NCBI GenBank assembly: GCA_045648465.1
Contig: JAZROA010000010.1
Span: forward strand, 7,317-71,316
DNA length: 64,000 bases
Direction: 5' to 3'
Source of the DNA: Saccharofermentans sp.
GTDB taxonomy: Bacteria > Bacillota > Clostridia > Saccharofermentanales > Saccharofermentanaceae
Positions within the stretch are counted from its first letter, which is position 1. Every line of letters starts with the position of its first letter. Of this stretch, positions 1-64,000 are shown in pieces. The position numbers and the translations under genes are program-made. The notes beneath the pieces are model-generated. The model saw only the letters and a program-made list of their open reading frames with translations. It did no database searches and was not told the DNA's origin.

Positions 1-206
1 CTATGTGTGATATATGGGAAGAAGTAAAAAACGAAGGCATTCAGGAAGGCAAAATTGAAGGCAAGATTGAAGGTAAATTGGAAGCCAGCATTGAGAATGC
101 AAAAACGATGTTAAAAGACGGCTCTTTGCCTTACGAGAAAATCGCTGAATTCTCCGGTCTTTCAATAGAAAAGGTCAGAGAACTCGCAGGCAACAAGTCA
201 GCTTAA
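1..206 (+). CDS. 3' end of an Rpn-family (PD-(D/E)XK) recombination-promoting nuclease / putative transposase gene; the 5' part lies outside the window
   Basis: The frame is open from the window edge to TAA at 204-206. The tail KIEGKLEASIENAKTMLKDGSLPYEKIAEFSGLSIEKVRELAG resembles the C-terminal tail of Rpn/YhgA-like proteins (recalled, not searched). Confidence 0.55.
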   Translation, partial: MCDIWEEVKNEGIQEGKIEGKIEGKLEASIENAKTMLKDGSLPYEKIAEFSGLSIEKVRELAGNKSA

Positions 207-325
207 CATCTGCTCTTTTAATGCGTAACAAACCAGAGCGGCTCTTCGATCAGAAGTGCCGCTTATATTATTAGGACTAAGTGATAATTAAGGAATAAAA
301 GGGTATTCAGACTTTTTGGGTGATT

Positions 326-477
326 GATCCATCGCAACCTGCCAGAGTCTTTTTACAGATCAGCCTTTAAGCCGTCAAGGCTGCCTTAAGGCACATTCTG
401 ACGAATGCTGACGGCCTTGACTGCAACCGGCTGATCTGTTTTGGGTGTTCAGGCAGGTTGCGATTAGTATCGATAGT
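326..477 (+). repeat. ~150 nt multi-stem palindromic element, copy 1
   Basis: Nested inverted repeats: CGCAACCTGCC/GGCAGGTTGCG, CAGATCAGCC/GGCTGATCTG and GTCAAGGC/GCCTTGAC, plus two small apical hairpins (TGCC-TTAA-GGCA and CATTC-TGAC-GAATG). About 90% identical to the reverse complement of 44281-44428. Confidence 0.85.
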
Positions 478-662
478 TGTATAGACCGGCACCGACAACA
501 GCTGACAAAAATACCCCCGGATTTGTATCAACGTTTCAGACAAGCACCCGCAAAGTTTGTATGAGAATGTCTAAACCTTGCCGGATTTAGGAGAAATACC
601 TCTGAAAAACCGACAAAAAACCTGCAAGAAATCAGACATCCGGGATAACAGTTCTAAGGCAA

Positions 663-1103
663 TTGGTTTTATTGAATTCCCACATATTGTTTTGCGCAAA
701 AGCATTGCCGGCCTTTACTGATATATTCATAATATGTATGGGTTTTTGTATTAGGGATATAATATACGTAAACGGATCGATACGAACAGACGATTCTGCT
801 TTGGGCAAACTGATGAGCGATTTCTACTGCACCAAAGCAGACGGCATGTACTACAAAGAATTGTCTGACAAAGTCAGACACTATAAGGAATCTGAGGAAG
901 GAGTTAAGACTATGTGTGATATATGGGAAGAAGTAAAAAACGAAGGCATTCAGGAAGGCAAGATTGAAGGTAAATTGGAAGCCAGCATTGAGAATGCAAA
1001 AACGATGTTAAAAGACGGCTCTTTGCCTTACGAGAAAATCGCTGAATTCTCCGGTCTTTCAATAGAAAAAGTCAGAGAACTTGCAGGCAACAAGTCAGCA
1101 TAA
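663..1103 (+). pseudogene. 5'-truncated Rpn-family transposase fragment (C-terminal ~115 aa only)
   Basis: Only residues from about DDSALGKLMSDFYCTKADGMYYKELSDKVRHYKESEEG onward look like the Rpn C-terminal region. The upstream part of the ORF is hydrophobic junk with no RBS. The last 194 nt duplicate 1-206. Confidence 0.5.
910..1103 (+). repeat. Direct duplicate of 1-206 (Rpn 3' end) differing by a 12 nt KIEG-codon indel
   Basis: The match with positions 1-206 is near base-for-base. Copy 1 carries one extra aaaattgaaggc unit. The sequences diverge right after the stop codons. Confidence 0.9.
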
Positions 1104-1129
1104 TTACCGGTAACAATCTAAACATTTAA

Positions 1130-1157
1130 CGGCTCTCTTCCGAGAGCCGTTTTTTTG
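1130..1157 (+). terminator. Rho-independent terminator
   Basis: Hairpin CGGCTCTC-ttcc-GAGAGCCG followed by TTTTTTT. Confidence 0.75.
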
Positions 1158-1233
1158 TTTATCTGCGGGCGATAGAGATAAGAGAAAGAAATTGATGCAG
1201 AAGAGTATTATGCTACATTCCACCAATAACAGT

Positions 1234-1980
1234 TTACTCTTCTTCCTCTACCCTCACATCATAATAGGCATTATTGTAGTCATCGTTTTCAAAGTCATTT
1301 ACGAACTCGGGATGAACTACAAAAGTCTTGCCATTGAAGGTGTGGAGTCTGGCCTGTCCTTTAAAAAAGAGACCCTGACCGCCATAGAAGACCATCTGGT
1401 CTGTTACCTGTTTATAGTCTTCGAGTTTATCTTCAGGGACGTTGCTGATGCCGATATCAGGACGGCCGAATTCTGCCATGCCTCTGGTGTGGATCCAGTA
1501 TGTGCCGTCCTCTTCTGCGCTGAACATTATCATCACATGTTTCTGCGCATTTATCTCCTGATCGAAAAATCTTTCTGTCCAATTTTCAGGTGAATATAAA
1601 GTAAATGTAAGGAGATCCAGGACTCCGGCAGCGCCGTTCTCGACGAGTGCTTCGATTATGCCTATTACATTTCTCATATAATCCAATGTACTGTCGTTTT
1701 CAATACTGCCTTTGAGCACTATGCACTTGTCGGTATCTTTGCACTTGAGATATAGATCACTGTCTGCTTTCATGAGCTGATTGCCGATCTCGCCGCCTAA
1801 GATTCCGTCGATATAATCTGAGTGATCCGGCCTTGTCAAAGATGCAATATCAAGCCCTTCAGGGATTCCATCGACTTTATGCTTCTCTCTTGATACCTGC
1901 AGTTCATCAACTGAGACACCAAAGACCATAAAGAATAAGAAAGGTTTGTATCCGATATCTTCGTAGTATTTTCTTTCCAT
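1234..1980 (-). CDS. Hypothetical acidic protein (248 aa)
   Basis: Long ORF with a GGAG-type RBS region upstream and no motif I recognise. The overlapping plus-strand ORF 1192-1593 was rejected. Confidence 0.6.
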   Translation of the reverse strand: MERKYYEDIGYKPFLFFMVFGVSVDELQVSREKHKVDGIPEGLDIASLTRPDHSDYIDGILGGEIGNQLMKADSDLYLKCKDTDKCIVLKGSIENDSTLDYMRNVIGIIEALVENGAAGVLDLLTFTLYSPENWTERFFDQEINAQKHVMIMFSAEEDGTYWIHTRGMAEFGRPDIGISNVPEDKLEDYKQVTDQMVFYGGQGLFFKGQARLHTFNGKTFVVHPEFVNDFENDDYNNAYYDVRVEEEE

Positions 1981-2213
1981 GTGAGAACTCCTTTCGGCCC
2001 CGGGATTTACATACTGTAATTATATCCTTAATACGATAAACCGATGCCTCTTTGGAAAAAAGGAAAGGCATTTTACATTTGCGCAACAGACATATGTAGT
2101 TCTGTTGCTTAAGCCACACTTCCGCTGTGAATTACTGATTGTTTGCACCCTTCAAGGCGGTGATAATGATGCCATCAACCAAAAACCAAATCTCGTCAAA
2201 GGAGGACAAGACA

Positions 2214-2558
2214 ATGACAACTAACACTAACTACAGAACAATCGAAAAGGAAGAGCTCGAGATCGTATCCGGCGGTACAGTTACAGAATTAGATGAGCTT
2301 ATCACAGCGATGGAAGGTAACGGATTTATCGGAGATGCTTGTGGAGCTATCGGCGGGCATGTACCCGGTGCAAACAATATTGTTGCTTCATTTGTTGAGG
2401 AAATCCTCGATAGACTCTTCGGAATCCAGGCAGATATCAGCCTTGGCTTAGCCGGAACAGGCATCGGTTCAAAGCCCAACACTTATATTGAAAAGGCAAC
2501 CGGCAGAAAGCTCACACACGCAGACGTAATCCAGAAGATCAAATATTACGTCAAATAA
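2214..2558 (+). CDS. Double-glycine-leader peptide precursor (bacteriocin-like, 114 aa)
   Basis: AGGAGG lies 8 nt upstream of the ATG at 2214. The leader MTTNTNYRTIEKEELEIVSGG fits the GG-leader pattern (E-8, L-7, V-4, G-2, G-1). The Gly-rich core is GFIGDACGAIGGHVPG. A strong terminator follows directly. Confidence 0.6.
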   Translation: MTTNTNYRTIEKEELEIVSGGTVTELDELITAMEGNGFIGDACGAIGGHVPGANNIVASFVEEILDRLFGIQADISLGLAGTGIGSKPNTYIEKATGRKLTHADVIQKIKYYVK

Positions 2559-2590
2559 ACAAACCATTTTCATAACTATTCCCCTATTGC

Positions 2591-2628
2591 AAAAGGCGTC
2601 CGGAATCAATTCATCCGGGCGCCTTTTA
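2591..2628. terminator. Bidirectional rho-independent terminator between convergent genes
   Basis: AAAAGGCGTCCGGA...TCCGGGCGCCTTTT, with an A-run on one side and a T-run on the other. Confidence 0.75.
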
Positions 2629-2638
2629 CATGATCTTA

Positions 2639-2968
2639 TTACTTTCTGATAAACTTTTTATCCGCTTCATATTCATCACTGACAAAGCGTTCAACAGTCA
2701 TGTGGAGATCGTATTTCTCTCGCAGTTCAGCAAGCTGCTTCATCATGGGAGATGCGTGATGCTCATCTATGGCTGCCTGATCAACCCATGAGTCGATCAG
2801 AAGCACCGTCTCCGGATCATCAAGAGGAACAAAATACTGATATCGAAGATTGCCTTTTTCACTGCGGATGGCATCAGCTATTCCGGATTGCTCCATCTCC
2901 TGCGCAAATGCTCTTGCGCTTCCATTCTGACCTTTGTAGTACAAATTTACAGTTATCATATTCCGCAC
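2639..2968 (-). CDS. Antibiotic-biosynthesis-monooxygenase (ABM, YgiN-like) domain protein
   Basis: At 109 aa the size fits. The pattern LRYQYFVPLDDPETVLLIDSWVDQAAIDEHHASPHM-like is typical of ABM ferredoxin-fold proteins. Confidence 0.6.
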   Translation of the reverse strand: MRNMITVNLYYKGQNGSARAFAQEMEQSGIADAIRSEKGNLRYQYFVPLDDPETVLLIDSWVDQAAIDEHHASPMMKQLAELREKYDLHMTVERFVSDEYEADKKFIRK

Positions 2969-3166
2969 CCTTATGTTCCAACATTATCATAATTAATAAT
3001 ATACACTTTATACCCCCCCTCTTTCTCGACCTATCTGATAGTATCGTCCTTTGACAGAAGGATCGTTTTTATATTATTAATTGATTTCATATGCAAACAC
3101 CCGTATTTGATCAATTAATTCTTATGTTTTCGATAAAGATTTTTCTATAACATCGATATTTCTACA

Positions 3167-3661
3167 TCACAGCTGAACAATAGTGAAAGACAGGAATGTC
3201 GGCGGATTACCAAGTTCTGATTTAATGCTGAACCCACATATCGGATTGTAACCCGTATATATATCGTGGATTTGCATTGTAATGTCTGTTTTATCTGATG
3301 AAGCGGCCGAGATTCTGTCTATGTGAAGATCCTGCATAGCTTCCGGAGCACCGTCAATTTCAAATGCTCGATCAGAACCAGCTACTATTCCAGCTAACAA
3401 CAATCTAGCAAGTTTTGACAGGTAGTTTTTATCAATAGAGGATAGTTTTGTACCTGCAAAGAAAATATCAACATTATCTTCATTGATTACAAAATCAACC
3501 TGTTCTGGTGTCGATTGATTTCTTACTACACGAAGAATAGGGAAATAAATATCGTTTATGCGTTCAACGTTCTCATTGGCCGCATAAAGCCGTCCTGTAT
3601 ACATCAGCTCAATTAACGCATACAGTTCGCTCCACTCGCCTCTGTTCCCGGTTAGTCGCAT
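3167..3661 (-). pseudogene. HpaII-family type II restriction endonuclease, N-terminal ~45% only
   Basis: The N-terminus NRGEWSELYALIELMYTGRLY and the segment GFSIKSELGNPPT match the R.HpaII family as I recall it (~350 aa). Here the ORF stops after 164 aa and is followed by AT-rich non-coding DNA. Confidence 0.55.
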
Positions 3662-3671
3662 AAACGCCTCC

Positions 3672-4298
3672 CTAGCCTAATACATCTTTAATCTGCTCCG
3701 CTATAGCTTGTATTACATTTACAGTTACACTGTTACCAAACTGCTTATATAAATGAGTATCAGATAATTCCAAAACATAGCTGTCAGGGAAGCCTTGAAG
3801 TCTTGCCCACTCCCTCGGAGTCATCTTTCTGATATCTTCATCATTGATCTTTCCTGAAATATGAGTCTCTGGAATTTTGCTGTGTTCACGATGATCAATG
3901 ATAAGATTTCTTTCTCTTCCCATTCCACCGCAAACAATAGTACCAGCAATACCGTCAAGATCCCTAATTTCGTATCCAAATCCGTTGCCCTTGGCTTCAT
4001 GTCTTGCCTTATGCTTTCTGAGCGTTTCTACATAAACGTCAGAAAGATAGTATCTGGCAGGAACAGGTGCAGCATCCATAATATCAATGATGCATTTCTG
4101 TTTCTTCTGAGCCTTAGGGAAAACAAACTCACCAACATTGAGATCATCCCTAAAAGCTACAATATAGATTCGTTCTCTGTTTTGCGGAACGCCATAATCT
4201 TTACTATTAAGAACCTTCCAAAAAACATGATAACCAATATCCTGGAAAGCTTTACGGATAACACGGAATGTATTGCCCTTAACAATTACAAAGAAAAT
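3672..4298 (-). pseudogene. DNA (cytosine-5)-methyltransferase, C-terminal half only (5'-truncated)
   Basis: The frame is open from 4298 with no start codon. It contains YGVPQNRERIYIVAF (motif VI), a target-recognition region, RKMTPREWARLQGFPD (motif IX) and YKQFGNSVTVNV (motif X). Motifs I-IV (FxGxG, PCQ, ENV) are absent. Confidence 0.8.
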
Positions 4299-4321
4299 TT
4301 ATATTTATTAACTTTTGAGTT

Positions 4322-5236
4322 TTATTGATATTTGATTCGTTTGGTAACAAAGGGGCTGAAATCTATCTTACTTCTCTTTTCTTTAAGTGTTGTTGAATCA
4401 ATATTCAGATCTATTCTCTGATTATTGTCGTTTCTTACTCTTAACCCCTGCTTACCCTTATATAAAGCAATTTGCAGAGTTTTGGCAGGTATTTCAAGAA
4501 TAATCAGTTCAGAGACAAACTGATTATTTAATACAATTGTCCAATCTACATCAACATAAGAAACGTTAGGATTTGCCCAATAATGTTCACTATTTCGTTG
4601 CCTTGAAGCATATGTCCAGTATTTCTTCAATATCACGCCATTCTCTTCAAGAAAAGCCTTAGCCTCACCTTTAGCTCTTATTTCAATTGATTCTTCATCA
4701 GAATTTTTAACCGTCGGTATGAGAGTCGTAACATTTTGCATATTATCAGAGAAAACTGTTACTCCAATCAACTCAAGAAGAAATAAGGCCTCTTCAAGAT
4801 ACTGGTTCAATGAAACCTTATTAAATTTGGATACCTTGGGCGGGTTTCCTTTTACTTTATTATCACAATCAAGAACATTATTCTCTTTTGCTTTTTCGAT
4901 CAATACATACTCAAGATAATCAATGTCAGACTTATTCAATCGATCATCTGAGGTAGTAAGTACTATTACTCTTTCCCACCAACTCTTGCCTACTCTATGT
5001 TGCTGAATTCTCCTCTGTAAATCTGATGCCTGACCCACATATACCATTGATTCAGAAATAAGAAGGTATACACCATATCTGTTACAAGCTTCTGTTTTGA
5101 AAAGATTATCAACAGAGTCTCTAGGTGCAGAATACAGTTCACCTGCATTCCAGCTTGTATCTTCCAAGCTCATTACACCATTAAGAGATCCATCTTCAAG
5201 AAGAAGGTTAATGGTTTTGGCTTTTATATTAGACAT
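4322..5236 (-). CDS. GIY-YIG nuclease family protein with C-terminal extension (DUF4357-like)
   Basis: Contains GVYLL...VYVGQASDLQRRIQQH...W (a GIY-YIG core). The 304 aa ORF ends 24 nt from the truncated methylase frame. Confidence 0.65.
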   Translation of the reverse strand: MSNIKAKTINLLLEDGSLNGVMSLEDTSWNAGELYSAPRDSVDNLFKTEACNRYGVYLLISESMVYVGQASDLQRRIQQHRVGKSWWERVIVLTTSDDRLNKSDIDYLEYVLIEKAKENNVLDCDNKVKGNPPKVSKFNKVSLNQYLEEALFLLELIGVTVFSDNMQNVTTLIPTVKNSDEESIEIRAKGEAKAFLEENGVILKKYWTYASRQRNSEHYWANPNVSYVDVDWTIVLNNQFVSELIILEIPAKTLQIALYKGKQGLRVRNDNNQRIDLNIDSTTLKEKRSKIDFSPFVTKRIKYQ

Positions 5237-5506
5237 ATTCAGGTGCTCCTATTCAAATATATAAAAAAATATTATATTTTGCATGGATCAATTACAAGAT
5301 CTTTAGTTATTTGTTTATACTTTCCTATCAATAAAATAATATTCTAGACCCAGCCATGATCTTCTTTACAAGAATGTACAAAAAAGAGTTGCGTTAATAA
5401 TTCTTCTATAATAGCCCCGTTCAACATAAAGTTCCGTTTGTAAAAGTAAATACAAAACAGCCCAACTGTCCATTTATCTTCATTATTCTCAATATATAAT
5501 AGGGCT

Positions 5507-5827
5507 ATGAGAAGCAATAGAACTAAGACAGATCGACTCAAACTGGTATGGGCAAAAACGAAAGGCGTGTGTGCCCACTGTGGCAATCCGTCTTCAGGGA
5601 GAGGCCGGACTATCGATCATTATGTGCCAAGATCTTATGATGGCGGATATGACATAAGAAATCTGATGCCCCTTTGCAGAAAGTGCAATGCAACTCGTGC
5701 CAATGAACCAATAGATCCATTTGAATTCTATAAGTACGCACCCGAGGAATATTTACTTCAATGCATTGAGTATGAGAACGAGCATAAAAGCAAACGCCGC
5801 AATTTCAATGGTGACGTATTCCTATGA
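5507..5827 (+). CDS. Small HNH endonuclease
   Basis: CAHCG...DHYVPRSYDGG...NLMPLCRKCN (a CxxC...H-N-H...CxxC zinc-finger HNH). Confidence 0.75.
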   Translation: MRSNRTKTDRLKLVWAKTKGVCAHCGNPSSGRGRTIDHYVPRSYDGGYDIRNLMPLCRKCNATRANEPIDPFEFYKYAPEEYLLQCIEYENEHKSKRRNFNGDVFL

Positions 5828-6697
5828 CTGAAACGCCTCTCCTATCCTCTCACATACAAACTCCATGGTATCAGCTGATGGCAGATGGTTTCCTGTTATC
5901 TTGATTAGCTCCGGCATGGTGGCAAATATCTCTTTTGCTCTTGGGAATACTCTGTTTGCCGGGAAGAATATATCGTCATCAGAAGCAAACAGGATTATTG
6001 GTGCAGTGAAGTTTTTGAGATCGTCTTTGCTGAACTCTCTGGGTGGCTTCATTTCCATTTTGTAAGAAGACATCATGAGCTTAAAGAATTCTTCCATCTG
6101 TTCATCGTCTTCAGTGGCCATGAGCTGCATTATCTTCTTAAATGATCTGTCTGACTGTACAAAATAGTATTTGAGCATCGGAAGCGCCATGCTTCTTAAG
6201 ATCGGCATCAGAGAGCCGTGAGCTATTCCTGAAGGAACTACCAGGGCAGCCTTTTCGATCCTTTGGGGTGCAACCTGTGCGAGCGATAAGAGCATCGCTG
6301 AACTGTAAGAAGATACGACAAACGGGATCTTATCTATTTTTAAGATATCCAGTATCTCTACCAGCCACCTGCCGTAATCGTCTTTGTTTGTATTAAGTGT
6401 TCTGTATGGTGCGCTCTTTCCGGGCATTCCGATGACATCAGGCGTTATCAGACAATGATCTCTTAGGAGCGGCAGAAACAATTTAAGATTTAGCGGTGTA
6501 ATCCCGTTGCCGCCGTGAACTGTAAAGATTGGTTTCTTAGTCTCATCGCCGGCAATGATGATGTGTGTCGTTCCATATGAAGTCTCTATATATTCTTCAC
6601 GATACTGGACATTCAAATCTTTCATTGCCCTGTCGTAAAAGCCGAGAATCTTATCCCTGCTTGACTGGTCTTTATAGACAAACTTGCCTCTGCTCAT
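5822..6697 (-). CDS. Alpha/beta hydrolase fold protein
   Basis: HGGNG oxyanion-type motif, a nucleophile-elbow region VVSSYSSAML, and a 291 aa length. Translationally coupled (4 nt overlap) to the upstream TetR gene. Confidence 0.6.
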   Translation of the reverse strand: MSRGKFVYKDQSSRDKILGFYDRAMKDLNVQYREEYIETSYGTTHIIIAGDETKKPIFTVHGGNGITPLNLKLFLPLLRDHCLITPDVIGMPGKSAPYRTLNTNKDDYGRWLVEILDILKIDKIPFVVSSYSSAMLLSLAQVAPQRIEKAALVVPSGIAHGSLMPILRSMALPMLKYYFVQSDRSFKKIMQLMATEDDEQMEEFFKLMMSSYKMEMKPPREFSKDDLKNFTAPIILFASDDDIFFPANRVFPRAKEIFATMPELIKITGNHLPSADTMEFVCERIGEAFQS

Positions 6698-7341
6698 AAG
6701 ATCTGTTGTACGAGCCCCTTCACCAGTAATCTTGTGCTCTTTGTTATGGTCTTGTCGCCGATGACATTCCCGTACATGCCTCCGAACAGGATCATGGTAA
6801 ATGCTCCGCGCATTTCTTCAACGGACAAGCCTTTCTTTTCGATCAGTGATTCTATTATTCCGTTATCTCTTTTCTGTTCTCTGTGTTCTTTAAGTACATC
6901 TTCCGGAAGTTTATCCAGTATCAGAGCCATGCTCTGAGGCTCCAGTAAAACCCTGAGACAGGAATTTTGTGTGATCTCTATCGCACCCATTATCACGTCA
7001 GTGACTTCGTCTACGTATCCCGACAGATCAGTTTTGTTTGTTTTCTTGCTGCCGATGATGTTCTCCATTCCCTGAGTAATATGCGCATTTACCTGCTCAT
7101 GAAGATCCTGCGCACATTCAAATAAGAGCATCTCCTTGGATGGGTAAAAAAGATAAAAGGTTCCCTTTGGGATCCCTGCTCTCCGGACCAGTTCATCCAC
7201 AGTCGTCTTCCTGACGCCCTTCTCACGGATAAGCTCATCGGCACCGTTCTTTAATCTTCTGACTATTTCAAACCGTTCTTCTTCCGAGTATATCTTAGGC
7301 ATGTCTTTCCTCTTTTTGACCGTTTTCGTATTTTTGGTCAT
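6694..7341 (-). CDS. TetR/AcrR family transcriptional regulator
   Basis: N-terminal HTH GVRKTTVDELVRRAGIPKGTFYLFYPSKEML. Confidence 0.8.
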   Translation of the reverse strand: MTKNTKTVKKRKDMPKIYSEEERFEIVRRLKNGADELIREKGVRKTTVDELVRRAGIPKGTFYLFYPSKEMLLFECAQDLHEQVNAHITQGMENIIGSKKTNKTDLSGYVDEVTDVIMGAIEITQNSCLRVLLEPQSMALILDKLPEDVLKEHREQKRDNGIIESLIEKKGLSVEEMRGAFTMILFGGMYGNVIGDKTITKSTRLLVKGLVQQIL

Positions 7342-7475
7342 TATAAAATTGAGGAGATATTCTTGTCAATCTGAGGTTCTTGACAAAAAGGCCGGCTGGG
7401 TGCAAAATGAAACCGATTTCATTTAGTGAAACTCGTTTCATTTTCGAATCACCTGACAGAGGAGGCGGGAAACAC

Positions 7476-8150
7476 ATGCCCAAAGTTACTCAGGAATACT
7501 TTGATAAAAAGAAAGAAATGATAGTAGAGGCAGCTTATCAGGTCTGTCTGAAAAAGCCTGTGGAGATGGTGACGATATCTGATGTCATTGCAGAGACGGG
7601 AATGTCCATGGGAGCTATATACCGCTATTACGACGGACTCGATGAGATCCTGGCGGACATGCTTAAAAAGCTCAGACAAGAATATGACTACTACGACCGT
7701 ATTGAAGAACTATCCAATGAGAAGGATCTGACTTTCGAAGAGATCACATACCGGGTATGTGACATCGTTGGCGAAGTAATGGAAAAACACCTGATGGATA
7801 TTCAGAAGATCAACTTTGATTTCGCTTCTCTTGCAGTGAACAGCCCCGAGAGGATGACAAAGATCATGGAAGGCGCTGCAGGGCAAGGCATCACTGAGAA
7901 AATAGGTATTTATATCTTCCCCAAAATGGTGGAAGCTGCCATGAAACAGGGATACAAAATGAACGGCACGCCTGAAGAGATAGGTGTTTTCATCTCTGCG
8001 GCATTTTCGGGCATTGAGAGGCTTTGCATACTGCAGGCTAATTACGGGTCCGACAGCTATGGAGCAAAGATTGAACCCAAAGTCCTATTCAGAACTCTTG
8101 CCAGATCGGTCATTTTATTATTCGGAGGAAAAATCGATGAGAAAAAATAA
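7476..8150 (+). CDS. TetR/AcrR family transcriptional regulator
   Basis: GGAGG RBS before the ATG at 7476. HTH VEMVTISDVIAETGMSMGAIYRYYDGLDEIL. The longer track ORF starting at 7380 has no RBS. Confidence 0.8.
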   Translation: MPKVTQEYFDKKKEMIVEAAYQVCLKKPVEMVTISDVIAETGMSMGAIYRYYDGLDEILADMLKKLRQEYDYYDRIEELSNEKDLTFEEITYRVCDIVGEVMEKHLMDIQKINFDFASLAVNSPERMTKIMEGAAGQGITEKIGIYIFPKMVEAAMKQGYKMNGTPEEIGVFISAAFSGIERLCILQANYGSDSYGAKIEPKVLFRTLARSVILLFGGKIDEKK

Positions 8151-9276
8151 GATCAATAAGCCCATGCCAACCGGCGAATATGCCGTGGGCACTTTTTCTT
8201 ATACGGTATATAACGACCGCGAAGAGAAAATGTATAACGCCATTGGAAGTAAGAGATCCATACCTGTAAAAGTTTACTATCCTGCTGCAAAGGAGTTTGT
8301 CGAAGGGCTTCCCAAGGCGCGTTACATGAGCAAGGCGACCGTCGATGCCATCAGAAAGAACTTTTATGTTCCGATTAACTACGAGAAGGTGGAAAGTGAC
8401 GGAACAAACCGTTCTGAATGCTATGAGAATGCCCCCTTTATTGAGGGTGAACGTTTTCCCCTTATCCTGTTCAATTACGGTTACAGCTCGTTTTTGGAAG
8501 CTAATACATATCTTTTGATCGAGCTTGCTTCCCACGGCTACGTTGTCGCATCCGTGGGTCATCCTTATGAAGGAATGGTAACCACGCTCGATGACGGAAC
8601 AGTATATAAACAGGCAAAGGGGCTCTCATCAAAAGTGTATTCGCCGTTTATCCCTGCCACTATTGCGCTGTTGAGATTTCAGAAAGCCAAAGGAACAAAC
8701 GAGGAACTGTGGGCAAGGCTTGATGCGATCCAAAAGAAGTACAACAGATTCTTAATCGAGAGACTTACGGAATGGAAACTGGATACGAAAGCAGCGTTAA
8801 GGGTTCTCAAAGATAAATATTCCGGCATGATCGACTTCGCCAACGGGATCGGCGTTACAGGACATTCCTTTGGAGGGGCGACAGCCTATGCCCTTTGCGA
8901 AGACGAACCGGAGACTTTTACCTGCGGGATAAATATAGATGGCGCTCTCTTCGGAAACCACGATGGCAAGGTGATAACGACGCCATTTCTTCAGATGAAC
9001 TGCGAAGCGAATAAAACAGCTGTTACGGTTGCATTTGTTAAGAACAGGAACGTTGCATACCATGCCGTATTACGTGACATGCAACATCTGGGGTTCTCGG
9101 ATCTGAAGCATGTCATCCCGCTTAAATCACAGATGGGAAAGCTGGATCCCGATACTGCCCATAAAACGGTGTGCGGAATTCACCTGGAGTTCTTTGATAC
9201 TTATCTGAAGAAGGCTAAAGGCAAACCGGTTTTCGAGAACAGCGATGCAGTTACATTTACGGAATATGAACCGTGA
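8137..9276 (+). CDS. Alpha/beta hydrolase (PAF-acetylhydrolase / dienelactone-hydrolase-like)
   Basis: GGAGG RBS before the ATG at 8137, which overlaps the TetR stop. Nucleophile elbow GVTGHSFGGATA. Confidence 0.65.
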   Translation: MRKNKINKPMPTGEYAVGTFSYTVYNDREEKMYNAIGSKRSIPVKVYYPAAKEFVEGLPKARYMSKATVDAIRKNFYVPINYEKVESDGTNRSECYENAPFIEGERFPLILFNYGYSSFLEANTYLLIELASHGYVVASVGHPYEGMVTTLDDGTVYKQAKGLSSKVYSPFIPATIALLRFQKAKGTNEELWARLDAIQKKYNRFLIERLTEWKLDTKAALRVLKDKYSGMIDFANGIGVTGHSFGGATAYALCEDEPETFTCGINIDGALFGNHDGKVITTPFLQMNCEANKTAVTVAFVKNRNVAYHAVLRDMQHLGFSDLKHVIPLKSQMGKLDPDTAHKTVCGIHLEFFDTYLKKAKGKPVFENSDAVTFTEYEP

Positions 9277-9305
9277 AGGACCGGTCTTTTCTCAGGATCT
9301 TCTGC

Positions 9306-10244
9306 TTAAAAGATATCAAGCCTTATCTGCCTGTCGATCCAGCTTTTCTGGTCTGCCTCGTGAATGACATCCTCAGGGTTAAGATCACCCAGAAGAAAAG
9401 GCGACTTGGGATCGTGCTTTAGCATGTTCTGTCTTACAAGGTCAGGGTCGGTATTTGCATAACAATATCTGCAAAGATGTCCGCATGTATCGTAAGCACC
9501 GATGTCAGTTCCCAGAAGGCATGCGCATTCACCGTTTCTCTGATTCTTTCCCTTTTTGGGAACAGTGAGATTGCAGTGGAGCGCGGTCTCGTAGGTCTTC
9601 ACGGTCATACAGCCGGAACAGTCTGCCCCGTATGCCGCAAGGCTGGTTCCTTCCGCACACGGCTTTATGGTCATGCCGTATCGGGAGGCAGTCTCAATGA
9701 ATGCTTTGCCTATCGCAAGCTTGTCCTGATCTGATACCGCCCTGGCTTCCGGGAAATTCTTTCCAACCTTTTTGTAGATGTCTATAAAGCTTATGACGCA
9801 TGTCCCGGTATATCCGCAAAGAGTCTTTGCCATCTCTTCGAACTTCTGTATATGCCAATCAACCGTATGGACACTGTCCACCAGGACCGGATCGTAGCGC
9901 CACCCTATGCTGTCAGCACCTACTCTGTCAGACAGTATCTTAAAACTCTCCATCACCTTCTGTTTGTCCGGAACATTGGGTTCAATGTCTTTTCCGTAGG
10001 GCGTTATGGTGACGAACCAATATTGCCCGTATGAATCCAGATATTCCATTTTACCGAGCATCGGAGCGGGATTCTTCGTGCAGAAGGATATGAGGTCAAC
10101 GACATCAGGCGACAGACTGTATCTTGTCACCTGCACGGGATTATAAGGATTCCTTACAAGTACATATCCTTCTTTGATCCTGTTTATAAACCATTCTGAA
10201 TAAAAGGCCGGGATATCGGTCCTCATCCCCGTCTGGATTATCAC
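9306..10244 (-). CDS. DUF1848 family protein with Cys-rich C-terminal half
   Basis: The N-terminus MIIQTGMRTDIPAFYSEWFINRIKEGYV matches the DUF1848 family as I recall it. Cys clusters are CSGC, GECAC and CGHLCRYC (CX3CX2C). Confidence 0.6.
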   Translation of the reverse strand: MIIQTGMRTDIPAFYSEWFINRIKEGYVLVRNPYNPVQVTRYSLSPDVVDLISFCTKNPAPMLGKMEYLDSYGQYWFVTITPYGKDIEPNVPDKQKVMESFKILSDRVGADSIGWRYDPVLVDSVHTVDWHIQKFEEMAKTLCGYTGTCVISFIDIYKKVGKNFPEARAVSDQDKLAIGKAFIETASRYGMTIKPCAEGTSLAAYGADCSGCMTVKTYETALHCNLTVPKKGKNQRNGECACLLGTDIGAYDTCGHLCRYCYANTDPDLVRQNMLKHDPKSPFLLGDLNPEDVIHEADQKSWIDRQIRLDIF

Positions 10245-10471
10245 TTCATTTCTCCTTTAAGGTCTTCCAATACTTCCCCGATATCGCCCTCGATCAGAAT
10301 TTTCTTCTATGGTCTTAACAAGGTAAACGTTGTCGCATGGTTTTCCTATCCAGTCACCATAGAAAGTAATGTAACATTGCTTGTTTAATTCATACATAGC
10401 CGAGTAGTTATTTGTTGTCTTTTCCTGTTTATATTACTTGCTACCGCATTATCCCGATAATCTTGAATTTG

Positions 10472-10999
10472 TTATACCATCCTTGACAGCAGAAAATCCG
10501 GTGCTTTACCTATAATAACGTCATCGGTAACATCAATTACTTCACAATCGTTTTTCTTGTATTCGTTCACGAAACTCTGCTCACTATCGAATATGATTTC
10601 CTTTCCGTACCATGCTTTATCAGATTGAGGAGTCAGTTCCAAATATACTGTTTTGTTTTCCAGATAGAAGGTTAAAACGGTATGGAACTTACTATTATTA
10701 ATGTCATGCAGCAGCCAGATCTTGCTTGGAACACTATATTTGTCCAGAATAAATTTCATCAGAACAACAGCATCATTACATGTGCCAACCTTTGCCTTCA
10801 TCGTGTCTTCCGGACTTTGAATGCGGTATTCAGTCAGCAAACGTTCAAAGAATTCTTTATCAAAACCTTTCGTCATATCAGGCCGGTATATGATCCCGTT
10901 CAAATAGAAACCATATTCGTAACCGTTGTCCAAAAGCACCTTTTTCAAAAGCTCACATGCTTCCGGTATCAACATCTCAATTTCCCCCACAAATCCCAA
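10472..10999 (-). CDS. Hypothetical protein, possible transglutaminase-like Cys protease fold
   Basis: GTCNDAVVL followed by FHTVL and YLE spacing suggests a Cys-His-acid triad. The evidence is weak. Confidence 0.4.
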   Translation of the reverse strand: MGFVGEIEMLIPEACELLKKVLLDNGYEYGFYLNGIIYRPDMTKGFDKEFFERLLTEYRIQSPEDTMKAKVGTCNDAVVLMKFILDKYSVPSKIWLLHDINNSKFHTVLTFYLENKTVYLELTPQSDKAWYGKEIIFDSEQSFVNEYKKNDCEVIDVTDDVIIGKAPDFLLSRMV

Positions 11000-11196
11000 G
11001 TTGTCTTAGGCATTTATCCTGTTTATTGTCTGTACCAAGGGATCACTCCCTCAGACAAGAAAATTATACCATCCGGAGTTATGACTCCTGTTTAATATAT
11101 TACTGTCCGGTAAATAAACGCAAAAGTGTTCTATAGAGAGCATTTTTCCTTTTTTCAATTTTCTTTGCTTCTATCTTTTGTTCTTCTCTACTAATC

Positions 11197-11985
11197 CTAC
11201 GATCGTCTGTTTTTTGTTCTTTTTAGCTTATAGTTATGATCTTTTGATCTGGTGACTTTGGCGGGGTATACCTTTCTGTTTCCGTGGCGGATATACCAAA
11301 GCATGAAGATGGGTTTCACAATATAATAGAACAATATTGGTATCCAGAAAAAAAGAATAAACAGAGCCGGAATTATTATTAATCCCCCTCTTCTGTTTGT
11401 GTGACCATGATCAATGACAGATATAAACCCAAATACGAAGAGTGCCATGATACCCAATACTAAGAACAAAATACCGATCTGCTTACGTAAGACCTTATTG
11501 TACGGTCCGGTTTTGGGAAGTGCTTTCATCGCGTTCTTCCGTGCGAGCATGATGCAGTTAGGCAATGCGAGAAAACCGGGTATCTGAGTCATCGCAAGCT
11601 TGAATAACACATCCTCCCACTCATCAGAAGAAGTGTAGACTGCTATTCCGATAAGTGTAAACAGCAGCGGCATCATCATGATTAACAGGTATTTGTCGAT
11701 GTAAAACTTAACACTATCCCGATCTTTATCATGCACACATGATTTCAGCGCAATGATAAACGGGACAGTAAGAATGGCGAACGCCGCGAAAAACACGTAA
11801 GGCTCCCACCTTTCCAAAGTAACATATTCTCCGCTTGAACCATACCACGCAAGTACGAATCTTGCCGTTTCAATACTAAAGCCAATCAGAGTTACCGGTA
11901 ACACAAGGACAAGGTATAACAAAACACCGGTTGATAACTCTATGTCACCTCTACGGTTCATAGTTTGTATCCGGGATTTACTCAT
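11197..11985 (-). CDS. Polytopic membrane protein (hypothetical)
   Basis: 262 aa with ~7 hydrophobic segments and a basic C-terminal tail. Confidence 0.55.
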   Translation of the reverse strand: MSKSRIQTMNRRGDIELSTGVLLYLVLVLPVTLIGFSIETARFVLAWYGSSGEYVTLERWEPYVFFAAFAILTVPFIIALKSCVHDKDRDSVKFYIDKYLLIMMMPLLFTLIGIAVYTSSDEWEDVLFKLAMTQIPGFLALPNCIMLARKNAMKALPKTGPYNKVLRKQIGILFLVLGIMALFVFGFISVIDHGHTNRRGGLIIIPALFILFFWIPILFYYIVKPIFMLWYIRHGNRKVYPAKVTRSKDHNYKLKRTKNRRS

Positions 11986-12159
11986 GTCTCATTGCCCACT
12001 TCTTTTGTTTCATTCTTGGTTAAAAAACAGGATACATCAACAATTAACACCGATAATGGTATCACAAATATCCCTTTTAAATGTTTAATTAACAGTAAAA
12101 TTGGCTAATTCCGAAGTTAAGTATTATGAAATTCCGAAGTTATCCTGTTCGTTATCTTA

Positions 12160-12771
12160 TTAGATCTTTCTGCAGATAATGGTATCCATGCAGTGATAAT
12201 GCGGTATCCCGCCACTGTCATCTTCGAAGATCACTTCATCAATGCGCTCAACTTTCCAGTCTGCAAAATATGTGAAGAGCTCGCCTGACTTCCACATCTT
12301 CTCTTCCATATCCCAATCCGGAGGTAATTCCAGGAACGGCTTCTCAACAAATACGTTGATATAAACGATCCCGTTCTTCTTTGTGATCTTATCAAGCTTT
12401 TCAAAGAATCCTTTTTTGTTTTCCTCGAAAAGATACTGAACTGTTCCCGTTGAATAGATTATGTCAAACTGTTCATCTGTGCTGAAAGTATTGATGTCAT
12501 CAACATATGCACTGATATTAACGTTTCTCTTCTCAGCCAAAGAGACTGTCTTCCTTATACCGTTCTCAGTCAGATCAAATGCAGTAACGTCGTAGCCCTT
12601 CTGAGCCATGTACACTGCATCTTTACCTTCACCGCATCCTATGTCGAGAACTTTTTTATCAGCAGAAGGCGGACACATTTCTATTAATTCTTCAAGGAAA
12701 TCCCCCGGTTCCAGCCCCCAGTAATAAGTATCCCCTTCATACCATTTCTCGTAATTTGTTCTTATGCTCAT
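12160..12771 (-). CDS. Class I SAM-dependent methyltransferase (TehB-like)
   Basis: Motif I VLDIGCGEGKDAVYMAQKGYDVTAFDL. Confidence 0.75.
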   Translation of the reverse strand: MSIRTNYEKWYEGDTYYWGLEPGDFLEELIEMCPPSADKKVLDIGCGEGKDAVYMAQKGYDVTAFDLTENGIRKTVSLAEKRNVNISAYVDDINTFSTDEQFDIIYSTGTVQYLFEENKKGFFEKLDKITKKNGIVYINVFVEKPFLELPPDWDMEEKMWKSGELFTYFADWKVERIDEVIFEDDSGGIPHYHCMDTIICRKI

Positions 12772-12885
12772 TTTTATACCTTGCAGACTTGAAAACTGTT
12801 TATTATCTGTTCAATTATACAATACGAGCCAGGATTGCCCTAGCTCGCATAATTCAGGATTAAGATGGCCAGATTTCTCGCCACT

Positions 12886-13422
12886 TCAATGCAGCTCATA
12901 GCCCTGTTCACGGACCAAAGCTAAGCATTGAGGAGTAATATAGTTTTTCTTCTTTATTATGTCGTAAAGCGGATTGGCAGGCTTGTACTCTACTTCAGTA
13001 TACGGAGCCAGCTTTTTCACATATCTTGCCAGTGATTCATATACCTTCGTAACACAGTCAGGTCTTTTGATCAGATTGCCGTCAGCATCAAAATAATCTG
13101 TTATACAGTATATGCGGGCTCTCGTTATATGCTTATCCTTACTGTCTATGTAGGAAAAACCGGCTTCGATAATCGTTGCTCCACTCGCATTATATCCTCG
13201 AACTACGTGTTCTTTGCCCCAACGCTGCTCGGTCTTTATTTCACCAGCTTCAGGAACATAAAAACAATACGAAAGTTCTTCTTTCGAAAGGATATCAAGA
13301 GAACACCCCCTCTTTAAAACCTCAACACTAAAAGGCAATATCTCACAGCCCAATTCAACAGCCTTTTTTGCCAGAAGAACAAAGCTGTCGTATTCCATGT
13401 AATAATTTATCTGCTTTCCCAT
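12886..13422 (-). CDS. Hypothetical protein (178 aa)
   Basis: Clean ORF with no recognisable motif. Confidence 0.5.
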   Translation of the reverse strand: MGKQINYYMEYDSFVLLAKKAVELGCEILPFSVEVLKRGCSLDILSKEELSYCFYVPEAGEIKTEQRWGKEHVVRGYNASGATIIEAGFSYIDSKDKHITRARIYCITDYFDADGNLIKRPDCVTKVYESLARYVKKLAPYTEVEYKPANPLYDIIKKKNYITPQCLALVREQGYELH

Positions 13423-13460
13423 AAGCTATGATCCCCTGTACTTGATAAACTGATGATTCC

Positions 13461-14084
13461 TCATACCAGTCTGTATTTGTCCGGATATATTTCCTTGGCT
13501 TTTTTAGAGATATCTTTAACGAAAGAAAGTTTTGCATTCGAGTAGCCGTTTGGCTGACCATTTGGCATTCTTTCCAGTTTGCCTTCACTGATGTCTTTTA
13601 ATATCTTCTCTTTCAGCTGACTGTATTCTGCTGCTGCATCCGGATTATCAAGCAGATAATCTCTGAAATACAATTCGTCCCAATTACCGGCATATCTCAC
13701 ATGAAGCAGAAAGACCTTTTCATCAAATCCGTTAACTGTCATTCCCTTAGCCAACAGATACTCAAAAGGATTATCTTTCCTAATACAGACTTCCGTTCCA
13801 AAACCAATGCTTTTCAAAGCATCGACAACATTATCAACATTACATGTTCCATCTAACTCAAGCAGAATATCCACAACAGGTTTTGCTTTTATGTTAGGAA
13901 TTGCACTGCTTCCAATGTGATTTATCCTGACTATATCTTTGGAATCTATAATGCCAAGAATAGAAGTCTTCTCTTCCTCATACCAATCCGCATACACCGG
14001 CTGAACATCCTTAAGAATAATAGGAAATGTCTTTTGGAACTCCTGCGGAGATAATTCGGATACGTGCTGCTTTTTATTGCTCAT
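13461..14084 (-). CDS. GrpB (UPF0157) family protein
   Basis: INHIGSSAIPNIKAKPVVDILLEL is the GrpB nucleotidyltransferase-fold signature. Confidence 0.7.
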   Translation of the reverse strand: MSNKKQHVSELSPQEFQKTFPIILKDVQPVYADWYEEEKTSILGIIDSKDIVRINHIGSSAIPNIKAKPVVDILLELDGTCNVDNVVDALKSIGFGTEVCIRKDNPFEYLLAKGMTVNGFDEKVFLLHVRYAGNWDELYFRDYLLDNPDAAAEYSQLKEKILKDISEGKLERMPNGQPNGYSNAKLSFVKDISKKAKEIYPDKYRLV

Positions 14085-14227
14085 ACATTCGTCTTTCTGT
14101 AAATTCCTGATTATTCCTACTAAAGGTTACCCCCTCGTAAATCATTATATCATCAGGGTAAACTGACTTGAGAGAATTCCCGATGATATAATAAAAGAGT
14201 TTTACAAGTGGAACCGGGGAGGGATAT

Positions 14228-15127
14228 ATGGGCGAGATCAGATCACATAAGTGCCCGTCTTGCGGCGGCAACCTGAGTATCAACATTGAAAAGCAGATGT
14301 ATTACTGTCCCTTCTGCGGCAGTACTTACGACTACGAATATTTCAGAGAAGAACAGATGCATGAGCTGGGCGAGACTTATCTTTCCAGAGGTGAGTTTTC
14401 CGCTGCGATCGATGCATATAAATATCTCCTGCAAAAAGATCCTCACAACTTTCTTGCTCTGCGCGGAACAGTGCTTGCTTCTGCCAGGATGAACAGTATG
14501 AATGACATTCTGAAGACTGATTTCAGGGGTTTTACTTACAACTCAAAGCTGGCTGAAAGTGCTGTGGAAAGCAGCTCGGCAGAGGATAAGAATTACTTCG
14601 TGGAATTTGCAAGGATCCTCCGCGAGATGCATGAACTGTCAAAGCTTCATAAGGAGCGTAAATCACTTGCCGATGAGAAGAAAAGGAAGAACACCAGATT
14701 TGACATGACGGTTGCAGATCTCGGAGAGAATCATTTCGCAGATGCCAAAGGTAATTATCATGATCCGTTTGTTACATTTATATTCTTGTGTGTTGTAACA
14801 GGCATTTTCGCTCTTTCCACCATATTCACAATTCTGTATATCATTCTGAACGCAATCTATGTTGGAGATGTTTCACCGCTGATCATACTCGCGATAATAT
14901 TTGCTTTGATTACAGGCGGCCTTGCATGGGTAACATTCAGGATCATCTATCCGATCGTCCAGTCTGACCAAGCTCTCAAAGAAAAACTGAATAAGACCAG
15001 TGTCGAGGTAGGCGAGATCACCCGAAAACTTGAAGAAATAGAAAAGGATATCCATACGCGGGAATCACAAGTAAAACGCGATTGTCTTCTTTTCTTCAAG
15101 GAAGATAAAAAGCGCGTGCAGTTTTAA
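14228..15127 (+). CDS. Zinc-ribbon / TPR-like membrane protein (hypothetical)
   Basis: CPSCGG...CPFCGS zinc ribbon, a TPR-like segment (GEFSAAIDAYKYLLQKDPHN), two TM helices and a C-terminal coiled coil. Confidence 0.6.
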   Translation: MGEIRSHKCPSCGGNLSINIEKQMYYCPFCGSTYDYEYFREEQMHELGETYLSRGEFSAAIDAYKYLLQKDPHNFLALRGTVLASARMNSMNDILKTDFRGFTYNSKLAESAVESSSAEDKNYFVEFARILREMHELSKLHKERKSLADEKKRKNTRFDMTVADLGENHFADAKGNYHDPFVTFIFLCVVTGIFALSTIFTILYIILNAIYVGDVSPLIILAIIFALITGGLAWVTFRIIYPIVQSDQALKEKLNKTSVEVGEITRKLEEIEKDIHTRESQVKRDCLLFFKEDKKRVQF

Positions 15128-15132
15128 TCTTA

Positions 15133-15807
15133 TCAGCCTACTGTTCTGCCACTGTCGAGAACGACAGTCCTCGTGCCATAAGTTGCGCACTCTTCGGAGT
15201 GGGTAACCTGAAGTATTGTGAGACCTTTCTCCTGATTGAGCCTTCTGAACAGATCCATGATCTCTCCCGTGGACTTCTTGTCAAGGTTTCCTGTAGGCTC
15301 ATCTGCGAGGATGATCTTCGGGTTTCCGATGACTGCTCTGGCTACTGCTACTCTCTGCTGCTGGCCGCCGGAGAGCTGGTTGGGCATTGACTTGCGCTTT
15401 TCCGTAAGGCCTGTAATCTCCAAGATCTCATCAAGTTCTTTTTTTAGAGAAGACTTTGTCTTACCGTTCATCATCTGAGGAAGAAGGATGTTGTCTTCAA
15501 CAGACAGGTTCATGACGAGGTTATAGAACTGGAATACGAATCCCACGTTCTGAAGACGGAGATCAGAGAGTTCTTTGTCCTTGAGAGGTCCGATCTCCTT
15601 TCCGCAAAGTGAGATGCTGCCTTCGAAATCCCTGTCGAGACCTCCGATGAGATAAAGGAGTGTCGACTTGCCGGAACCTGAAGCACCCATGAGGGATACG
15701 AACTCGCCTTTCTGAACATTCAGACATGCGCCGTTTAATACCTGGTTGAGACTTGTGTTCTTGCCGAATGACTTGCTGACGTTATTTACTTCGATTACTG
15801 TATTCAT
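15133..15807 (-). CDS. ABC transporter ATP-binding protein (MacB/LolD type)
   Basis: Walker [10 protein letters not shown], signature LSGGQQQRV, Walker B ILADEPT. Confidence 0.9.
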
Positions 15808-15826
15808 CTTTATATCCTCCGTATTA

Positions 15827-18289
15827 TTACTCGTACTTGATCTGTTCTGCTATCTTCATCTTGCGCAGGTTCTTTATTGGGAAAAGGACCGTGGCGACGA
15901 AAGCCACAACAAGGAAGACGAAGAACGCAATTGTCATTATGGGATCTATTTCGATTGCCATTTTCATTTCTTCAGAAGCTGAAGTGGCATTATCGAGAAT
16001 AAATACCATCAGTACTCCGACAGCGGTTCCTAAGGCCGATGCGGTAAGTGAAGATATGAGCATCTCTCTGAAAAGGATTCCGGAGAGCGTACCCTTGTCC
16101 ATTGCCGTGGAGAGCATGACCGCGCATTCCTTTTTCCTTCCCTCAAATCCGATAAGCTGGTTGCTTGCCATACCGATCAAGGTTATTCCGACGGAGATAA
16201 CAATGATGCCTGTAGTTAATGCCCTCATTTTCGCATTATTGGTAGCCTCATCTTTAAGTATCTCATCCTGGGTCTTTACGTCTGAATAATAGTTTACGGC
16301 GTATGTTCTGATGAGGTTTGCAACACGTGCGGGATTCTCGCACATGATCAGGATATATCCGGGAGTATCCCTGAAAATTTCTTTATAATCGCGATCAGAC
16401 AAGAAAATACACTCCTGGGCAATAAGTGAGTCTGAGCTGCAGAGAGATACGATCTTGTACTCTCTTTCGACCGGAACGATGCTCGTAGGATCGTATGTAA
16501 TTTTAACTGTATCTCCGACATTGAGTCCTTTCTTCTCTGCATATTTGTCACTTACGATTATGGTTCCGTTTTCCATTGTTGCAGGAAGATCCGGGAAAGC
16601 CGTGTAGTACTTAAATCCGTTTTCGGGAAGAGCATAGAATGTCATGCTCTCGCGTTCAGACACATCCGCATCATTGATGGTGACAGAGTTTGATGATGTA
16701 TAAACTGCTTCCGTATCGGTAACACCTTCGAGTTTATCAACGAACGAATAAACCGTCATTTTGTCTGTACATGTAAGAATGACGTCACTTGTGAATTCGT
16801 TAGTGCTGACAGACATTGTAGCTGACTGCACGAATGTGAAAACGATTACGCACATTGCTGCGGCCGTTACGCAAAGAACGCCGCTTCCGACCGTGCTCTT
16901 ACGGGAGATTGCCTCAACGCATGCAAGTGACAGCTTTGCATTTTCCTTCTTGTCGGCAATGTTCTTCAAAAGACCTGTAACGCCCTTGAAGATCCATGGA
17001 TAAAGGAGAGCGAGAGATGTAACTGAACATACCAGGCAGATGATCGCAACAATAAGATTCTTGCTGAAGAATGCTGATACAACTGCTCCTGCAACAAGAA
17101 CCAGACCGATGATAAGGCCGGACTTGCTGAACTTGTAGGCTGTATCTCTGTTATCAAAAATGATGTCTCTTATGGATGTATTCAATGCCTTCATTATCGC
17201 CTTTGCAGGAATTGCGCACTCGATGATGATCGAGCCGATGATGACAGCAGCGATAACCAGAGCCGACATGGGAGGAATTTCTGATTTAAAGTTGGAACCT
17301 TCTCTTTGTACTCCGAAGAACATATCCAATACCGGCACTCTGATCAGTCCGTAGAGTATTATTCCCGGAATGCTTCCGATGAGAGCATAAAGTGTGTTCT
17401 CGAGAAGCAGGATCCGTCCTGTTTTCGCATTGCTCATACCAAGGCTTCGAAGAGTCCCGATGAACGGCATTCTCTCGCTTACGATCCTGTTGCAGATCGA
17501 AGCAGAAACAAAGATTACGAGAAGGAATGTGATTGCGAAAATGAGATAGAAATAAAGGAGTAACTGGTGGAGTGTTGCTTCAACTGATTCATCAACGACA
17601 AAATTGATAATTACAGCTGACGGATAGTATTCCTCGAGCGCTCTGATACCGTCAAGAGCTTCATCCTGGTTAAGAATGTCGAAGATGACAACGCCGGTCT
17701 TATCTCTTCCGCAGGAAAGGATCTTTGAGGTCTCCTCGTTAACGATAGCAGTATACTTGCTTATGAAGTAGTTGCTGTTGCCATATGAGATACCTACAAC
17801 GGTCAGTTCAACCTCTTCATCCTGTCTGTCGTGAACGATCAGCTTGTCACCGACTTTATAACCGTATGCTTCGGCGAAGCTTCCCGTAATAACGGTCTCA
17901 CATAAACCGAGCTCGACCGGATCGATGAATTCCATTTTAACAGCGCTGTCAACGTTAACGCCAAAGATCGTAAGCTTCTCGAATGTTACATAGTTATACT
18001 CGCTTTCAATCGGTTTGTAGAGTTTCTCGGTATTGGCAACGATCTCCAGTTTCTCGCATTCGGGAAACCCTTCCGGAAGGCCTTTTGCCGTGTAATCACT
18101 CGCCATCAAAAGACAGTCAGCCTTTGATAAGCCCAAAGAAGATCCGCTGAGAAGTTTTTCCGCACTTGATACGAAGTCAAAGCATACCATTGCACATATC
18201 GAGCAAAGGAAAATGGAGAACGCTACCAGCAATGTTCTGAGCGGTTTTCCGAAAATATTCTTAATTGAAGTCTTCAATATGATATTCAT
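15827..18289 (-). CDS. FtsX-family ABC transporter permease (820 aa, duplicated FtsX module)
   Basis: Two blocks of 4 TM helices, each preceded by a large extracytoplasmic domain. Sits 19 nt upstream of the ABC ATPase gene. Confidence 0.8.
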   Translation of the reverse strand: MNIILKTSIKNIFGKPLRTLLVAFSIFLCSICAMVCFDFVSSAEKLLSGSSLGLSKADCLLMASDYTAKGLPEGFPECEKLEIVANTEKLYKPIESEYNYVTFEKLTIFGVNVDSAVKMEFIDPVELGLCETVITGSFAEAYGYKVGDKLIVHDRQDEEVELTVVGISYGNSNYFISKYTAIVNEETSKILSCGRDKTGVVIFDILNQDEALDGIRALEEYYPSAVIINFVVDESVEATLHQLLLYFYLIFAITFLLVIFVSASICNRIVSERMPFIGTLRSLGMSNAKTGRILLLENTLYALIGSIPGIILYGLIRVPVLDMFFGVQREGSNFKSEIPPMSALVIAAVIIGSIIIECAIPAKAIMKALNTSIRDIIFDNRDTAYKFSKSGLIIGLVLVAGAVVSAFFSKNLIVAIICLVCSVTSLALLYPWIFKGVTGLLKNIADKKENAKLSLACVEAISRKSTVGSGVLCVTAAAMCVIVFTFVQSATMSVSTNEFTSDVILTCTDKMTVYSFVDKLEGVTDTEAVYTSSNSVTINDADVSERESMTFYALPENGFKYYTAFPDLPATMENGTIIVSDKYAEKKGLNVGDTVKITYDPTSIVPVEREYKIVSLCSSDSLIAQECIFLSDRDYKEIFRDTPGYILIMCENPARVANLIRTYAVNYYSDVKTQDEILKDEATNNAKMRALTTGIIVISVGITLIGMASNQLIGFEGRKKECAVMLSTAMDKGTLSGILFREMLISSLTASALGTAVGVLMVFILDNATSASEEMKMAIEIDPIMTIAFFVFLVVAFVATVLFPIKNLRKMKIAEQIKYE

Positions 18290-18301
18290 GATATACCTCC
18301 A

Positions 18302-20290
18302 TTAATGCCATCTCGAAATTCTGTTTTCGGGAGGTATGTACATGCCGTCACCTTCCTGAACATCATATACATCGTAGAAACAATCGGTCGTTGAAAGGAT
18401 GGCGTTAACTCTTATGACTTCAGGGCTGTGCACGTCAGATGACAGCTGGCCGATGATAACAACGTCAATGCTCATACGGCAATATGAAGCAGCGTAGCTC
18501 TTAAAGATCTTCTCAAGATCTTCATTTGAATGTGCAAGAGTGACGATACATTCCATACCGCTCAAGTCTGCGAAGTTCTCACCAAGAGTCAGTTCACCGT
18601 CAACATGGTAGATACCGAATACGGTAAAGTTATCTTCAAAATATCTGACCGCCTTTTCATTACGTTCGAGAAGTGCTTCCATGTCTTCGTCAGCGATCCA
18701 TTCAGGATTATAAACACCGTTCTGATCGAAAACGATACAGTTGCTGTCGAATGCATGTCCCATCTCATGAGCAATGGTTGCTCCGAGATTTCCCAGATTG
18801 GTGTAATAATCGCCGTTAACGTCGAAGAAAGAATCGCCTGCGATAGCAACCGTTATGGTTATATTGTTTTGTGTCGCTGAGTAGCACGCATTAACAGTCT
18901 GCATTTTCATTTCCACTCCATAACGGTCAACGGGCCGGGAAAGACTTGCTATTCCGTCTGCAATGCCTGCTCTGATATATCCCATATAGAATTCATAGAA
19001 ATTGCCGCCGATACCCGCATACTTGGAAGTATCGTGTCTCTTAAGATCTGTTCCGGTAACGTAAACAATGTTATCGAGTTTTTCGATGAGGCCTTTTCTT
19101 GTAGGCTCAGTAAGCCATGTTGCATCCGAGATCAGGGCCCTGTAACCTTCCCTTATGTCATCACACATTGATCGGAGAGCATCGTCGGTCTCCTTCGAAT
19201 AATACCTCTCAACATAAAGAGGATCTGTCTCATTCTTAAGATTGGAAATTATCTCATTTACTGCCAGCTCTTCAACCGGCTTATAGCTGTCGTAGACATA
19301 TCCTGCAAGGCTGTCATAACTGGGAGCAATGAATCTCATGTAACTGCTGTAGATCTTGTGGATCTCCAGGGCTTTTAAAGCATCGAGTTTATCTTCAACC
19401 ATCAGCGAATTCATGCAGATCAGCTGGTCTTTATTGTAGCATCCGAATCTGTCACAAAAGTTTGGATCAAAACCAATGGCTTTAAAATATTCCTGAATGT
19501 CAACATTGGTGAATATACTGTTTAATTCGTCACCGGATAAGATGATCGTGTCAGTTACATCATAAGAGTCCTGTGCTGTTTTTGAACCTGATGCTCCATA
19601 AACACTAAGCACAAGATTTGCAAGTTCCTTTCCGTATTCAGAAGAAGTATCCACATCGTATCCTAAGGTCTGCATGTAAACTCTTGTGTCTGATACCAGC
19701 CCGGTCAGTGCTGAGTTACCGTCAGCCAGTGAATCGAAACTGACATCACACATACTTACAAAAGGATAAAAAGTAAGTATGCGTCTTCCGGATATGTAAA
19801 CATCTTCGCTGGCAGACAAAGAGAAGAAACCTGAGATTCCAAAATCACGGTAGAGCTTTGCATCTGTCATAAGAAGCTCATCAGCTGTCTTTGCATTCAT
19901 TACTTCATCAATAACATTTTGAAGATCTTCAGGGACCGGCTCGCTGTCAAAATCATAGCTTATGAAAGTGTTATAAGCAGTCTGGATAATGTATTCCTCA
20001 CTGCCCTTTTCATAACCTGAACCTGCGGCTACGTCCTTGACGATGTTTTCGAGTCTTTCGACAATAAGACTGTCATCGAATGCGTCGGCAGCGAATGCTG
20101 AACCGTACTCAAATTCAGCGTTATCGAGCTTATCCCTGTTGGCATAGTAGTAGAAATCGTCCTGGGGACGTCCTGACATCCACTTTGCAGTCTCTGAAGG
20201 TTCAACTGTACCAACGTCTGATGGTGTACAGCCGGATATCAGAGATGCTGTCATTGCACAGATCAAAGCAGCTCCAATCAACTTCTTCAT
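18302..20290 (-). CDS. M13-family zinc metalloendopeptidase (PepO/neprilysin-like) lipoprotein
   Basis: Lipobox LISGC, HEMGHAFD (HExxH), and ENFADLSG (the ENxADxGG-type motif of M13). Confidence 0.85.
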   Translation of the reverse strand: MKKLIGAALICAMTASLISGCTPSDVGTVEPSETAKWMSGRPQDDFYYYANRDKLDNAEFEYGSAFAADAFDDSLIVERLENIVKDVAAGSGYEKGSEEYIIQTAYNTFISYDFDSEPVPEDLQNVIDEVMNAKTADELLMTDAKLYRDFGISGFFSLSASEDVYISGRRILTFYPFVSMCDVSFDSLADGNSALTGLVSDTRVYMQTLGYDVDTSSEYGKELANLVLSVYGASGSKTAQDSYDVTDTIILSGDELNSIFTNVDIQEYFKAIGFDPNFCDRFGCYNKDQLICMNSLMVEDKLDALKALEIHKIYSSYMRFIAPSYDSLAGYVYDSYKPVEELAVNEIISNLKNETDPLYVERYYSKETDDALRSMCDDIREGYRALISDATWLTEPTRKGLIEKLDNIVYVTGTDLKRHDTSKYAGIGGNFYEFYMGYIRAGIADGIASLSRPVDRYGVEMKMQTVNACYSATQNNITITVAIAGDSFFDVNGDYYTNLGNLGATIAHEMGHAFDSNCIVFDQNGVYNPEWIADEDMEALLERNEKAVRYFEDNFTVFGIYHVDGELTLGENFADLSGMECIVTLAHSNEDLEKIFKSYAASYCRMSIDVVIIGQLSSDVHSPEVIRVNAILSTTDCFYDVYDVQEGDGMYIPPENRISRWH

Positions 20291-20324
20291 GGATTATCTC
20301 CTTCTTGGGTTTTATATGTTCTGT

Positions 20325-20389
20325 ATGCTATCACATACAAAAGCAGTCACCTTTTTTTGTGGTGAATTGCGCTTATAAAGTGGTGATTT
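20325..20389 (-). promoter_or_regulatory. Candidate LytTR box plus -10 for the M13 peptidase/ABC operon
   Basis: Minus-strand read: AAATCACCAC-N11-AATTCACCAC-N28-TAGCAT. The same architecture occurs at three other promoters. Confidence 0.65.
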
Positions 20390-20409
20390 GCAAAATTACC
20401 GGGCCGGAA

Positions 20410-21780
20410 TCAAATAACAACTTCAGCTCTGAAGAGGAATCCGAATGGCTTTTCTTCGCAGGATACGGACAATTCTCCGCCACAGTCTTCCGCAGCACTT
20501 CTGATGTTGGAAATACCGAAGCCGTGATTCTTTTTATCGGATTTGCTTGTGACTATCTTGCCGTCTTTGATATCAGGCTTCTCGGAACAGGGATTGGTAA
20601 CAGAGATCATGAAGAAGTTCTCCGTGTGCTTAAATTGGAGATCGATCACTTTGTATTCGGGAGCCAGGTCCTTGAGGCCCGGAGCAGCGGCAGCTTCGAT
20701 CGCATTATCAAGAAGGTTTCCGAGCATCTTGCACATGTTTACGGGAGAGATCTCAACACCTGATATCGCACCGGTGACATCCAATTTAAGACCTGCTGCC
20801 GAAGCACGCTTCTTCTTATCTGTGATTATCGCGTCGGCAATTACATCGCCGGTGTGGCTGCTGACGTTCGTGCCCGCCAGGCCTTCGCTCATCTCTTCGA
20901 GATACTCCTGCATTTTATCGTATTCCTTATTTGCCAGAAGGAGCATCAGGACCTGCACGTTGTTACGCATGTCATGACGCATCGCACGAATCTCGGAATC
21001 AGCCTTGGCAGATGCTTCGAAAAATTTAGTCTGCGAATCCACCAGTTCCTCGTTGATCTTGTTCAGCTGTTTAAGTCCGTCACGTTCTTTTCTGGTAACG
21101 CGCAGGAAGAAGAACAGCCATACCGTTATGAGGATCAGTATGAGCAATACCTGCTTTGCCGTCTCATTTGCGACGACAACGGCATCAGTTATTGTGTCAT
21201 CAGCGAAAAATGCATTGACCAGGATCAGGAACAGGCATACAACACCCAGTACCGGAAGGGGCAGCGGAGTATTGTCGTTTTTCTGCCTGGCCTTTGCGAT
21301 CGGGAACAGGAAAAGGAAATCCGCCACTGCCGTAATGATCTCCATGATCAAAGCCGCAATGACCAGTCGTCCTTCATCTTCCAGATCAAAACGGTTGAGG
21401 ACCTGGAGCATGATCGCCTCAACAATATGATTTACGCTTCCTATTATCTCAGTCGACAAAAAGAGTGCGAGGAATCTTCTCCAGACCTTGCCCTTGAGCA
21501 TGAACAATAAGACGAAGAAGTGGACTATCAGACCCGCGAGCCTTATGACATCGTATGCTCCGATCGTTAATCCGTCGAGGTCAAGAAAATCCTCCTTGAT
21601 CAGATATGCTCCGGCTTCTGCCAGAATAACCGTTATCCCTGCTATTACAATTGATGTTATATAAGCAGTTTTCCTGTTCTTGAAGTCGTATTTGAACGCA
21701 CCTTCCACGGCATAAGTGGTCGCCATGATTATCGCCAGCGGATTGATCGTGTAAACCAGAAACTTCATTACTTCGATCAT
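20410..21780 (-). CDS. AgrC/ComD-like (HPK10) sensor histidine kinase, multi-TM with GHKL ATPase
   Basis: Six to seven N-terminal TM helices, H-box EIRAMRHDMRNN, N-box GNLLDNAIEA and G-box NHGFGISNI. Its start overlaps the response regulator stop by 4 nt. Confidence 0.85.
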   Translation of the reverse strand: MIEVMKFLVYTINPLAIIMATTYAVEGAFKYDFKNRKTAYITSIVIAGITVILAEAGAYLIKEDFLDLDGLTIGAYDVIRLAGLIVHFFVLLFMLKGKVWRRFLALFLSTEIIGSVNHIVEAIMLQVLNRFDLEDEGRLVIAALIMEIITAVADFLFLFPIAKARQKNDNTPLPLPVLGVVCLFLILVNAFFADDTITDAVVVANETAKQVLLILILITVWLFFFLRVTRKERDGLKQLNKINEELVDSQTKFFEASAKADSEIRAMRHDMRNNVQVLMLLLANKEYDKMQEYLEEMSEGLAGTNVSSHTGDVIADAIITDKKKRASAAGLKLDVTGAISGVEISPVNMCKMLGNLLDNAIEAAAAPGLKDLAPEYKVIDLQFKHTENFFMISVTNPCSEKPDIKDGKIVTSKSDKKNHGFGISNIRSAAEDCGGELSVSCEEKPFGFLFRAEVVI

Positions 21781-22487
21781 CTGCCTGCTCTCCTGACGTA
21801 CTCAAAAAGCCTCTTCTTTGCATCTGCCGCGCTGCCTCTTGCCACCGGCAGGATATCGCCGTTATCCATTGCGACATCGTTGCTTCCGAGCTTTTTGACA
21901 TGAGCAAGGTTCACATAGTAGGATCTGTGGCACTTGCAGAAATCCTTGCTTATCCCATCGACCATTTCAGCCGCCTGGGCGAATTTCATGCGCATCTCAA
22001 CGGAATCTTTCCTGAAGACAAAACGCACAGAATTATTAGACGCTTCAATATATATGAGATCGCCGATCCCATAGATGATCTCTTCACCGTCTTTTTTGAG
22101 GATTATCTTCTCTTCAACCTTGAGTTTCTTCTCAAGTTCGGTCAGAGTCTCCAAGAGCTTGTCCTTCTTTACGGGCTTGCTCAAAAACCTGAGCGCATCA
22201 ACCTCATAACCTTCCAGGGCCATTTCCGTGTGGCTCGTAAGGAAGATTATCGGGATGTCTTTTGAATATTGGCGGATGACCTTGGCCGTGGACATGCCGT
22301 CCAATTCCTTCATCTCAATATCAAGGAATACCGCATCCGGTACAAAACCGTTCTCAAAGCTCTTTACGATCTCGCTGCCGTCGGAATAGAGATAACAACT
22401 GACAGTCTCCGTGCCGTAAACTGCATAGATCAGTTCAGCGACGTGGTTCCTGTATACACTCTCATCGTCAACTATTGCTAGCCTCAT
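21777..22487 (-). CDS. LytTR-family response regulator
   Basis: REC domain (IVDDE, LDIEM, LTSH) followed by a LytTR domain (HRSYYVNLAHV). Confidence 0.9.
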   Translation of the reverse strand: MRLAIVDDESVYRNHVAELIYAVYGTETVSCYLYSDGSEIVKSFENGFVPDAVFLDIEMKELDGMSTAKVIRQYSKDIPIIFLTSHTEMALEGYEVDALRFLSKPVKKDKLLETLTELEKKLKVEEKIILKKDGEEIIYGIGDLIYIEASNNSVRFVFRKDSVEMRMKFAQAAEMVDGISKDFCKCHRSYYVNLAHVKKLGSNDVAMDNGDILPVARGSAADAKKRLFEYVRRAGR

Positions 22488-22620
22488 GGGATCCTCCGGC
22501 AGAATTTTGAAAAGGAGCCGCCTATTACGTCAGCTCCTTACATTTTAATATATTATCCTACTCGGGCAATAGAATTTTACTTATCGTGTGGCCCTGAAGA
22601 AGGAGACGATTTGTTTTCTA

Positions 22621-23622
22621 TTAATCAAAGGCCGAATTCATTGCCATCGAGACACATGTCATGGTCGCTACCTCTTCTGCAACGATCGAGGCAAGTGCGC
22701 TGCTAATAACTGCGCTGTTAACGGCTTTGTTGTAGATCTGGTCATCACTGCCGGAGAGCATATCGGCTACGAAGATCGCTGCGAACATAAGGCGCTCACG
22801 CTTTTGGAGTGTCCAGTTCCCGAAGCCCTTCTCTCTTCCCAGATACTCCTCTGTCTCTATGACCATATCAACAAGTTCATCCATGTCGATATCAAGTTCA
22901 GCAAGAGCTCCCAGTGATGAGAATTCATAATAACTGCCGTATCTGGCACCATGTTCCTTAAATGTCGTAAAGAGCTCTGCTGACTTATCGCACTTCTCTC
23001 TCAGGTTGCCGCCGGAGATAACGAGCAGTTCGCTCAATCCCTGGATGGCATTTGCATCAGCCTTGACCTTGAGTTCTTTCTTGAGATATACGTAGCACTC
23101 TTCGATCTCATCGACTAATGCGTCGTCATCTTTCTCGCTCAGAGCAAGAAGAACTGCAAAAGCTATATCGCTCTCATCAGACAGGAGCGGGTGCTTTTTG
23201 CTGAGCTTATCAACGATACTCTCCATGCGCTTTGCGATATTTGCCGCTTCGTTCATCAGGCCGAGATCGACGATCGTCATGGCGGAGAGCACCATGCAGT
23301 TATATTCAATGATCCTCTTTCCTCTTATTGTCTTATAAACAGCAAGTACATCATCAATATATTTCTCGGGGTCTGTCTGGATCGACATCTTTGTCAGTAC
23401 GGCGAGTTCAACAGTAACTCTGAACGAAGACAGGATACTTGTTTTGGAAGCCAGTATCTTCCTTGCTTCCTTTATCTTCTCAATATCAGCTCTGCGGTTT
23501 GAATTCGTCAGGATAAGGCTTGATACCATGCAGTTAAGTCCGTATTCAAACATAAATGCATCTCCTACTGCCTGTCTGTTCTGAATGAATAAATCGATTT
23601 TGCTCTTAAGATTCGAGTCCAT
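22621..23622 (-). CDS. Hypothetical all-helical soluble protein (333 aa; possibly DUF4003-like)
   Basis: Clean ORF with an RBS. The family name comes from weak memory only. Confidence 0.5.
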   Translation of the reverse strand: MDSNLKSKIDLFIQNRQAVGDAFMFEYGLNCMVSSLILTNSNRRADIEKIKEARKILASKTSILSSFRVTVELAVLTKMSIQTDPEKYIDDVLAVYKTIRGKRIIEYNCMVLSAMTIVDLGLMNEAANIAKRMESIVDKLSKKHPLLSDESDIAFAVLLALSEKDDDALVDEIEECYVYLKKELKVKADANAIQGLSELLVISGGNLREKCDKSAELFTTFKEHGARYGSYYEFSSLGALAELDIDMDELVDMVIETEEYLGREKGFGNWTLQKRERLMFAAIFVADMLSGSDDQIYNKAVNSAVISSALASIVAEEVATMTCVSMAMNSAFD

Positions 23623-23660
23623 ATTGGTCCAGCTCCTTTTTGAGGTTTTCTATGGCATGG

Positions 23661-23725
23661 ATATTAGCATTCGAATCAGTCTATACCGGATTTTGTGGTG
23701 AATTGCAGTTTTTGAGTGGCGAGTT
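23661..23725 (-). promoter_or_regulatory. Candidate LytTR box plus -10 for gene 22621-23622
   Basis: Minus-strand read: AACTCGCCAC-N11-AATTCACCAC-N28-TAATAT. Confidence 0.65.
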
Positions 23726-23749
23726 GTCCGGCTGAAAAAAAGGAAATAC

Positions 23750-23815
23750 AATTTACCACTCTTATCATGCATTTCACCACAAAAAACCCAGCGGACTGAT
23801 TACAGATGATACTAT
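23750..23815 (+). promoter_or_regulatory. Candidate LytTR box plus -10 for gene 23859-24176
   Basis: AATTTACCAC-N11-ATTTCACCAC-N29-TACTAT. Confidence 0.65.
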
Positions 23816-23858
23816 CCGCTTATCAAAAGCAAAGCGAAATTAGCGGAGGAAAAAGATT

Positions 23859-24176
23859 ATGAAGACCAACGTTATTACTGAATCAAAGAACATCACGAAG
23901 AAAAACGCAGCTATGTTACTTGTAGGATTCCTTACACCAGTTATTCTGTTCTCAAGCCTTACAGTTTCATTGATGAACTCAGGCTCTGCTGCAGTAAAAG
24001 AAAAGACCGCACAGAAATATGCGGTCAACAAAGTATATCTCACAGATGAAATGTGCATTTCACCGAAGGCCTATATTTATAAGCAGGACGGAACCGATGA
24101 AGAGATTACGATAACTTTTGACAATGACAGTATCCGCTTAAGAGATGCTCTTCTTCCTACTATCGGCAGATTCTGA
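23859..24176 (+). CDS. Small membrane-anchored protein (105 aa, hypothetical)
   Basis: GGAGG RBS, one N-terminal TM helix, and a strong terminator downstream. Confidence 0.55.
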   Translation: MKTNVITESKNITKKNAAMLLVGFLTPVILFSSLTVSLMNSGSAAVKEKTAQKYAVNKVYLTDEMCISPKAYIYKQDGTDEEITITFDNDSIRLRDALLPTIGRF

Positions 24177-24240
24177 TAGTTTGATCAATGAACTTGACCG
24201 GAACACAGCCGGAATAATCTCTCATCATAAAAGCCTTCGA

Positions 24241-24284
24241 AGAGACTGTCTCAAAATGGGTGAGACAGTCTCTGTTTATTTATT
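24241..24284 (+). terminator. Rho-independent terminator
   Basis: AGAGACTGTCTC-N9-GAGACAGTCTCT followed by a T-rich tract. Confidence 0.8.
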
Positions 24285-24361
24285 ATAAATCAAGATTGGA
24301 TCAGAGGTTTGCCCGCAGATTTTAGAAAATTCGCAGCAGCAAGGCATTTTCAGATTTAGAT

Positions 24362-24470
24362 AATCACAGTAAAAGTCACAGTACACTATGACGGCTACTG
24401 TGATTTTTTCGAGCCTTTATACAAAATCACACTAATAGTCACAGTGCACTATGACAGTTACTGTGATTTT
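24362..24470 (+). repeat. Two tandem ~48 nt word-hairpin units (61 nt period)
   Basis: AATCACAGTAAAAGTCACAGTACACTATGACGGCTACTGTGATTTTTT and AATCACACTAATAGTCACAGTGCACTATGACAGTTACTGTGATTTTT. Confidence 0.85.
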
Positions 24471-24568
24471 TCGCGATGGATACCAGGACGCGTCTCATGT
24501 TTGCTGTCTGATCAGTAAGGAATAAAGAAGCACTCCCTTGGGATTATCCGGGGAGTGTTTTTAATAGA

Positions 24569-24599
24569 GAAAAGCCCCGGCTTGTGACCGGAGCTTTTC
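24569..24599 (-). terminator. Probable terminator of the M48 peptidase gene
   Basis: AAAAGCTCCGG-N6-CCGGGGCTTTT on the minus strand, with one mismatch in the stem. Confidence 0.5.
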
Positions 24600-24623
24600 C
24601 CATTGTGTAATAGGGGATAGGAA

Positions 24624-25601
24624 TTACAAAAGCCTTCCACTTTTATGGGTCGGATCAAGGATGGCCTTTGTTCTAAGCGGATTAATAGGGTGACTTGCGG
24701 TCAGGTTAGTAACGAATCTTGCGAATTTCTCGATGAAATTCTTGTCCTTGTTTACATATGACATATAGTTGTCGACATTAACGTACTTATAGACATGTCT
24801 TCCTGCAGAGAGGAACATCATTGTCTCAGCACCACACTTATTGTCTGTAAGAACCTGTGCAACGCGGTCACAAGAGTATTCTCTTGCACGCTGCAGGAGA
24901 GGTCCCATAAATTTTTGGCCGAAAATGGGGATTATGTTTGCAAGATTTGCGAAGAAATTATAGTGGAGTTTAGTGTGCTTATAATACAGATGACCGAACT
25001 CATGTCCCATTATGAAGCTAATCGTATCAAGATCTTTGTGCTCCAGATACAGCAGTTCGATTATTTCTGCGTTCAAATGCACATAGTCTTTGCCGGGAAC
25101 CCAGGATGCATATGCATTGATAGTGCCGTTCATCTGTTCAACATAAACTTCAGGTTCCTTCTTGAAGCCGAGAAGCTTTGAGAACTCTTTGACTTTCGCG
25201 TAGATCTCAGGGAAATTCTCTTCGGAAACCCTGATGCCGTAAGCCATGTTGCTTGCGTATCCCTTGTAGTATTCAATGAGGCTCAGGATGATGAGATAGC
25301 AGACGAAACCGATTGCACCGATCGAAGCAAATACTGCTATGAAACCAATAAGGAATGCTGAGAATTCAGGACTTGTTTCCGTAATCTCCGCATTCTCGAG
25401 ACCTTCCTTGATCAGATCAACGATTCCGTATTCGCCGAATAAAACGATACCTGCGATACATAAGAAAACCGGTCCGATAATTGAATTGATCACAAAGAGC
25501 GGTAACTCTGCCTTGTGGCGGCGGTTTCTTATTTCTTTTTGTACCGACTCAGGTGTTCTGACTGTCTGTTCACTCATAACTTGTTCCTCCAATTTTGACA
25601 C
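24624..25601 (-). CDS. M48-family (HtpX/Ste24-like) membrane zinc metallopeptidase
   Basis: Two to three TM helices, then HEFGHLYYKH (HExxH) and a downstream acidic ligand region. Confidence 0.8.
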   Translation of the reverse strand: MSKLEEQVMSEQTVRTPESVQKEIRNRRHKAELPLFVINSIIGPVFLCIAGIVLFGEYGIVDLIKEGLENAEITETSPEFSAFLIGFIAVFASIGAIGFVCYLIILSLIEYYKGYASNMAYGIRVSEENFPEIYAKVKEFSKLLGFKKEPEVYVEQMNGTINAYASWVPGKDYVHLNAEIIELLYLEHKDLDTISFIMGHEFGHLYYKHTKLHYNFFANLANIIPIFGQKFMGPLLQRAREYSCDRVAQVLTDNKCGAETMMFLSAGRHVYKYVNVDNYMSYVNKDKNFIEKFARFVTNLTASHPINPLRTKAILDPTHKSGRLL

Positions 25602-25622
25602 AATGTTTTGTTGAATGAGGCT

Positions 25623-25687
25623 AGGTTATCATCGCGAAAGACGTTTTGCGGATTTTGTGGTGAATTGACAGTGTAGCGTGGTGAAAT
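25623..25687 (-). promoter_or_regulatory. Candidate LytTR box plus -10 for the M48 peptidase gene
   Basis: Minus-strand read: ATTTCACCAC-N11-AATTCACCAC-N28-TAACCT. Confidence 0.65.
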
Positions 25688-25742
25688 GAATGATATCAGT
25701 TTGTTTGGCTGGCATGACGGGATTAGGGGGAGCAGAAGCATC

Positions 25743-25825
25743 TGCTATAATATCCCCGTTCAATTCATAGTTAACGGAGTTTTTTATACATGATTAAAGT
25801 TTTAATGGTATGTCACGGCAGTATT
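25743..25825 (+). repeat. Direct repeat A: copy of the LMW-PTP promoter plus first 12 codons (orphan stub MIKVLMVCHGSIN*)
   Basis: Differs from 32072-32152 at four sites (three substitutions and a 2 nt T-run indel). Includes TATAAT, the RBS and the ATG at 25790. Confidence 0.9.
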
Positions 25826-25979
25826 AATTGAGCCTGAGAGACAAGACTGCAAGCCCTTATTTTCACGCGTTTTGAGGGGATTAAGGTTCATAACTGTACC
25901 TTATTTGTACCTTTGAAATTTTCAAAAAATGTGTTGACCACACATATAAGTTTCTACTATGCCAATCCCGATACGATAA

Positions 25980-26012
25980 ATACCGCAAGATATGGATCCT
26001 GCGGTATTTTTT
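25980..26012. terminator. Hairpin plus T-run, probable terminator downstream of the arsR-permease-thioredoxin-like operon (also works on the plus strand)
   Basis: TACCGCA-N12-TGCGGTA, flanked by an A-rich tract (AAA) upstream and TTTTTT downstream. Confidence 0.5.
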
Positions 26013-26128
26013 ATTTTATAAACAGAACATTAGATAGTTGTTCGTATCGATGGTCATCGGGCACTAAAACCAAGTATCAACTAACGAGCTTGGTATATTA
26101 AATTGATTTTCTCTTCAAGTAGTATATT

Positions 26129-26359
26129 TCAAAGCAATAGTTTTTCGATTTCTTTTGCATTGAGTACCCGGCCTGATGATACGATCTTATCGTCGATCAT
26201 CAGTGCGGGCATGCTCATTATTCCGTAATTCATTATCTTCTCCAGATCTGTAATATACTCAATGTCTGCCGATAAATTATTATTTGCGACTACTTCTTTT
26301 ACCTCCTTGAGAAGTGTCTCGCAGCTTCTGCAGCCTCCTCCTAATACTTTAATGTTCAT
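26129..26359 (-). CDS. Thioredoxin-fold redox-active disulfide protein 2 family
   Basis: 76 aa with MNIKVLGGGCRSCE (a CxxC right after the GGG). Confidence 0.75.
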   Translation of the reverse strand: MNIKVLGGGCRSCETLLKEVKEVVANNNLSADIEYITDLEKIMNYGIMSMPALMIDDKIVSSGRVLNAKEIEKLLL

Positions 26360-26373
26360 AATTAATTCCTCCT

Positions 26374-27369
26374 TCAGATCAGTATTGTTTGTAATATGTT
26401 AAAACCATATCCGACGATTATTATTCCTATCGTGCATATGGCTATAAACACCGTTAAGAGTTTTGGCTTAACCGCCTTTTTCAGCATTATCAGAGACGGA
26501 AGGCTCAACGTAGTAACTGCCATCATGAAGCTCAGGATCGTTCCGAGGAGCGCCCCTTTTGACAGGAGTGCTTCAGCTACCGGTATAGTACTGAATATAT
26601 CCGCATACATCGGGATGCCGATCATTGTCGCGAGTATCACACCAAAAGGATTATTAGTGCCAAGCACGGTTTCTACCCAGCTCTCAGGGATCCAGTTATG
26701 AATAATGGCTCCAATAGCTACTCCCGCGATGATATACAAGAAAACCTTCTTGAGTGTTTCTTTTACCTGATCTTTCGAGAAGATAAGCCTTTCTTTTACT
26801 GTGAGTTTTCTGTTCTCGATATCGATCCGCTTTGCTTTACGTATAAACTCAGCCACTTGATCTTCCATGTGAAGTTTCTCGATCAACGTTCCGCCTGTAA
26901 CTGCAATTACCAGACCAAGCAGAACATAAAGCACTGCGATCTTCCATCCGAATATACTCAGCAGAAGCACAAGACTTGCCAAATCGACCATAGGTGATGA
27001 GATAAGAAAGGAGAATGTTACGCCCAGAGGAAGTCCTGCGCTGGTAAATCCCATAAACAGAGGGATCGAAGAACACGAGCAGAAAGGAGTGACTGTTCCA
27101 AGGAGAGCGCCGATGATATTTGCTCCTATGCCATGAAATCTTCCCAATATCTTACGGCTTCTTTCCGGGGGGAAGAAGCTTTGTATATATGAGATCGTGA
27201 AGATCAATATGCACAGAAGTAAAATGATCTTGACCGTATCGTAAATAAAGAAATGGATGCTGGCTCCGATCTTTGTGCCGGTATTTAATCCTAAAGATAC
27301 TAAAGTAAAACCTATGAGGTCACTCAGCCACCTCATCCCGAATATCTGTTCCTGTATAAAATCCCACAT
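26374..27369 (-). CDS. Permease of the ArsP/DUF318 family (putative organoarsenical/metalloid efflux)
   Basis: About 8-9 TM helices and the conserved TPFCSCSSIP motif. Sits between an ArsR gene and the thioredoxin-like gene. Confidence 0.65.
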   Translation of the reverse strand: MWDFIQEQIFGMRWLSDLIGFTLVSLGLNTGTKIGASIHFFIYDTVKIILLLCILIFTISYIQSFFPPERSRKILGRFHGIGANIIGALLGTVTPFCSCSSIPLFMGFTSAGLPLGVTFSFLISSPMVDLASLVLLLSIFGWKIAVLYVLLGLVIAVTGGTLIEKLHMEDQVAEFIRKAKRIDIENRKLTVKERLIFSKDQVKETLKKVFLYIIAGVAIGAIIHNWIPESWVETVLGTNNPFGVILATMIGIPMYADIFSTIPVAEALLSKGALLGTILSFMMAVTTLSLPSLIMLKKAVKPKLLTVFIAICTIGIIIVGYGFNILQTILI

Positions 27370-27453
27370 GTTATCTCCTCACTTCGACACATCTACATTT
27401 ATCGAACTATTGCTGTTTTTATAAGGCAATCCGAGAGATTGCCTTAAGTTCAG

Positions 27454-27759
27454 TTATTTGCAGCAGTTTTTCTTATTGCCTTTACAATCGCATTTCATGT
27501 ATCCCGAAAGCATTTTCATAAAGCTGTCAATTCCATCAGGTGATACGGAATAGAACATCCATTTACCATCCTTGCGACCGTTAACCAGGTTACTGTCACA
27601 GAGTAATCTCATATGATGAGACAGAGTTGACTGTGAGATATTAAGTTCTTCACCAAGGACACAAGCACACTTCTCTCCATTTTGAAGCGAGAGCATGATC
27701 TTAAGTCTGTTCTCATCAGCTAACGCTTTTATCTTACGTGCATCATCTCGCTGTGCCAT
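27454..27759 (-). CDS. ArsR/SmtB family metalloregulator
   Basis: EKCACVLGEEL (CxC metal site), LSHHMRLL recognition helix, and a Cys-rich tail KCDCKGNKKNCC. Start chosen at the ATG at 27759. Confidence 0.8.
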   Translation of the reverse strand: MAQRDDARKIKALADENRLKIMLSLQNGEKCACVLGEELNISQSTLSHHMRLLCDSNLVNGRKDGKWMFYSVSPDGIDSFMKMLSGYMKCDCKGNKKNCCK

Positions 27760-27816
27760 ATCGATTACCACCATATGAGTCTGGGATGATAATAACACTC
27801 ATTTCGATATTTGTAA

Positions 27817-28167
27817 ATGTGTGAAACCGTTAGAGAGCGCAAAATCGCATGTGCTTGGTCCATAATATTCCTGAAAATCGGCACTAAGGACGCTGACTAT
27901 GAACACCTCTATGAAAACATAGTTGCCATAGAACTGCTAAGACGCGGATACGAAGTATATGTTGGAAAATTATATGAGAAAGAGATAGATTATGTTGCAA
28001 AAAAAGAAGGCGTCAAGACTTACATTCAGGTCTCGGACAATATAACCCGCGATGAAACATTTAAACGGGAGGTATCTCCGCTCAAACCTTGCACGATGTT
28101 TTCGATAGTGCTTTTGTATATCCTGATATCTTTAATTGGATGCAAAGATCCTTCCCCTTCTATTTAA
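27817..28167 (+). pseudogene. C-terminal fragment of an AAA/DUF4143 ATPase gene
   Basis: [43 protein letters not shown] parallels the C-terminus of the intact paralog at 30391-31611. The N-terminal ~300 aa are missing. Confidence 0.6.
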
Positions 28168-29872
28168 CAGCGTTGAAAGTTTCCGGTGTTACGGTAAAAC
28201 TGTGATCATATACCGTATCCGTGCATATCGTAACTTTGAAATCATCAAGATCATAAACGCATGACCACTCAGTCTGCATACGTCCGGAATCGTCACTTCT
28301 TAATGCGGCATTTGAAAGAAATATCATTGCCGTTGCCGCATCTGCCGTTCCGCCGCATGCTGAGAGGTTATCTGTCAGGATCTTATATCTGTTCATTGAG
28401 TCTGTATCCGGTTCATCTTCCGTGTAATCACTGCAGACAATATGGTTAGTAACTTTACAGTCTTCCGTAACAACCATTTCATTATCTATCCACTCTACTA
28501 TTACGGATCTTCCTGATCTGTCGGTGATAAAAAGATGAAAACTCCTGTCTATCATTGAATGCATATCATAAGAATCAAGAAGTGTCAGGGCTTCGTCAGT
28601 GCTGCCGCACGTATCAAGAATTGCTCTGATGGCGACATTCATAAGAATATCCGGTTTACCTGTATCCTGGTGCATTTCCTCATTCTCCAGCTGCAGGATG
28701 GATATACCGACACCTGCTTCATTGATTCCGTCAACTGTCAGATAAGGGAACGCTACAGACATAAATCTTGAGCCTGCTGACAGAGGATCGGTCTCACCCG
28801 CATCTGTTCCAAGACCCATCAGACCGATATCAGCCATACCGATCGAAGCATAACCGTCTGCAGGATCAGAATATATCATGAGCAGATCCGTCTCAGGATA
28901 ATCATAATTTCTTCCCATCAGGTGATGTCCGTCAGGAGCCGTGACAGCAAAGGAACTGCATCCGAAAGACATACCACTTATGTTTACCGGCATTCCCCAG
29001 AACATTTCATCAGAAATAAACGAGTACAACTCTCCTTCACTCGATATGCCCGCATCGAGCATAACCTGAAGTTTATAATCTTCCTTGCAGTTCATGGCGT
29101 AGACACCCGGCTCAAGTTCCTTAAGGGATGCAAAAGTGCTTATTCGATTTCTGTATACGACAGCCAGAGTTATAACTCCTGCAAACACGAGGACAAGTGT
29201 TCCAAGGATAATTGCCTTGGGAGAGAGCTTTATGAGAAGTAGTGAGACCAGGGCTATGACACTTCCTGCAATAGCCATAACTTCACCGATGATCTTAAAC
29301 TTTGCGTTACCGGTGTTCTCCACTCTGCACTGATAACGGGACACACTTTCATCGACCAGTGCCTGACCCTCATCAGAGCACATAAACTCATAGTATTCCA
29401 GAGCCGCAGCATCTGCATTTCCTTCCTCTTTTATAAACTCATATACACGGAGATTTTGTTCATTAAGGTATTGGACTACCTTCTGACGCTTATCTTCGGG
29501 ACATTCTTCCACGGATACAGTCAGCGCTACATTACCGTTCTCATCAGGAGTGAGAAGAAATCTTGAGATGTTGTAGTAGTCGAAGTTCATGTTCTCGAGG
29601 ATTACAACAGCAGAGTCGTCTTCGCCACGGTAAACGCTCCCGATACTGATCTCATCATCCAATTTCGCTAACCCGGCATAATTAACAAGGATAGTGCCGT
29701 GCGCTCCGGGCTTAAAACTGTCCTGTTCGAAAACATCCAGTACAACATTGCTGCCCGGTGCGTTTTTGCCGTCATTACCGAATATGAAGCACATGGCAAA
29801 ACCACCGGCCGCTATAACAGCTCCTATGACAGCGGCGATTATCTTCGCCTTCGTTCTGTTCTTCTTTCCCAT
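28160..29872 (-). CDS. Membrane-anchored protein with a C-terminal choloylglycine-hydrolase-family (Ntn, linear amide C-N hydrolase) domain
   Basis: N-terminal TM helix, a mid-protein TM pair, then GCSSFAV (a putative Ntn Cys nucleophile) and NYDYP. Confidence 0.6.
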
Positions 29873-30090
29873 CTTAAGCCCCCTGTCAAATAATTACTTC
29901 AGGTCATCCGCACCGAAGGTGAAGGTCTTCGTATAATCGCCATCAAGGCAGATATGTAAAGTGTTCTTTTAAGAGCGTTTTTGTCTTGTAATTCATTATA
30001 TAGTTCAAAGGCAGCAGATGATGATGAATAAAGTGTGCTGTGTTATGATTCTTCCGAATAACACACAAATAACGAGGGAATTGAATACGT

Positions 30091-30127
30091 ATGCTAAAAG
30101 TACTATTCGTATGTCACGGCAGTATTA
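30091..30127 (+). repeat. Repeat B: third, diverged copy of the LMW-PTP gene start (stub MLKVLFVCHGSISSEK*)
   Basis: The 19 nt GTATGTCACGGCAGTATTA is identical to 25808-25826. The upstream 18 nt are diverged but still encode a homologous N-terminus. Confidence 0.8.
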
Positions 30128-30390
30128 GCTCGGAAAAATAAAGCCCCTAATTTTAGGGCTCTTGAGGGTATTTTTCTTGATATTTTGACCCTCGTTTGAC
30201 CCCCAAGAAACCAAGGTCCAGTGTGGTTATTTTTTAACAATTGTTCCTGCGCTCGTTGAGCACAGTTTATCTGAATCTCTAAGCAACTCAATAATGACCT
30301 TGCAAAAAAATGCAGTTTTTATATTTTTTTGCACGCTAACTTGCAAATATTTACTTCGGGTGATAATATCGGCAATATGAGGTACTACAT

Positions 30391-31611
30391 ATGCGATTAA
30401 CCAGAGAAAACTATCTTCAAGCAATAAGACCGTATTATGAAGCCGATCTGATCAAGGTGATCACCGGTGTGCGACGTGCCGGGAAATCGGTTATATTGGA
30501 AAGCATACGTGACGAGCTCTCCGCATCAGGTATTGGTGCGGATCATATTGTATATGTTAACTTGGAAGACCTTGATTATGAAGGCATTACTACAGCTTCC
30601 GATCTCAACAAAGAGATAAAGTCTCATATAACTGATAATGGAAGATATTATCTTTTTATAGATGAAATACAGCATGTTGAAGAGTTTGAGAAAGCTCTGG
30701 CATCTTTCAGAGCTACACTGAACGCATCTATATTTGTAACCGGTAGCAATTCTCATCTTCTTTCAGGTGAATTAGCAACATTACTCACCGGAAGGACTGT
30801 CGAATTTGAAATATTACCTTTCTCCTTCAGCGAAATGAAAGAATATTTTGAACTTAACGGGAAGCCGTTCGATGATGAATTGATATATGATTACCTGAAA
30901 TGGGGAGGTTTTCCACTCAGGTTCGATTTTAGTGAAGAATCTGATATCGGCAGATATCTGTCCAATCTCTACACCGGTCTTTTGAACAGGGATATCCTGA
31001 CCAAGAAAAGCAGAGTGGATCGCAAGATCTTCATGGATGTTGCGATGTACGTTCTCTCAAATGCAGGAAAGGAATTTTCTGCCGAAAACATAATGAATTA
31101 CTATGAAAGCAAAAACCACAGAAGTGTTGGTCAGAGAACAGTCTACAATTACATAGAAAAGATGCAAAAAGCATTCCTTGTCCATCCCGTTCAGAAGTAC
31201 GATATCATCGGAAAAACCGCTCTTCAATCGAAACAAAAATACTATGCCGTTGATACAGGATTCAGAACCATACATACCAATACTATCAACTTTGAAGATA
31301 CCTTCTTTCTGGAAAACCTTGTATATAATGAATTGCTCTTTCAGGGATTTACTGTGTTCACCGGAAAAACTCATAAAGGAGAAGTGGATTTTGTAGCCAT
31401 TCGCAACGGAAAAAAGTGCTTTATTCAGGTTTCCTACCTCATGACCTCCCAAAGCACTATAGAACGCGAATTCGGTGCATTTTCCTCGATAACTGATGCA
31501 TCTCCGAAATATGTGCTTTCACTGGACAAAATAGATTTGAGCCAAAACGGCATTGCGCATATGAATATTGTCGACTTTCTGCTTCACAGGCAATCACTTG
31601 CACTGACATAA
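30391..31611 (+). CDS. AAA-family ATPase with DUF4143 C-terminal domain
   Basis: Walker A GVRRAGKS, Walker B LFIDEIQ, and a C-terminal restriction-endonuclease-like region. Confidence 0.75.
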   Translation: MRLTRENYLQAIRPYYEADLIKVITGVRRAGKSVILESIRDELSASGIGADHIVYVNLEDLDYEGITTASDLNKEIKSHITDNGRYYLFIDEIQHVEEFEKALASFRATLNASIFVTGSNSHLLSGELATLLTGRTVEFEILPFSFSEMKEYFELNGKPFDDELIYDYLKWGGFPLRFDFSEESDIGRYLSNLYTGLLNRDILTKKSRVDRKIFMDVAMYVLSNAGKEFSAENIMNYYESKNHRSVGQRTVYNYIEKMQKAFLVHPVQKYDIIGKTALQSKQKYYAVDTGFRTIHTNTINFEDTFFLENLVYNELLFQGFTVFTGKTHKGEVDFVAIRNGKKCFIQVSYLMTSQSTIEREFGAFSSITDASPKYVLSLDKIDLSQNGIAHMNIVDFLLHRQSLALT

Positions 31612-32071
31612 ATTTCGTTGCCCACGCAAAGTGATTATGCATACATCACACATTGAGCAGGAAGAATCTCAATGAAGGTAAAACTATCTGACATTATCGG
31701 AGCGATTGAGATGACAGATCAGGATTGCCTTCCTTCTTACCGCAGATTCCGACCTTCCAAAGTTTTCACATTGAGTATAGTAGCCATGTTTTCCTGTCTT
31801 GGTATTAGGCTTCAAAACCAAATAGAATCAACTTTTTCCTTATAATTGGAGAAAATTTGCTATAAATGTGTTTTTTCTCCAAATAATTGTCGCTTTACGA
31901 ATTTGCCTAAACACAAGATAAACGAACGCGTAAAAGTCCGGTTAACGTTACCGTTTTCGCAAAAATCTTAATAATGTATACGTTAGCATTGCTTCTTTTA
32001 TCATTTTTACTATCTTTTATCATTCTTTATCATTCGTCTTGCCACACCAATCTGTAGCGCAATGGCATATT

Positions 32072-32152
32072 TGCTATAATATCCCCGTTTAATTCATAGT
32101 TAACGGAGTTTTATACATGATTAAAGTTTTAATGGTCTGTCACGGCAATATT
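32072..32152 (+). repeat. Direct repeat C (promoter and 5' end of the intact LMW-PTP gene)
   Basis: Matches 25743-25825. Confidence 0.9.
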
Positions 32153-32578
32153 TGTAGATCGACAATGGGTCAGTTTATGTTCCAGGATATGGTCAATAAG
32201 AGAGGGCTTGCTGACAGGTTTTATATTGACTCTGCTGCAACAAGCACGGAAGAGATCGGCAATGGTCCGCACTATGGTACCGTAAGCAAGCTTCGTGAGG
32301 TTGGGATACCGGTTCTGCCACACCGTGCACGCCAGATGACACGTGCTGACTATCAGAACTTCGATTACCTGATCGGCATGGATTCATATAACATCAGGAA
32401 CATGACCAGGATCGCAGGCGGGGACCCTGACGGAAAGATATATCAGATGCTCTCTTTTGCGGGAAGCAACAGGAGCATAGCAGATCCGTGGTACACGGGT
32501 AATTTCGACGAGACATATGACGATCTGTGTGAGGGACTTGAGGCATTCATGAAGTACCTGGAAGCTGAGGTGTTATAA
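32117..32578 (+). CDS. Low-molecular-weight protein-tyrosine phosphatase
   Basis: P-loop VCHGNICRS (CX5R-S) near the N-terminus and the DP loop IADPWY. Confidence 0.9.
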   Translation: MIKVLMVCHGNICRSTMGQFMFQDMVNKRGLADRFYIDSAATSTEEIGNGPHYGTVSKLREVGIPVLPHRARQMTRADYQNFDYLIGMDSYNIRNMTRIAGGDPDGKIYQMLSFAGSNRSIADPWYTGNFDETYDDLCEGLEAFMKYLEAEVL

Positions 32579-32607
32579 TTCAGGTACATTCATCTTAGGG
32601 GGATAGT

Positions 32608-33213
32608 ATGAATACTTTTAAGAAGATCGCATGTTCGTTTATGGCAGTTGCCGTGGTAATCGGATGTACTGCCTGTGCTTCCAAGACTTTCGACCATAAG
32701 AAAGCCGTCAAATTCTGTGAAGATGAAGGCTATGAGCTCTACGATGACGTGGATGATTATGCCGGGGATTTCGAGAAGTTCATATCGGGCGAATGGCCGG
32801 GCGAAGGCGCCTATATCCACGCAGTTAAAGACGTTGCACAGGATGTCTACGATAATGTCTTTAACCGTTTCGGAGCTTATCCGGAATGCGACGTTAATGA
32901 AGCGACGTCATTTGTATTCTTTGATCAGGGCGTTTTCGTTCAGGGTTACGTTCTGACTTTCGATGAAGTTAAAGATGCCGAGAAAACATTTAAGGACTAT
33001 GCCAGAAGATTTAAAGAAGACGGTGAAGACGGAGAAGAAAAAGGCTATACGTATTTCATCATGGAGAAAAGATACAGCGAGAACATGAAAATGTATTGCG
33101 GCATCTATCAGAAAAACAATTCGGTATTATTCATACAATGCAATTACAAAAAGCCATCCATGGTTGATGAGATCTGTGAGAACTTCGGCGTAATATCACC
33201 TTCAGAAGCTTAA
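32608..33213 (+). CDS. Lipoprotein, paralog 1 (hypothetical)
   Basis: Signal peptide plus lipobox IGCTAC. Colinear with the next gene from end to end. Confidence 0.65.
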   Translation: MNTFKKIACSFMAVAVVIGCTACASKTFDHKKAVKFCEDEGYELYDDVDDYAGDFEKFISGEWPGEGAYIHAVKDVAQDVYDNVFNRFGAYPECDVNEATSFVFFDQGVFVQGYVLTFDEVKDAEKTFKDYARRFKEDGEDGEEKGYTYFIMEKRYSENMKMYCGIYQKNNSVLFIQCNYKKPSMVDEICENFGVISPSEA

Positions 33214-33256
33214 GGATATAATTGATTCATAAAATACTTTTTCGCGGAGGGATAAC

Positions 33257-33859
33257 ATGAAAGCACTTAAGAAAATCGCCTGCTCAGTATTGGCACTTGC
33301 AATGGTAGTCGGTCTTACCGCCTGCGCACCTAAGGGATTCAGTCATAAGACGATGCAGAAGTTCTGTGATGAGCAGGATTTCGAGCTGTTGGATGATGAG
33401 GGCGATTTCTATGAGGAATTCGTGGCAAAGACCGCTGGCCAGTCAGACGACGGCGTATATTTCTACGGCAAAGATAAAGATGCCCAGAAGGTCTATAAGA
33501 AGATCATTAACCGCTTCGAAGATTTCAAAAAGTACGATGTTACTGAAGTAACGGGTTACGCATATAGCGACCACGACGGATTATCCATAGGCTTTGTGTT
33601 TACATTCCAGAACGAAGATGATGCAAAGAAATTCTGGAAAGAGTACGGAAAAGCATTTGCAGGCGGCGGTGAAAAGGGTGATGAGAAGGGTTATTCCTAC
33701 TATATCTCATATGTTGAAAGCACCTCGACACGTGTATCTCTTGCAGGTGTCTATCTTAATGGAAATACCGTGCTGATCATCAGAAGCCTTAGTGAAGATA
33801 CAGATCTTACGGAAGATCTCTGCGAGGCTTATGGAGTAATATCCCCTACTGAGGCATAA
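33257..33859 (+). CDS. Lipoprotein, paralog 2 (hypothetical)
   Basis: Lipobox GLTAC. Shares KFCxExxxELxDD, the YxxxINRF region and the ending C-E-x-(Y/F)-GVISP(S/T)EA with 32608-33213. Confidence 0.65.
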   Translation: MKALKKIACSVLALAMVVGLTACAPKGFSHKTMQKFCDEQDFELLDDEGDFYEEFVAKTAGQSDDGVYFYGKDKDAQKVYKKIINRFEDFKKYDVTEVTGYAYSDHDGLSIGFVFTFQNEDDAKKFWKEYGKAFAGGGEKGDEKGYSYYISYVESTSTRVSLAGVYLNGNTVLIIRSLSEDTDLTEDLCEAYGVISPTEA

Positions 33860-33860
33860 C

Positions 33861-34826
33861 GTGATCCTCGTATACTGGCTTATCCTGGTTAATCTTGCAG
33901 CGTTCATTCTTTACGGAATGGACAAGTCTTACGCGAAAAAAGGCGCGCGGAGAATTCCCGAAAGGACATTGCTGTTCTGGGCGTGGATCGGCGGTTCCAT
34001 AGGCGCATTCCTCGGCATGAGGCTCTTCCACCACAAGACACTGAAACCGAAGTTCTTCGTGGTTCCCGTGCTCATGGTATTGGAAGTCGTCTTATGCGCG
34101 TTCTGCCTTGTTCAGAACTATTCTCTTAAGACAAGCAGTTACGATGTTGATCTGGGTTTGTCTGACGACATAAAGATCGTCCAGGTATCAGATCTTCACA
34201 ACCAGTTTTTCGGAATCAAGCAGTCTGTTTTGCTGGATCAAATTGAAGCTATAGATCCTGACATCATTGTCGTTACAGGCGACATCGTTGATTCAATGCA
34301 CACATCTTATTCCATCGCCATGGACTTCATCGAAGGTGCGGTAAAGATAGCACCCGTTTACTATGTCACGGGCAACCATGAGAACAGGCTGCAAGGCGAT
34401 AAACTTGATAAGTTCTACGATGACATGCGCGCATCGGGAGTAACATTCTTAGATGACACTTATGTAGACATGGGCTCGTATTGTCTTGCAGGTATCGCCG
34501 ATTCGTCTTTGGAATCGTTTGATGCCTACCCTGCTTTTACTGATGAGAAGCCGGTAGTAATGCTCGCGCACGAACCTGACTATGTTTCTTTGTATCAGAG
34601 TCTTGGTGCCGATCTCGTGCTGACGGGACATGTTCACGGCGGACAGATCATCATTCCGGGCAAGGGCGGATTGCTTTCACCTGACTTTACTTTCTTTCCT
34701 GATCTTTACGAAGGAGTCCATACATACGATTCCATGACTCTCATAGTAAACCGCGGTCTGGGCAACAGTGTCGCGCCCGTCAGGATCAATGACTATCCGG
34801 AGCTGGTCGTAATTAACGTAAGATAA
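33861..34826 (+). CDS. DUF1294 membrane domain fused to a calcineurin-like metallophosphoesterase
   Basis: GTG start. The N-terminal part AAFILYGMDKSYAKKGARRIPERTLL resembles DUF1294. Phosphoesterase motifs are VSDLHN, GDIVD, GNHE and GHVHGG. Confidence 0.7.
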   Translation: MILVYWLILVNLAAFILYGMDKSYAKKGARRIPERTLLFWAWIGGSIGAFLGMRLFHHKTLKPKFFVVPVLMVLEVVLCAFCLVQNYSLKTSSYDVDLGLSDDIKIVQVSDLHNQFFGIKQSVLLDQIEAIDPDIIVVTGDIVDSMHTSYSIAMDFIEGAVKIAPVYYVTGNHENRLQGDKLDKFYDDMRASGVTFLDDTYVDMGSYCLAGIADSSLESFDAYPAFTDEKPVVMLAHEPDYVSLYQSLGADLVLTGHVHGGQIIIPGKGGLLSPDFTFFPDLYEGVHTYDSMTLIVNRGLGNSVAPVRINDYPELVVINVR

Positions 34827-34884
34827 TAAGCTTATTGCCTTTGAGTATGTTGCACCCCGCTCTTCAGCCGTGTAAAATTTCTTT

Positions 34885-36231
34885 ATGGAATACTCAAGAA
34901 CGGTCACAACCGAATACGGACTTGTAAGAGGCATCGTCAAAGACGGATGTGAGGAATACCTCGGAATCCCGTTTGCATTGCCTCCCGTTGGCGAGCTGGC
35001 ATTTAAGCATCCTCTTCCGCCCGAGTCCTGGGAAGGCATTCTGGATGCCACCAAGGCCCCGATAAGCCCTGTTCAGGGCAAGGGAAGGACATCGATCTCA
35101 GCCGAAAGCAAGGATTGTCTCTACCTTAATATTTTCGTTCCCAAGGGACTGGAATACGGATCACCTGTCATGGTGTGGTTCTACGGCGGCTCTTATGCAA
35201 ACGGCGGATGCGGCAAGGTATCTGAAGATTCCGAAGAGCTTTACTACGACATGGCCAAAGTTGCGATAGACTCAAAGACCGTCGTCGTAAGCTTCAACTA
35301 CCGCTTAAATCTTGAAGGATTCTTAAATCTCAATTTCCTCGACAAGAGCTTTGACAAGAGCAACGGCCTTTTTGACCAGATGGCTGCGCTCAAGTTCATC
35401 CGTAATAACATTCACCGCTTCGGCGGAGATGCCGATAACGTTACCGTCTTCGGACAGTCAGCAGGCGCTGCTTGCATCCTTGCGCTGCTCGGCATGCCTG
35501 AAGCAAAGCTCCTCTTCGACAAGGCTATCTTGATGTCACCCTGTGCTAAGTCTTTTTGGACAGAAAAGGAGAGCGAGCGTCTCACACGTAAATATCTGGG
35601 ATTCCTTGAGGTCAAGGAGAATGAGCTCTATAAGTTAAAAGATCTCCCCTTCTGGAAGATCCACGAGGCAAACAAGCAGCTCAGAAAGTTCGTATTCCGC
35701 GAAGGCAATTCGACCTGTGCTTTCTCACCTGTCATTGACGGAGAAGTAATTAAGGACTGGCCGACGGAACTTGCCAAAGAGTCCAAGAAGCCGATCATAA
35801 TCGGAACTTGCGCACAGGAAGGCGATGCATTCATATGCAACATTCCGACGGCTGCCCTGCCGCTTGCTGCATACTGGTTCAAGTTTAAGTTCAAGCCGGG
35901 TCCGGGTGCGCGCCGCAAGATGTCAGATGAATTTACTTCGTTCTACTACGTTAACCCTTCAAGAGACGTTGCACGCAATATCAAGGGACCTTCCTGGGTC
36001 TATGAATATGTCTACATGACACCCGACATTGAGAAGCGCGGTGCAGGGTGCTTTCACGCAAGCGACGTTCCGGTCATGCTGGACAAGTCCTCGCCATACT
36101 GCCAAGTCGAAGATCCCGTCTCACGCCGTGTCGGTGAGAAGATCAGGGAGCTCTGGGGTGAGTTTGCCAAGACGGGCAAGGCTCCCTGGCCGATGTATAA
36201 GGACGACGAGTTCATCCAGCCGATAAAGTAA
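34885..36231 (+). CDS. Type B carboxylesterase (para-nitrobenzyl esterase-like)
   Basis: GIPFALPPVG, and FGGDADNVTVFGQSAGA (the GxSxG nucleophile). Confidence 0.85.
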   Translation: MEYSRTVTTEYGLVRGIVKDGCEEYLGIPFALPPVGELAFKHPLPPESWEGILDATKAPISPVQGKGRTSISAESKDCLYLNIFVPKGLEYGSPVMVWFYGGSYANGGCGKVSEDSEELYYDMAKVAIDSKTVVVSFNYRLNLEGFLNLNFLDKSFDKSNGLFDQMAALKFIRNNIHRFGGDADNVTVFGQSAGAACILALLGMPEAKLLFDKAILMSPCAKSFWTEKESERLTRKYLGFLEVKENELYKLKDLPFWKIHEANKQLRKFVFREGNSTCAFSPVIDGEVIKDWPTELAKESKKPIIIGTCAQEGDAFICNIPTAALPLAAYWFKFKFKPGPGARRKMSDEFTSFYYVNPSRDVARNIKGPSWVYEYVYMTPDIEKRGAGCFHASDVPVMLDKSSPYCQVEDPVSRRVGEKIRELWGEFAKTGKAPWPMYKDDEFIQPIK

Positions 36232-36419
36232 TTTTTTGCTGGCTTTCGGGGTGGTTTTTGAGCCCCGGTAACATTGTTAAATCCATGTTTTGTGGCTATT
36301 TTTTCTCGTTCTTGAACAAGATAATCGATTTATGTTCAACTTTGTCTGAAAACTCTTTAATTCCTTTATTCCCTTCACTATAATAGGTTAGTGTTTTATT
36401 GACCTATGGAGGCTTCAAA

Positions 36420-36830
36420 ATGGTTGTATCTACAAAGGGACGTTACGCACTCCGCGTAATGATCGACATCGCAAAGTTCGGCACTGATTCTTATGTCACG
36501 TTAAGCGGCATCGCTGAAAGACAGGGGCTTTCCGAGAAGTATCTTGAATCCATCATCAAGATGCTCGTCCAGAACAACCTCGTTAAGGGCCTCCGCGGCA
36601 AGAACGGCGGCTACAAGCTCGCACGCGACCCCAAGGAGATCACGGCATGGGACGTCATCTCAGTTACTGAGAACGACTTCTACGTCGTAGCATGCATGGA
36701 TCCCAATGCGCCCAAGTGCGACCGCGTCGCATCCTGCGTCACACTCCCCATGTGGAAAGAATTCAGCGAAGAGATGCAGAAGTTCTTCCAGAAGTACACT
36801 ATCGCTGAGCTGGCTGCAAAGGAAAGCTGA
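36420..36830 (+). CDS. Rrf2-family transcriptional regulator
   Basis: STKGRYALRVMIDIA N-terminus and three Cys residues (CMDPNAPKCDRVASC) typical of Fe-S-binding Rrf2 members. Confidence 0.85.
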   Translation: MVVSTKGRYALRVMIDIAKFGTDSYVTLSGIAERQGLSEKYLESIIKMLVQNNLVKGLRGKNGGYKLARDPKEITAWDVISVTENDFYVVACMDPNAPKCDRVASCVTLPMWKEFSEEMQKFFQKYTIAELAAKES

Positions 36831-36853
36831 GTTAAATTTTTGTTTTTGATGAT

Positions 36854-36886
36854 AAAAGGACGTCCCGTGGGGCGTCCTTTTTTGCT
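36854..36886. terminator. Bidirectional terminator
   Basis: AAAGGACG-N-CGTCCTTTTTT between convergent genes. Confidence 0.7.
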
Positions 36887-36903
36887 GTTATCTAAATCCG
36901 GTA

Positions 36904-38283
36904 TCAGAGTCCTCTCTCCTTCAGTCCATGCACTACGTTGATGTAGAATTCGCGGATGTCAAAGCCGTCGATGTTCTCACGGTTGAGGTCGATCATGTCG
37001 GCATGGGAGATGCCACGGAGGCCTTTGTTTGTGAGGAAGTGGTATTCGGAACCCCACTGGAAGGACTCTTCGCCGACGAGGCCGTCGTTGAAGCCGTCGA
37101 AATGCTTGACGAAGTGGTAGCTCATGTTGAGAGGGAACTTGCCGCTCGTGGCGTGGTTCAACTTGGAGCCGAAGCTCTGGGTGTAGATGCCGTTGAACTG
37201 TGACTGCATCGGAGCCATCTCGGCGTTAAGGCGTGCGACACCATCCTTGGTGAGGTCGGTGACGGCACTTATGAAGTCGGGATTTGTGTCGCCCAATGCT
37301 TTCGCGCCTTTGTTATATGCTGCGGCAACCGTGTTCTTGAGTTTCTCGGGCGCCTTGTTCATGAGGTACTCTGCAAATTCGCAGCCTCTGTGCGGTGTGT
37401 TGACCGTTGTGAGAGATGCGACATAAGGAGCCATGCCGAGCATCGTGATGCAGTATCTGGAGTCGAGGCCGCCCTTACTGTGGGCGATGATGTTGACCTT
37501 CTCTGCGCCCGTTGCCTCAATGACTTTTACGATGGCTTTTTTGATCTGGAGTGCACATGAAGGTACGTTGCCTGCTGATTCCTGGCCGCCGTAGAAGATG
37601 GTCGCACCGTTCTTGATGAGCTCGGCGGGAACACGGCCCCAGTAGTTTAAGTGCTCTGAATCTCTGAAGAAAACGCCGTGGACCATGAGGATGGGATATT
37701 TGGTCTTGCAGAGCTGCTCAGGGATCCTCGCTTCGTTGCGCCAGTATCTCTCGCTCTCCTCTCTTACTTCCCTGCCGGAGATCTTTACGATCAATGAGAG
37801 GACGAAGAGGTTTGCAACGGGGATCATACCGCAGAAGATTCCGAGCAGACGCTTGCTGATGCCGATCTGCTTGGATGTTAAGTAAACGATTATTATGCCG
37901 GTCCAGAAGAACAAGTTAAGAAGCACTATCGTGACGACTGCATAAGTGATTATCGCAGGCCAGCCCAGGTCTTCGTTGAAGAACAAAGAGACGATGAATG
38001 CCGGAACCACCACGAGCAGCGTGAACGGAAATACCGATAAGATCGTGGTGCCGTAAGAACATGTCTTGAGCCTTGCGCCTGCAATGCCTGAAGCGTAAAG
38101 GCCCGGAAATACAAATGCCAGAATGGCAAGCACGGCCGTCAGTGCGATGAAGAAATAACTGAACTCATAAAGGAACGTGCTAAGGCACGCTAAAGTTATA
38201 AAGATACCGTCAAAGATCTTGATGACAGGCCTTTGCTTATACATATTATCTGACCTCTTTTCGCCGGCGGACAAACCCGCCAT
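36904..38283 (-). CDS. Membrane-anchored triacylglycerol lipase / alpha-beta hydrolase
   Basis: Five N-terminal TM helices, then a lipase domain with AHSKGGLD (GxSxG-type elbow). The start could be the internal Met at 38244. Confidence 0.7.
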   Translation of the reverse strand: MAGLSAGEKRSDNMYKQRPVIKIFDGIFITLACLSTFLYEFSYFFIALTAVLAILAFVFPGLYASGIAGARLKTCSYGTTILSVFPFTLLVVVPAFIVSLFFNEDLGWPAIITYAVVTIVLLNLFFWTGIIIVYLTSKQIGISKRLLGIFCGMIPVANLFVLSLIVKISGREVREESERYWRNEARIPEQLCKTKYPILMVHGVFFRDSEHLNYWGRVPAELIKNGATIFYGGQESAGNVPSCALQIKKAIVKVIEATGAEKVNIIAHSKGGLDSRYCITMLGMAPYVASLTTVNTPHRGCEFAEYLMNKAPEKLKNTVAAAYNKGAKALGDTNPDFISAVTDLTKDGVARLNAEMAPMQSQFNGIYTQSFGSKLNHATSGKFPLNMSYHFVKHFDGFNDGLVGEESFQWGSEYHFLTNKGLRGISHADMIDLNRENIDGFDIREFYINVVHGLKERGL

Positions 38284-38366
38284 GCCATGAAATTATTCTA
38301 GCTATATATTACATCGGCACAACCCGGGTGTGGGTCATGCCGATGCGGATATTTTTATTTAATTAC

Positions 38367-39458
38367 TTACCAGCTTGCGGAGTTACCGAAGTTGTAGTCG
38401 TCATTGTAGTCACCCGTACCACCATAACGTTCCCTGTTACTTCTGTCCTGAATGTCGCGGATACGGTCTTCAGGTGAAGGTGTAGGAGTCGGTGTACCCT
38501 GGCCCTGGCCGCCGCCCGGTGTAGGTGTTGGTGTTCCTGTACCCTGACCGCCGGGAGTAGGTGTCGGAGTTCCCGTTCCTTCGCCGCCTGGTGTCGGGGT
38601 AGGTGTACCGTCGTTACCGCCCGGTGTAGGAGTAGGTGTCTCTCCTTCGCCACCAGGTGTAGGTGTGGGAGTCTCGCCCTCTCCGCCAGGCGTAGGAGTC
38701 GGAGTGCCGTCACCGGGAGTCGGTGTAGGAGTATCTTCTCCGCCGCCCGGTGTAGGTGTGGGAGTCTCCTGACCGCCCTGAGGCGTAGGTGTCGGTGTCT
38801 GTTCGCCGCCCTGGGGTGTAGGCGTAGGCGACTGGTCCTGGCCCTGCGGTGTAGGTGTCGGAGTTTCCGTTGCATCTGCATCCGGCTTGGGTGAAGGTGT
38901 CGGCGTAGCCGTGCCGTTCTCCGGATTCGGAGTAGGCGTTGCCGTAGGTGTCGGCGTCGGCGGATTCTCGTACTGGTTCTTCAGATCCTCGATAAACTGG
39001 TTGATCTCGTTATAGAGTTTCTGAGCTGCGTAGTAGTGTCCGTCGTTATTCTCTGTAGCGCAGTCGTTCTCTGCGAGGATGCTCTTGGCTGTCTCACAGA
39101 TCTCGATTACGTCCTTGTAGTTATCCTCGTTAATGTCATCGACATCGATGGGTGTTACGTAAGACAGAGCGTAGTTGACTCTGATCTTGCAGTCGTAAGG
39201 TTCGTCAGGTCTTAAGTTAAGAGCGAGCTGATATTCCTGCTTAGCCTTCTGATAGTCGCCCAGCTGATAGAAAACATTACCCTTGTTGAAGTGGTTGATG
39301 TAAGGCTGGGTGAAGCCCAAGAAGCCTAATTCATTCTGCTGGTACACACCCTGGCCGTAATTCTCGATCATCTTTCTGTTGCCGACATAGTTGACGACAA
39401 GGATGCCGAGGAATGAGGCTGTGAGGATCCAGATTGCAATAGCTATTTTCTTTACCAT
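38367..39458 (-). CDS. TPR protein with a long Pro/Thr-rich repeat tail (BatC-like member of the MoxR/VWA operon)
   Basis: N-terminal TM helix, TPR unit GNVFYQLGDYQKAKQEYQLALNLRP, then ~160 aa of TPTPTPGG-type repeats. Confidence 0.75.
   Translation of the reverse strand: MVKKIAIAIWILTASFLGILVVNYVGNRKMIENYGQGVYQQNELGFLGFTQPYINHFNKGNVFYQLGDYQKAKQEYQLALNLRPDEPYDCKIRVNYALSYVTPIDVDDINEDNYKDVIEICETAKSILAENDCATENNDGHYYAAQKLYNEINQFIEDLKNQYENPPTPTPTATPTPNPENGTATPTPSPKPDADATETPTPTPQGQDQSPTPTPQGGEQTPTPTPQGGQETPTPTPGGGEDTPTPTPGDGTPTPTPGGEGETPTPTPGGEGETPTPTPGGNDGTPTPTPGGEGTGTPTPTPGGQGTGTPTPTPGGGQGQGTPTPTPSPEDRIRDIQDRSNRERYGGTGDYNDDYNFGNSASW
38472..38963 (-). repeat. Coding tandem repeat, ~12-13 codon period (TPTPTPGGxGx)
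   Basis: About 14 units such as GGEGETPTPTPGG (two identical adjacent copies). GC-rich. Confidence 0.85.
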
Positions 39459-39461
39459 GCG

Positions 39462-40415
39462 TCAGGCCCTCCTTTTCACGCTTATGAATTCATAAGCTAC
39501 TAATGCTGCGAGCGGATAAACGAACCAGAAGTAAACGTCTGCATAGCCGTACTTCGTCGTCTCTTCCTCTTCCGCGTCGAGAAGACCCATTACATCATCG
39601 AGAACCGGATCGATATCCTCGGAATCATACATGTGGACATAGGTAAGACCCATATCGTCAGCAAGCTGCTCGAGGTTATCTTCATCGATATATGAGATAG
39701 CGGGCTCGTAAGGATAAGATCTCTTATCTTCAACGAGGACTACTTCCTCATAGAGTTCGTCGTAGTAATGCATCTGGCCGCCCTTGTCAGTGCCGTAGCC
39801 CATGACTGCACCGCCCTCGATGCCGTCTGCGATGTCTGCGAAGGAATCGAGTGTGTTCTTGTCCGTATTCTCACCGTCAGTGATGAAGAATACGACTACG
39901 TGGCCGTCGCCTAAGATCGTTGCGTTGTCGATCATCTGGCCAAGGAGCTTCTTGGAGACGTTAATGTTCGTACCCGTTGCGTGATAATCTGCAAGCGGAT
40001 AGATCGAGTTAACGGCAGACTTGATGTATGCGGTATCGTCCGTGAAAGGAGCGATCAGGTTTACATCGTTGTTGAAGTCGATAAGGCAGAACTTGGCGCC
40101 TACCATCTTCTCGGTGATGTATTCGACGTCGGCCTTAACACCGTTCATACGGGGCTCTGAGCCGTTGTAGTCTTCAGCCATCATGCTGAGCGTGTCGTCG
40201 ATTACGATGATGCAGTAGCAGTTAAGCTTCTGTCTCATTACTTTTACTTCATCTGATACGTACATGGGTCTTAAGTTGATCGCGAAAAGGAGCAGTACGA
40301 TGAGGCACTGTCTGACATAAGGGATTATGCCTTTTCTCTTGATCGCCAAAAGACCAATGCTGATTATGACCATTAACCAGATGGGAATCATAGGTTCAAA
40401 AGTTAATTTATCCAT
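39462..40415 (-). CDS. VWA-domain membrane protein (BatB-like)
   Basis: TM helices at both ends. MIDAS VIDDTLSM, then ITDGE. Confidence 0.75.
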   Translation of the reverse strand: MDKLTFEPMIPIWLMVIISIGLLAIKRKGIIPYVRQCLIVLLLFAINLRPMYVSDEVKVMRQKLNCYCIIVIDDTLSMMAEDYNGSEPRMNGVKADVEYITEKMVGAKFCLIDFNNDVNLIAPFTDDTAYIKSAVNSIYPLADYHATGTNINVSKKLLGQMIDNATILGDGHVVVFFITDGENTDKNTLDSFADIADGIEGGAVMGYGTDKGGQMHYYDELYEEVVLVEDKRSYPYEPAISYIDEDNLEQLADDMGLTYVHMYDSEDIDPVLDDVMGLLDAEEEETTKYGYADVYFWFVYPLAALVAYEFISVKRRA

Positions 40416-40419
40416 CTGT

Positions 40420-41454
40420 TTACACCTTCAATATAAATGCTACGAGGAGCATAAGACTAAGTGAGAGAAGCAGGAATCTGAAAACCTTTTCCGGCGTCTC
40501 ATTCTCGATTATCTCGTACTGTGTGTCGTCGAGTGTTGCGATCTGCGATCTGATGTCGTCAACGATATTCTCAACGATATTGCTGTCTTCACCGTAGTAG
40601 AACGTTCCGCCAGTACCTTCGACAACATCCTTCATCATCTTACGGTCAGCGTCGACCATCTTCTCAGTACCAACACCGAAAACTACGATGTCTCTGTCCT
40701 GGCACATCTGTCCTGCTTCAGGAAGTGTGATGATCTCTTCGCCCAAAAGTTCGTTATCCGTTGAGAGGATGATTACTCTCGTACGGTCGGGCTTTTCTTC
40801 GTAGTCGTAGAAGTCGAGGCATGCTGCTGCAAGACCGTCGCCGATGATGGAAGAACCTCTCTCCTCGTTATCTACGAGCGTACCGTTACTGATGTATGCG
40901 TCCATCTCATAGAGCTTGTCTGAGAAAAGGATCTTGCCGTTCATGTAATCGAGTCTCATCTTGAGACCTTCCTTGACCTTGTCCAGGACTTCGATGATGT
41001 AGTTGTAATCGTTTGTCAAAGGGCAGAGAAGGACCGGAGACGAGTTGAAGATAACGATGCCGAATCTCTCGCCGTTAAGTTCTCTTACTACGTCTTCAAG
41101 CTTGTCGATGAGCTCTGCGTTCAAATTGTCGCATGTTGTGGAGATATCCATGCAGAGCATGATGTCTCTGTTGTAGTTTGCGAGCTGCTTGGACTCTGTC
41201 TTGTAAGGTCTTGCCATGAGGAAGCCTGACAGAAGGATGCTCGTGATGATGAGCACGATAAGAACATACTTAAGGATTACGTGCCAGACGAGTCTTGTCT
41301 TAAACATAGAGTCGTTCTTGAGGTAATCCGGCAGATATGTCTTCTTGCCGCCCTTATACTTTCTCTTCATTCTGAACGTGATGAACATGACGATAAGGAA
41401 TACCGCTGCCACACCCGCACAGATATATAAAGCTATTGGATTCTTCAGTTCCAT
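40420..41454 (-). CDS. VWA-domain membrane protein (BatA-like)
   Basis: TM helices at both ends. MIDAS-like LCMDISTT, then LSTDNE. Confidence 0.7.
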   Translation of the reverse strand: MELKNPIALYICAGVAAVFLIVMFITFRMKRKYKGGKKTYLPDYLKNDSMFKTRLVWHVILKYVLIVLIITSILLSGFLMARPYKTESKQLANYNRDIMLCMDISTTCDNLNAELIDKLEDVVRELNGERFGIVIFNSSPVLLCPLTNDYNYIIEVLDKVKEGLKMRLDYMNGKILFSDKLYEMDAYISNGTLVDNEERGSSIIGDGLAAACLDFYDYEEKPDRTRVIILSTDNELLGEEIITLPEAGQMCQDRDIVVFGVGTEKMVDADRKMMKDVVEGTGGTFYYGEDSNIVENIVDDIRSQIATLDDTQYEIIENETPEKVFRFLLLSLSLMLLVAFILKV

Positions 41455-41939
41455 TCAGACACTAATCTCCTTGACTTTGCCAAATGATCCCTAACGTCAC
41501 CTTCCGAAATCTGGTCGAACTCCGGCTGATAGTATTCGCCGACGAGCTTTGCAAGACCCTTATACTCGGTTGCGTTGATCTCGTACAATGCGAACTTGTC
41601 AACTTCAGTACCTGTAGCCCTGTAAACAAAGTCTCTTACGACACGGCTCATGCCCTCGTAAGCAGGTCTGACCTTCGTGGTATCCTCGTTAAACTTAGCC
41701 TCAATGCCGTCAAGCAATGCAAGATACTCGGCCTTGAGCTTCGTCATGTCGGGTTTTACGAAAACTTTTTGCTCAATAACTTCCTCAGCCTGCTTCTGCT
41801 TGAGCTCCATGTTCTTCAGGATCGTGTAAAGGAACATGAGGATTATCGCTACGGTGAGTACGGCAAGTACACCTCCCGTAATGATTATCGGAAGTTGTGA
41901 GAAATCAAATAATCTTCTTAAGTTTATCGTCGTTTCCAT
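41445..41939 (-). CDS. Single-pass membrane protein of the Bat-like operon (hypothetical)
   Basis: One TM helix. Overlaps its neighbours in the operon. Confidence 0.6.
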   Translation of the reverse strand: METTINLRRLFDFSQLPIIITGGVLAVLTVAIILMFLYTILKNMELKQKQAEEVIEQKVFVKPDMTKLKAEYLALLDGIEAKFNEDTTKVRPAYEGMSRVVRDFVYRATGTEVDKFALYEINATEYKGLAKLVGEYYQPEFDQISEGDVRDHLAKSRRLVSEWN

Positions 41940-41957
41940 AACTCTTGTTTCTATCTT

Positions 41958-42839
41958 TTAGTTGACTGATTTATTCTTTTCGAGAAGCTCTGCGATCTTG
42001 CTGTCGACTCTTGTCGCAGTATCGACGCAGACATACGGTATGCCGTATCTGTTGAGCTTCTTCTCAGCCTGCTTCTCCAGGTCTTCCATTACCTTTTTCT
42101 GCTTCTTCTGCAAAGCCTTGCTCTGCGCGAGGAACGGCGGGAGGTAAGTCTGGTTTTCAACGTTATATACCTTCTTGCCGAAGATATCGGTGTCACTGAC
42201 CTTGATGAGAAGGCAGTCGTGAACCATTGTGATCTGGCCTAAGAGGTTTTCCTTGAGGTTGCAGACACCCTCAGTGTCAGTAACCATTACCACGATCATG
42301 CGCCTCTTGATGTTGTGCATGATGTAGTTCAGGATTCCGTTCAGGTCAGACTTGTTGGTCTGTGTAAGGCATTTAGCGTAGCCTTCGAGAAGGAATTCGA
42401 GATTGAGGAATCCCGTCTTGAAAGGGGATCTCTCCATATTCTCGTCGTGATAGTAAAGTCCGCTTACATAATCGCCGTTGTCGGTAACCATGTATCCCAG
42501 AGTACCGCCGGCCATAAGGGCAACTTCACCCTTATCCTCACCTGTCTTGGTGTGGCCGAGCATCCTGTGGTTGGCGTCCATTACCAGCATGATGTTGTGC
42601 TTCTTCTCGGCAATATAAGATCTGATAAGTACTTTCTGGCTTCTTGACGTTGCCTTCCAGTCGATATCCTTGATATCGTCACCGGGCACATACTCACGGA
42701 GCTCGTCGAAATTCATACTCCTGCCCTTATAGATGGAGTTGTATGAACCGTCGAGAACTCTGCTCGTCGTCTTATCCGTAGCTATCGTCTTATAACGCTT
42801 AAGCCCGAATTTAATTTTCGAGACGTAGTCTAAGTTCAT
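41958..42839 (-). CDS. DUF58 family protein
   Basis: YVPGDDIKDIDWKATSRS signature. Follows MoxR with a 4 nt overlap. Confidence 0.8.
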   Translation of the reverse strand: MNLDYVSKIKFGLKRYKTIATDKTTSRVLDGSYNSIYKGRSMNFDELREYVPGDDIKDIDWKATSRSQKVLIRSYIAEKKHNIMLVMDANHRMLGHTKTGEDKGEVALMAGGTLGYMVTDNGDYVSGLYYHDENMERSPFKTGFLNLEFLLEGYAKCLTQTNKSDLNGILNYIMHNIKRRMIVVMVTDTEGVCNLKENLLGQITMVHDCLLIKVSDTDIFGKKVYNVENQTYLPPFLAQSKALQKKQKKVMEDLEKQAEKKLNRYGIPYVCVDTATRVDSKIAELLEKNKSVN

Positions 42840-43831
42840 GGAGTAACGATTGCTCCGACAATTGCATCAACGATGGTTTCTTCCTTTACGCCGTCAGCGA
42901 TGGCAGCGAAGTTAAGCATGATTCTGTGACGCATAACTTCATGTCTCATTGCCTTAACGTCGTCAGGTGTTACATAAGCTCTGCCCTGGATGAGAGCAAC
43001 AGCCTTGGATACTTCCATGAATGCGATAGCCGCACGAGTGGAAGAACCCATTGCAATGTAGTTTGCAAGGTTGGGTGAAATGTACTTTGCAGGATCACGT
43101 GTAGCCTGAACGATATCAACAATGTATTTCTTGATAGCCGGTGAGATGTAAACCTTCTTGCACAGACCCTGTAAGAACTCGATGTCCTCGATCGTAACGA
43201 CAGCCTTGGAAGATGTGAATACATCGCCCTCGATCCTGTTGAGGATCTCGACCTCGTCCTTAACGTTAGGATATGTAATTACTTCCTTAAGAAGGAATCT
43301 GTCCTGCTGAGCCTCGGAAAGTTCATAAGTACCTTCCTGCTCGATCGGGTTCTGTGTAGCGATAACGATGAATACCGGAGGGAGCTTGAATGTCTGTCCG
43401 CCGATACTTACCGATCTCTCCTGCATGGCTTCGAGCATGGCGCTCTGTGTCTTAGCTGATGAACGGTTGATCTCGTCCAAGAGCAGGAAGTTAGCGTAAA
43501 CAGGTCCGATCTTTGTCTCGAACGTGTTGTTAGTCATGTTAAATGTCTGCGTACCGATGATGTCGGAAGGCAGAAGGTCAGGCGTACACTGAACTCTCGA
43601 GAAGGATCCGCCGACTGCCTCAGTCATAACCTTTGCAGCGGTTGTCTTCGCAAGACCAGGTACGGACTCGAGCAGGATGTGGCCGTTCGCGATCATGGAA
43701 ACCAGGAGCGAAACGCCAAGCTGTGACTGACCTACGATCTTGGAATTGTAGTAAGTCCTGATGTTGTTGATGATCGAATTGGCTCTGGCGAGCTCATCAA
43801 CATTGATGTTCATTACGAGTTGTTCAGCCAT
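42836..43831 (-). CDS. MoxR-family AAA+ ATPase
   Basis: Walker A ESVPGLAKTT, Walker B LLLDEINR, 331 aa. Confidence 0.9.
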   Translation of the reverse strand: MAEQLVMNINVDELARANSIINNIRTYYNSKIVGQSQLGVSLLVSMIANGHILLESVPGLAKTTAAKVMTEAVGGSFSRVQCTPDLLPSDIIGTQTFNMTNNTFETKIGPVYANFLLLDEINRSSAKTQSAMLEAMQERSVSIGGQTFKLPPVFIVIATQNPIEQEGTYELSEAQQDRFLLKEVITYPNVKDEVEILNRIEGDVFTSSKAVVTIEDIEFLQGLCKKVYISPAIKKYIVDIVQATRDPAKYISPNLANYIAMGSSTRAAIAFMEVSKAVALIQGRAYVTPDDVKAMRHEVMRHRIMLNFAAIADGVKEETIVDAIVGAIVTP

Positions 43832-44280
43832 AAAAACCTCTCATTCTTTGCGCTTTGACCGCCCTTTAACGGCCCGCGCTTTTTAACCGTAAAAATATTT
43901 TGACTTGCCTATTATACTATCTAAAGGCGCAATTTTAGAAGAATTTTGTAAGAATGCTTCATTTTTGCGCCATTTTCGTGGTATTTCCCATTTTGTTTAG
44001 TTTCCTTTCTAATGTTTTCACACTATTTGTACAGATGAGATGAGGGAAATGTTGCAGTAGTTCGAAAAATTTTTTGCGGGCAGCATAAGGCCCGCATTTA
44101 CGGGTTCTTTTGGGGTCCATGGGGATTCTTTTTGAAGCCCCGGTGCTCCGGAGGACACGTTTTGGGGGTAAATCGTGTCCTTTTTAAGCACTTCGAAATA
44201 CTGTGCCGTTAGTGTCTAATTTTCCATGGAATATATCCCATAAGAAATTAGACGTTTGAGCGGGCATGTTTTTACGTAAC

Positions 44281-44428
44281 TATCGATACTGTTCGCAACC
44301 CGCCTGAACACCCAAAACAGATCAGCCGGCTGCAGTCAAGGCCGTTAGCATTCGTCAGAATGTGACGAAGTCAGCCTTGACGGCTAAAAGGCTGATCTGT
44401 ACAAAAACTCTGGCGGGTTGCGATAGAT
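44281..44428 (-). repeat. ~150 nt multi-stem palindromic element, copy 2 (inverted relative to copy 1)
   Basis: Its reverse complement aligns with 326-477 at about 90% identity. The apical hairpin differs by a compensated base pair. Confidence 0.85.
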
Positions 44429-44500
44429 TAGATTGGTTGCCAGTGCAACATTCCTGCGTATATATCTGTATTTAAGACAAGAGCATACGCAAGGGGGATA

Positions 44501-45595
44501 TTGCATATGAATAGAAAAAGGTTCATTTCCGGGTTGCTGGCTGCGGCAGTGCTTATGGGCGCCGCAGCTTGCGACAGGAATGCGGGAAGGGATTTGCCCA
44601 CTGACACAAGTGAGGATATCGCAGGCGCGGAAGATACCGCTGCCACTGACGGCACGATCAAGGTGACGCTCGCTGAAACCGGTTCCGCAGAAACAGATGC
44701 AGACGCGACTGACGCCGCGACAGTAGACATCGATATTGATGTCACCACTGCCGGCCTGCCCGCTCCGACAGCCGAATACGATCCGATTGTTTTCATGTAC
44801 ACATACACGAACATGGCGTGGGGCTATGACTCAAGGTGCATGCTGGTAACGGCAAGCGGCGAGGTATATGTTTTCAGCGACAGTCCGGTGGTATCCATGA
44901 TGCATAACGGACGCGATATCGAGCTGGAATATCTGAAGGAATACTCAGAGCCGGCATGGCTCCTTGACCGTGAAGACATCGAAGAACTCTATGATGTCTG
45001 CTGCGAAGTCGCTCCTGACGTTGAGACAGATAAGGTACATGTAGCTTACGATTGCGGTGAATACAGGTTCACCTGCATTGAGCAGGAGACCGGACGTGAG
45101 ATTACGGTTTTCATTGACGGCGATTACAGAATGGAGACTGATGACCCTACTCTGAAGAAAGCACAGGGACTTTCAGAAAAGCTCCTGAGCAGCATCGGCG
45201 GCCCACGCAAGGATATTAAGCTTAATCTTTATTCTCATTGCATCAGTGCGCCTTATGGCGGCACGGAACTTATCGGAACGCATGTGGTTTTCGACAGCTT
45301 TGACAAGCTCGTGGAATATTGCGAAGAAAACGGAATAGAGCTTGATGTAGATGCGGCAAGGGAACAGCTTGAAGAGGCGTCTTACATCATGCTGCAGGTT
45401 TTCGATACGGACCAGAGACTGAGCGGCGCACTGATCACGGGCGACAAAGTGCTGCAGCTCCTGCCTTCGCTCGAAGCGTTTGAATATGACCCTGCTTATG
45501 ACGGCAAGGTCGGTGTTGGAATTTGGAGATTTGAGGGTTTCGAGGAAGGCCGCTACGTTGACGAGAACGGCGACCCGTGGGTCTTGTACGGATAA
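44501..45595 (+). CDS. Lipoprotein (hypothetical, 364 aa)
   Basis: Signal peptide plus lipobox GAAAC and an acidic low-complexity linker. Confidence 0.6.
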   Translation: MHMNRKRFISGLLAAAVLMGAAACDRNAGRDLPTDTSEDIAGAEDTAATDGTIKVTLAETGSAETDADATDAATVDIDIDVTTAGLPAPTAEYDPIVFMYTYTNMAWGYDSRCMLVTASGEVYVFSDSPVVSMMHNGRDIELEYLKEYSEPAWLLDREDIEELYDVCCEVAPDVETDKVHVAYDCGEYRFTCIEQETGREITVFIDGDYRMETDDPTLKKAQGLSEKLLSSIGGPRKDIKLNLYSHCISAPYGGTELIGTHVVFDSFDKLVEYCEENGIELDVDAAREQLEEASYIMLQVFDTDQRLSGALITGDKVLQLLPSLEAFEYDPAYDGKVGVGIWRFEGFEEGRYVDENGDPWVLYG

Positions 45596-45598
45596 GAA

Positions 45599-47149
45599 TT
45601 ACTCCGCGCCCTGCTCTACCAGTTCCTCGTGCTCTTTCTGGATCTTCTCATCGTATGAGAGCATCGGCTTTACGTCCGTCTTGTTCCTGATGCGGCGGGC
45701 AACGTAGTTGTCGGTGAGCTTCATGACCAGAGGGCAGAGCGAGATGACGCCGATGAGGTTAGGGATCATCATGAGACCGTTGAAGGTGTCGGAGATGTCC
45801 CATGCGAGTGAGCTTTCCATGACGGCACCGAAAATGATCATTAAAACGAAGATAACTTTGTAGACCTTTGCGGCAATGGTGCCTACGGAGCCGAAGAGGT
45901 ATTCGATAGCCTTGCTGCCGTAGTGCGACCAGCCGAGGACGGTCGTGAATGCGAAGAGCAGGATCGCTACGGCGATGAACCATTCGCCTCCGATACCGAA
46001 TACGTTGCTGAAAGATTTGGCCACGAGAGTTGCGTCCTCAACGCCTTCTTTTACAAGGCCCGTCTCAAGGTCGATGTAGCCTGAAGTGAGGACGACGAGA
46101 GCTGTCATAGTGCAGACGACGAATGTGTCTGCGAAAACTTCGAAGATACCCCACATGCCCTGCTTGACGGGTTCCTTAACGTCAGAATTCGAATGGACCA
46201 TGACGGATGAACCGAGGCCGGCTTCGTTGGAGAAGACGCCGCGCTTGCAGCCCTGGGTGATAACCTGCTTGATGGCGATTCCTGCAGCTGCGCCGGCAAC
46301 TGCCTTGATGCCGAATGCGAACTTGAAGATCGCGCCGAATGCGGCAGGAAGTGATGCGAAGTTTAAGACAACGAGGGCGATTGCACCGACGATGTATGCG
46401 ATCGCCATGAAAGGAACGACCTTCTCTGCGACTGCTGCGATCCACTTAAGGCCGCCTATTATGATGATGCCTGCGCCGATCATGAGGAAGACGCCGATCG
46501 CAAGAGGCACTACCCTGACAGAGCCGTCCAATATTGCCAGTTCTTTTAAATTCTGAGGGAAGAATGCTGATTCGAGATTTAACGTGATCTTGTTGATCTG
46601 ACCCATGTTGCCGATACCAAAAGATGCGAGCGTCGCAAAGATCGCAAACAGGATGGCAAGAATCTTACCGATGTGTTTGCAGCCCTTGTAGTTTCCGAGG
46701 CCGTCCTGGAGGTAGTACATTGCGCCGCCGGACCATTCGCCTTCGTTGTTCTTGCGTCTGTAGAAGATACCGAGAATGTTCTCGGAATAGTTTGTCATCA
46801 TGCCGAAGAATGCAGCGACCCACATCCAGAACACAGCGCCCGGGCCGCCCAAGCAGATAGCGGCAGAGACGCCTGCGATGTTACCCGTACCGATCGTTGC
46901 TGCCAATGCCGTGCAGAGAGCCTGAAACTGGGAAACGGATCCCTTCTCTTTTTTGTTATGGCTCTTCTTGTCGAACACGCCGCCGCCTGTCTTTTTCCAC
47001 CAGTGTCCTGCGTGGGTGATCTGGAAGAATTTGGTTACGACAGTCATCAAGATGCCCGTTCCGATCAGAAGGAAAAGGCCGATCTTGACCCATACGAAAG
47101 AATTTACTGCATCGTTGATGTTCGCAAGGCTGGTAAGAAAATCGCTCAT
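45599..47149 (-). CDS. Alanine/glycine:cation symporter (AGCS family)
   Basis: GTGNIAGV motif and ~11 TM helices. GGAGAG RBS before the ATG at 47149. Confidence 0.85.
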   Translation of the reverse strand: MSDFLTSLANINDAVNSFVWVKIGLFLLIGTGILMTVVTKFFQITHAGHWWKKTGGGVFDKKSHNKKEKGSVSQFQALCTALAATIGTGNIAGVSAAICLGGPGAVFWMWVAAFFGMMTNYSENILGIFYRRKNNEGEWSGGAMYYLQDGLGNYKGCKHIGKILAILFAIFATLASFGIGNMGQINKITLNLESAFFPQNLKELAILDGSVRVVPLAIGVFLMIGAGIIIIGGLKWIAAVAEKVVPFMAIAYIVGAIALVVLNFASLPAAFGAIFKFAFGIKAVAGAAAGIAIKQVITQGCKRGVFSNEAGLGSSVMVHSNSDVKEPVKQGMWGIFEVFADTFVVCTMTALVVLTSGYIDLETGLVKEGVEDATLVAKSFSNVFGIGGEWFIAVAILLFAFTTVLGWSHYGSKAIEYLFGSVGTIAAKVYKVIFVLMIIFGAVMESSLAWDISDTFNGLMMIPNLIGVISLCPLVMKLTDNYVARRIRNKTDVKPMLSYDEKIQKEHEELVEQGAE

Positions 47150-47191
47150 AAATAAAGGGCTCTCCAAAAATCTGATGTTAGAAAAATACAC

Positions 47192-47233
47192 AAGAAAAAG
47201 CGTGTTATCAAGGGTTTTGACCCTGTAAACACG
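47192..47233 (-). terminator. Rho-independent terminator after the cyclase gene
   Basis: GCGTGTTTACAGGGT-N-ACCCTTGATAACACGC followed by TTTTT (minus strand). Confidence 0.75.
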
Positions 47234-47267
47234 CGAAAAGCCTTTATCTGTTATAAAATCTTAATAT

Positions 47268-48566
47268 TTATACGCTTTGAGCCACTGACGTGAAACAAAT
47301 AACATAACCGTCGTACTCCGGCTTGATGACCTTTGCATAAATGCGGTTGTCACCTTCCTGGAGCATTATGTTGGTCCTGGGCGTAAGTTCGTAATCGCAT
47401 GAAATAAGCGCATGCTTTTTATCTGTCGAGATCTTGTTGACCGTTGCCTGATGGCCTACTGCTTCAACGGTCTTTTCCTTAACCGTGTGGAGATCGTATT
47501 TTTTCTTGTCGCAGTCCGTCCAGACGATGACTGAATAGTTGGTATCGACAGAAAGGCCGTCTAACTTGGAAACCTCATAATACTTGAGTTCATTCTTGGC
47601 GCCCTTGGGAAGGAAGCTTCCTTCAGAGCAGGATTCGAAATCGCCCGTAAGCTTTTGTCTTGTATTGTCAGTGATGAGGACCTGGCCTCCGACGGTAAGA
47701 CCCTCAAGTCTTCCGGCGATGTTTACCGTCTGGCCCATGCAGCCGTACTTCATCTTGTTCTCTGAACCGATGTTGCCCACAACGACGCTGCCAGTATTAA
47801 TGCCGATGCCCATTGCAAGTTCGGGATAGCCGTTCTCTTCAGTCCACTTGTTGACTTCCTTGACCGCGTTCTGCATTCCGATGGCGCACCTGACCGCATT
47901 GGACGCATGATCCGGCATTTCCTTGGGCGCTCCGAAAACGACGAAGATACCGTCGCCAAGAAACTCGATTACCGTGCCGCCGTATTTGGAGATTACTGCG
48001 ACCATCGCCTCGAAATAATGGTTGAGGAGATTGATGAGGCGCTGCGCCGGCATTTTCGATGAGAGCGCGGTAAAGCCGCGAAGGTCGCTCATGAGTATCG
48101 TGACTTCCTGCGTAAGGCCGCCTCTCTTCTGACCTTCAGCGGTCGTAAGAACGTAGTCGGCGATGTCGGGAGAAGTGTATCTTGCGAATGCGGATCTGAC
48201 CTGGATGAGCTTGGTGAGGTCCGTGATGACGACGAGGTATACTGCCATGTCATCGTGCTTGTAATAGTTGAGCCTGACGTGGAGATTATATTTGGTGCCG
48301 TCATTGCTGACGTAATCGACGATCTCTTCCTGGGCCTTGAGCTTTTGCGCGACCGCGTCGATGAAAAGCTGGATTAAATCGTCGTTGCCTTCAACGAAAG
48401 GGATCGCATCCCAGATCTTAATGGCGCTGTCAGCGGAGATTCCGAAAAGTTTTTCTGCCGCAGGATTTGCTTCCAGCAGAACGCCGGTGGAAGAGACAAG
48501 ACATACTGCGTCTTCCGTGTTCTCGAAAATATAACTGATCTGCTCGGCAGGCATTTTTTCAAACAT
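47268..48566 (-). CDS. PAS domain - class III adenylate/guanylate cyclase - unknown C-terminal domain
   Basis: ILMSDLRGFT, EFLGDGIFVVFGAP and GINTGSVVVGNIGS cyclase motifs, an N-terminal PAS-like ~110 aa and a C-terminal ~100 aa beta-rich domain. Confidence 0.8.
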   Translation of the reverse strand: MFEKMPAEQISYIFENTEDAVCLVSSTGVLLEANPAAEKLFGISADSAIKIWDAIPFVEGNDDLIQLFIDAVAQKLKAQEEIVDYVSNDGTKYNLHVRLNYYKHDDMAVYLVVITDLTKLIQVRSAFARYTSPDIADYVLTTAEGQKRGGLTQEVTILMSDLRGFTALSSKMPAQRLINLLNHYFEAMVAVISKYGGTVIEFLGDGIFVVFGAPKEMPDHASNAVRCAIGMQNAVKEVNKWTEENGYPELAMGIGINTGSVVVGNIGSENKMKYGCMGQTVNIAGRLEGLTVGGQVLITDNTRQKLTGDFESCSEGSFLPKGAKNELKYYEVSKLDGLSVDTNYSVIVWTDCDKKKYDLHTVKEKTVEAVGHQATVNKISTDKKHALISCDYELTPRTNIMLQEGDNRIYAKVIKPEYDGYVICFTSVAQSV

Positions 48567-48580
48567 CTGAAATCTCCGTA

Positions 48581-48630
48581 AAAATAATTTAGCCGCGGTA
48601 TTATTGTAACATCCCGCGGCTAAAAAAATC
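48581..48630 (-). terminator. Probable terminator after the cNMP-binding protein gene
   Basis: TAGCCGCGG-N15-CCGCGGCTA with a T-rich tract downstream on the minus strand. Confidence 0.55.
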
Positions 48631-48645
48631 AGAACAAAAAACTTA

Positions 48646-49548
48646 TCAGCTGTTGTAGAGGTCGTTGACTTCCTTACAAGCAGTAAGGTAATCGTATGTG
48701 AGCATCCTCAAGCGGTATGAGAGGTGCTTTAAGATCATCTCGACCTTGACGGGTGATTCCCTGAAGAGCTCCTCGATGCCTTCGGGGCTTACGATCTCGA
48801 CATATGTATCGTCACTGTCTGCAACTGCGGTAGCGCTTCTTGCGTCGTCAGAGATCATGCCCATCTCGCCGAAGAATGAAACAGGATAGAGCTCCGTGAG
48901 CTTGACCTGCTTGGGATCGCCATAGTTCGTGTAGATTCCGACGGTACCGCCGTAAACGATATACATGCACTTGCCGACTTCGCCTTCCTTGAAGATGACG
49001 GTGCCCTTCTTGTATGTCTCGATGGCGCCGCTCTTTTGGTCCTTGAGGCCTGCGGATGCTTCACGGAGTGCCTCGGCAGAGGGCTTGTCGATGTTGTTCT
49101 TGCCTGAAGCGTAGAAGTCGATGTACTTCTTGATCTTTGCGAAGACCGAATCGCTCTTCTTATCCTGTGATGCGCGGAGCTCCTTGAGGAGTGATGCGAG
49201 CACGTCGTACTCTGAAGTGAGTGTCTTGATCCTGCTTCCGATGTGCTTCATGATCTGGAGGATCATGTCGGGGTTCTCAGCGAAGAATCCGTTGAGCTCG
49301 TCTGCTGAGATCTCAATCGCACGTACATTATCAACGGCTACAATCGTGTTGCTTCTGGGGTATGTCTCGATGACAGCCATCTCGCCGAAGAAGTCGCCGG
49401 GATCAAGGACAGTCAGCTCTCTCTCGCCGGCTTCACCGTAGTTGGCGATAACCCGGACGCTTCCTTCAAGGATCCTGAAAAAGCTGTTGCCGACATCTCC
49501 CTGCTTAAAGATGACGTCACCTTTGGAAAAGTTTCTTTCTGTACTCAT
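48646..49548 (-). CDS. Protein with two cyclic-nucleotide-binding domains and no output domain
   Basis: Two copies of the pattern FKQGD...FFGEMAVI / FKEGE...FFGEMGMI. No HTH. Start chosen at the internal Met (MSTERNF). Confidence 0.8.
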   Translation of the reverse strand: MSTERNFSKGDVIFKQGDVGNSFFRILEGSVRVIANYGEAGERELTVLDPGDFFGEMAVIETYPRSNTIVAVDNVRAIEISADELNGFFAENPDMILQIMKHIGSRIKTLTSEYDVLASLLKELRASQDKKSDSVFAKIKKYIDFYASGKNNIDKPSAEALREASAGLKDQKSGAIETYKKGTVIFKEGEVGKCMYIVYGGTVGIYTNYGDPKQVKLTELYPVSFFGEMGMISDDARSATAVADSDDTYVEIVSPEGIEELFRESPVKVEMILKHLSYRLRMLTYDYLTACKEVNDLYNS

Positions 49549-49761
49549 GTTGTAGCCCCTTTCGTCAATTATCAATGATTTATTATAACTCGGTTAAACC
49601 CTTAAATGGCTTAATTCACACAATGTTTAACATCAATTAACCTGTACTTTCTGTTTTAAAGGGTAACCGCCGCAAGAGGGTAGCTCGCGGCGGCTGGAGG
49701 TAAAGTGCATTCCGGATATTCGGGTGACCGGAAAACATATTATGAAAGAACGGGTTATGAA

Positions 49762-51063
49762 TTACTTCTTCTTTTTGTTTTTCGAGAACTTCTCGATGAT
49801 GCTCTTGAAAGGATTGTTGCCGCCCTGCTTAGAGACGATCTCGAAAACTACTGCGGCGAGGAGTACAAGACCCTTAACGATCTTGATCCAGTCCTGGTCG
49901 ATTCCCATGAGTGACATGCCCTGGTCGATAACACCGATCAAAGTAGCACCGATGACCATTCCCATGATCGAACCTGAACCGCCGTAAGCGGATACACCAC
50001 CGACGATACATGCTGCGATAGCATCCATCTCGAAGTTCTGTCCTGCGAAAGCATTTGCGGAACTGAATCTTGCTGTAACGATGAGCGCTGCAAGAACAGT
50101 AAGAACTGACATGTTGAGGTATGCAACGAACATGATGAGCTTGTTATTGATACCTGAGAGCTTTGCTGTCTCAGCGTTGCCGCCGACTGTCATGAAGTGA
50201 CGGCCGATCGTTGTCTTCTCTGTGATGATTCCGTAGAAGAGGAGAACTGCAACGAGCCAGAGAACGACTACCGGGATACCGCCTTCGAAAATCTCCTGTG
50301 TCGATCCGTCAGGAAGATCTTCAAATCTGATGTTGCCTTCCTGTGCGAACTTGAAAGAAAGGATCAGGATGATAGCACCTTCGATAGCGCTCTTAACTGC
50401 GACGAACCACATGGGATCTGCGTCGTAGCCCTTCTTAACCTTCTTGTTGCGTGACGTGATGTTGATGAAAACAATAGCAGCCGTAGCCAGAACGCCAAGA
50501 ACAAGGCAGGGAATGTTAAGCCACATGAAGAGCTTCTCGATCTTGAACTGGAAAACAGGAGCCGTGAGGATCCTGCCGGAGAAGAGGTGAAGGAATCCCT
50601 CCGGGAAGTTGGAGATAGCACTTGTATCTGAAACCTTTACGAGGATCTGTGTGGCAAGACCACGGAATGCGAGGTATCCGGCGAGAGTTGCGATCCACGG
50701 AGGTATTCTTACGTAAGCGATAAGGAATCCCAGGACTGCACCGTAGACAAGACCTACGCCCAATACGAGCAGGAGTGAGAGCGGAGTGTTGATATACCAG
50801 ATAACTGAGAAGACACCTGCAACCGCACCTGCGAAGCAGAGGAATGAACCGACTGACAGGTCGATGTTACCGCCGGTGAGCATACACATGAGCATGCCGG
50901 CACCTAAGATGTAAACGTATGCTTTCTGGTCGATGAGGGATGCAACGTTCGAAGATGTGAACATGGTTCCCTGGGTCATGATCGTAAAGAAGACATAGAT
51001 CACGAAGAGTGCTATAGCCATTACGTTCTTCTTGAGAACGTTTTTAATACTGAATGTATTCAT
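49762..51063 (-). CDS. Sugar ABC transporter permease (CUT2, GguB/XylH-like)
   Basis: Ten or more TM helices with a GGNIDLSVGS motif. 4 nt overlap with the upstream permease gene. Confidence 0.85.
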   Translation of the reverse strand: MNTFSIKNVLKKNVMAIALFVIYVFFTIMTQGTMFTSSNVASLIDQKAYVYILGAGMLMCMLTGGNIDLSVGSFLCFAGAVAGVFSVIWYINTPLSLLLVLGVGLVYGAVLGFLIAYVRIPPWIATLAGYLAFRGLATQILVKVSDTSAISNFPEGFLHLFSGRILTAPVFQFKIEKLFMWLNIPCLVLGVLATAAIVFINITSRNKKVKKGYDADPMWFVAVKSAIEGAIILILSFKFAQEGNIRFEDLPDGSTQEIFEGGIPVVVLWLVAVLLFYGIITEKTTIGRHFMTVGGNAETAKLSGINNKLIMFVAYLNMSVLTVLAALIVTARFSSANAFAGQNFEMDAIAACIVGGVSAYGGSGSIMGMVIGATLIGVIDQGMSLMGIDQDWIKIVKGLVLLAAVVFEIVSKQGGNNPFKSIIEKFSKNKKKK

Positions 51064-52628
51064 GCTTCAGCACCTCCCTTCTCTGAAGCTGATGCTTGTG
51101 TGGCTTCAGCCTTCTTTTTCTTCTGGGCGCCCTTTCTTCTCATCTGCATTACTACGTCGAACAATACAGCTACGAGAAGTACCAGGCCCTTAACAACTGT
51201 CTGATAGTTAGTAGGGGTCTTTGCGATGACCATTCCCTGGTTGATGATACCGCAGAGGGCAGCACCGATGATTACACCGCCGATGGAACCTGTTCCGCCG
51301 TATGCGGAAGCGCCGCCGATGAAGCATGCTGCGATAGCATCCATCTCATAACCGACACCGTATGTAGGCTGTGAACCCATCTGTCTTGCGATGTTAAGAA
51401 CGCCTGCGAAACCTGCGAGAACGCCCATGAGTGTGTAAGCACTGAACATAACCTTCTTTGTGTCGATACCGGAAAGTCTTGTAGCCTTTTCGTTGCCGCC
51501 GACAGCATAGAGGTTACGGCCGAGGGTCGTTTTCGAGGTGATGTATGCAAACAGTCCTAAGACGAGAGCGATCCAGATAAGAACCGTAGGGATTCCCTTG
51601 TAGCCTGCAAGCTTATATGTGAGCCAGAGGATTACGCCGAAGATCAATGCCGTCTTGACGATGACTGTTGCCAGTGAATCTACTTTGTAGCCCTTCTTGA
51701 TAAGTCTCTTGCGGTTGATGACCGTAAATACTACGAAACCTACTGCAATGAGGAGACCTACTATAAGGCAGGTAACATTGAGCTGTGAAGAAATGTAGAT
51801 CTTGAGATTTGATAATGTCTTACCGATAGCTGCGAGATATTCAGGAACTTCCTGACCTGCTGCAGCTGCTGTATCAAAGATATTCTGTGCAGCAGCGGAT
51901 AAAGACATATCGTTAGCTGCCAGATACTGGGGAACTGTCATTTCTGCATTTGCAGCTGCATTAATGACGTCAGTGCACTCCTTGCCGGCATCAGCAATGC
52001 TCTGAAGACCGGAAACGGTCTGCTGCAGCTGACCCATGTCAGTTGAGTATGTTCCCGTAACCTGCTGGTTAATGAAACCTGCCCTCATGATGGCGATCTT
52101 ATCCTGGATATAAGGACCGGGGATATAGCATGAGTCGCCGCCGCCGAAGATCTTGAGGAACATGCCCTGGTTAGGATTGTCCTGATAGAGGGAGTATGCA
52201 AAACCCTTCATTATGATGTTCGCAAGACCTCTGAAGGCAAGCATGCCGACCAGCGTTGCGATGAAGGGAGGTACCTTTACATATGCGATCCAGTAGCCAT
52301 GCCACATACCGACCAAAAGACCCATAACGAGCATTGCGATTACTGCGACCGGCCAGGGGATATTCTTGTCCATTAAGATGGCACCGACACCGCCTGCCAG
52401 ACAGACTACAGATCCTACTGAAAGGTCGATGTTACCACCGGTTAAGATACAGAGGAGCATACCTGTTCCGAGTACGAAAACATATGCGTTCTGTGAAATT
52501 ACGTTATTGATGTTCTGAGGAAATAATGATGTTCCGTCTGTGAGCCTAAAGAATACGATCATTACGATGACCATCGCAATAAGCATCATGTATTTTCTCA
52601 GGAAGTTTACTACTTTATTTCCGCCCAT
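51060..52628 (-). CDS. Sugar ABC transporter permease (CUT2) with a ~125 aa extracytoplasmic insertion
   Basis: GGNIDLSVGS motif. The non-membrane insert spans residues ~160-285. Confidence 0.85.
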   Translation of the reverse strand: MGGNKVVNFLRKYMMLIAMVIVMIVFFRLTDGTSLFPQNINNVISQNAYVFVLGTGMLLCILTGGNIDLSVGSVVCLAGGVGAILMDKNIPWPVAVIAMLVMGLLVGMWHGYWIAYVKVPPFIATLVGMLAFRGLANIIMKGFAYSLYQDNPNQGMFLKIFGGGDSCYIPGPYIQDKIAIMRAGFINQQVTGTYSTDMGQLQQTVSGLQSIADAGKECTDVINAAANAEMTVPQYLAANDMSLSAAAQNIFDTAAAAGQEVPEYLAAIGKTLSNLKIYISSQLNVTCLIVGLLIAVGFVVFTVINRKRLIKKGYKVDSLATVIVKTALIFGVILWLTYKLAGYKGIPTVLIWIALVLGLFAYITSKTTLGRNLYAVGGNEKATRLSGIDTKKVMFSAYTLMGVLAGFAGVLNIARQMGSQPTYGVGYEMDAIAACFIGGASAYGGTGSIGGVIIGAALCGIINQGMVIAKTPTNYQTVVKGLVLLVAVLFDVVMQMRRKGAQKKKKAEATQASASEKGGAEA

Positions 52629-52630
52629 CG

Positions 52631-54187
52631 TTATGCCTCACTTCCTTCCGATTCACCGCCGACACCGACGATGCAAGACATAATGTTCTCCTGTGTAGCA
52701 TCGGAAGCCTTCATCTCTCCTACGATCTTTGCCTGGTTCATGATGTAGATCCTGTCGCTCATTCCGATGACTTCGGGAAGTTCGGAAGAGATCATGATCA
52801 CAGACTTACCGGCCTTTGCAAGATCGTTGATGATGCAGTAGATCTCGTACTTTGCACCAACGTCGATACCTCTTGTAGGTTCGTCGAGAATGAGAACGTC
52901 CGGATCAGCGAACATCCACTTCGCGAGGAGGACCTTCTGCTGGTTACCGCCGGAGAGGTTTCCTACGAGCTGCTCAACTGAAGGGGTCTTTGTTCTGAGC
53001 TTCTGCTTGTATTCATCAGCAACCTGGTATTCCTTATCCTTATCAATAAAGGTTGCAGTACTGATTGCCTTGAGATTTGCAAGCGTGGTATTTGTCTTGA
53101 TTGAATTTGTAAGAACGAGTCCGTTGCCCTTACGGTCTTCAGTAACGTATGCAAGTCCTGCGGCGATCGCCTTCTTAGGTGACTTCAAAGTTACTTCCTT
53201 TCCACGCAGGAACAATTTACCTGAAATACCGATACCGTATGAGCGTCCGAAAATACTCATTGCGAGCTCTGTACGGCCGGCGCCCATGAGACCGTAGATA
53301 CCTACGACCTCACCGCTTCTTACGTTGATGGATACGTCGTCTACGACTTTTCGCTCTGCGAACTCAGGGTGGAAGACTGTCCAGTTCTTTACTTCCATCA
53401 TGACATCGCCGATCGGTACGTCGTGGCGCTTAGGGAAACGGTCTGTGATCTCACGTCCTACCATTCCCTTGATGATCCTGGCCTCGGAGATCTCCTCGTC
53501 CTTGGAGTTCATCGTCTCGATGGTGGAACCGTCTCTTACGACCGTGATCTTGTCTGCAACATATGAGACCTCGTTGAGCTTGTGGGAGATGATGATCATC
53601 GTCATTCCCTGCTCTTTCTGGAGCTTTTTCATGAGATCAAGGAGAGCTCTTGAGTCTGTCTCGTTAAGTGAAGAAGTAGGCTCGTCAAGGATAAGGAGTC
53701 TGGCATTCTTTGCCAAAGCCTTAGCGATTTCAACGAGCTGCTGCTTACCTGTACCAATATCTTTAATAAGTGTTTTCGAGGAATCAGTAAGACCTACCAT
53801 CTCAAGATACTTATCTGCTTCTGCGTAAGTCTTGTTCCAGTCGATACACCATTTTTTGCCTTGTTCATTACCGAGGAACATGTTCTCACCGATCGTCATG
53901 TAAGGGATCAGTGCGAGCTCCTGGTGGATAATAACGATTCCTTTTTTCTCGGAATCCTTAATGTTATGAAATTCGCATACTTCGCCGTCGTAAACTATGT
54001 CGCCTTCATAGGTGCCTATCGGATAAATTCCGCTGAGAACATTCATCAATGTAGATTTACCTGCACCGTTCTCACCGACTAGCGCGTGAATCTCCCCCTC
54101 TTCAACCTGCAGGTTGACATTATCGAGAGCCTTAACGCCCGGAAAAGTTTTGGTTATGCTCTTCATTTCAAGCAAAACTTTTGCCAT
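52631..54187 (-). CDS. Sugar ABC transporter ATP-binding protein (tandem ABC domains, GguA/XylG/MglA-like)
   Basis: Walker A GENGAGKST and GLMGAGRTE. Signatures GTGKQQLV-type and LSGGNQQKV. Confidence 0.9.
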   Translation of the reverse strand: MAKVLLEMKSITKTFPGVKALDNVNLQVEEGEIHALVGENGAGKSTLMNVLSGIYPIGTYEGDIVYDGEVCEFHNIKDSEKKGIVIIHQELALIPYMTIGENMFLGNEQGKKWCIDWNKTYAEADKYLEMVGLTDSSKTLIKDIGTGKQQLVEIAKALAKNARLLILDEPTSSLNETDSRALLDLMKKLQKEQGMTMIIISHKLNEVSYVADKITVVRDGSTIETMNSKDEEISEARIIKGMVGREITDRFPKRHDVPIGDVMMEVKNWTVFHPEFAERKVVDDVSINVRSGEVVGIYGLMGAGRTELAMSIFGRSYGIGISGKLFLRGKEVTLKSPKKAIAAGLAYVTEDRKGNGLVLTNSIKTNTTLANLKAISTATFIDKDKEYQVADEYKQKLRTKTPSVEQLVGNLSGGNQQKVLLAKWMFADPDVLILDEPTRGIDVGAKYEIYCIINDLAKAGKSVIMISSELPEVIGMSDRIYIMNQAKIVGEMKASDATQENIMSCIVGVGGESEGSEA

Positions 54188-54357
54188 TTGTAGCCTCTTT
54201 CATTTAAAAGTGATTTTGTTTGTTTTTGTTTCTTACTTGTAAGTTTGAGTTTTGAGTTTTTTGTTTGAGTTTGTTTGCAGAGATGCTGCGGTTTGAGAAA
54301 CTGCGATTGCAGAAACCTTGATTGCCGGATCTGCGATTTAGTCAGCCCCCCAATATA

Positions 54358-54379
54358 CAGGCGGGGTTTCCCCCGCCTG
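54358..54379 (-). other. GC-rich intercistronic hairpin between the binding-protein and ATPase genes
   Basis: CAGGCGGGG-TTTC-CCCCGCCTG with no clear T-run. It could be a partial attenuator or a 3' stabiliser for the binding-protein transcript. Confidence 0.45.
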
Positions 54380-54401
54380 CAAAGGGCTAAAAACTTGTTA
54401 A

Positions 54402-55463
54402 TTAAGCAAGCTGATCAGCTGTGTAGTAACCGGAGTCGATAAGGATCTTCTGATAGTTGCCAGCGTCAGCAAATACAGGTGAGCAGAGGTAAGAAGGAAC
54501 AACTTTCTTGCCGTTGTCATATGTAGTTGTGTCGTTAACTTCAACAGTCTGACCGTTGAGGATCTGTGTAACCATCTTAACAACCTGGGAAGCGAGTGTA
54601 CGTGTATCCTTGAATACGGACATTGACTGCTTGCCCTGGAGCATGTTCTTAACGTTTGCGATATCGCAGTCCTGACCAGTGATGATCGGGTATGTACCTG
54701 TGTAGTTTGTAGCGAGAGCGTTCTCTACGCCGAGAGCTGTAGAGTCGTTGGAGCAAAGCCATACGTCAACGTTTGTGCCGTCAGCATAGTTAGAAGAAAG
54801 GATGTTTTCTGCTCTGTTCTGAGCTGTCTCTGTCTTCCAGGAAGGTGTAGCAACCTGCTCGAATGTGTTCTGGCCGGAAACTACGTTGAGCTTACCAGAC
54901 TCAATGTAAGGCTTAAGAACGTCATAAGCACCATTGAAGAAGAAGCCTGCGTTGTTGTCACCGGGGTCACCAGCTGTGAACTCGATGTTGAAAGGACCTG
55001 CAGCGTTGTCGAGGTCGAGTGTATCTACAACATACTGGCCCTGGATTGTACCAACCATGTAGTTGTCGAATGTTGCATAGTAGTCAACGTTTGCGTTGTC
55101 CATAAGGAGACGGTCGTAAGCGATGACAGGAATCTTCTTAGCAGCAGCCTTATCGAGAGCTGTTCCGAGTGAAGAACCTTCGATAGCAGCGATAACGAGA
55201 ACCTTACAACCGGAGTTGATCATGTTCTCAACCTGGGAAAGCTGTGTAGCAACGTCGTTGTTAGCATACTGAAGGTCTACTTCGTAGCCGGCAGCTTCGA
55301 GCTCTTTCTTCATGTTGTCGCCGTCCTGATTCCATCTCTGGAGATCCTTTGTAGGCATTGATACGCCAACCTTGTTCTTTCCTGAACCAGCGGAGCATCC
55401 TGTCAATGCTGTAATAGCCATTGCAGCACAAAGAATTGTTCCAATAATTTTCTTTGCTTTCAT
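54402..55463 (-). CDS. Sugar ABC transporter substrate-binding lipoprotein (ChvE/XylF-like)
   Basis: AGGAGG RBS before the ATG at 55463, lipobox LTGCS, and VGVSMPTKDLQRWNQDG typical of ChvE-like binding proteins. Confidence 0.85.
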   Translation of the reverse strand: MKAKKIIGTILCAAMAITALTGCSAGSGKNKVGVSMPTKDLQRWNQDGDNMKKELEAAGYEVDLQYANNDVATQLSQVENMINSGCKVLVIAAIEGSSLGTALDKAAAKKIPVIAYDRLLMDNANVDYYATFDNYMVGTIQGQYVVDTLDLDNAAGPFNIEFTAGDPGDNNAGFFFNGAYDVLKPYIESGKLNVVSGQNTFEQVATPSWKTETAQNRAENILSSNYADGTNVDVWLCSNDSTALGVENALATNYTGTYPIITGQDCDIANVKNMLQGKQSMSVFKDTRTLASQVVKMVTQILNGQTVEVNDTTTYDNGKKVVPSYLCSPVFADAGNYQKILIDSGYYTADQLA

Positions 55464-55589
55464 TTGGGAAATTCCTCCTATTGAAAAATATGGCACTTCT
55501 TGCCACATACAAATTAACATTAGGAATATAGGAGTTGCATATCCAAATTCTTGATATTTTTGGCGAATACTCATAAGGTTCTGCGGCAA

Positions 55590-55640
55590 TTTAGCACAAT
55601 CTTGTGTTGAAACTCACCAAATTGTCAAGATTGTGCTAAA
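55590..55640. promoter_or_regulatory. Perfect 15 bp inverted repeat in the ABC operon upstream region
   Basis: TTTAGCACAATCTTG-N20-CAAGATTGTGCTAAA. Confidence 0.5.
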
Positions 55641-55721
55641 TACAACATAAATGCCACAAATGCGATGTTTGATGATTGTTTATTTATATATAAAGAGGCG
55701 TTGGAGCGGGGCGGCAAAAGG

Positions 55722-55972
55722 CCTGTCGACGAGATGTCGACGAAATCAGGCAAAATCGTCGACGTTACCGTCGAATTTGCCCTGATTTGACGATTCTGTA
55801 GACGAAAAACACTATTTACGTCAACGTTTCGTCGACAGCATGAACCGGTTGAATCCATGTGACAAGTCATGTGTCAAAAACAGACTGAAGTGTCACGGAT
55901 TTTGTTAAAACAAGTCTCAATGCCAATTCTCGTAACAAAATCGCCGTTTCTGTTACGGAATTTGTCACATGC
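55722..55972. promoter_or_regulatory. Dense array of GTCGAC-type and GTGACA-type word repeats (candidate operator array)
   Basis: TGTCGACG x2 plus CGTCGACG plus four degenerate copies (55722-55840), then ATGTGACA, ATGTGTCA, GTGTCAC and TTGTCACAT (55855-55972). Confidence 0.45.
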
Positions 55973-55980
55973 CCTGAAGC

Positions 55981-56027
55981 AAAAAAATTGCGTACTAAAA
56001 ACTCAAAACAGAGAATTTAGTACGCAA
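55981..56027 (-). terminator. Rho-independent terminator of the sensor operon
   Basis: TTGCGTACTAAA-N16-TTTAGTACGCAA followed by TTTTTTT on the minus strand. Confidence 0.85.
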
Positions 56028-56053
56028 TCAAATTTCAAAATACAAAAGAAGGC

Positions 56054-57082
56054 TTACCCTTCGTTCATGTAGACCTCTTCCCTGAGATGGAAGCCGCTGT
56101 CGATGATGACCGTGTCAAGGTTTTCGCGGGTGACGGCAGAAGGTTCGATGGCGATGTAAGGGATGTCCTTGGAGCCGTCGAAGAAGGTATCGGTGTTGGC
56201 AAGTTCTTCGCCGGAAGCGAGCTTGACGGCGCATTCGGCAGCGAGGCGCGCGAGTTTTTCGACGGGCTTGTAGACGGTGATGAGCTGGGTGCCTTCAACA
56301 AGTCTCTGGCATGCTTCGAGTTCGCCGTCCTGGCCGGTGACGAAGATCTTTCCGGCGTAACCTCTCTCGGCGAGGGCGTGGATGGCTTCACCTGCAAGGG
56401 CATCGTTGCCGCACATGATGGCATCTGCTTTGGAAATCTCTTCGAAATGCTCGTTGACGAATTCGTAAGCGAGCTCGGGCTTCCAGCTGTCGCAGTTGTA
56501 CTGGAGGATTATGTTCATGTCGTGCTCGTCGCAGACGGAGTGGAAACCGCTCATTACCTGGGCAACGTTGTAGTCTGATTCAGGGCCCATGATCTCGACG
56601 ATCTTGCCGCCGTCTTCGACGTTGTCGCAGATCGCCTGGGCCATCTGTTTGCCGACCGCTTCGTTGTCGAAAGAAATATAAAGATCCGAATCGGCATTCA
56701 TTACGAGACGGTCGTAGCAGATGACCGGGATGTCCTTGCTCTTGGCTTCTTTGAGCACGTCGGTCAGCGCGACCGCATCGGCAGTGATGATGACGATGGC
56801 ATCAACGCCGATCTCGATGAAATACTTGATGTGGGATATCTGCGTGTCGACGTCGCCGCCTGCTGACTGGACATTGACTTCAGCGCCCAGTTCGTTTGCG
56901 GTGGATACGAAAATATCACGGTCTCTGGTCCATCGCTCGATTACGAATGAGTCGACGGAAAAACCGATCGTGCACACGTCGCTCTTGGTCGTGGGTGTAA
57001 ATTCCTTCTGCTCCGGAGCTCTGCATCCGGCACAGAGAAGAAGTGTAAGTGTCATTAAAACTGCGATGATTTTGCGCATCAT
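56054..57082 (-). CDS. Periplasmic-binding-protein (PBP1, sugar-binding) lipoprotein, sensor accessory
   Basis: Lipobox LLCAGC and a PBP1 fold pattern (IGFSVDSF..., VDAIVI, GNDALAGEAI). 4 nt overlap with the response regulator gene. Confidence 0.75.
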   Translation of the reverse strand: MMRKIIAVLMTLTLLLCAGCRAPEQKEFTPTTKSDVCTIGFSVDSFVIERWTRDRDIFVSTANELGAEVNVQSAGGDVDTQISHIKYFIEIGVDAIVIITADAVALTDVLKEAKSKDIPVICYDRLVMNADSDLYISFDNEAVGKQMAQAICDNVEDGGKIVEIMGPESDYNVAQVMSGFHSVCDEHDMNIILQYNCDSWKPELAYEFVNEHFEEISKADAIMCGNDALAGEAIHALAERGYAGKIFVTGQDGELEACQRLVEGTQLITVYKPVEKLARLAAECAVKLASGEELANTDTFFDGSKDIPYIAIEPSAVTRENLDTVIIDSGFHLREEVYMNEG

Positions 57083-58680
57083 CTTCTGCCCTCCTTATAC
57101 TCGGTCGGGGTAACGCCGGTATGCTTTTTGAAGATTCGGCTGAAGTAGTTCGGATCTGAATAACCGACCTCCGAACAGATCTCCTTCATGGACTTGTTCG
57201 TGCCTTCGAGGAGTTCTCTTGCCTTTGCGACCCTGACACCTGTCAGATAGTCCGTGAACGTAACTCCGGTCTGCGTCTTGAAGACCTTGCTGAAATAGAA
57301 CGGACTGATGTCGTACATGCCTGAAAGGTCATCTAATGAGATGTCTTCTTTGTAGTTCTGGTCGATGTACTTTTTGGCCTTCTCGGCAACGTCTTCGGTC
57401 TGTGCGGCATTTGCCGTGTTGATCATCTTAACGGCATGCTCGATGTGGCTTACGAACCAGAGCCTGAGCTCGTCGTAGCTCTTCATGGAATTGATCTCGG
57501 GAAGGTACTCGCTTCTGGACATGAAGTGATAGACGTGACCGCCGTTGCCGTACGCAAGTCTCTCGCCCCAGAGTACGAATTCCAATACTTTAAGACAGAT
57601 GTCGCTCATGGCGCCGCCGGAGCTTCTTTCCATCCAGTCAAAGAACAGATTTGCCTGTTCGTTTGCTCTTGCGACATCGCCCTGCGCGATTGCATCGAAA
57701 AGATCCTTCTCGGTTTTCAGAGGGTAGTCCGTATCGTATTCGCATCCTTCAGGAAGGTCGATTGATTCGGCGACAGTCTGCTTTGATTTAACGAGTACAG
57801 ACAGAGCTTCGCTGTATGAATCTGCCATGTTTTCGAGAGGCTTGACGGGTCCGATTCCGATCCTGAAATCGATGCCCAGGGCCTCTGATAATTCTTCCTG
57901 CGCCCTGTTTGCGGAATCGACGATCTTCTGGTATTCCTCAGGCGTGAGTGAACTTTTAGCACATGGGATCAGGACGGGGATCTTGTTGCCCATGACAGAG
58001 CCCGTGATGCACTTGAAGTTATCGCTTATGACGAGCAGAACCGTCTCGTAATTTTTCTGGGTTTTGACGCTCGCAGGGACCGCGCCGCGCATGTATCCGC
58101 CGGGTTCCCTGTCGCCGCCTACGATCGCGAGCATGAGACCGTACTTCTCGTCGATCTCAAGAAGTTTTTTGTATTCTTCGATGTTTTCCTTGAAATGCTC
58201 GTGCGAGAGAAGGTCCTGGATGAGGCCGTTTTCGATGATAGGCACGATGCTCTCGAGCTTCTCCTTGACCTCGAGTTCGCGGCTTCTCTGCTCGCGCACG
58301 CGGTCAACTTCGGTCATCGCTTTTTTGAGGACCGCAACGATCTGCGTCTTGTCGAAAGGCTTGTTGATGTAGTCGATAACGCCGAGATTTAATGCCTGCT
58401 TTGCATAGTCGAATTTGTCGTAAGCGGAGATGACGACGAACACGATGTTGGGGTTCGTTGTCCTGATCTCCTTCATGGCGTCGATGCCGTTGATGCCGGG
58501 CATCCTGATGTCCATGAACGCTATGTCAGGGCGCACCTCGTCGGCGAGCTCGATTACATGTCTTCCGGTCTTGGCTTCGAAAGTCTCGAACGCACCCGGA
58601 AATTCCTTATCAACTATGAACTTAAGCGATTGTCTTACAATGCCCTCGTCGTCAGCGAGCATCAGCTTATACATTTGCAT
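57079..58680 (-). CDS. YesN-type response regulator (REC plus AraC-family HTH)
   Basis: REC motif FMDIRMPGINGID. C-terminal AraC HTH SEVGYSDPNYFSRIFKKHTGVTPTEY. Confidence 0.9.
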   Translation of the reverse strand: MQMYKLMLADDEGIVRQSLKFIVDKEFPGAFETFEAKTGRHVIELADEVRPDIAFMDIRMPGINGIDAMKEIRTTNPNIVFVVISAYDKFDYAKQALNLGVIDYINKPFDKTQIVAVLKKAMTEVDRVREQRSRELEVKEKLESIVPIIENGLIQDLLSHEHFKENIEEYKKLLEIDEKYGLMLAIVGGDREPGGYMRGAVPASVKTQKNYETVLLVISDNFKCITGSVMGNKIPVLIPCAKSSLTPEEYQKIVDSANRAQEELSEALGIDFRIGIGPVKPLENMADSYSEALSVLVKSKQTVAESIDLPEGCEYDTDYPLKTEKDLFDAIAQGDVARANEQANLFFDWMERSSGGAMSDICLKVLEFVLWGERLAYGNGGHVYHFMSRSEYLPEINSMKSYDELRLWFVSHIEHAVKMINTANAAQTEDVAEKAKKYIDQNYKEDISLDDLSGMYDISPFYFSKVFKTQTGVTFTDYLTGVRVAKARELLEGTNKSMKEICSEVGYSDPNYFSRIFKKHTGVTPTEYKEGRR

Positions 58681-60145
58681 CCTCCAGTGGTATCTTAATC
58701 GTTACATGTGTTCCTTCATTCTTGCGGCTCTTCATCTCGAAAACTTCCTTGTTGTTGTAGTACAGGTCGAGCCTTGCCATTACGTTCGTTATACCGACAC
58801 CTCTTGTCTCAGAGGGGCGCTTCTCGTGGTTCATTATCTTCTCGATGATCTCCTCATCGGTGCCGATGCCGTTGTCGCTGACACGGATGCAGCACATCTT
58901 GTCTTCGCGGTAAACGGAGAGCGTAACTTTTCCTTCGCCGGGCTCCAAGTCCTTGATGCCGTACTTGAGCGAATTCTCGACAAGAGGCTGGATGATCATG
59001 GAGGGGACCATGACATTAAGAAGGCCTTCATCGATGTCCTTTTCGAAAAGGATCTCTCCTGCAAATCTGACGTTCAGGATATACATGTATGAATCGACGA
59101 GTTCGATCTCTTCTGAAAGCTTAACGGTCTCAGAACTCTTCTTAACGTTGTATCTGAAGAAGTCGGCCATGTTCCTGATGTACTCGACCGTCCTGTCGGC
59201 GCCTTCCATCATGGCGAGCTGCGCGCCCGCATTGAGCGTGTTGAAAAGGAAGTGCGGGTTGATCTGCGACTGCAGATACTTAAGCTGCGCGTCCTTGAGG
59301 TGCGTCTCCATGAGGAGGTTCTTCTCCTTCATCTCACTCTGCGTTATGAGCTGAGTCCTGATACGCGCGATGTAATCCTTGATGGATGCGAGCATCTCGT
59401 TGAACGCCCTTGTCACCTTACCGACTTCGTCATCGGAAATTACTTCGAGAGGTTCAACGTTCTCAGGGCTGCCCTGCGAGATCTCATCGGCCTTAGCGGA
59501 AAGTCTTGTAAGAGGTCTCGTGATGGTGTTCGTCAGGATGATTATGAGCAATACGTTCATGACTGATGCAACCGCGAAGATCAGCATGCTCATGATCTCC
59601 GTATATCTCAATGAACTTACGAGCGCATTGTAGTTATTCGAGTTCGTCCTGAACTGTTCGTTATTGACCGAGTAGATATACGTATTTAGGTAATCCCTGA
59701 TCTTGGTGCATTCATTGTACTTGGCGGTGTACTCGTCGATGTTCCTGCCTCGCTTTGCCTGGACCGCTTCATCGGCAGTCGCAAGATATGTCTCGAGCAT
59801 GTTTCTGATGTCACGCTCGGAAAGCTTTACGCTGTTGTTCGTGACGGTGTCGTTGAGATCATTCATCAGCACTTCCATTCTCTGGGAAGATGCGTAGTAA
59901 AGCTCAAGATCGTCAGTGCCTTTAGTCTCAAGATATCCCGTGAGACCGGAATGGATCTGGTTTAAGTTGTCCGACAATTCATTAAGGCTGATGTTGCTCG
60001 AGAATACCTGGTTGATCTTATCGAGCGCCTGGTTGAGGTTAAAGTAAATGAAGATGTTGACACCCATCGCAATGACGGACGTTATGAGGAATACCGCAAC
60101 AAGCTTACGGGAGATCTTCATGTTGGAAAAGAAACTAGCCCTCAT
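58667..60145 (-). CDS. YesM/LytS-type sensor histidine kinase (HAMP plus His_kinase PF06580-like plus HATPase)
   Basis: LQSQINPHFLFNTLN H-region and a HAMP-like segment (TRPLTRLSAKADEISQG). GGGAGG RBS before the ATG at 60145. Confidence 0.85.
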   Translation of the reverse strand: MRASFFSNMKISRKLVAVFLITSVIAMGVNIFIYFNLNQALDKINQVFSSNISLNELSDNLNQIHSGLTGYLETKGTDDLELYYASSQRMEVLMNDLNDTVTNNSVKLSERDIRNMLETYLATADEAVQAKRGRNIDEYTAKYNECTKIRDYLNTYIYSVNNEQFRTNSNNYNALVSSLRYTEIMSMLIFAVASVMNVLLIIILTNTITRPLTRLSAKADEISQGSPENVEPLEVISDDEVGKVTRAFNEMLASIKDYIARIRTQLITQSEMKEKNLLMETHLKDAQLKYLQSQINPHFLFNTLNAGAQLAMMEGADRTVEYIRNMADFFRYNVKKSSETVKLSEEIELVDSYMYILNVRFAGEILFEKDIDEGLLNVMVPSMIIQPLVENSLKYGIKDLEPGEGKVTLSVYREDKMCCIRVSDNGIGTDEEIIEKIMNHEKRPSETRGVGITNVMARLDLYYNNKEVFEMKSRKNEGTHVTIKIPLEDANV

Positions 60146-61160
60146 CCTTATCATCCTCCCGTGTATATTCGGAAACATTCTGGCGGTTGATCAGGATGTA
60201 GTTTGCAGGGTTGTACTCACTTACGAATCCCGTGTTGTTATATTCGTTGAGCGCGTTGACGCACTGCTTGGCAACGGTCTTTGTCTCGATCGCAAATGTC
60301 GCATAAACGGATCCCCTGTCGATCGCTTTTAAGATCGTGTCGGAATCGTAATAACCAAGGATTGTCGTCTTGCCTACGAGGTTCTTCTCGACGATACACT
60401 GGATGGCACTCTCGGTGGTGCGGTCGTTTAGACAGATGATGACGTCCGGAATGGTCGAGAGGCCGTCAAGGATATTCATGACGCTCTCTTCTGATGTGAA
60501 CGGAGTTGAAGTATCTACCACCGCTGATGTGAGCTTAATGAGTCTTCCCGTAACCGACTGCTGGATCGCAGCGTGGATGATGTCGTCAGAATTGCCGTCA
60601 TCTCCGTCTAAAAGGATCAGCGCGTTCAGAGGATATTTCTTATTCATCTCTCCGATCGTCGCAAGCTCTTCACCGTATTCGGAACCGAGACTGAAGTTAT
60701 TGAGACCTACGAAACTCTTTCTTGAAGATGTCTGGCAGTCGGACAAAACGGTGACTACCGGAATGCCGTTTGCAGTCGCCTTGTCGATGAGTTCCGCCGT
60801 CTCTTTTGAATCGTCGCCTTCCAAAATGATGCCGTCAACTTTTGAGCTTATGGCAATGTTCATTCTGTCTGCTTTGGAATAACTCGTGGAGAGATTCTGT
60901 CCGGTCATCTCGACGTAGCAGTCGTTCTCGACAGCATACTCCGCAATCTCTTTATAGATCCTGTTCGACAGCTGGCTGTCGGGATCTTCTGCGATGTATG
61001 CATATAATCTCGGATACTCGGTAAACTCTTCTTCCCTGACTTCACCAAGCTTTTGGATCATCTCTCTGTAGTAGAACAGGCCGGTCACAGTCGCTATGAA
61101 AAGGACGAGCACAATACCCGCCAAAACAGTGACCGCTACCTTGTTCCTTGAGACCTTCAT
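60135..61160 (-). CDS. Membrane-anchored sugar-binding-protein-like sensor component (PBP1 domain)
   Basis: N-terminal TM helix followed by a PBP1-like domain (VDGIILEGDD, IPVVTVLSD, ICLNDRTTESA). Confidence 0.7.
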   Translation of the reverse strand: MKVSRNKVAVTVLAGIVLVLFIATVTGLFYYREMIQKLGEVREEEFTEYPRLYAYIAEDPDSQLSNRIYKEIAEYAVENDCYVEMTGQNLSTSYSKADRMNIAISSKVDGIILEGDDSKETAELIDKATANGIPVVTVLSDCQTSSRKSFVGLNNFSLGSEYGEELATIGEMNKKYPLNALILLDGDDGNSDDIIHAAIQQSVTGRLIKLTSAVVDTSTPFTSEESVMNILDGLSTIPDVIICLNDRTTESAIQCIVEKNLVGKTTILGYYDSDTILKAIDRGSVYATFAIETKTVAKQCVNALNEYNNTGFVSEYNPANYILINRQNVSEYTREDDKDEG

Positions 61161-61228
61161 AGCGCTAATTATACTCTATTATGAATCTTATTGCTTTGGA
61201 GGGTTTTTAAGGAGACGCAAAGAACATT

Positions 61229-61256
61229 GGGGTCAGTTGCCCGGCCCCAAAATTCT
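61229..61256 (-). terminator. Probable terminator after the DUF2130 gene
   Basis: TTGGGG-N12-CCCCAA followed by a T-rich tract on the minus strand. Confidence 0.45.
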
Positions 61257-61288
61257 TTAAATATCCCAGGAGTTAAAACAACGCTTTG

Positions 61289-62563
61289 TTACTCTTCAGG
61301 CAGCAGGTTCTCGCCCTTGTCCAGGTCGTCGAACATCTGTCTGACGGAAGGTGCATTCTTGGTAAGCTTCTTGATGCTCAGGTCTTCAGCCTTGTTGTTT
61401 GCAAGACGCAAATTATTCTCGGAAGACATGAGCGCTTTCTTGACCTTCTCAAGATGATCGATAGTCTTGTCGATCTCTTCGATCGCAGTCTGGAACTTCT
61501 CTGATGCGATCCTGTAATTCTTGCCGAAAGCATCCTTAAAGTCCTGCATGTTGCTCTCGAAATTAACGAGGTCAAGCTGCTGGTTCCTTACAACCTGAAG
61601 TTCTCTCTGGTACTGCAGTGAATTGAGCGCAGCATTCCTTAAAAGAGTGATCATCGGAATGAAGAACTGCGGTCTGATGACATACATTTTCGGATACTTG
61701 TAAGAGACATCAACGATGCCGTTGTTATAGTAATCGTTATCACTCTCAAGAAGTGAGACCAGGACTGCATATTCGCAGTGCTTCTCATTTCTGTCCTTGT
61801 CGAGTTCCTTGAAGAAATCTTCGTTCTTGTGTTTGCTTGCAGTGGTGTCCATCTCGTTCTTCATCTCGAACATGATGGAGATGAACTCAACGCCTTCAGG
61901 ATCTGCTTCCCTGAAGATAAAGTCGCCCTTACTTCCGGATTCGCTGACCTGGTTGTCCTTCTCGAAATATGCATTCGGGAAAGCCGTCATACGGATACTG
62001 TTGAACTGGTTCTGACAGTGCTGCTCAAGGCTCTCGCCGACCATCTTGGTAGACTGGCGGGCCTTCATATCCTTGTAGTAATCGATCTGGTCATCCTTCA
62101 GCTTAAGCTGGTTCTTATAATTCTCTTCGAGATTCTTCTCCTTAAGGGCACTCTCGGTCTTCTGGTTGTCGATCTGGCTCTTAAGTTTAATGATCTCAGC
62201 CTCTTTCTCTGCAAGGATCTTGTCCTTGCTGCTAACTGCTTCAGTGATGGCGAGCTTTTGCTGGGAATCATTCATCTCAAGCTTGTTCTTGAGCTGCTGG
62301 ATCTCCATGTCCTTCTCTGCAAGAACCTTATCCTTGTTGGTCAGGGCAGCATTATAATTCTTCTCCTGCTCCATCCGGGCCATCTTGATGTCGTTCTTAT
62401 TCTTCTCTTCCAACTCCCTGGCACGCTTATGGAGTTCATCTTCAAATGCTTCATTCCTTACCTGGCTTAACAGCTCGGCATAACCTGATTCGTCTACCTG
62501 GAAAACTTCGCCACACTTGGGGCACTTGATCTCATGCATACTGATACGATCCTCCTGATTCAA
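61289..62563 (-). CDS. DUF2130 family protein (zinc ribbon plus long coiled coil plus C-terminal domain)
   Basis: HEIKCPKCGEVFQVDESGYA N-terminus as recalled for DUF2130. The start could be the Met at 62539. Confidence 0.65.
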   Translation of the reverse strand: MNQEDRISMHEIKCPKCGEVFQVDESGYAELLSQVRNEAFEDELHKRARELEEKNKNDIKMARMEQEKNYNAALTNKDKVLAEKDMEIQQLKNKLEMNDSQQKLAITEAVSSKDKILAEKEAEIIKLKSQIDNQKTESALKEKNLEENYKNQLKLKDDQIDYYKDMKARQSTKMVGESLEQHCQNQFNSIRMTAFPNAYFEKDNQVSESGSKGDFIFREADPEGVEFISIMFEMKNEMDTTASKHKNEDFFKELDKDRNEKHCEYAVLVSLLESDNDYYNNGIVDVSYKYPKMYVIRPQFFIPMITLLRNAALNSLQYQRELQVVRNQQLDLVNFESNMQDFKDAFGKNYRIASEKFQTAIEEIDKTIDHLEKVKKALMSSENNLRLANNKAEDLSIKKLTKNAPSVRQMFDDLDKGENLLPEE

Positions 62564-62687
62564 ATCTTTATGGCCTAATTATAATCCATCCTGAAACCCG
62601 ATATACGGCCAATAATCGGACCCATCTTCCGGCCCGCTGCGACCATGATTTGTGGTTTACTTTTGCCTTGTTTTCGATGGCGCGGAA

Positions 62688-62800
62688 GTTCAGTCAATAG
62701 TTCAGTCTACAGACGGAACAAAAGACTGAACTTTATATTATTTTCGCGATTGTTCAGTCAAAAGTTCAGTCTATAGACGGAACAAAAGACTGAACTTTTT
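62688..62800 (+). repeat. Two tandem ~47 nt word-hairpin units (64 nt period)
   Basis: GTTCAGTCAATAGTTCAGTCTACAGACGGAACAAAAGACTGAACTTT and GTTCAGTCAAAAGTTCAGTCTATAGACGGAACAAAAGACTGAACTTTTT. Confidence 0.85.
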
Positions 62801-62873
62801 GAGATTGAGCCCTTTAACTGAAATTGAACACTTTAACTAAGGCTGAACTCTTTAACCTGAACATATCAGGCTC

Positions 62874-63545
62874 TTACTTATGTCTTCTCTTATAATCCTC
62901 ACGGACCTCGTCGAGCATCTCTTCTGAGCAGAAGGCTTCGTTCATGGCCTTCGCGCTCTTGGCACCTCTTGCGCAAGAGACCATCTTGTTCATCACCTGG
63001 AAGTTAAGTGCTGTGCCCGCGCTGTCGCATTCGTATCTGACAGCATGCTGTCTGTCTACGCCGAACCTGTCTGCAACGCTTACCGCATCGATGTTCGCGC
63101 CGAGGAAGATGAATTCCCAGTGGTACTTTTCCTTCTGCTTTTCGATCATCTTCTTGACCCTGTCATAAGAATACTGTCTGCTGGAATTCTCCATGCCGTC
63201 TGTCGTGATGATGAAGAGTGTCTTTTCCGGAACGTCTTCTTCCCTTGCATACTTATGGACATTTCCGATGTGATGGATCGCGCCGCCTACTGCATCAAGA
63301 AGCGCTGTAGAGCCTCTTACATAGTATTCCTTTTCCGTGATGAGATTGATCTTATCGAGAGGGACTCTGTCGTGAAGGACATCTGTCTGCCCGTCGAAAA
63401 GCACTGTTGAGATCAATGCCTCGCCCTCTTCTTTTTTCTGCTTTTCGATCATGGAGTTGTAGCCTCCGATCGTGTCAGATTCAAGTCCGCTCATTGAGCC
63501 GCTTCTGTCCAGGATGAATACGATTTCTGTTAAACCCTTTTTCAT
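62874..63545 (-). CDS. Small cytoplasmic vWA-domain protein
   Basis: MIDAS motif ILDRSGSMSG, then TTDGMEN. 223 aa with no signal peptide. Confidence 0.75.
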   Translation of the reverse strand: MKKGLTEIVFILDRSGSMSGLESDTIGGYNSMIEKQKKEEGEALISTVLFDGQTDVLHDRVPLDKINLITEKEYYVRGSTALLDAVGGAIHHIGNVHKYAREEDVPEKTLFIITTDGMENSSRQYSYDRVKKMIEKQKEKYHWEFIFLGANIDAVSVADRFGVDRQHAVRYECDSAGTALNFQVMNKMVSCARGAKSAKAMNEAFCSEEMLDEVREDYKRRHK

Positions 63546-63651
63546 TTTACTTTCCTCACTTTCTATCGCTATTCCTTTGCGAATGTTTGATTGTGAGTTC
63601 AGTATAGAAACTTTTGAGGGGTCATGGGTCGCCCGGCAGGCGACATTTTAT

Positions 63652-64000
63652 TTACGCGCCAAGCTGCGGCTGGTCGTGGTCGAAAAGCGCTCCGTTAATG
63701 AGCATCAGGTCATATATGCCGTGGTCTATCGAATACTCGATTATGAGATCGAATATGCTCGACGGCGAAAAGGCGTAGCCCGCACGTCTTAAGAAATCCC
63801 TGGTCTCGTCGAGATTAAGGCGCAACGCCAGTGCGAACGCAACCGCGGTATTCTTTTTGGGCTGATAATTCTTGTTGCTTCTTATCTTCGAGAAAAGCTT
63901 CCTGTCGACATTTGCACGCTTGTAGACTTCAGTGTCAGAATAACCTTTCTCAGTGATCATTCTTAAGAGGCTCTCCTGCCATGTCTCGCCGATATTCTTA
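63652..64000 (-). CDS. XRE-type HTH protein, C-terminal part (the 5' end is outside the window)
   Basis: The frame stays open to the window edge ([39 protein letters not shown]). Confidence 0.6.

Follow-up and report, generated by a model that had tools for sequence, protein, structure and literature searches.

Two-component systems that combine an HPK10-type kinase with a LytTR regulator, such as staphylococcal agr, ComDE, BlpRH, PlnBCD and FsrCA, act through paired direct repeats located before activator-dependent promoters, are autoregulated, and carry sensor domains that are hypervariable within a species next to a conserved kinase domain. Such allelic sensor variation is a hallmark of the self-signalling systems agr, com and blp, and proteases can be among the outputs, since FsrA controls gelE-sprE. 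PepO, an M13 peptidase of streptococci and lactococci, degrades short signalling and host-defence peptides. In Clostridium perfringens, the signal sensed by VirS comes from an agrBD that is unlinked. The VirR boxes of this organism consist of two imperfect direct repeats directly upstream of the −35, both of which are needed for activation, and VirR directly controls the clostripain gene ccp (PMC2838878). In the nsr nisin-resistance operon of Streptococcus agalactiae, the NSR peptidase and the NsrFP transporter are encoded together with NsrRK, a two-component system (PMC5786555).

The locus described here lies in a window of 64 kb (the whole stretch of DNA analysed). With agr and its relatives it shares the types of kinase and regulator, the paired repeats, the autoregulation and the hypervariable sensor, but the regulon is one of cell-anchored proteases together with an ABC pump. 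The geometry of its boxes equals that of the VirR boxes, with imperfect direct repeats of 12–13 nt about 21 bp apart; also in common with VirSR are a LytTR regulator with a polytopic kinase, a small core regulon with a strain-variable accessory regulon, a protease gene among the targets (ccp, clostripain), and two-component genes to which no signal genes are linked (PMC2838878). In contrast, the outputs of VirSR are toxins and regulatory RNAs, whereas here they are an M13 lipoprotein, an FtsX-type ABC transporter and membrane proteases; the two-component genes usually lie inside the induced operon, and no cognate agrBD is known. The box itself also differs, being TGCAATTCACCAC here and CCCAGTTNTNCAC for VirR. 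Like nsr and the Bce-type modules, the locus brings together a membrane-anchored peptidase, an FtsX-domain ABC transporter and an inducing two-component system, and it can be likened to the nsr logic in which an antimicrobial peptide is sensed, degraded and expelled (PMC5786555). However, every component belongs to another family: the peptidase is M13 instead of S41, the permease has 820 aa and two extracytoplasmic domains instead of being BceB-type with one, the regulator is LytTR instead of OmpR, and the kinase has a 7-transmembrane AgrC-like sensor instead of being intramembrane-sensing and transporter-dependent. PepO has the same peptidase family and active-site motifs, but in streptococci and lactococci it is not known as a lipoprotein whose gene shares a transcript with genes for an FtsX-type ABC transporter and for a two-component system of the LytTR type.

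Results

Four promoters of the locus share a direct-repeat box

The original prediction placed one composite box in four intergenic regions around the two-component genes. The four boxes were found at these places, reading as quoted, and the distances from repeat to −10 were confirmed by count (Table 1). The paired direct repeats and their 21-bp period also stood, but the proposed 10-mer was too short, as the conserved unit spans 13 nt (TGCAATTCACCAC). In agreement with the claim that the window holds no further copy, even the loose pattern CCAC-N17-CCAC, searched on either strand, matches exactly four times in the 64 kb, each time at one of the four boxes; likewise, TTCACCAC occurs five times in the window against 1.65 expected, always inside a box. 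With a 37-nt weight matrix, derived partly from the four window sites themselves, these sites scored 40–51 bits, whereas no score above 9.3 arose when the window was shuffled 20 times. Five sites of relatives that were outside the training of the matrix, all just upstream of M13, scored 30–35, and the overall range was 28–51 versus at most 9.3 in the shuffles.

Table 1. Features of the locus, in window positions (scores in bits of the 37-nt weight matrix).
Feature	Position	Strand	Description
ABC ATPase, 224 aa	15133..15807	−	Pfam ABC_tran, E 6e-31; last gene of the M13-FtsX-ABC operon
FtsX/MacB-type permease, 820 aa	15827..18289	−	Pfam FtsX, two stretches
M13 zinc endopeptidase (neprilysin/PepO-type)	18302..20290	−	Pfam Peptidase_M13_N and Peptidase_M13
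Box 1 with −10	20325..20389	−	Repeats 20389-20380 and 20368-20359, −10 TAGCAT at 20330-20325; AAATCACCAC-N11-AATTCACCAC-28 nt-TAGCAT; score 41.4; promoter of M13-FtsX-ABC, orthologous box kept before M13 elsewhere
AgrC/ComD-like (HPK10) histidine kinase	20410..21780	−	Pfam HATPase_c_5 and SPOB_a
Hypervariable membrane-sensor region, codons 1-215	21136..21780	−	Nucleotide comparison with isolate YAD3003 (L001)
Response regulator, receiver and LytTR	21777..22487	−	Pfam Response_reg and LytTR
Weak hairpin, DUF4003-regulator gap	22510..22540	−	Stem of ~9 bp, then UUUCAAAAUU
DUF4003 protein, 333 aa, soluble, all-alpha	22621..23622	−	Pfam DUF4003, E 5e-52
Box 2 with −10	23661..23725	−	Repeats 23725-23716 and 23704-23695, −10 TAATAT at 23666-23661; AACTCGCCAC-N11-AATTCACCAC-28 nt-TAATAT; score 50.9; promoter of the DUF4003 gene, read-on into regulator and kinase genes probable
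Box 3 with −10	23750..23815	+	Repeats 23750-23759 and 23771-23780, −10 TACTAT at 23810-23815; AATTTACCAC-N11-ATTTCACCAC-29 nt-TACTAT; score 43.9; promoter of the small membrane-anchored protein gene
Small protein, 105 aa	23859..24176	+	N-terminal transmembrane segment or signal anchor
M48 (HtpX-like) zinc peptidase	24624..25577	−	Pfam Peptidase_M48; two N-terminal transmembrane segments
Box 4 with −10	25623..25687	−	Repeats 25687-25678 and 25666-25657, −10 TAACCT at 25628-25623; ATTTCACCAC-N11-AATTCACCAC-28 nt-TAACCT; score 40.4; promoter of the M48 gene

The boxes precede genes for envelope proteins and a DUF4003 protein

The gene calls and domain assignments made from the sequence agreed with Pfam. 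The M13 protein is a predicted lipoprotein (lipobox LISGC) whose translation contains HEMGH at residue 508 and GENFADLSG; its sequence relatives in the PDB are Zmp1 and PepO (E 1e-40), and neprilysin is also among the nearest solved structures. The permease has two FtsX domains and, according to hydropathy, two extracytoplasmic domains of ~200 aa (residues 38–242 and 488–689); a sequence search of the PDB returned as its sole match a remote one to YtrF. The closest NCBIfam models of the ATPase are of the LolD, FtsE, MacB and DarD type. About seven transmembrane segments were predicted from hydropathy for the kinase, which matches AgrC weakly (NCBIfam), and its start overlaps the stop of the regulator gene by 4 nt.

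The product described originally as an all-helical protein is indeed helical in an AlphaFold2 model (pLDDT 82.5, 15 helices), and its family, missing from that description, is DUF4003; the model had no match among PDB folds. The gene also adjoins M13-FtsX-ABC in two other loci (L006 and L156). The hairpin that follows it was correctly called weak; against shuffled sequences it shows no significant gain in stability (z −1.0), and it is possibly a leaky terminator. A promoter-like sequence, TTGCCC-16-TAAAAT, is present just upstream of the hairpin, at 22569-22542. The 105-aa protein, with one transmembrane segment at residues 18–36 by hydropathy, has no Pfam or NCBIfam match and belongs to no known family. 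Orthologues with a box were found at 6 loci in genomes and on several contigs from metagenomes, and its dN/dS relative to isolate YAD3003 is ~1.07.

The M48 gene probably starts not at the predicted GTG 25601 but at ATG 25577, where a GGAGG ribosome-binding site is present; HEFGH is residue 200 from the GTG and residue 192 from the ATG. Its orthologues with a box are both linked and unlinked to two-component genes. The peptidase had been proposed to be extracytoplasmic; however, two transmembrane segments (36–54 and 88–106 in the GTG-start numbering) and an N-terminus inside, as judged from hydropathy, mean that the catalytic domain, like that of HtpX, probably faces the cytoplasm.

This topology fits an envelope-stress or membrane-protein quality-control response. 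The kinase would then sense membrane perturbation instead of a specific peptide, and repair or remodelling of the envelope would fall to the HtpX-like M48, CPBP proteins (see below), the FtsX-type ABC transporter and the M13 lipoprotein. Much as FtsEX acts on PcsB or CwlO, the transporter could have a lipoprotein hydrolase as its target; FtsX-family transporters drive extracytoplasmic hydrolases by mechanotransmission (FtsEX with PcsB, CwlO or EnvC). On this reading the regulon is made up entirely of envelope proteins. Nevertheless, M13 enzymes are oligopeptidases and neither cell-wall hydrolases nor quality-control proteases, the HPK10-type kinases characterised so far are, to our knowledge, all peptide receptors, and the ancient discrete alleles confined to the outer-facing half of the sensor (see below) are unexpected for a generic stress sensor. 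We therefore regard this explanation as improbable.

The box accompanies a conserved core operon in rumen Clostridia

We compared 36 rumen Clostridia species that carry an orthologous kinase. The usual layout is box-M13-FtsX-ABC-RR-HK (RR, response regulator; HK, histidine kinase), and this core is syntenic in about 30 of the 36 loci; no other conserved genes were detected around it in these loci. The common form, which is also the ancestral one, joins M13-FtsX-ABC-RR-HK in one autoregulated operon, and the four-unit layout of the window is a rearranged and expanded derivative of it. The ATPase is the most conserved component (71–99% identity over the 36 loci).

Wherever a locus of this set extends far enough to include the DNA before M13, the box is present there; this applies down to 42% identity of M13 and includes the five sites outside the matrix training. 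Its sequence, phase and distance to the −10 are conserved among the 36 species, whereas the spacer and flanks drift: the repeats carry 1.5–1.7 bits per position and the spacer is uninformative. Every high-scoring copy in the relatives lies upstream of a gene in sense orientation. Genomes and metagenomes together gave 64 unique sites, of which 57 have a −10 that begins 28 or 29 nt past the proximal repeat and 55 have an upstream TG (extended −10); a canonical −35 was sought at the box promoters and none was detected.

In relatives and metagenomes the box also precedes genes for M48, S41, C11, CPBP, alpha/beta-hydrolase and small membrane proteins. The box-driven M48, S41-then-CPBP, CPBP alone, C11 clostripain and alpha/beta-hydrolase each have a predicted membrane anchor; the S41 peptidase of L014 is of the NSR family, and the clostripain-family gene is found in L134.

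The proposal that the AgrC-like/LytTR system drives the four flanking units through the shared box is strongly supported by this phylogenetic footprinting. Comparative genomics supports the regulon, and the LytTR regulator would be the protein that binds the box. Some boxes are unlinked to two-component genes (L065, L093, L100, L091, L114 and L144), and these, together with the predicted nature of the binding, would suit a different regulator, or a shared promoter element with no dedicated activator, next to which the LytTR gene lies by coincidence. Against this, box and two-component genes have stayed associated in 36 species even though loci were rearranged, and the metagenome scan found boxes of true geometry only before members of the gene families named above or before additional hydrolases with a membrane anchor. 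Moreover, the repeat length, the 21-bp phase and the position upstream of the missing −35 correspond to the LytTR signature, in which such repeats lie just upstream of the −35. We regard this alternative, a different regulator or a coincidental association, as very unlikely.

The kinase sensor exists as ancient alleles

Between the window and isolate YAD3003, nucleotide mismatches cluster at 21100-21780 and amount to ~1–2% elsewhere. The two kinases are 66% identical over residues 1–230 and 100% identical in the kinase half, and dS of codons 1–215 is 0.86 versus ~0.04 in the flanking genes. Three sensor alleles were found in near-identical backgrounds, and their differences peak in the predicted outer loops. 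The alleles are ancient and have been exchanged within one species, in a pattern that resembles the agr specificity groups; unlike in agr-type systems, the hypervariable segment ends exactly at the kinase start and takes in no neighbouring gene. With the near-identical strains L001 and L002 excluded, identity is 23–64% for the kinase sensor and 26–58% for the extracytoplasmic domains of the permease, versus the 71–99% of the ATPase; the outward-facing parts evolve fastest.

The main rival explanation is a regulon of proteases under quorum sensing, the pheromone gene being unlinked. Like VirS, the kinase would sense a self-made peptide encoded elsewhere, the alleles would be pherotypes, and high cell density would induce the envelope proteases and the ABC machine, for instance for protein or peptide foraging or surface remodelling. 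An AgrC-like kinase with a LytTR-type regulator, discrete ancient alleles in near-identical loci as in the agr groups, and positive autoregulation as the common layout all agree with it, as does the parallel between the VirR boxes before ccp (PMC2838878) and the box-driven clostripain-family gene of L134. However, as the original prediction had noted for the vicinity of the genes, no AgrB/AgrD, C39 exporter or pheromone gene was found in the scanned part of the window, and neither AgrB/AgrD, a C39 exporter nor a conserved small ORF is present in or beside the module in the loci of the 36 species, in contrast to agr-type systems. A short pheromone-like ORF immediately follows the box in none of the 64 unique sites, whereas known peptide systems autoinduce their pheromone gene. 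The 105-aa protein, the only box-driven small exported protein in the clade of the window, is identical in loci with allele A and allele B and does not co-vary with the sensor, and each of the proteases is predicted to stay attached to the cell and not to be secreted. On balance, we consider quorum sensing possible but doubtful.

Discussion

The original prediction could not match this module to a described system, and the comparison bears this out: the two-component switch, carried here by a rumen Clostridium, is widely conserved and undescribed. Our best reading, in which we place about even confidence, is a peptide-sensing LytTR system that induces a defence by proteolysis and export.

Several features favour defence over signalling. 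Co-transcription unites the sensor genes with those of a peptidase and an ABC transporter of the FtsX type, matching the nsr operon; the box-driven S41 and CPBP families are known from nisin resistance and bacteriocin immunity, S41 being the protease family of the nisin-resistance protein and CPBP/Abi proteins being classical bacteriocin-immunity proteins. The lack of a short pheromone-like ORF after the 64 boxes points in the same direction, and so do the fastest evolution of the outward-facing parts and the exchange of ancient sensor alleles within a species. Other observations count against defence. Allelic sensor variation fits a quorum-sensing reading at least as well, and quorum-sensing LytTR systems control proteases directly, with signal genes that can be unlinked. 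The analogy with resistance modules is one of function only, since the permease falls outside the BceB type, and regulator and kinase fall outside the Bce/Nsr families. Neither M48, with its probably cytoplasmic catalytic domain, nor the cytoplasmic DUF4003 protein fits a simple extracellular degradation of peptides. In addition, L003 has RR-HK with neither a box of its own nor an adjacent M13 operon, and L156 has M13-FtsX-ABC with a degenerate box and no adjacent two-component system.

In the proposed inducible defence, the polytopic AgrC-like kinase and the LytTR regulator would form a peptide-responsive switch. The phosphorylated regulator, as a tandem pair, would occupy the two 13-nt repeats at about −74 to −41, before promoters that lack a −35 and would rely on the TG-extended −10, and its binding would recruit RNA polymerase. 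The core output, conserved in no fewer than 36 species of Oscillospiraceae-like Clostridia from the rumen, would be the surface M13 lipoprotein endopeptidase and the tandem MacB/FtsX-type ABC transporter, whose co-transcription with regulator and kinase in most relatives would provide positive autoregulation. A variable accessory output may comprise the M48, S41, C11, CPBP and alpha/beta-hydrolase proteases, DUF4003 and small membrane proteins, represented in the window by M48, DUF4003 and the small protein. The target peptides may be bacteriocins, antimicrobial peptides or foreign signals. Once the outer face of the kinase recognised such a peptide, the induced peptidases would cut it, and the ABC machine would expel it from the membrane or drive the peptidase mechanically; with the inducer removed, the loop would shut off.

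Paired LytTR-type boxes precede four genes of the window

We read the region between 18000 and 26500 and found the four composite boxes exactly as quoted in the original prediction, each facing its own downstream gene. A search with CCAC-N17-CCAC on both strands of the 64 kb yielded four matches, all at these sites, in agreement with the claim that the window holds no further paired box. Additionally, the word TTCACCAC occurs five times in the window, against 1.65 expected, and the five copies all lie inside boxes. As in LytTR targets, the paired direct repeats have a period of about 21 bp and lie just upstream of a weak or absent −35, the position of the box relative to the transcription start being placed from the −10 element only. 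This geometry is shared with the VirR boxes, which are LytTR operators formed by two imperfect direct repeats immediately upstream of the −35, both of them required for activation (PMC2838878). A scan for consensus sigma-70 promoters missed the four box promoters, which is what one would expect if the −35 is absent and transcription depends on an activator; its other matches appeared at background frequency. No RNA family was detected in an Rfam search of the whole window.

The box is conserved across rumen and gut Clostridia

Kinase orthologues were plentiful in metagenomes; 14 of them were aligned, and a scan of one genome per species with this alignment revealed 36 loci, all from rumen or gut Clostridia, which include metagenome-assembled genomes labelled Saccharofermentans, Mageeibacillus and Ruminococcaceae as well as the isolates YAD3003 and YRB3002. 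The box was searched for in these relatives with a strict pattern and then with a 37-nt weight matrix, and it was found just upstream of the M13 peptidase gene in every locus that holds the corresponding region, including five sites outside the training set of the matrix (loci L015, L022, L028, L029 and L032). The boxes scored 28 to 51 bits, compared with a maximum of 9.3 in 20 shuffles of the window. Across 706 kb, all the matches of at least 28 bits were located 5′ of a gene and in the sense orientation; the pattern scan of relatives proposed with the original prediction thus confined the high-scoring copies to the positions expected of promoters.

Information in the box is concentrated in both repeats and in the GC just before the proximal one; the spacer carries next to none. 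The box-anchored consensus of 64 unique sites was TGCAATTCACCAC-N8-TGCAATTCACCAC-AAAA; the −10 begins 28 or 29 nt downstream in 57 of these sites, and a TG is present upstream of the −10 in 55. These features argue strongly for a LytTR-type operator with activator-dependent, extended −10 promoters. Given the strict co-occurrence of the box with the module and its LytTR-typical geometry, we infer that the response regulator encoded in this locus binds it.

A five-gene module is the conserved unit

Pfam annotation of the window genes covered up to about 43 kb, and the gene calls and domains agreed with those of the original prediction. The genes of the locus are listed in the following table.

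Genes of the locus, with their coordinates in the window and the supporting domain matches
Gene product	Coordinates	Domain evidence
ABC ATPase	15133-15807	
Permease, 820 aa, two FtsX domains	15827-18289	
M13 peptidase	18302-20290	Pfam match to both M13 domains
Kinase with HATPase_c_5 (HK)	20410-21780	Pfam HATPase_c_5, E 8e-21
Receiver + LytTR regulator (RR)	21777-22487	Pfam Response_reg, E 9e-20; LytTR, E 5e-13; both above cut-offs
DUF4003 protein	22621-23622	
105-aa protein, no family	23859-24176	
M48 peptidase	24624-25601 (as called)	

In about 30 of the 36 loci, the genes are found on a single strand in the order M13-FtsX-ABC-RR-HK, and the window shares with its two closest relatives (L001, which is isolate YAD3003, and L002) the rearranged order DUF4003-RR-HK-M13-FtsX-ABC. 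When ORFs of at least 35 aa from 37 loci were clustered, only the five core genes proved to be conserved, so that the five-gene module represents the unit. The conservation of the neighbourhood, raised as a check in the original prediction, therefore held for the M13, FtsX, ABC, RR and HK genes and for no gene beyond them.

In most species, the box is predicted to drive an operon containing both RR and HK, which points firmly to positive autoregulation. In the window, these two genes sit behind the box-driven DUF4003 gene, separated from it by a weak hairpin and a promoter-like element. The hairpin, already noted as weak, spans 22510-22540 and is not more stable than shuffled sequences, so calling it a leaky terminator stays a guess; given its weakness, read-through from the DUF4003 promoter into RR-HK is plausible.

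The convergent genes of the small 105-aa protein and the M48 peptidase are separated by a strain-specific segment of 284 nt (24242-24525). It contains a terminator hairpin (24241-24273) with a perfect 13-bp stem and two tandem 52-nt units (24357-24408 and 24420-24471) that are 87% alike, each with an internal palindrome of about 46 nt (AATCACAGTA...TACTGTGATT). An unrelated segment of 82 nt occupies this place in two related loci (L155 and L116), and L002 has nothing there. We found no other copy of the palindrome in the window or in 159 fetched loci; it may represent a small mobile element or an operator. Elsewhere in the window, two short adjacent ORFs (3167-4079) look like the remnants of a decayed restriction-modification system, as judged from partial matches: an HpaII restriction endonuclease model was matched over its N-terminal 153 of 359 positions only, and a C5 cytosine methyltransferase model in its C-terminal third only.

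The accessory regulon is a variable set of envelope proteases

Among the genome loci, boxes also lie before the genes of the small 105-aa protein (6 loci), DUF4003 and M48, and that of a 126-aa protein (L005 and L006) with about four transmembrane segments, as judged by eye from the sequence. In L034 the box lies before a CPBP/Rce1-like protease, and in L014 before a small transmembrane protein, with an S41 peptidase and a CPBP protease encoded behind it. Scanning metagenomes with the box pattern returned 118 stretches, of which about two thirds were attributed to chance or to an unrelated CACCAC-rich soil repeat; about 41 sites, mostly from rumen and gut samples, passed a filter based on matrix score and −10 geometry. 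Downstream of these filtered sites, we again found M13, M48, DUF4003, the small protein and the 126-aa protein, together with two additional box-driven products, a membrane-anchored C11 clostripain-family protease (contigs L134 and L067) and a membrane-anchored alpha/beta-hydrolase (L147). For several of the metagenome sites, the contig carried no genes of a two-component system.

The box promoter, the 5′ leader and the opening 14 codons (MSESTVRTPEAVQAE) are identical in M48 and C11 genes, and are followed by an M48 body in L100 (3118-3550) and by a C11 body in L134 (7411-7600) and L067 (1347-1697). This arrangement indicates that recombination may move a regulated head onto different protease bodies. 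A frameshifted version of the same head was observed in L110 and L112. The shared head, together with the variety of box-driven genes, makes a strong case for a regulon composed of the core and a shuffled, variable set of envelope proteases.

The unrelated CACCAC-rich element recurs in soil and peat contigs (L066, L099, L101, L102, L118, L122, L143, L145 and others) in the form ...ACCACGTTTACCACGCAATTCACCACAAAA(T)CACCA(C/T)CAAAAACACCACGTTTTGCAC...TTTTTCGCAAAAACCC, with several irregularly spaced ACCAC units. It shows no −10 at the LytTR distance, and the gene families of the regulon are absent nearby.

The peptidases, the permease and DUF4003

The M13 protein carries a lipobox (LISGC) and, in its translation, the zinc-binding motifs HEMGH (HExxH) and GENFADLSG (ENxADxxG); with both domains and both motifs present, it belongs to the neprilysin/PepO family, and its PDB relatives include Zmp1 and PepO. 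The M48 protein, whose true start is probably the ATG at 25577, has an HEFGH motif and two N-terminal transmembrane segments. It had been predicted to act as an extracytoplasmic peptidase; its topology speaks against this, since it probably places the catalytic domain on the cytoplasmic side, like that of HtpX.

By crude hydropathy analysis, each FtsX domain of the permease is preceded by a hydrophilic domain of about 200 aa, two in all. An FtsX permease with extracytoplasmic domains, an ATPase resembling LolD, MacB and FtsE, and no substrate-binding protein are the features of MacB/FtsX (type VII) transporters. As in Bce/Nsr modules, this ABC transporter with its FtsX-domain permease adjoins two-component genes, and the operon has an upstream box through which it would be induced. 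However, BceB permeases have about 650 aa, 10 transmembrane helices and one large extracellular domain between helices 7 and 8, an architecture that the 820-aa permease, with its two hydrophilic domains by crude hydropathy, does not match; it looks like a tandem MacB-like permease and not a BceB-type one. Bce/Nsr modules also use an OmpR-family regulator and an intramembrane-sensing kinase, in contrast to the LytTR regulator and 7-transmembrane HPK10 kinase present here.

Three loci (L015 6502-9235, L022 6476-9218 and L024 6571-9292) carry a DUF975 membrane protein, an OmpR-family regulator and a short kinase between the ABC and LytTR genes. This kinase, listed as an ORF of 346-349 aa, spans the membrane twice, and its outer loop measures about 33 aa. 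These modules thus combine two distinct two-component systems, one of which recalls BceRS.

The AlphaFold2 model of the DUF4003 protein was confident (pLDDT 82.5) and all-alpha. No PDB relative was found by sequence search, a Foldseek search of the PDB gave no match (best E 0.3, to designed helical toroids), and a literature search for its function returned an unrelated mention only. DUF4003 also adjoins M13-FtsX-ABC in L006 and L156. The latter (695-7014) contains the M13-FtsX-ABC operon and a divergent DUF4003 gene (51% identical), with no adjacent RR or HK; a degenerate half-box alone is left there, ahead of a strong TG-extended −10. From this arrangement, the L156 operon may have escaped regulation or be controlled in trans.

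The kinase sensor exists in divergent alleles

The kinase shows about seven hydrophobic segments in residues 1-229 by hydropathy, as expected for a polytopic sensor, and its match to the NCBIfam AgrC model is weak (E 1e-8, far below the model cut-off). The locus of the window and that of YAD3003 are about 98-99% identical outside 21100-21780; within this interval, which encodes the transmembrane sensor, we counted 13-41 mismatches per 100 nt. At the protein level, sensor residues 1-230 are 66% identical and the remainder of the kinase 100%. Codons 1-215 gave a dS of 0.86, compared with 0.04-0.08 in the flanking genes, and a dN/dS of 0.28. The high dS, the near-identical flanks and this ratio identify the sensor region, by sequence comparison, as an old allele brought in by recombination and not as the product of a recent burst of change. 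Allele A is present in the window and in L155/P0024, allele B in L001, L002, L116, P0002 and P0003, and P0001 represents a third form of the sensor. Assuming a hydropathy-based 7-transmembrane topology with the N-terminus out, the allelic differences peak in the predicted outer loops (50-58%), compared with 0-31% in the cytoplasmic loops.

Among the 36 loci, identity to the window fell from the ABC ATPase (71-99%) through the regulator and the kinase half, the transmembrane parts of the permease and M13, to a last group formed by the extracytoplasmic domains of the permease (26-58%; 97-100% in L001 and L002) and the kinase sensor (23-64%). A sensor that is hypervariable within a species, joined to a conserved kinase domain, is what characterizes agr-type specificity groups; the variation is alike, but here no adjacent gene co-varies with the sensor. 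An allelic sensor also speaks against the module being an envelope-stress response, which makes this reading less likely.

Search for a peptide signal and the probable role of the module

The agr-like sensor alleles fit well with the main rival to a defence function, a quorum-sensing protease regulon whose pheromone is unlinked, as in VirSR/agrBD, and direct LytTR control of ccp provides a precedent (PMC2838878). Against this possibility, no linked or box-driven peptide gene was found in the 36 loci and 64 box sites. As originally stated, neither the locus nor the scanned window genes include AgrB/AgrD, a C39 exporter or a pheromone gene, and bacteriocin genes are also absent from them. The locus contains no pheromone linked to a maturation or export gene, of either the AgrD/AgrB or the double-glycine peptide/C39 ABC exporter kind. 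The 36 loci have no conserved ORF of at least 35 aa other than the five core genes, and no consistent small ORF (at least 12-15 aa) between ABC and RR or after the kinase gene; in addition, none of the 64 unique sites examined had a short peptide gene immediately downstream of the box.

The small 105-aa protein, which has an N-terminal signal anchor and its own box, was considered as a pheromone precursor or specificity determinant and rejected: it is identical in a locus with allele A (L155/L097) and in one with allele B (L116), and thus does not set specificity. Between the window (23859-24176) and L001 (472-789), it shows 11 non-synonymous and 3 synonymous differences (dN/dS of about 1.07, from small counts), and the neighbouring genes of the same two strains gave values of 0.05-0.27. 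None of the differences falls within the conserved transmembrane segment or the C-terminal LLPxxGRF motif; relaxed and diversifying selection are both possible.

We favor an inducible defence against extracellular peptides as the physiological role, because the sensor genes share their operon with those of a surface peptidase and of an FtsX-type ABC transporter, following the logic of nsr, because no autoinduced peptide gene was found, and because the outward-facing parts all evolve fastest. The accessory members support it too, since S41 and CPBP/Abi proteins, whose families have links to bacteriocin resistance and immunity, are among them. The nsr operon likewise brings together the NSR peptidase, the NsrFP transporter and the NsrRK two-component system (PMC5786555), its likeness to our module being the presence of sensor genes together with a peptidase and an FtsX-type ABC transporter.

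More speculatively, the module could be a new class of inducible proteolytic shield against foreign peptides, formed by an allele-variable AgrC-like receptor, a new LytTR box, M13 with a tandem MacB-type ABC transporter, and shuffled membrane proteases, although we consider this rather unlikely. In such a shield, the receptor, with its outer face in exchangeable specificity alleles, would detect the bacteriocins or pheromones of competitors and, via the box, would switch on the surface M13 peptidase. This enzyme would work with the tandem MacB-type ABC machine, perhaps driven mechanically by it, and the shuffled membrane-protease set would be induced alongside. Such a shield, if real, would be the first case of LytTR control over peptide resistance or quorum quenching, and also the first of a peptidase paired with a MacB-type transporter.

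Literature searches found neither the module nor the box, in keeping with the original impression that the system is undescribed; nothing relevant was retrieved for LytTR with FtsX and M13, LytTR with resistance terms, or LytTR and rumen. HPK10/LytTR systems with direct-repeat operators are known, and so is the logic by which a two-component system governs both a peptidase and an FtsX-type ABC transporter; the novelty lies in how the families are combined, in the operator sequence, in the protease-rich regulon and in the sensor alleles without a linked pheromone. Since a tandem FtsX-type transporter constantly accompanies the M13 lipoprotein, this peptidase may be a new client of mechanotransmitting ABC machines.

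A complete, testable circuit, comprising sensor, regulator, operator, promoters and a core and accessory regulon, is thus defined from sequence alone in abundant, poorly studied rumen Clostridia for which the cultured isolates YAD3003 and YRB3002 are available, and ligand specificity could be studied through the natural experiment that its sensor alleles provide. If the role in defence is correct, peptide resistance in rumen Firmicutes would be built from parts unlike those of the Bce/Nsr paradigm, with relevance to the use of bacteriocins and ionophores in ruminants, and AgrC-like receptors would gain a role in sensing foreign, and not self, peptides.

Follow-up and report, generated by a model that had tools for sequence, protein, structure and literature searches.

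A probable decayed stack of integrative elements at the start of an LMW phosphatase gene in Saccharofermentans sp.

Site-specific accretion followed by decay is a known kind of system. In Streptococcus thermophilus, elements of the ICESt1/ICESt3 type, integrated at a gene end, have lost their integration and transfer genes while keeping attL and attR; a further element can enter the att site of such a CIME, giving tandem arrays that are mobilisable in cis or in trans (Pavlovic 2004 and Bellanger 2011, via the review PMC5704250). The composite tRNA-Lys IME/CIME islands of Streptococcus agalactiae are tandem arrays in which related and decayed elements share an att site and excise in complex patterns (PMC5704250).

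In a 64,000-nt stretch of Saccharofermentans sp. (GCA_045648465.1 JAZROA010000010.1:7317-71316; the window), codons 7-11 of an LMW phosphotyrosine phosphatase gene are very probably the att site of a Clostridia element family, and the window holds its decayed stack (Table 1). As with S. thermophilus CIMEs, these elements would have integrated, decayed, kept their att sites and accreted in tandem. In contrast to ICESt1/ICESt3, the target is the 5' end of a gene, in its catalytic-loop codons, rather than the 3' end, so that the elements must bring a promoter and start codon; moreover, the arrays can include several units of very small size (0.9-1.8 kb), which may be mobilisable. The S. agalactiae islands differ in target gene, host clade and cargo (here a defence-candidate ATPase and a redox/efflux module). 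The LMW phosphatase gene was not found named as an insertion target in the literature searched.

Table 1. Features of the phosphatase-start array (positions in the window).
Feature	Position	Strand	Basis or remarks
M48 peptidase gene, conserved chromosomal left flank	24624..25601	-	Pfam PF01435
Left (bacterial-side) arm of stub A	25731..25789	+	Short phosphatase promoter, TATAAT at 25747, RBS
Stub A	25790..25820	+	Phosphatase codons 1-10 and first base of codon 11; 10-mer 25811-25820
Left arm P'(A) of E1	25821..26104	+	Phased repeats TGTACC at 25895, 25906
E1 cargo	26129..27798	-	Thioredoxin_3 26129-26359; ArsP_1-type permease 26374-27369; ArsR 27454-27798 (Pfam)
DUF4143 ATPase gene, C-terminal fragment (pseudogene)	27868..28095	+	tblastn; weak Pfam DUF4143 match
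E1 cargo: membrane-anchored Ntn (C45/AAT, CBAH) hydrolase	28160..29872	-	Pfam PF03417, PF02275; NCBIfam C45_proenzyme
Right arm P(B) of E1	29952..30090	+	Supplies RBS and start for stub B
Stub B, putative hybrid junction	30091..30121	+	E1 right arm - core - E2 left arm; 10-mer 30112-30121
Left arm P'(B) of E2	30122..30364	+	Phased repeats TTGACCC at 30185, 30196
E2 cargo: AAA_14 + DUF4143 ATPase, PDC-S01 phage-defence candidate	30391..31611	+	Pfam; PADLOC
Remnant shared with L123	31638..31726	+	UPF0158 gene start, ATG 31672, 18 codons (31672-31725); then deletion junction
AEP-TOTE primase-helicase gene, 88-bp fragment	31725..31812	-	98.9% identity to L001 6629-6717
Right arm with promoter and RBS for the intact gene	31930..32116	+	Three TTATCATT repeats: 31998, 32017, 32027
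Intact LMW phosphotyrosine phosphatase gene (putative attR side)	32117..32578	+	Pfam PF01451, E 1e-31, full length

The phosphatase gene start is present three times, in stubs A and B and in the intact copy C (32117-32147). The 10-mer TGTCACGGCA is common to all three and in C (32138-32147) falls within the CX5R P-loop codons; the 19-mer GTATGTCACGGCAGTATTA is perfectly matched at 25808 and 30109, and with 3 mismatches at 32135 (3 matches observed versus 0.01 expected in shuffled sequence). The direct repeats of this target core mark the element ends. The regions around A (25743-25825) and C (32072-32152) have 83 bp in common, promoter included, with three substitutions and a 2-nt indel between them, while the stubs translate as MIKVLMVCHGSIN and MLKVLFVCHGSISSEK, each followed by a stop codon. 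The three copies, their differences, the shared 19-mer and the stub translations had all been given in a preliminary description of this DNA, and each held on recheck, as did its cargo inventory (by Pfam: Thioredoxin_3, ArsP_1, ArsR, DUF4143 fragment, Ntn/C45 hydrolase, AAA_14+DUF4143 ATPase) and its statement that no recombinase is encoded between the repeats (Pfam; the integrase profile is blank across the 64 kb). Exact-match look-ups of the window's phosphatase and M48 proteins found none on record; phosphatase homologues 93% identical occur in rumen metagenomes. The 83 bp common to A and C, promoter included, would suit an ordinary local duplication of the gene start that involved no mobile elements, but the sequences that follow the stubs recur behind phosphatase stubs elsewhere, adjoining integrase genes, and the stub signature is found in 105 stretches of species-representative genomes. 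We rejected this explanation on the recurrence of stub arms next to integrase genes in other genomes, and consider it barely credible.

Tn916 and Tn1549 enter many AT-rich sites, with variable coupling sequences. The related elements that carry Int at loci of other genomes (L003, L111, L115, L123, L124) resemble them in an Int that pairs an arm-binding N-terminal domain with a tyrosine recombinase core (PDB 6EMY, 1B69), a Tn916-type Xis directly upstream, and phased arm-type repeats in both arms, but this subfamily targets a single conserved coding sequence, and its small elements carry Rep, NikA-like or Rep_trans genes rather than a full conjugation module. The L003 Int finds PDB counterparts in the Tn1549 Int (6EMY, E 6e-79) and in the N-terminal domain by which the Tn916 Int binds its arms (1B69/1BB8, E about 1e-8). 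In close relatives, a Tn916/Tn1549-type integrase and Xis lie directly against the phosphatase gene start (L003, L061, L123, L124 and L111), the last having one Int-bearing element of 9.4 kb and one of 6.8 kb in tandem up to the phosphatase gene; Xis (PF09035) and Int (PF02920+PF00589) abut the phosphatase start in L003 and L117, and of 85 scorable loci at least 12 have them against stub-type junctions. Within the 64-kb window, neither Int (PF02920 + PF00589; tblastn, and integrase-family profile at E<=10) nor Tn916-Xis (PF09035; tblastn with the L003 Xis) was found, and an Rfam scan of 25000-33000 gave a chance-level match only.

The 'GGCA|G' stub signature in those 105 stretches spans species-representative genomes of Lachnospiraceae, Ruminococcaceae and Oscillospiraceae; chance matches in genome contigs are estimated at below 1, and among the stub-pattern matches only L007 is an intact gene variant. 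At least 57 different families of left arm follow the stubs. Family-wide, a repeat motif clusters at about +60 and +70 past the core, and the switch from gene start to left arm occurs in the same 10-nt interval in every element. Both left arms of the window carry repeats matching cognate integrase-bearing elements: the two TGTACC of P'(A) match two TTTGTACC (TTGTACC) in the integrase-proximal arm of L124, and the two TTGACCC of P'(B) match two TTTGAACC (TTTGAMCC) in that of L123. An IMG/VR scan with the stub pattern gave 4 matches in 2.9 million contigs, and the elements are therefore not mainly phages.

These findings very probably reflect a large set of small integrative, probably mobilisable, elements of Clostridia, for which codons 7-11 (TGY CAY GGC A, catalytic Cys-X5-Arg loop) are the chromosomal attachment site. 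The tyrosine integrase that each encodes is of the Tn916/Tn1549 type, its N-terminal domain binds the arms, and a Tn916-type Xis accompanies it. The arm next to the integrase would bring a promoter or RBS, the ATG and the first ten phosphatase codons, so that integration would leave a dead stub on the left (attL) and a working gene rebuilt on the right (attR). Because the rebuilt start would again be a target, elements would pile up side by side by accretion. In the window, stub A would represent chromosome, core and E1 left arm, and E1 (25821-30090), with its thioredoxin-permease-ArsR module, ATPase gene fragment and Ntn hydrolase, would have kept both arms and lost Int and Xis; beyond stub B, E2 would correspond to 1.6 kb from the left side of an integrase-bearing element like L123 (left arm and PDC-S01 ATPase), broken off at 31726, where it joins remnants of UPF0158 and AEP-TOTE elements, with the right arm of the last remnant now driving the intact phosphatase gene. 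We infer the action of an integrase at the window's junctions, the order of events in the array and any present-day mobility of the units.

The M48 flank matches L104 at 95.5% identity as far as 25725 and L127 at 98% as far as 25713, beyond which the genomes differ, and metagenome contigs join the A-side flank and stub to at least four other element left arms. In L104, the 14-nt ATTAATTGAGCCTG is joined straight to the M48 flank, tentatively a microhomology deletion scar. The left arm of stub A is homologous to the region upstream of C and to L001, L104, L058 and L004. E1 is an arm-bounded, integrase-less, CIME-like element, in that it lies between stubs A and B without a recombinase, with att sites kept and integration and transfer genes lost. 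P'(A) is 97% identical in L101 and 90% in L042, with different cargo behind the arm in each. The right arm and stub B (29952-30121, 170 bp) are 97.6% identical to L001 3697-3863 and to L009, and several metagenome contigs part from the window at 29954. In L101, right arm P(B), core and left arm P'(A) adjoin, as in the attP-type junction expected for E1. The permease module is also SaoE/SO_0444-like efflux (NCBIfam), and one contig of metagenome run X2 is without 26102-27866. The ATPase gene fragment is 37% identical to residues 291-368 of the intact ATPase and 57% identical to the L009 and L058 copies (tblastn).

From 30091 to 31726 the window shares 99% identity with the left end of the intact integrase-bearing element L123, which beyond the homology carries nSTAND3, PemK, Xis, Int, right arm and next stub; the P'(B) arm is also present in L058, L009 and L123-L132. 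The E2 ATPase is a predicted PDC-S01 phage-defence candidate by a full-length model match (PADLOC PDLC04787, E 5.8e-135, residues 3-400 versus model 11-409 of 412), and 101 blocks of the assembly collection encode an identical protein, with at least six different left contexts among them. The DUF4143 ATPase, with its AAA+ and nuclease-like domains, might itself move the units: of 72 scorable loci, 7 have a DUF4143 gene directly after the stub, and such a gene stands alone in the L001 and L125 units; it is absent, however, behind most stubs, E1-type arms are found with unrelated cargo, the PADLOC match places it in a defence-candidate family, and integrase-bearing elements account for the junctions. 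We rejected the ATPase as a mobility gene, a role that seems very improbable, since most stubs lack DUF4143 and integrase elements explain the junctions.

Between the ATPase gene and C lie a UPF0158 gene start (tblastn match to the UPF0158 proteins of L004 and L005) and the AEP-TOTE fragment, the L001 counterpart of which falls within an AEP-TOTE gene at 4024-6966; both had been missed in the preliminary description. Given these remains, the array comprises the remains of more than two elements. Of the earlier interpretation as attL, internal junction and attR, the site types gain support from Int and Xis at the same gene start in relatives and from the 105-stretch signature; the proposed two insertions are not borne out, as at least three or four elements have left remains. 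The promoter before the intact gene is the element-type right arm of the AEP-TOTE remnant, shared with L001 and L004, and not that of E2: its homologues are L001 8116-8269, which follows the AEP-TOTE element, and the L004/L005 region after the UPF0158 cassette, which itself opens with a stub. A native promoter upstream of C, with the UPF0158-phosphatase order of L004/L005 as the empty site, was rejected on account of the stub upstream of the L004 UPF0158 gene, and also of the same region standing behind the L001 AEP-TOTE element. E2 is an element truncated on the right; with its own right arm replaced, it matches a CIME only in part.

Alternative site states were found in metagenomes as short assembler contigs of mixed communities, which may be other strains: E2 is lost (30111->32138, 10 shared nt) in runs X4, X7 and X12, which come from three studies, E1 (25813->30115) in X3, and C-left is joined to B-right in X1. 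Variants without E1 or E2, cut exactly at the stubs, largely answer the earlier call for alternative site states; a fully empty site (A joined to C) was absent from the 12 metagenome runs. These variants may also reflect homologous recombination between the 19-44-nt repeats rather than integrase action. RecA-dependent or slipped recombination between short direct repeats could have produced the variants, with the stubs as passive scars only; this would agree with joints inside 10-13 nt of common sequence and with microhomology deletions elsewhere in the arms (two CCGCAAG repeats in L077, ATTA in L104, and L127, which is without 25714-26010). We regard it as unlikely, in that 10-44-nt repeats are poor substrates for homologous recombination and the gene start gives way to the left arm in one and the same 10-nt interval throughout the family.

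Integrase-mediated stacking and decay remains our preferred reading. Alternatively, the integrase-less units may be working cassettes rather than dead relics, excised and re-inserted by an integrase from another part of the genome or from an incoming element, with the phosphatase start as an integron-like platform. The 1.55-kb module of stub, P'(B) and ATPase is 98.6-99.2% identical across at least six left contexts, with a 1637-bp form that is stub-bounded on both sides (L125 2601->4238); other short stub-bounded integrase-less units occur in L001 (1.76 kb) and L004 (0.94 kb). Across genomes with differing cargo, left arms keep 97% identity (L101 versus the window), and the stubs are precisely where cassette content varies between strains. 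Nevertheless, the window is without an integrase, and vertical inheritance, deletions and homologous recombination within arrays could yield the same mosaics. Furthermore, efficient integrase-mediated excision of E1 and E2 is doubtful, because no arm-type repeats were found in P(B) and E2 is without its own right arm. On balance, we hold cassette movement in trans to be possible though somewhat improbable. Among the earlier proposals of a decayed island, an element mobilised in trans and cassette-like accretion, the outcome is a mix: a decayed island formed via accretion, with arms that may be usable in trans.

As in integron arrays, one site holds variable short, mostly promoter-poor, one- to few-gene units between recombination sites, and array content is strain-dependent. 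Unlike integrons, the arrays have no IntI and no attC hairpins, and the junctions are gene-start stubs with long arms; the sites are of attP/attB type with long arms and arm-type repeats, every unit brings a copy of the host gene start, and the integrase rides on some units. IntI, attI and attC are lacking here, and a profile search found no tyrosine recombinase in the window.

A widespread family of elements with a defined target explains the puzzling triple gene start as its footprint. The att site falls within the most conserved codons of a housekeeping phosphatase, which is probably why the host range of the family is broad (Lachnospiraceae, Ruminococcaceae, Oscillospiraceae). The integrases and their 10-bp-defined site could serve as site-specific tools for hard-to-engineer anaerobes. 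More tentatively, the phosphatase start of gut and rumen Clostridia may be an integron-like gene-capture platform, with dozens of arm families, a spare gene start on each unit and many units without an integrase, shuffled by Tn916-type integrases in trans; if so, it would generate hypervariable arrays of defence-candidate and stress genes, such as the 1.6-kb PDC-S01 unit. The site is a hot spot of strain-variable cargo (the PDC-S01 candidate, restriction-modification, toxin-antitoxin, efflux and redox genes), so that in gut and rumen Clostridia it could be used as a marker locus, both to type strains and to look for new defence genes.

The window carries three copies of the start of a low-molecular-weight (LMW) phosphotyrosine phosphatase gene: two dead stubs (A and B) and the start of the intact gene (C). 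Sequence comparison within the window places all three where the preliminary description had put them, with the three substitutions and 2-nt indel it had claimed between A and C; the 19-mer GTATGTCACGGCAGTATTA is expected 0.01 times in shuffled sequences. The genes between the copies encode, 5′ to 3′, Thioredoxin_3, an ArsP_1 permease, ArsR, a DUF4143 fragment, an Ntn/C45 hydrolase, and an intact AAA_14+DUF4143 ATPase, and there is, as had been stated, no recombinase among them. Both int and xis were looked for in the window and are absent; thus, the island itself lies outside the integrase-bearing element class. Its main parts are an integrase-less unit between stubs A and B (E1) and a truncated unit behind stub B (E2).

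Features of the phosphatase-start array in the window
Feature	Position	Character	Counterpart in related loci
Tandem 52-nt units	24362-24470	two, each palindromic internally	L001-L003, near Rrf2 gene (similar units)
Copy A (stub)	25743-25825	19-mer exact at 25808; frame ends after 13 codons	
Left arm P′(A)	25821-26104	E1 start; TGTACC at 25895 and 25906, 11 bp apart	97% identical to L101, 90% to L042; repeats as in L124 integrase-proximal arm, TTTGTACC twice
Promoter-like stretch in P′(A)	25934-26015	TTGACC-N17-TACTAT; GC-rich hairpin and T-run about 25 nt past it	kept in L101 and L042
Right arm P(B)	29952-30090	E1 end	97.6% identical to L001 and L009
Copy B (stub)		19-mer exact at 30109; frame ends after 16 codons	
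Left arm P′(B)		TTGACCC at 30185 and 30196	repeats as in L123 integrase-proximal arm, TTTGAACC twice
AEP-TOTE fragment	31725-31812	88 bp, after E2	99% identical to L001
TTATCATT repeats	31998-32035	three, direct, just upstream of intact-gene promoter	L001 8080-8170 (more than three)
Copy C (intact gene)	32072-32152	19-mer with three mismatches at 32135	

Integrase-bearing elements occupy the same site in relatives, which were chosen as contigs encoding close phosphatase homologs. In locus L003, the phosphatase ATG lies 185 bp past the end of genes for a Tn916-type Xis and a PF02920+PF00589 integrase; this integrase matches Tn1549 Int crystal structures (6EMY, E 6e-79) and the arm-binding N-terminal domain of Tn916 (1B69/1BB8, E about 1e-8), and the integrases of L003, L123, and L124 share 73–77% identity. 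The long contigs L111 and L112 (496 and 252 kb) carry a pair of complete elements in tandem, of 9.4 and 6.8 kb, with Xis-Int at the end of each, followed by the phosphatase gene and then housekeeping genes. The order in L117 is Int, right arm, intact gene; L115 has the L117 integrase too, but then a stub and left arm. In L001, a stub with an A-like upstream region leads into a 1.76-kb unit with a DUF4143 ATPase gene only, and then into the intact phosphatase, which is preceded by upstream sequence unlike that of the stub. At L115 (5802–6474), and also at L116, L052, L074, L065, and L103, the integrase-bearing element ends as right arm, core, and left arm, and an intact phosphatase gene starts only about 130 bp further on; the P-loop of this L115-type phosphatase is CWGNICRS (core TGG instead of CAC), and the arrangement could represent either a remnant unit of minimal size or a host allele no longer matching the attachment core.

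Every stub reads TGYCAYGGCA and then G; in intact genes, GGCA is followed by A (Asn in the CX5R loop). The pattern ATGNTNAARGTNNTNNTNGTNTGYCAYGGNAG matched 105 stretches in a species-representative genome collection, against an estimated chance expectation of <1 (about 43 bits vs. 1.2e12 positions), in hosts including Lachnospiraceae, Ruminococcaceae, Oscillospiraceae, Blautia, Dorea, Roseburia, Butyrivibrio, and Ruminococcus flavefaciens. The sole intact-gene variant among these matches, the LMW phosphatase at L007 212–667, fits the stub pattern because its P-loop (CHGSICRS) has Ser where Asn is usual. The left-arm sequences behind stubs fall into at least 57 families that are built alike: an A-rich block spans roughly +17 to +32, and copies of a repeat motif cluster near +60 and +70, a spacing of one helical turn. 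Of 85 scorable cases, 12 have the end of an integrase ORF within the 700 bp preceding the stub, and in these 12, tandem elements meet in a right arm–core–left arm junction; whole elements are rarely visible within the 8-kb locus blocks examined. Since a search of IMG/VR with the stub pattern gave only 4 matches, and relatives’ elements encode Rep (DnaD/DnaB_2), Rep_trans, or NikA-like genes, the elements resemble integrative mobilisable elements more than phages.

At the left end of the island, the M48 peptidase flank is kept up to 25713–25725 (95.5% identity with L104, 98% with L127), after which the phosphatase promoter and RBS take up about 60 bp before stub A. Homologs of P′(A) in L101 and L042 precede cargo unlike that of the window. 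The P(B)–core–P′(A) junction is present in L101 and is the attP-type junction expected for E1. The arm repeats of P′(A) and P′(B) link these arms to integrase subfamilies, and TTGCACC-type repeats occur in both arms within one element in L115; P(B) was searched for arm-type repeats and has none, so that E1 would probably be excised poorly.

The promoter-like stretch within P′(A) could give rise to a very short transcript, and the tandem 52-nt units lie downstream of the M48 peptidase gene. In L104 (2116–2135), which has no stub A, the M48 flank is fused straight to ATTAATTGAGCCTG, the first 14 nt of P′(A); the joint has the appearance of a deletion from one ATTA microhomology to another, yet the downstream sequence differs too. 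A metagenome contig from run X2 joins 26101 to 27867, so that P′(A) abuts the DUF4143 fragment and precisely the thioredoxin-permease-ArsR module (26102–27866) is missing; the module is thus a separate insertion or deletion inside E1.

Stub B connects E1 with P′(B) and the ATPase gene. The left end of L123 matches window 30091–31726 at 99% identity and is followed there by genes for nSTAND3, a PemK toxin, Xis, and Int, then by a right arm and the next stub; E2 therefore represents the left end of an element of this kind and breaks off at 31726, within the start of a UPF0158 gene. Next after the AEP-TOTE fragment comes the right arm predicted to drive the intact gene, homologs of which lie behind an AEP-TOTE element in L001 and behind a UPF0158 cassette, itself opening with a stub, in L004. 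The overall arrangement recurs in L126, from another sample (95.7% over 12 kb). L001 4024–8056, of which only the short fragment survives in the window, is another integrase-less unit, with an AEP-TOTE primase-helicase (PADLOC PrimPol/PbeA-like matches) and an ATPase_2 gene between two stubs. As for the TTATCATT repeats, they may represent either iterons belonging to the AEP-TOTE element or arm-type sites for an integrase since lost.

Up to 79% of the window’s words are present in public gut and rumen metagenome assembler contigs, and these provide some of the alternative site states that the preliminary description proposed to look for: E2 is absent (30111 joined to 32138 across 10 nt common to both, with sides of up to 160 nt) in runs X4, X7, and X12 from three studies, and E1 (25813 joined to 30115) in X3, while a fully empty site was not seen in these contigs. 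In X1, C-left is joined to B-right, and the M48 flank with stub A is joined to other left arms of the gatagatg type (X4, X8), the AEP-TOTE type (X12), and another type (X9). By its flank, L127 belongs to the window’s species, yet other units lie behind that flank. Joints at TGTCACGGCA would speak for site-specific excision; the metagenome joints, in contigs from mixed communities, show strain polymorphism at stubs, not excision in one cell.

From the observed repeats, conserved switch point, integrase adjacency, matching arm repeats, and polymorphism, we infer that Int, acting on arm and core sites, would exchange strands within TGYCAYGGCA, with the right arm of the element taking over the phosphatase promoter and first codons. 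Newcomers would use attL or attR of resident elements, giving rise to arrays, and deletions, many at microhomologies (L077, L104, L127), would strip int, xis, and arms. The window array follows the course of accretion and decay known from ICESt1/ICESt3 and streptococcal IMEs (PMC5704250), and is not an integron; our literature search turned up no paper in which this phosphatase gene is named as an integration target. E1 corresponds to a CIME, an element without integration genes and with attL and attR (PMC5704250); E2 and the remnants correspond to this definition only in part.

The ATPase of E2 is a match (E 6e-135) to PDC-S01, a defence candidate in PADLOC, and 101 blocks of an assembly collection are indexed as encoding a protein identical to it. 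Its DNA module (30091–31637) recurs with 98.6–99.2% identity after six or more distinct left arms. In L125 and L127–L132, a short right arm, gcaaatcgtaactATG..., closes the module and leads into the next stub. The result in L125 is a 1637-bp integrase-less unit running from the stub at 2601 to that at 4238, and this is the best hint that some integrase-less units may still move.
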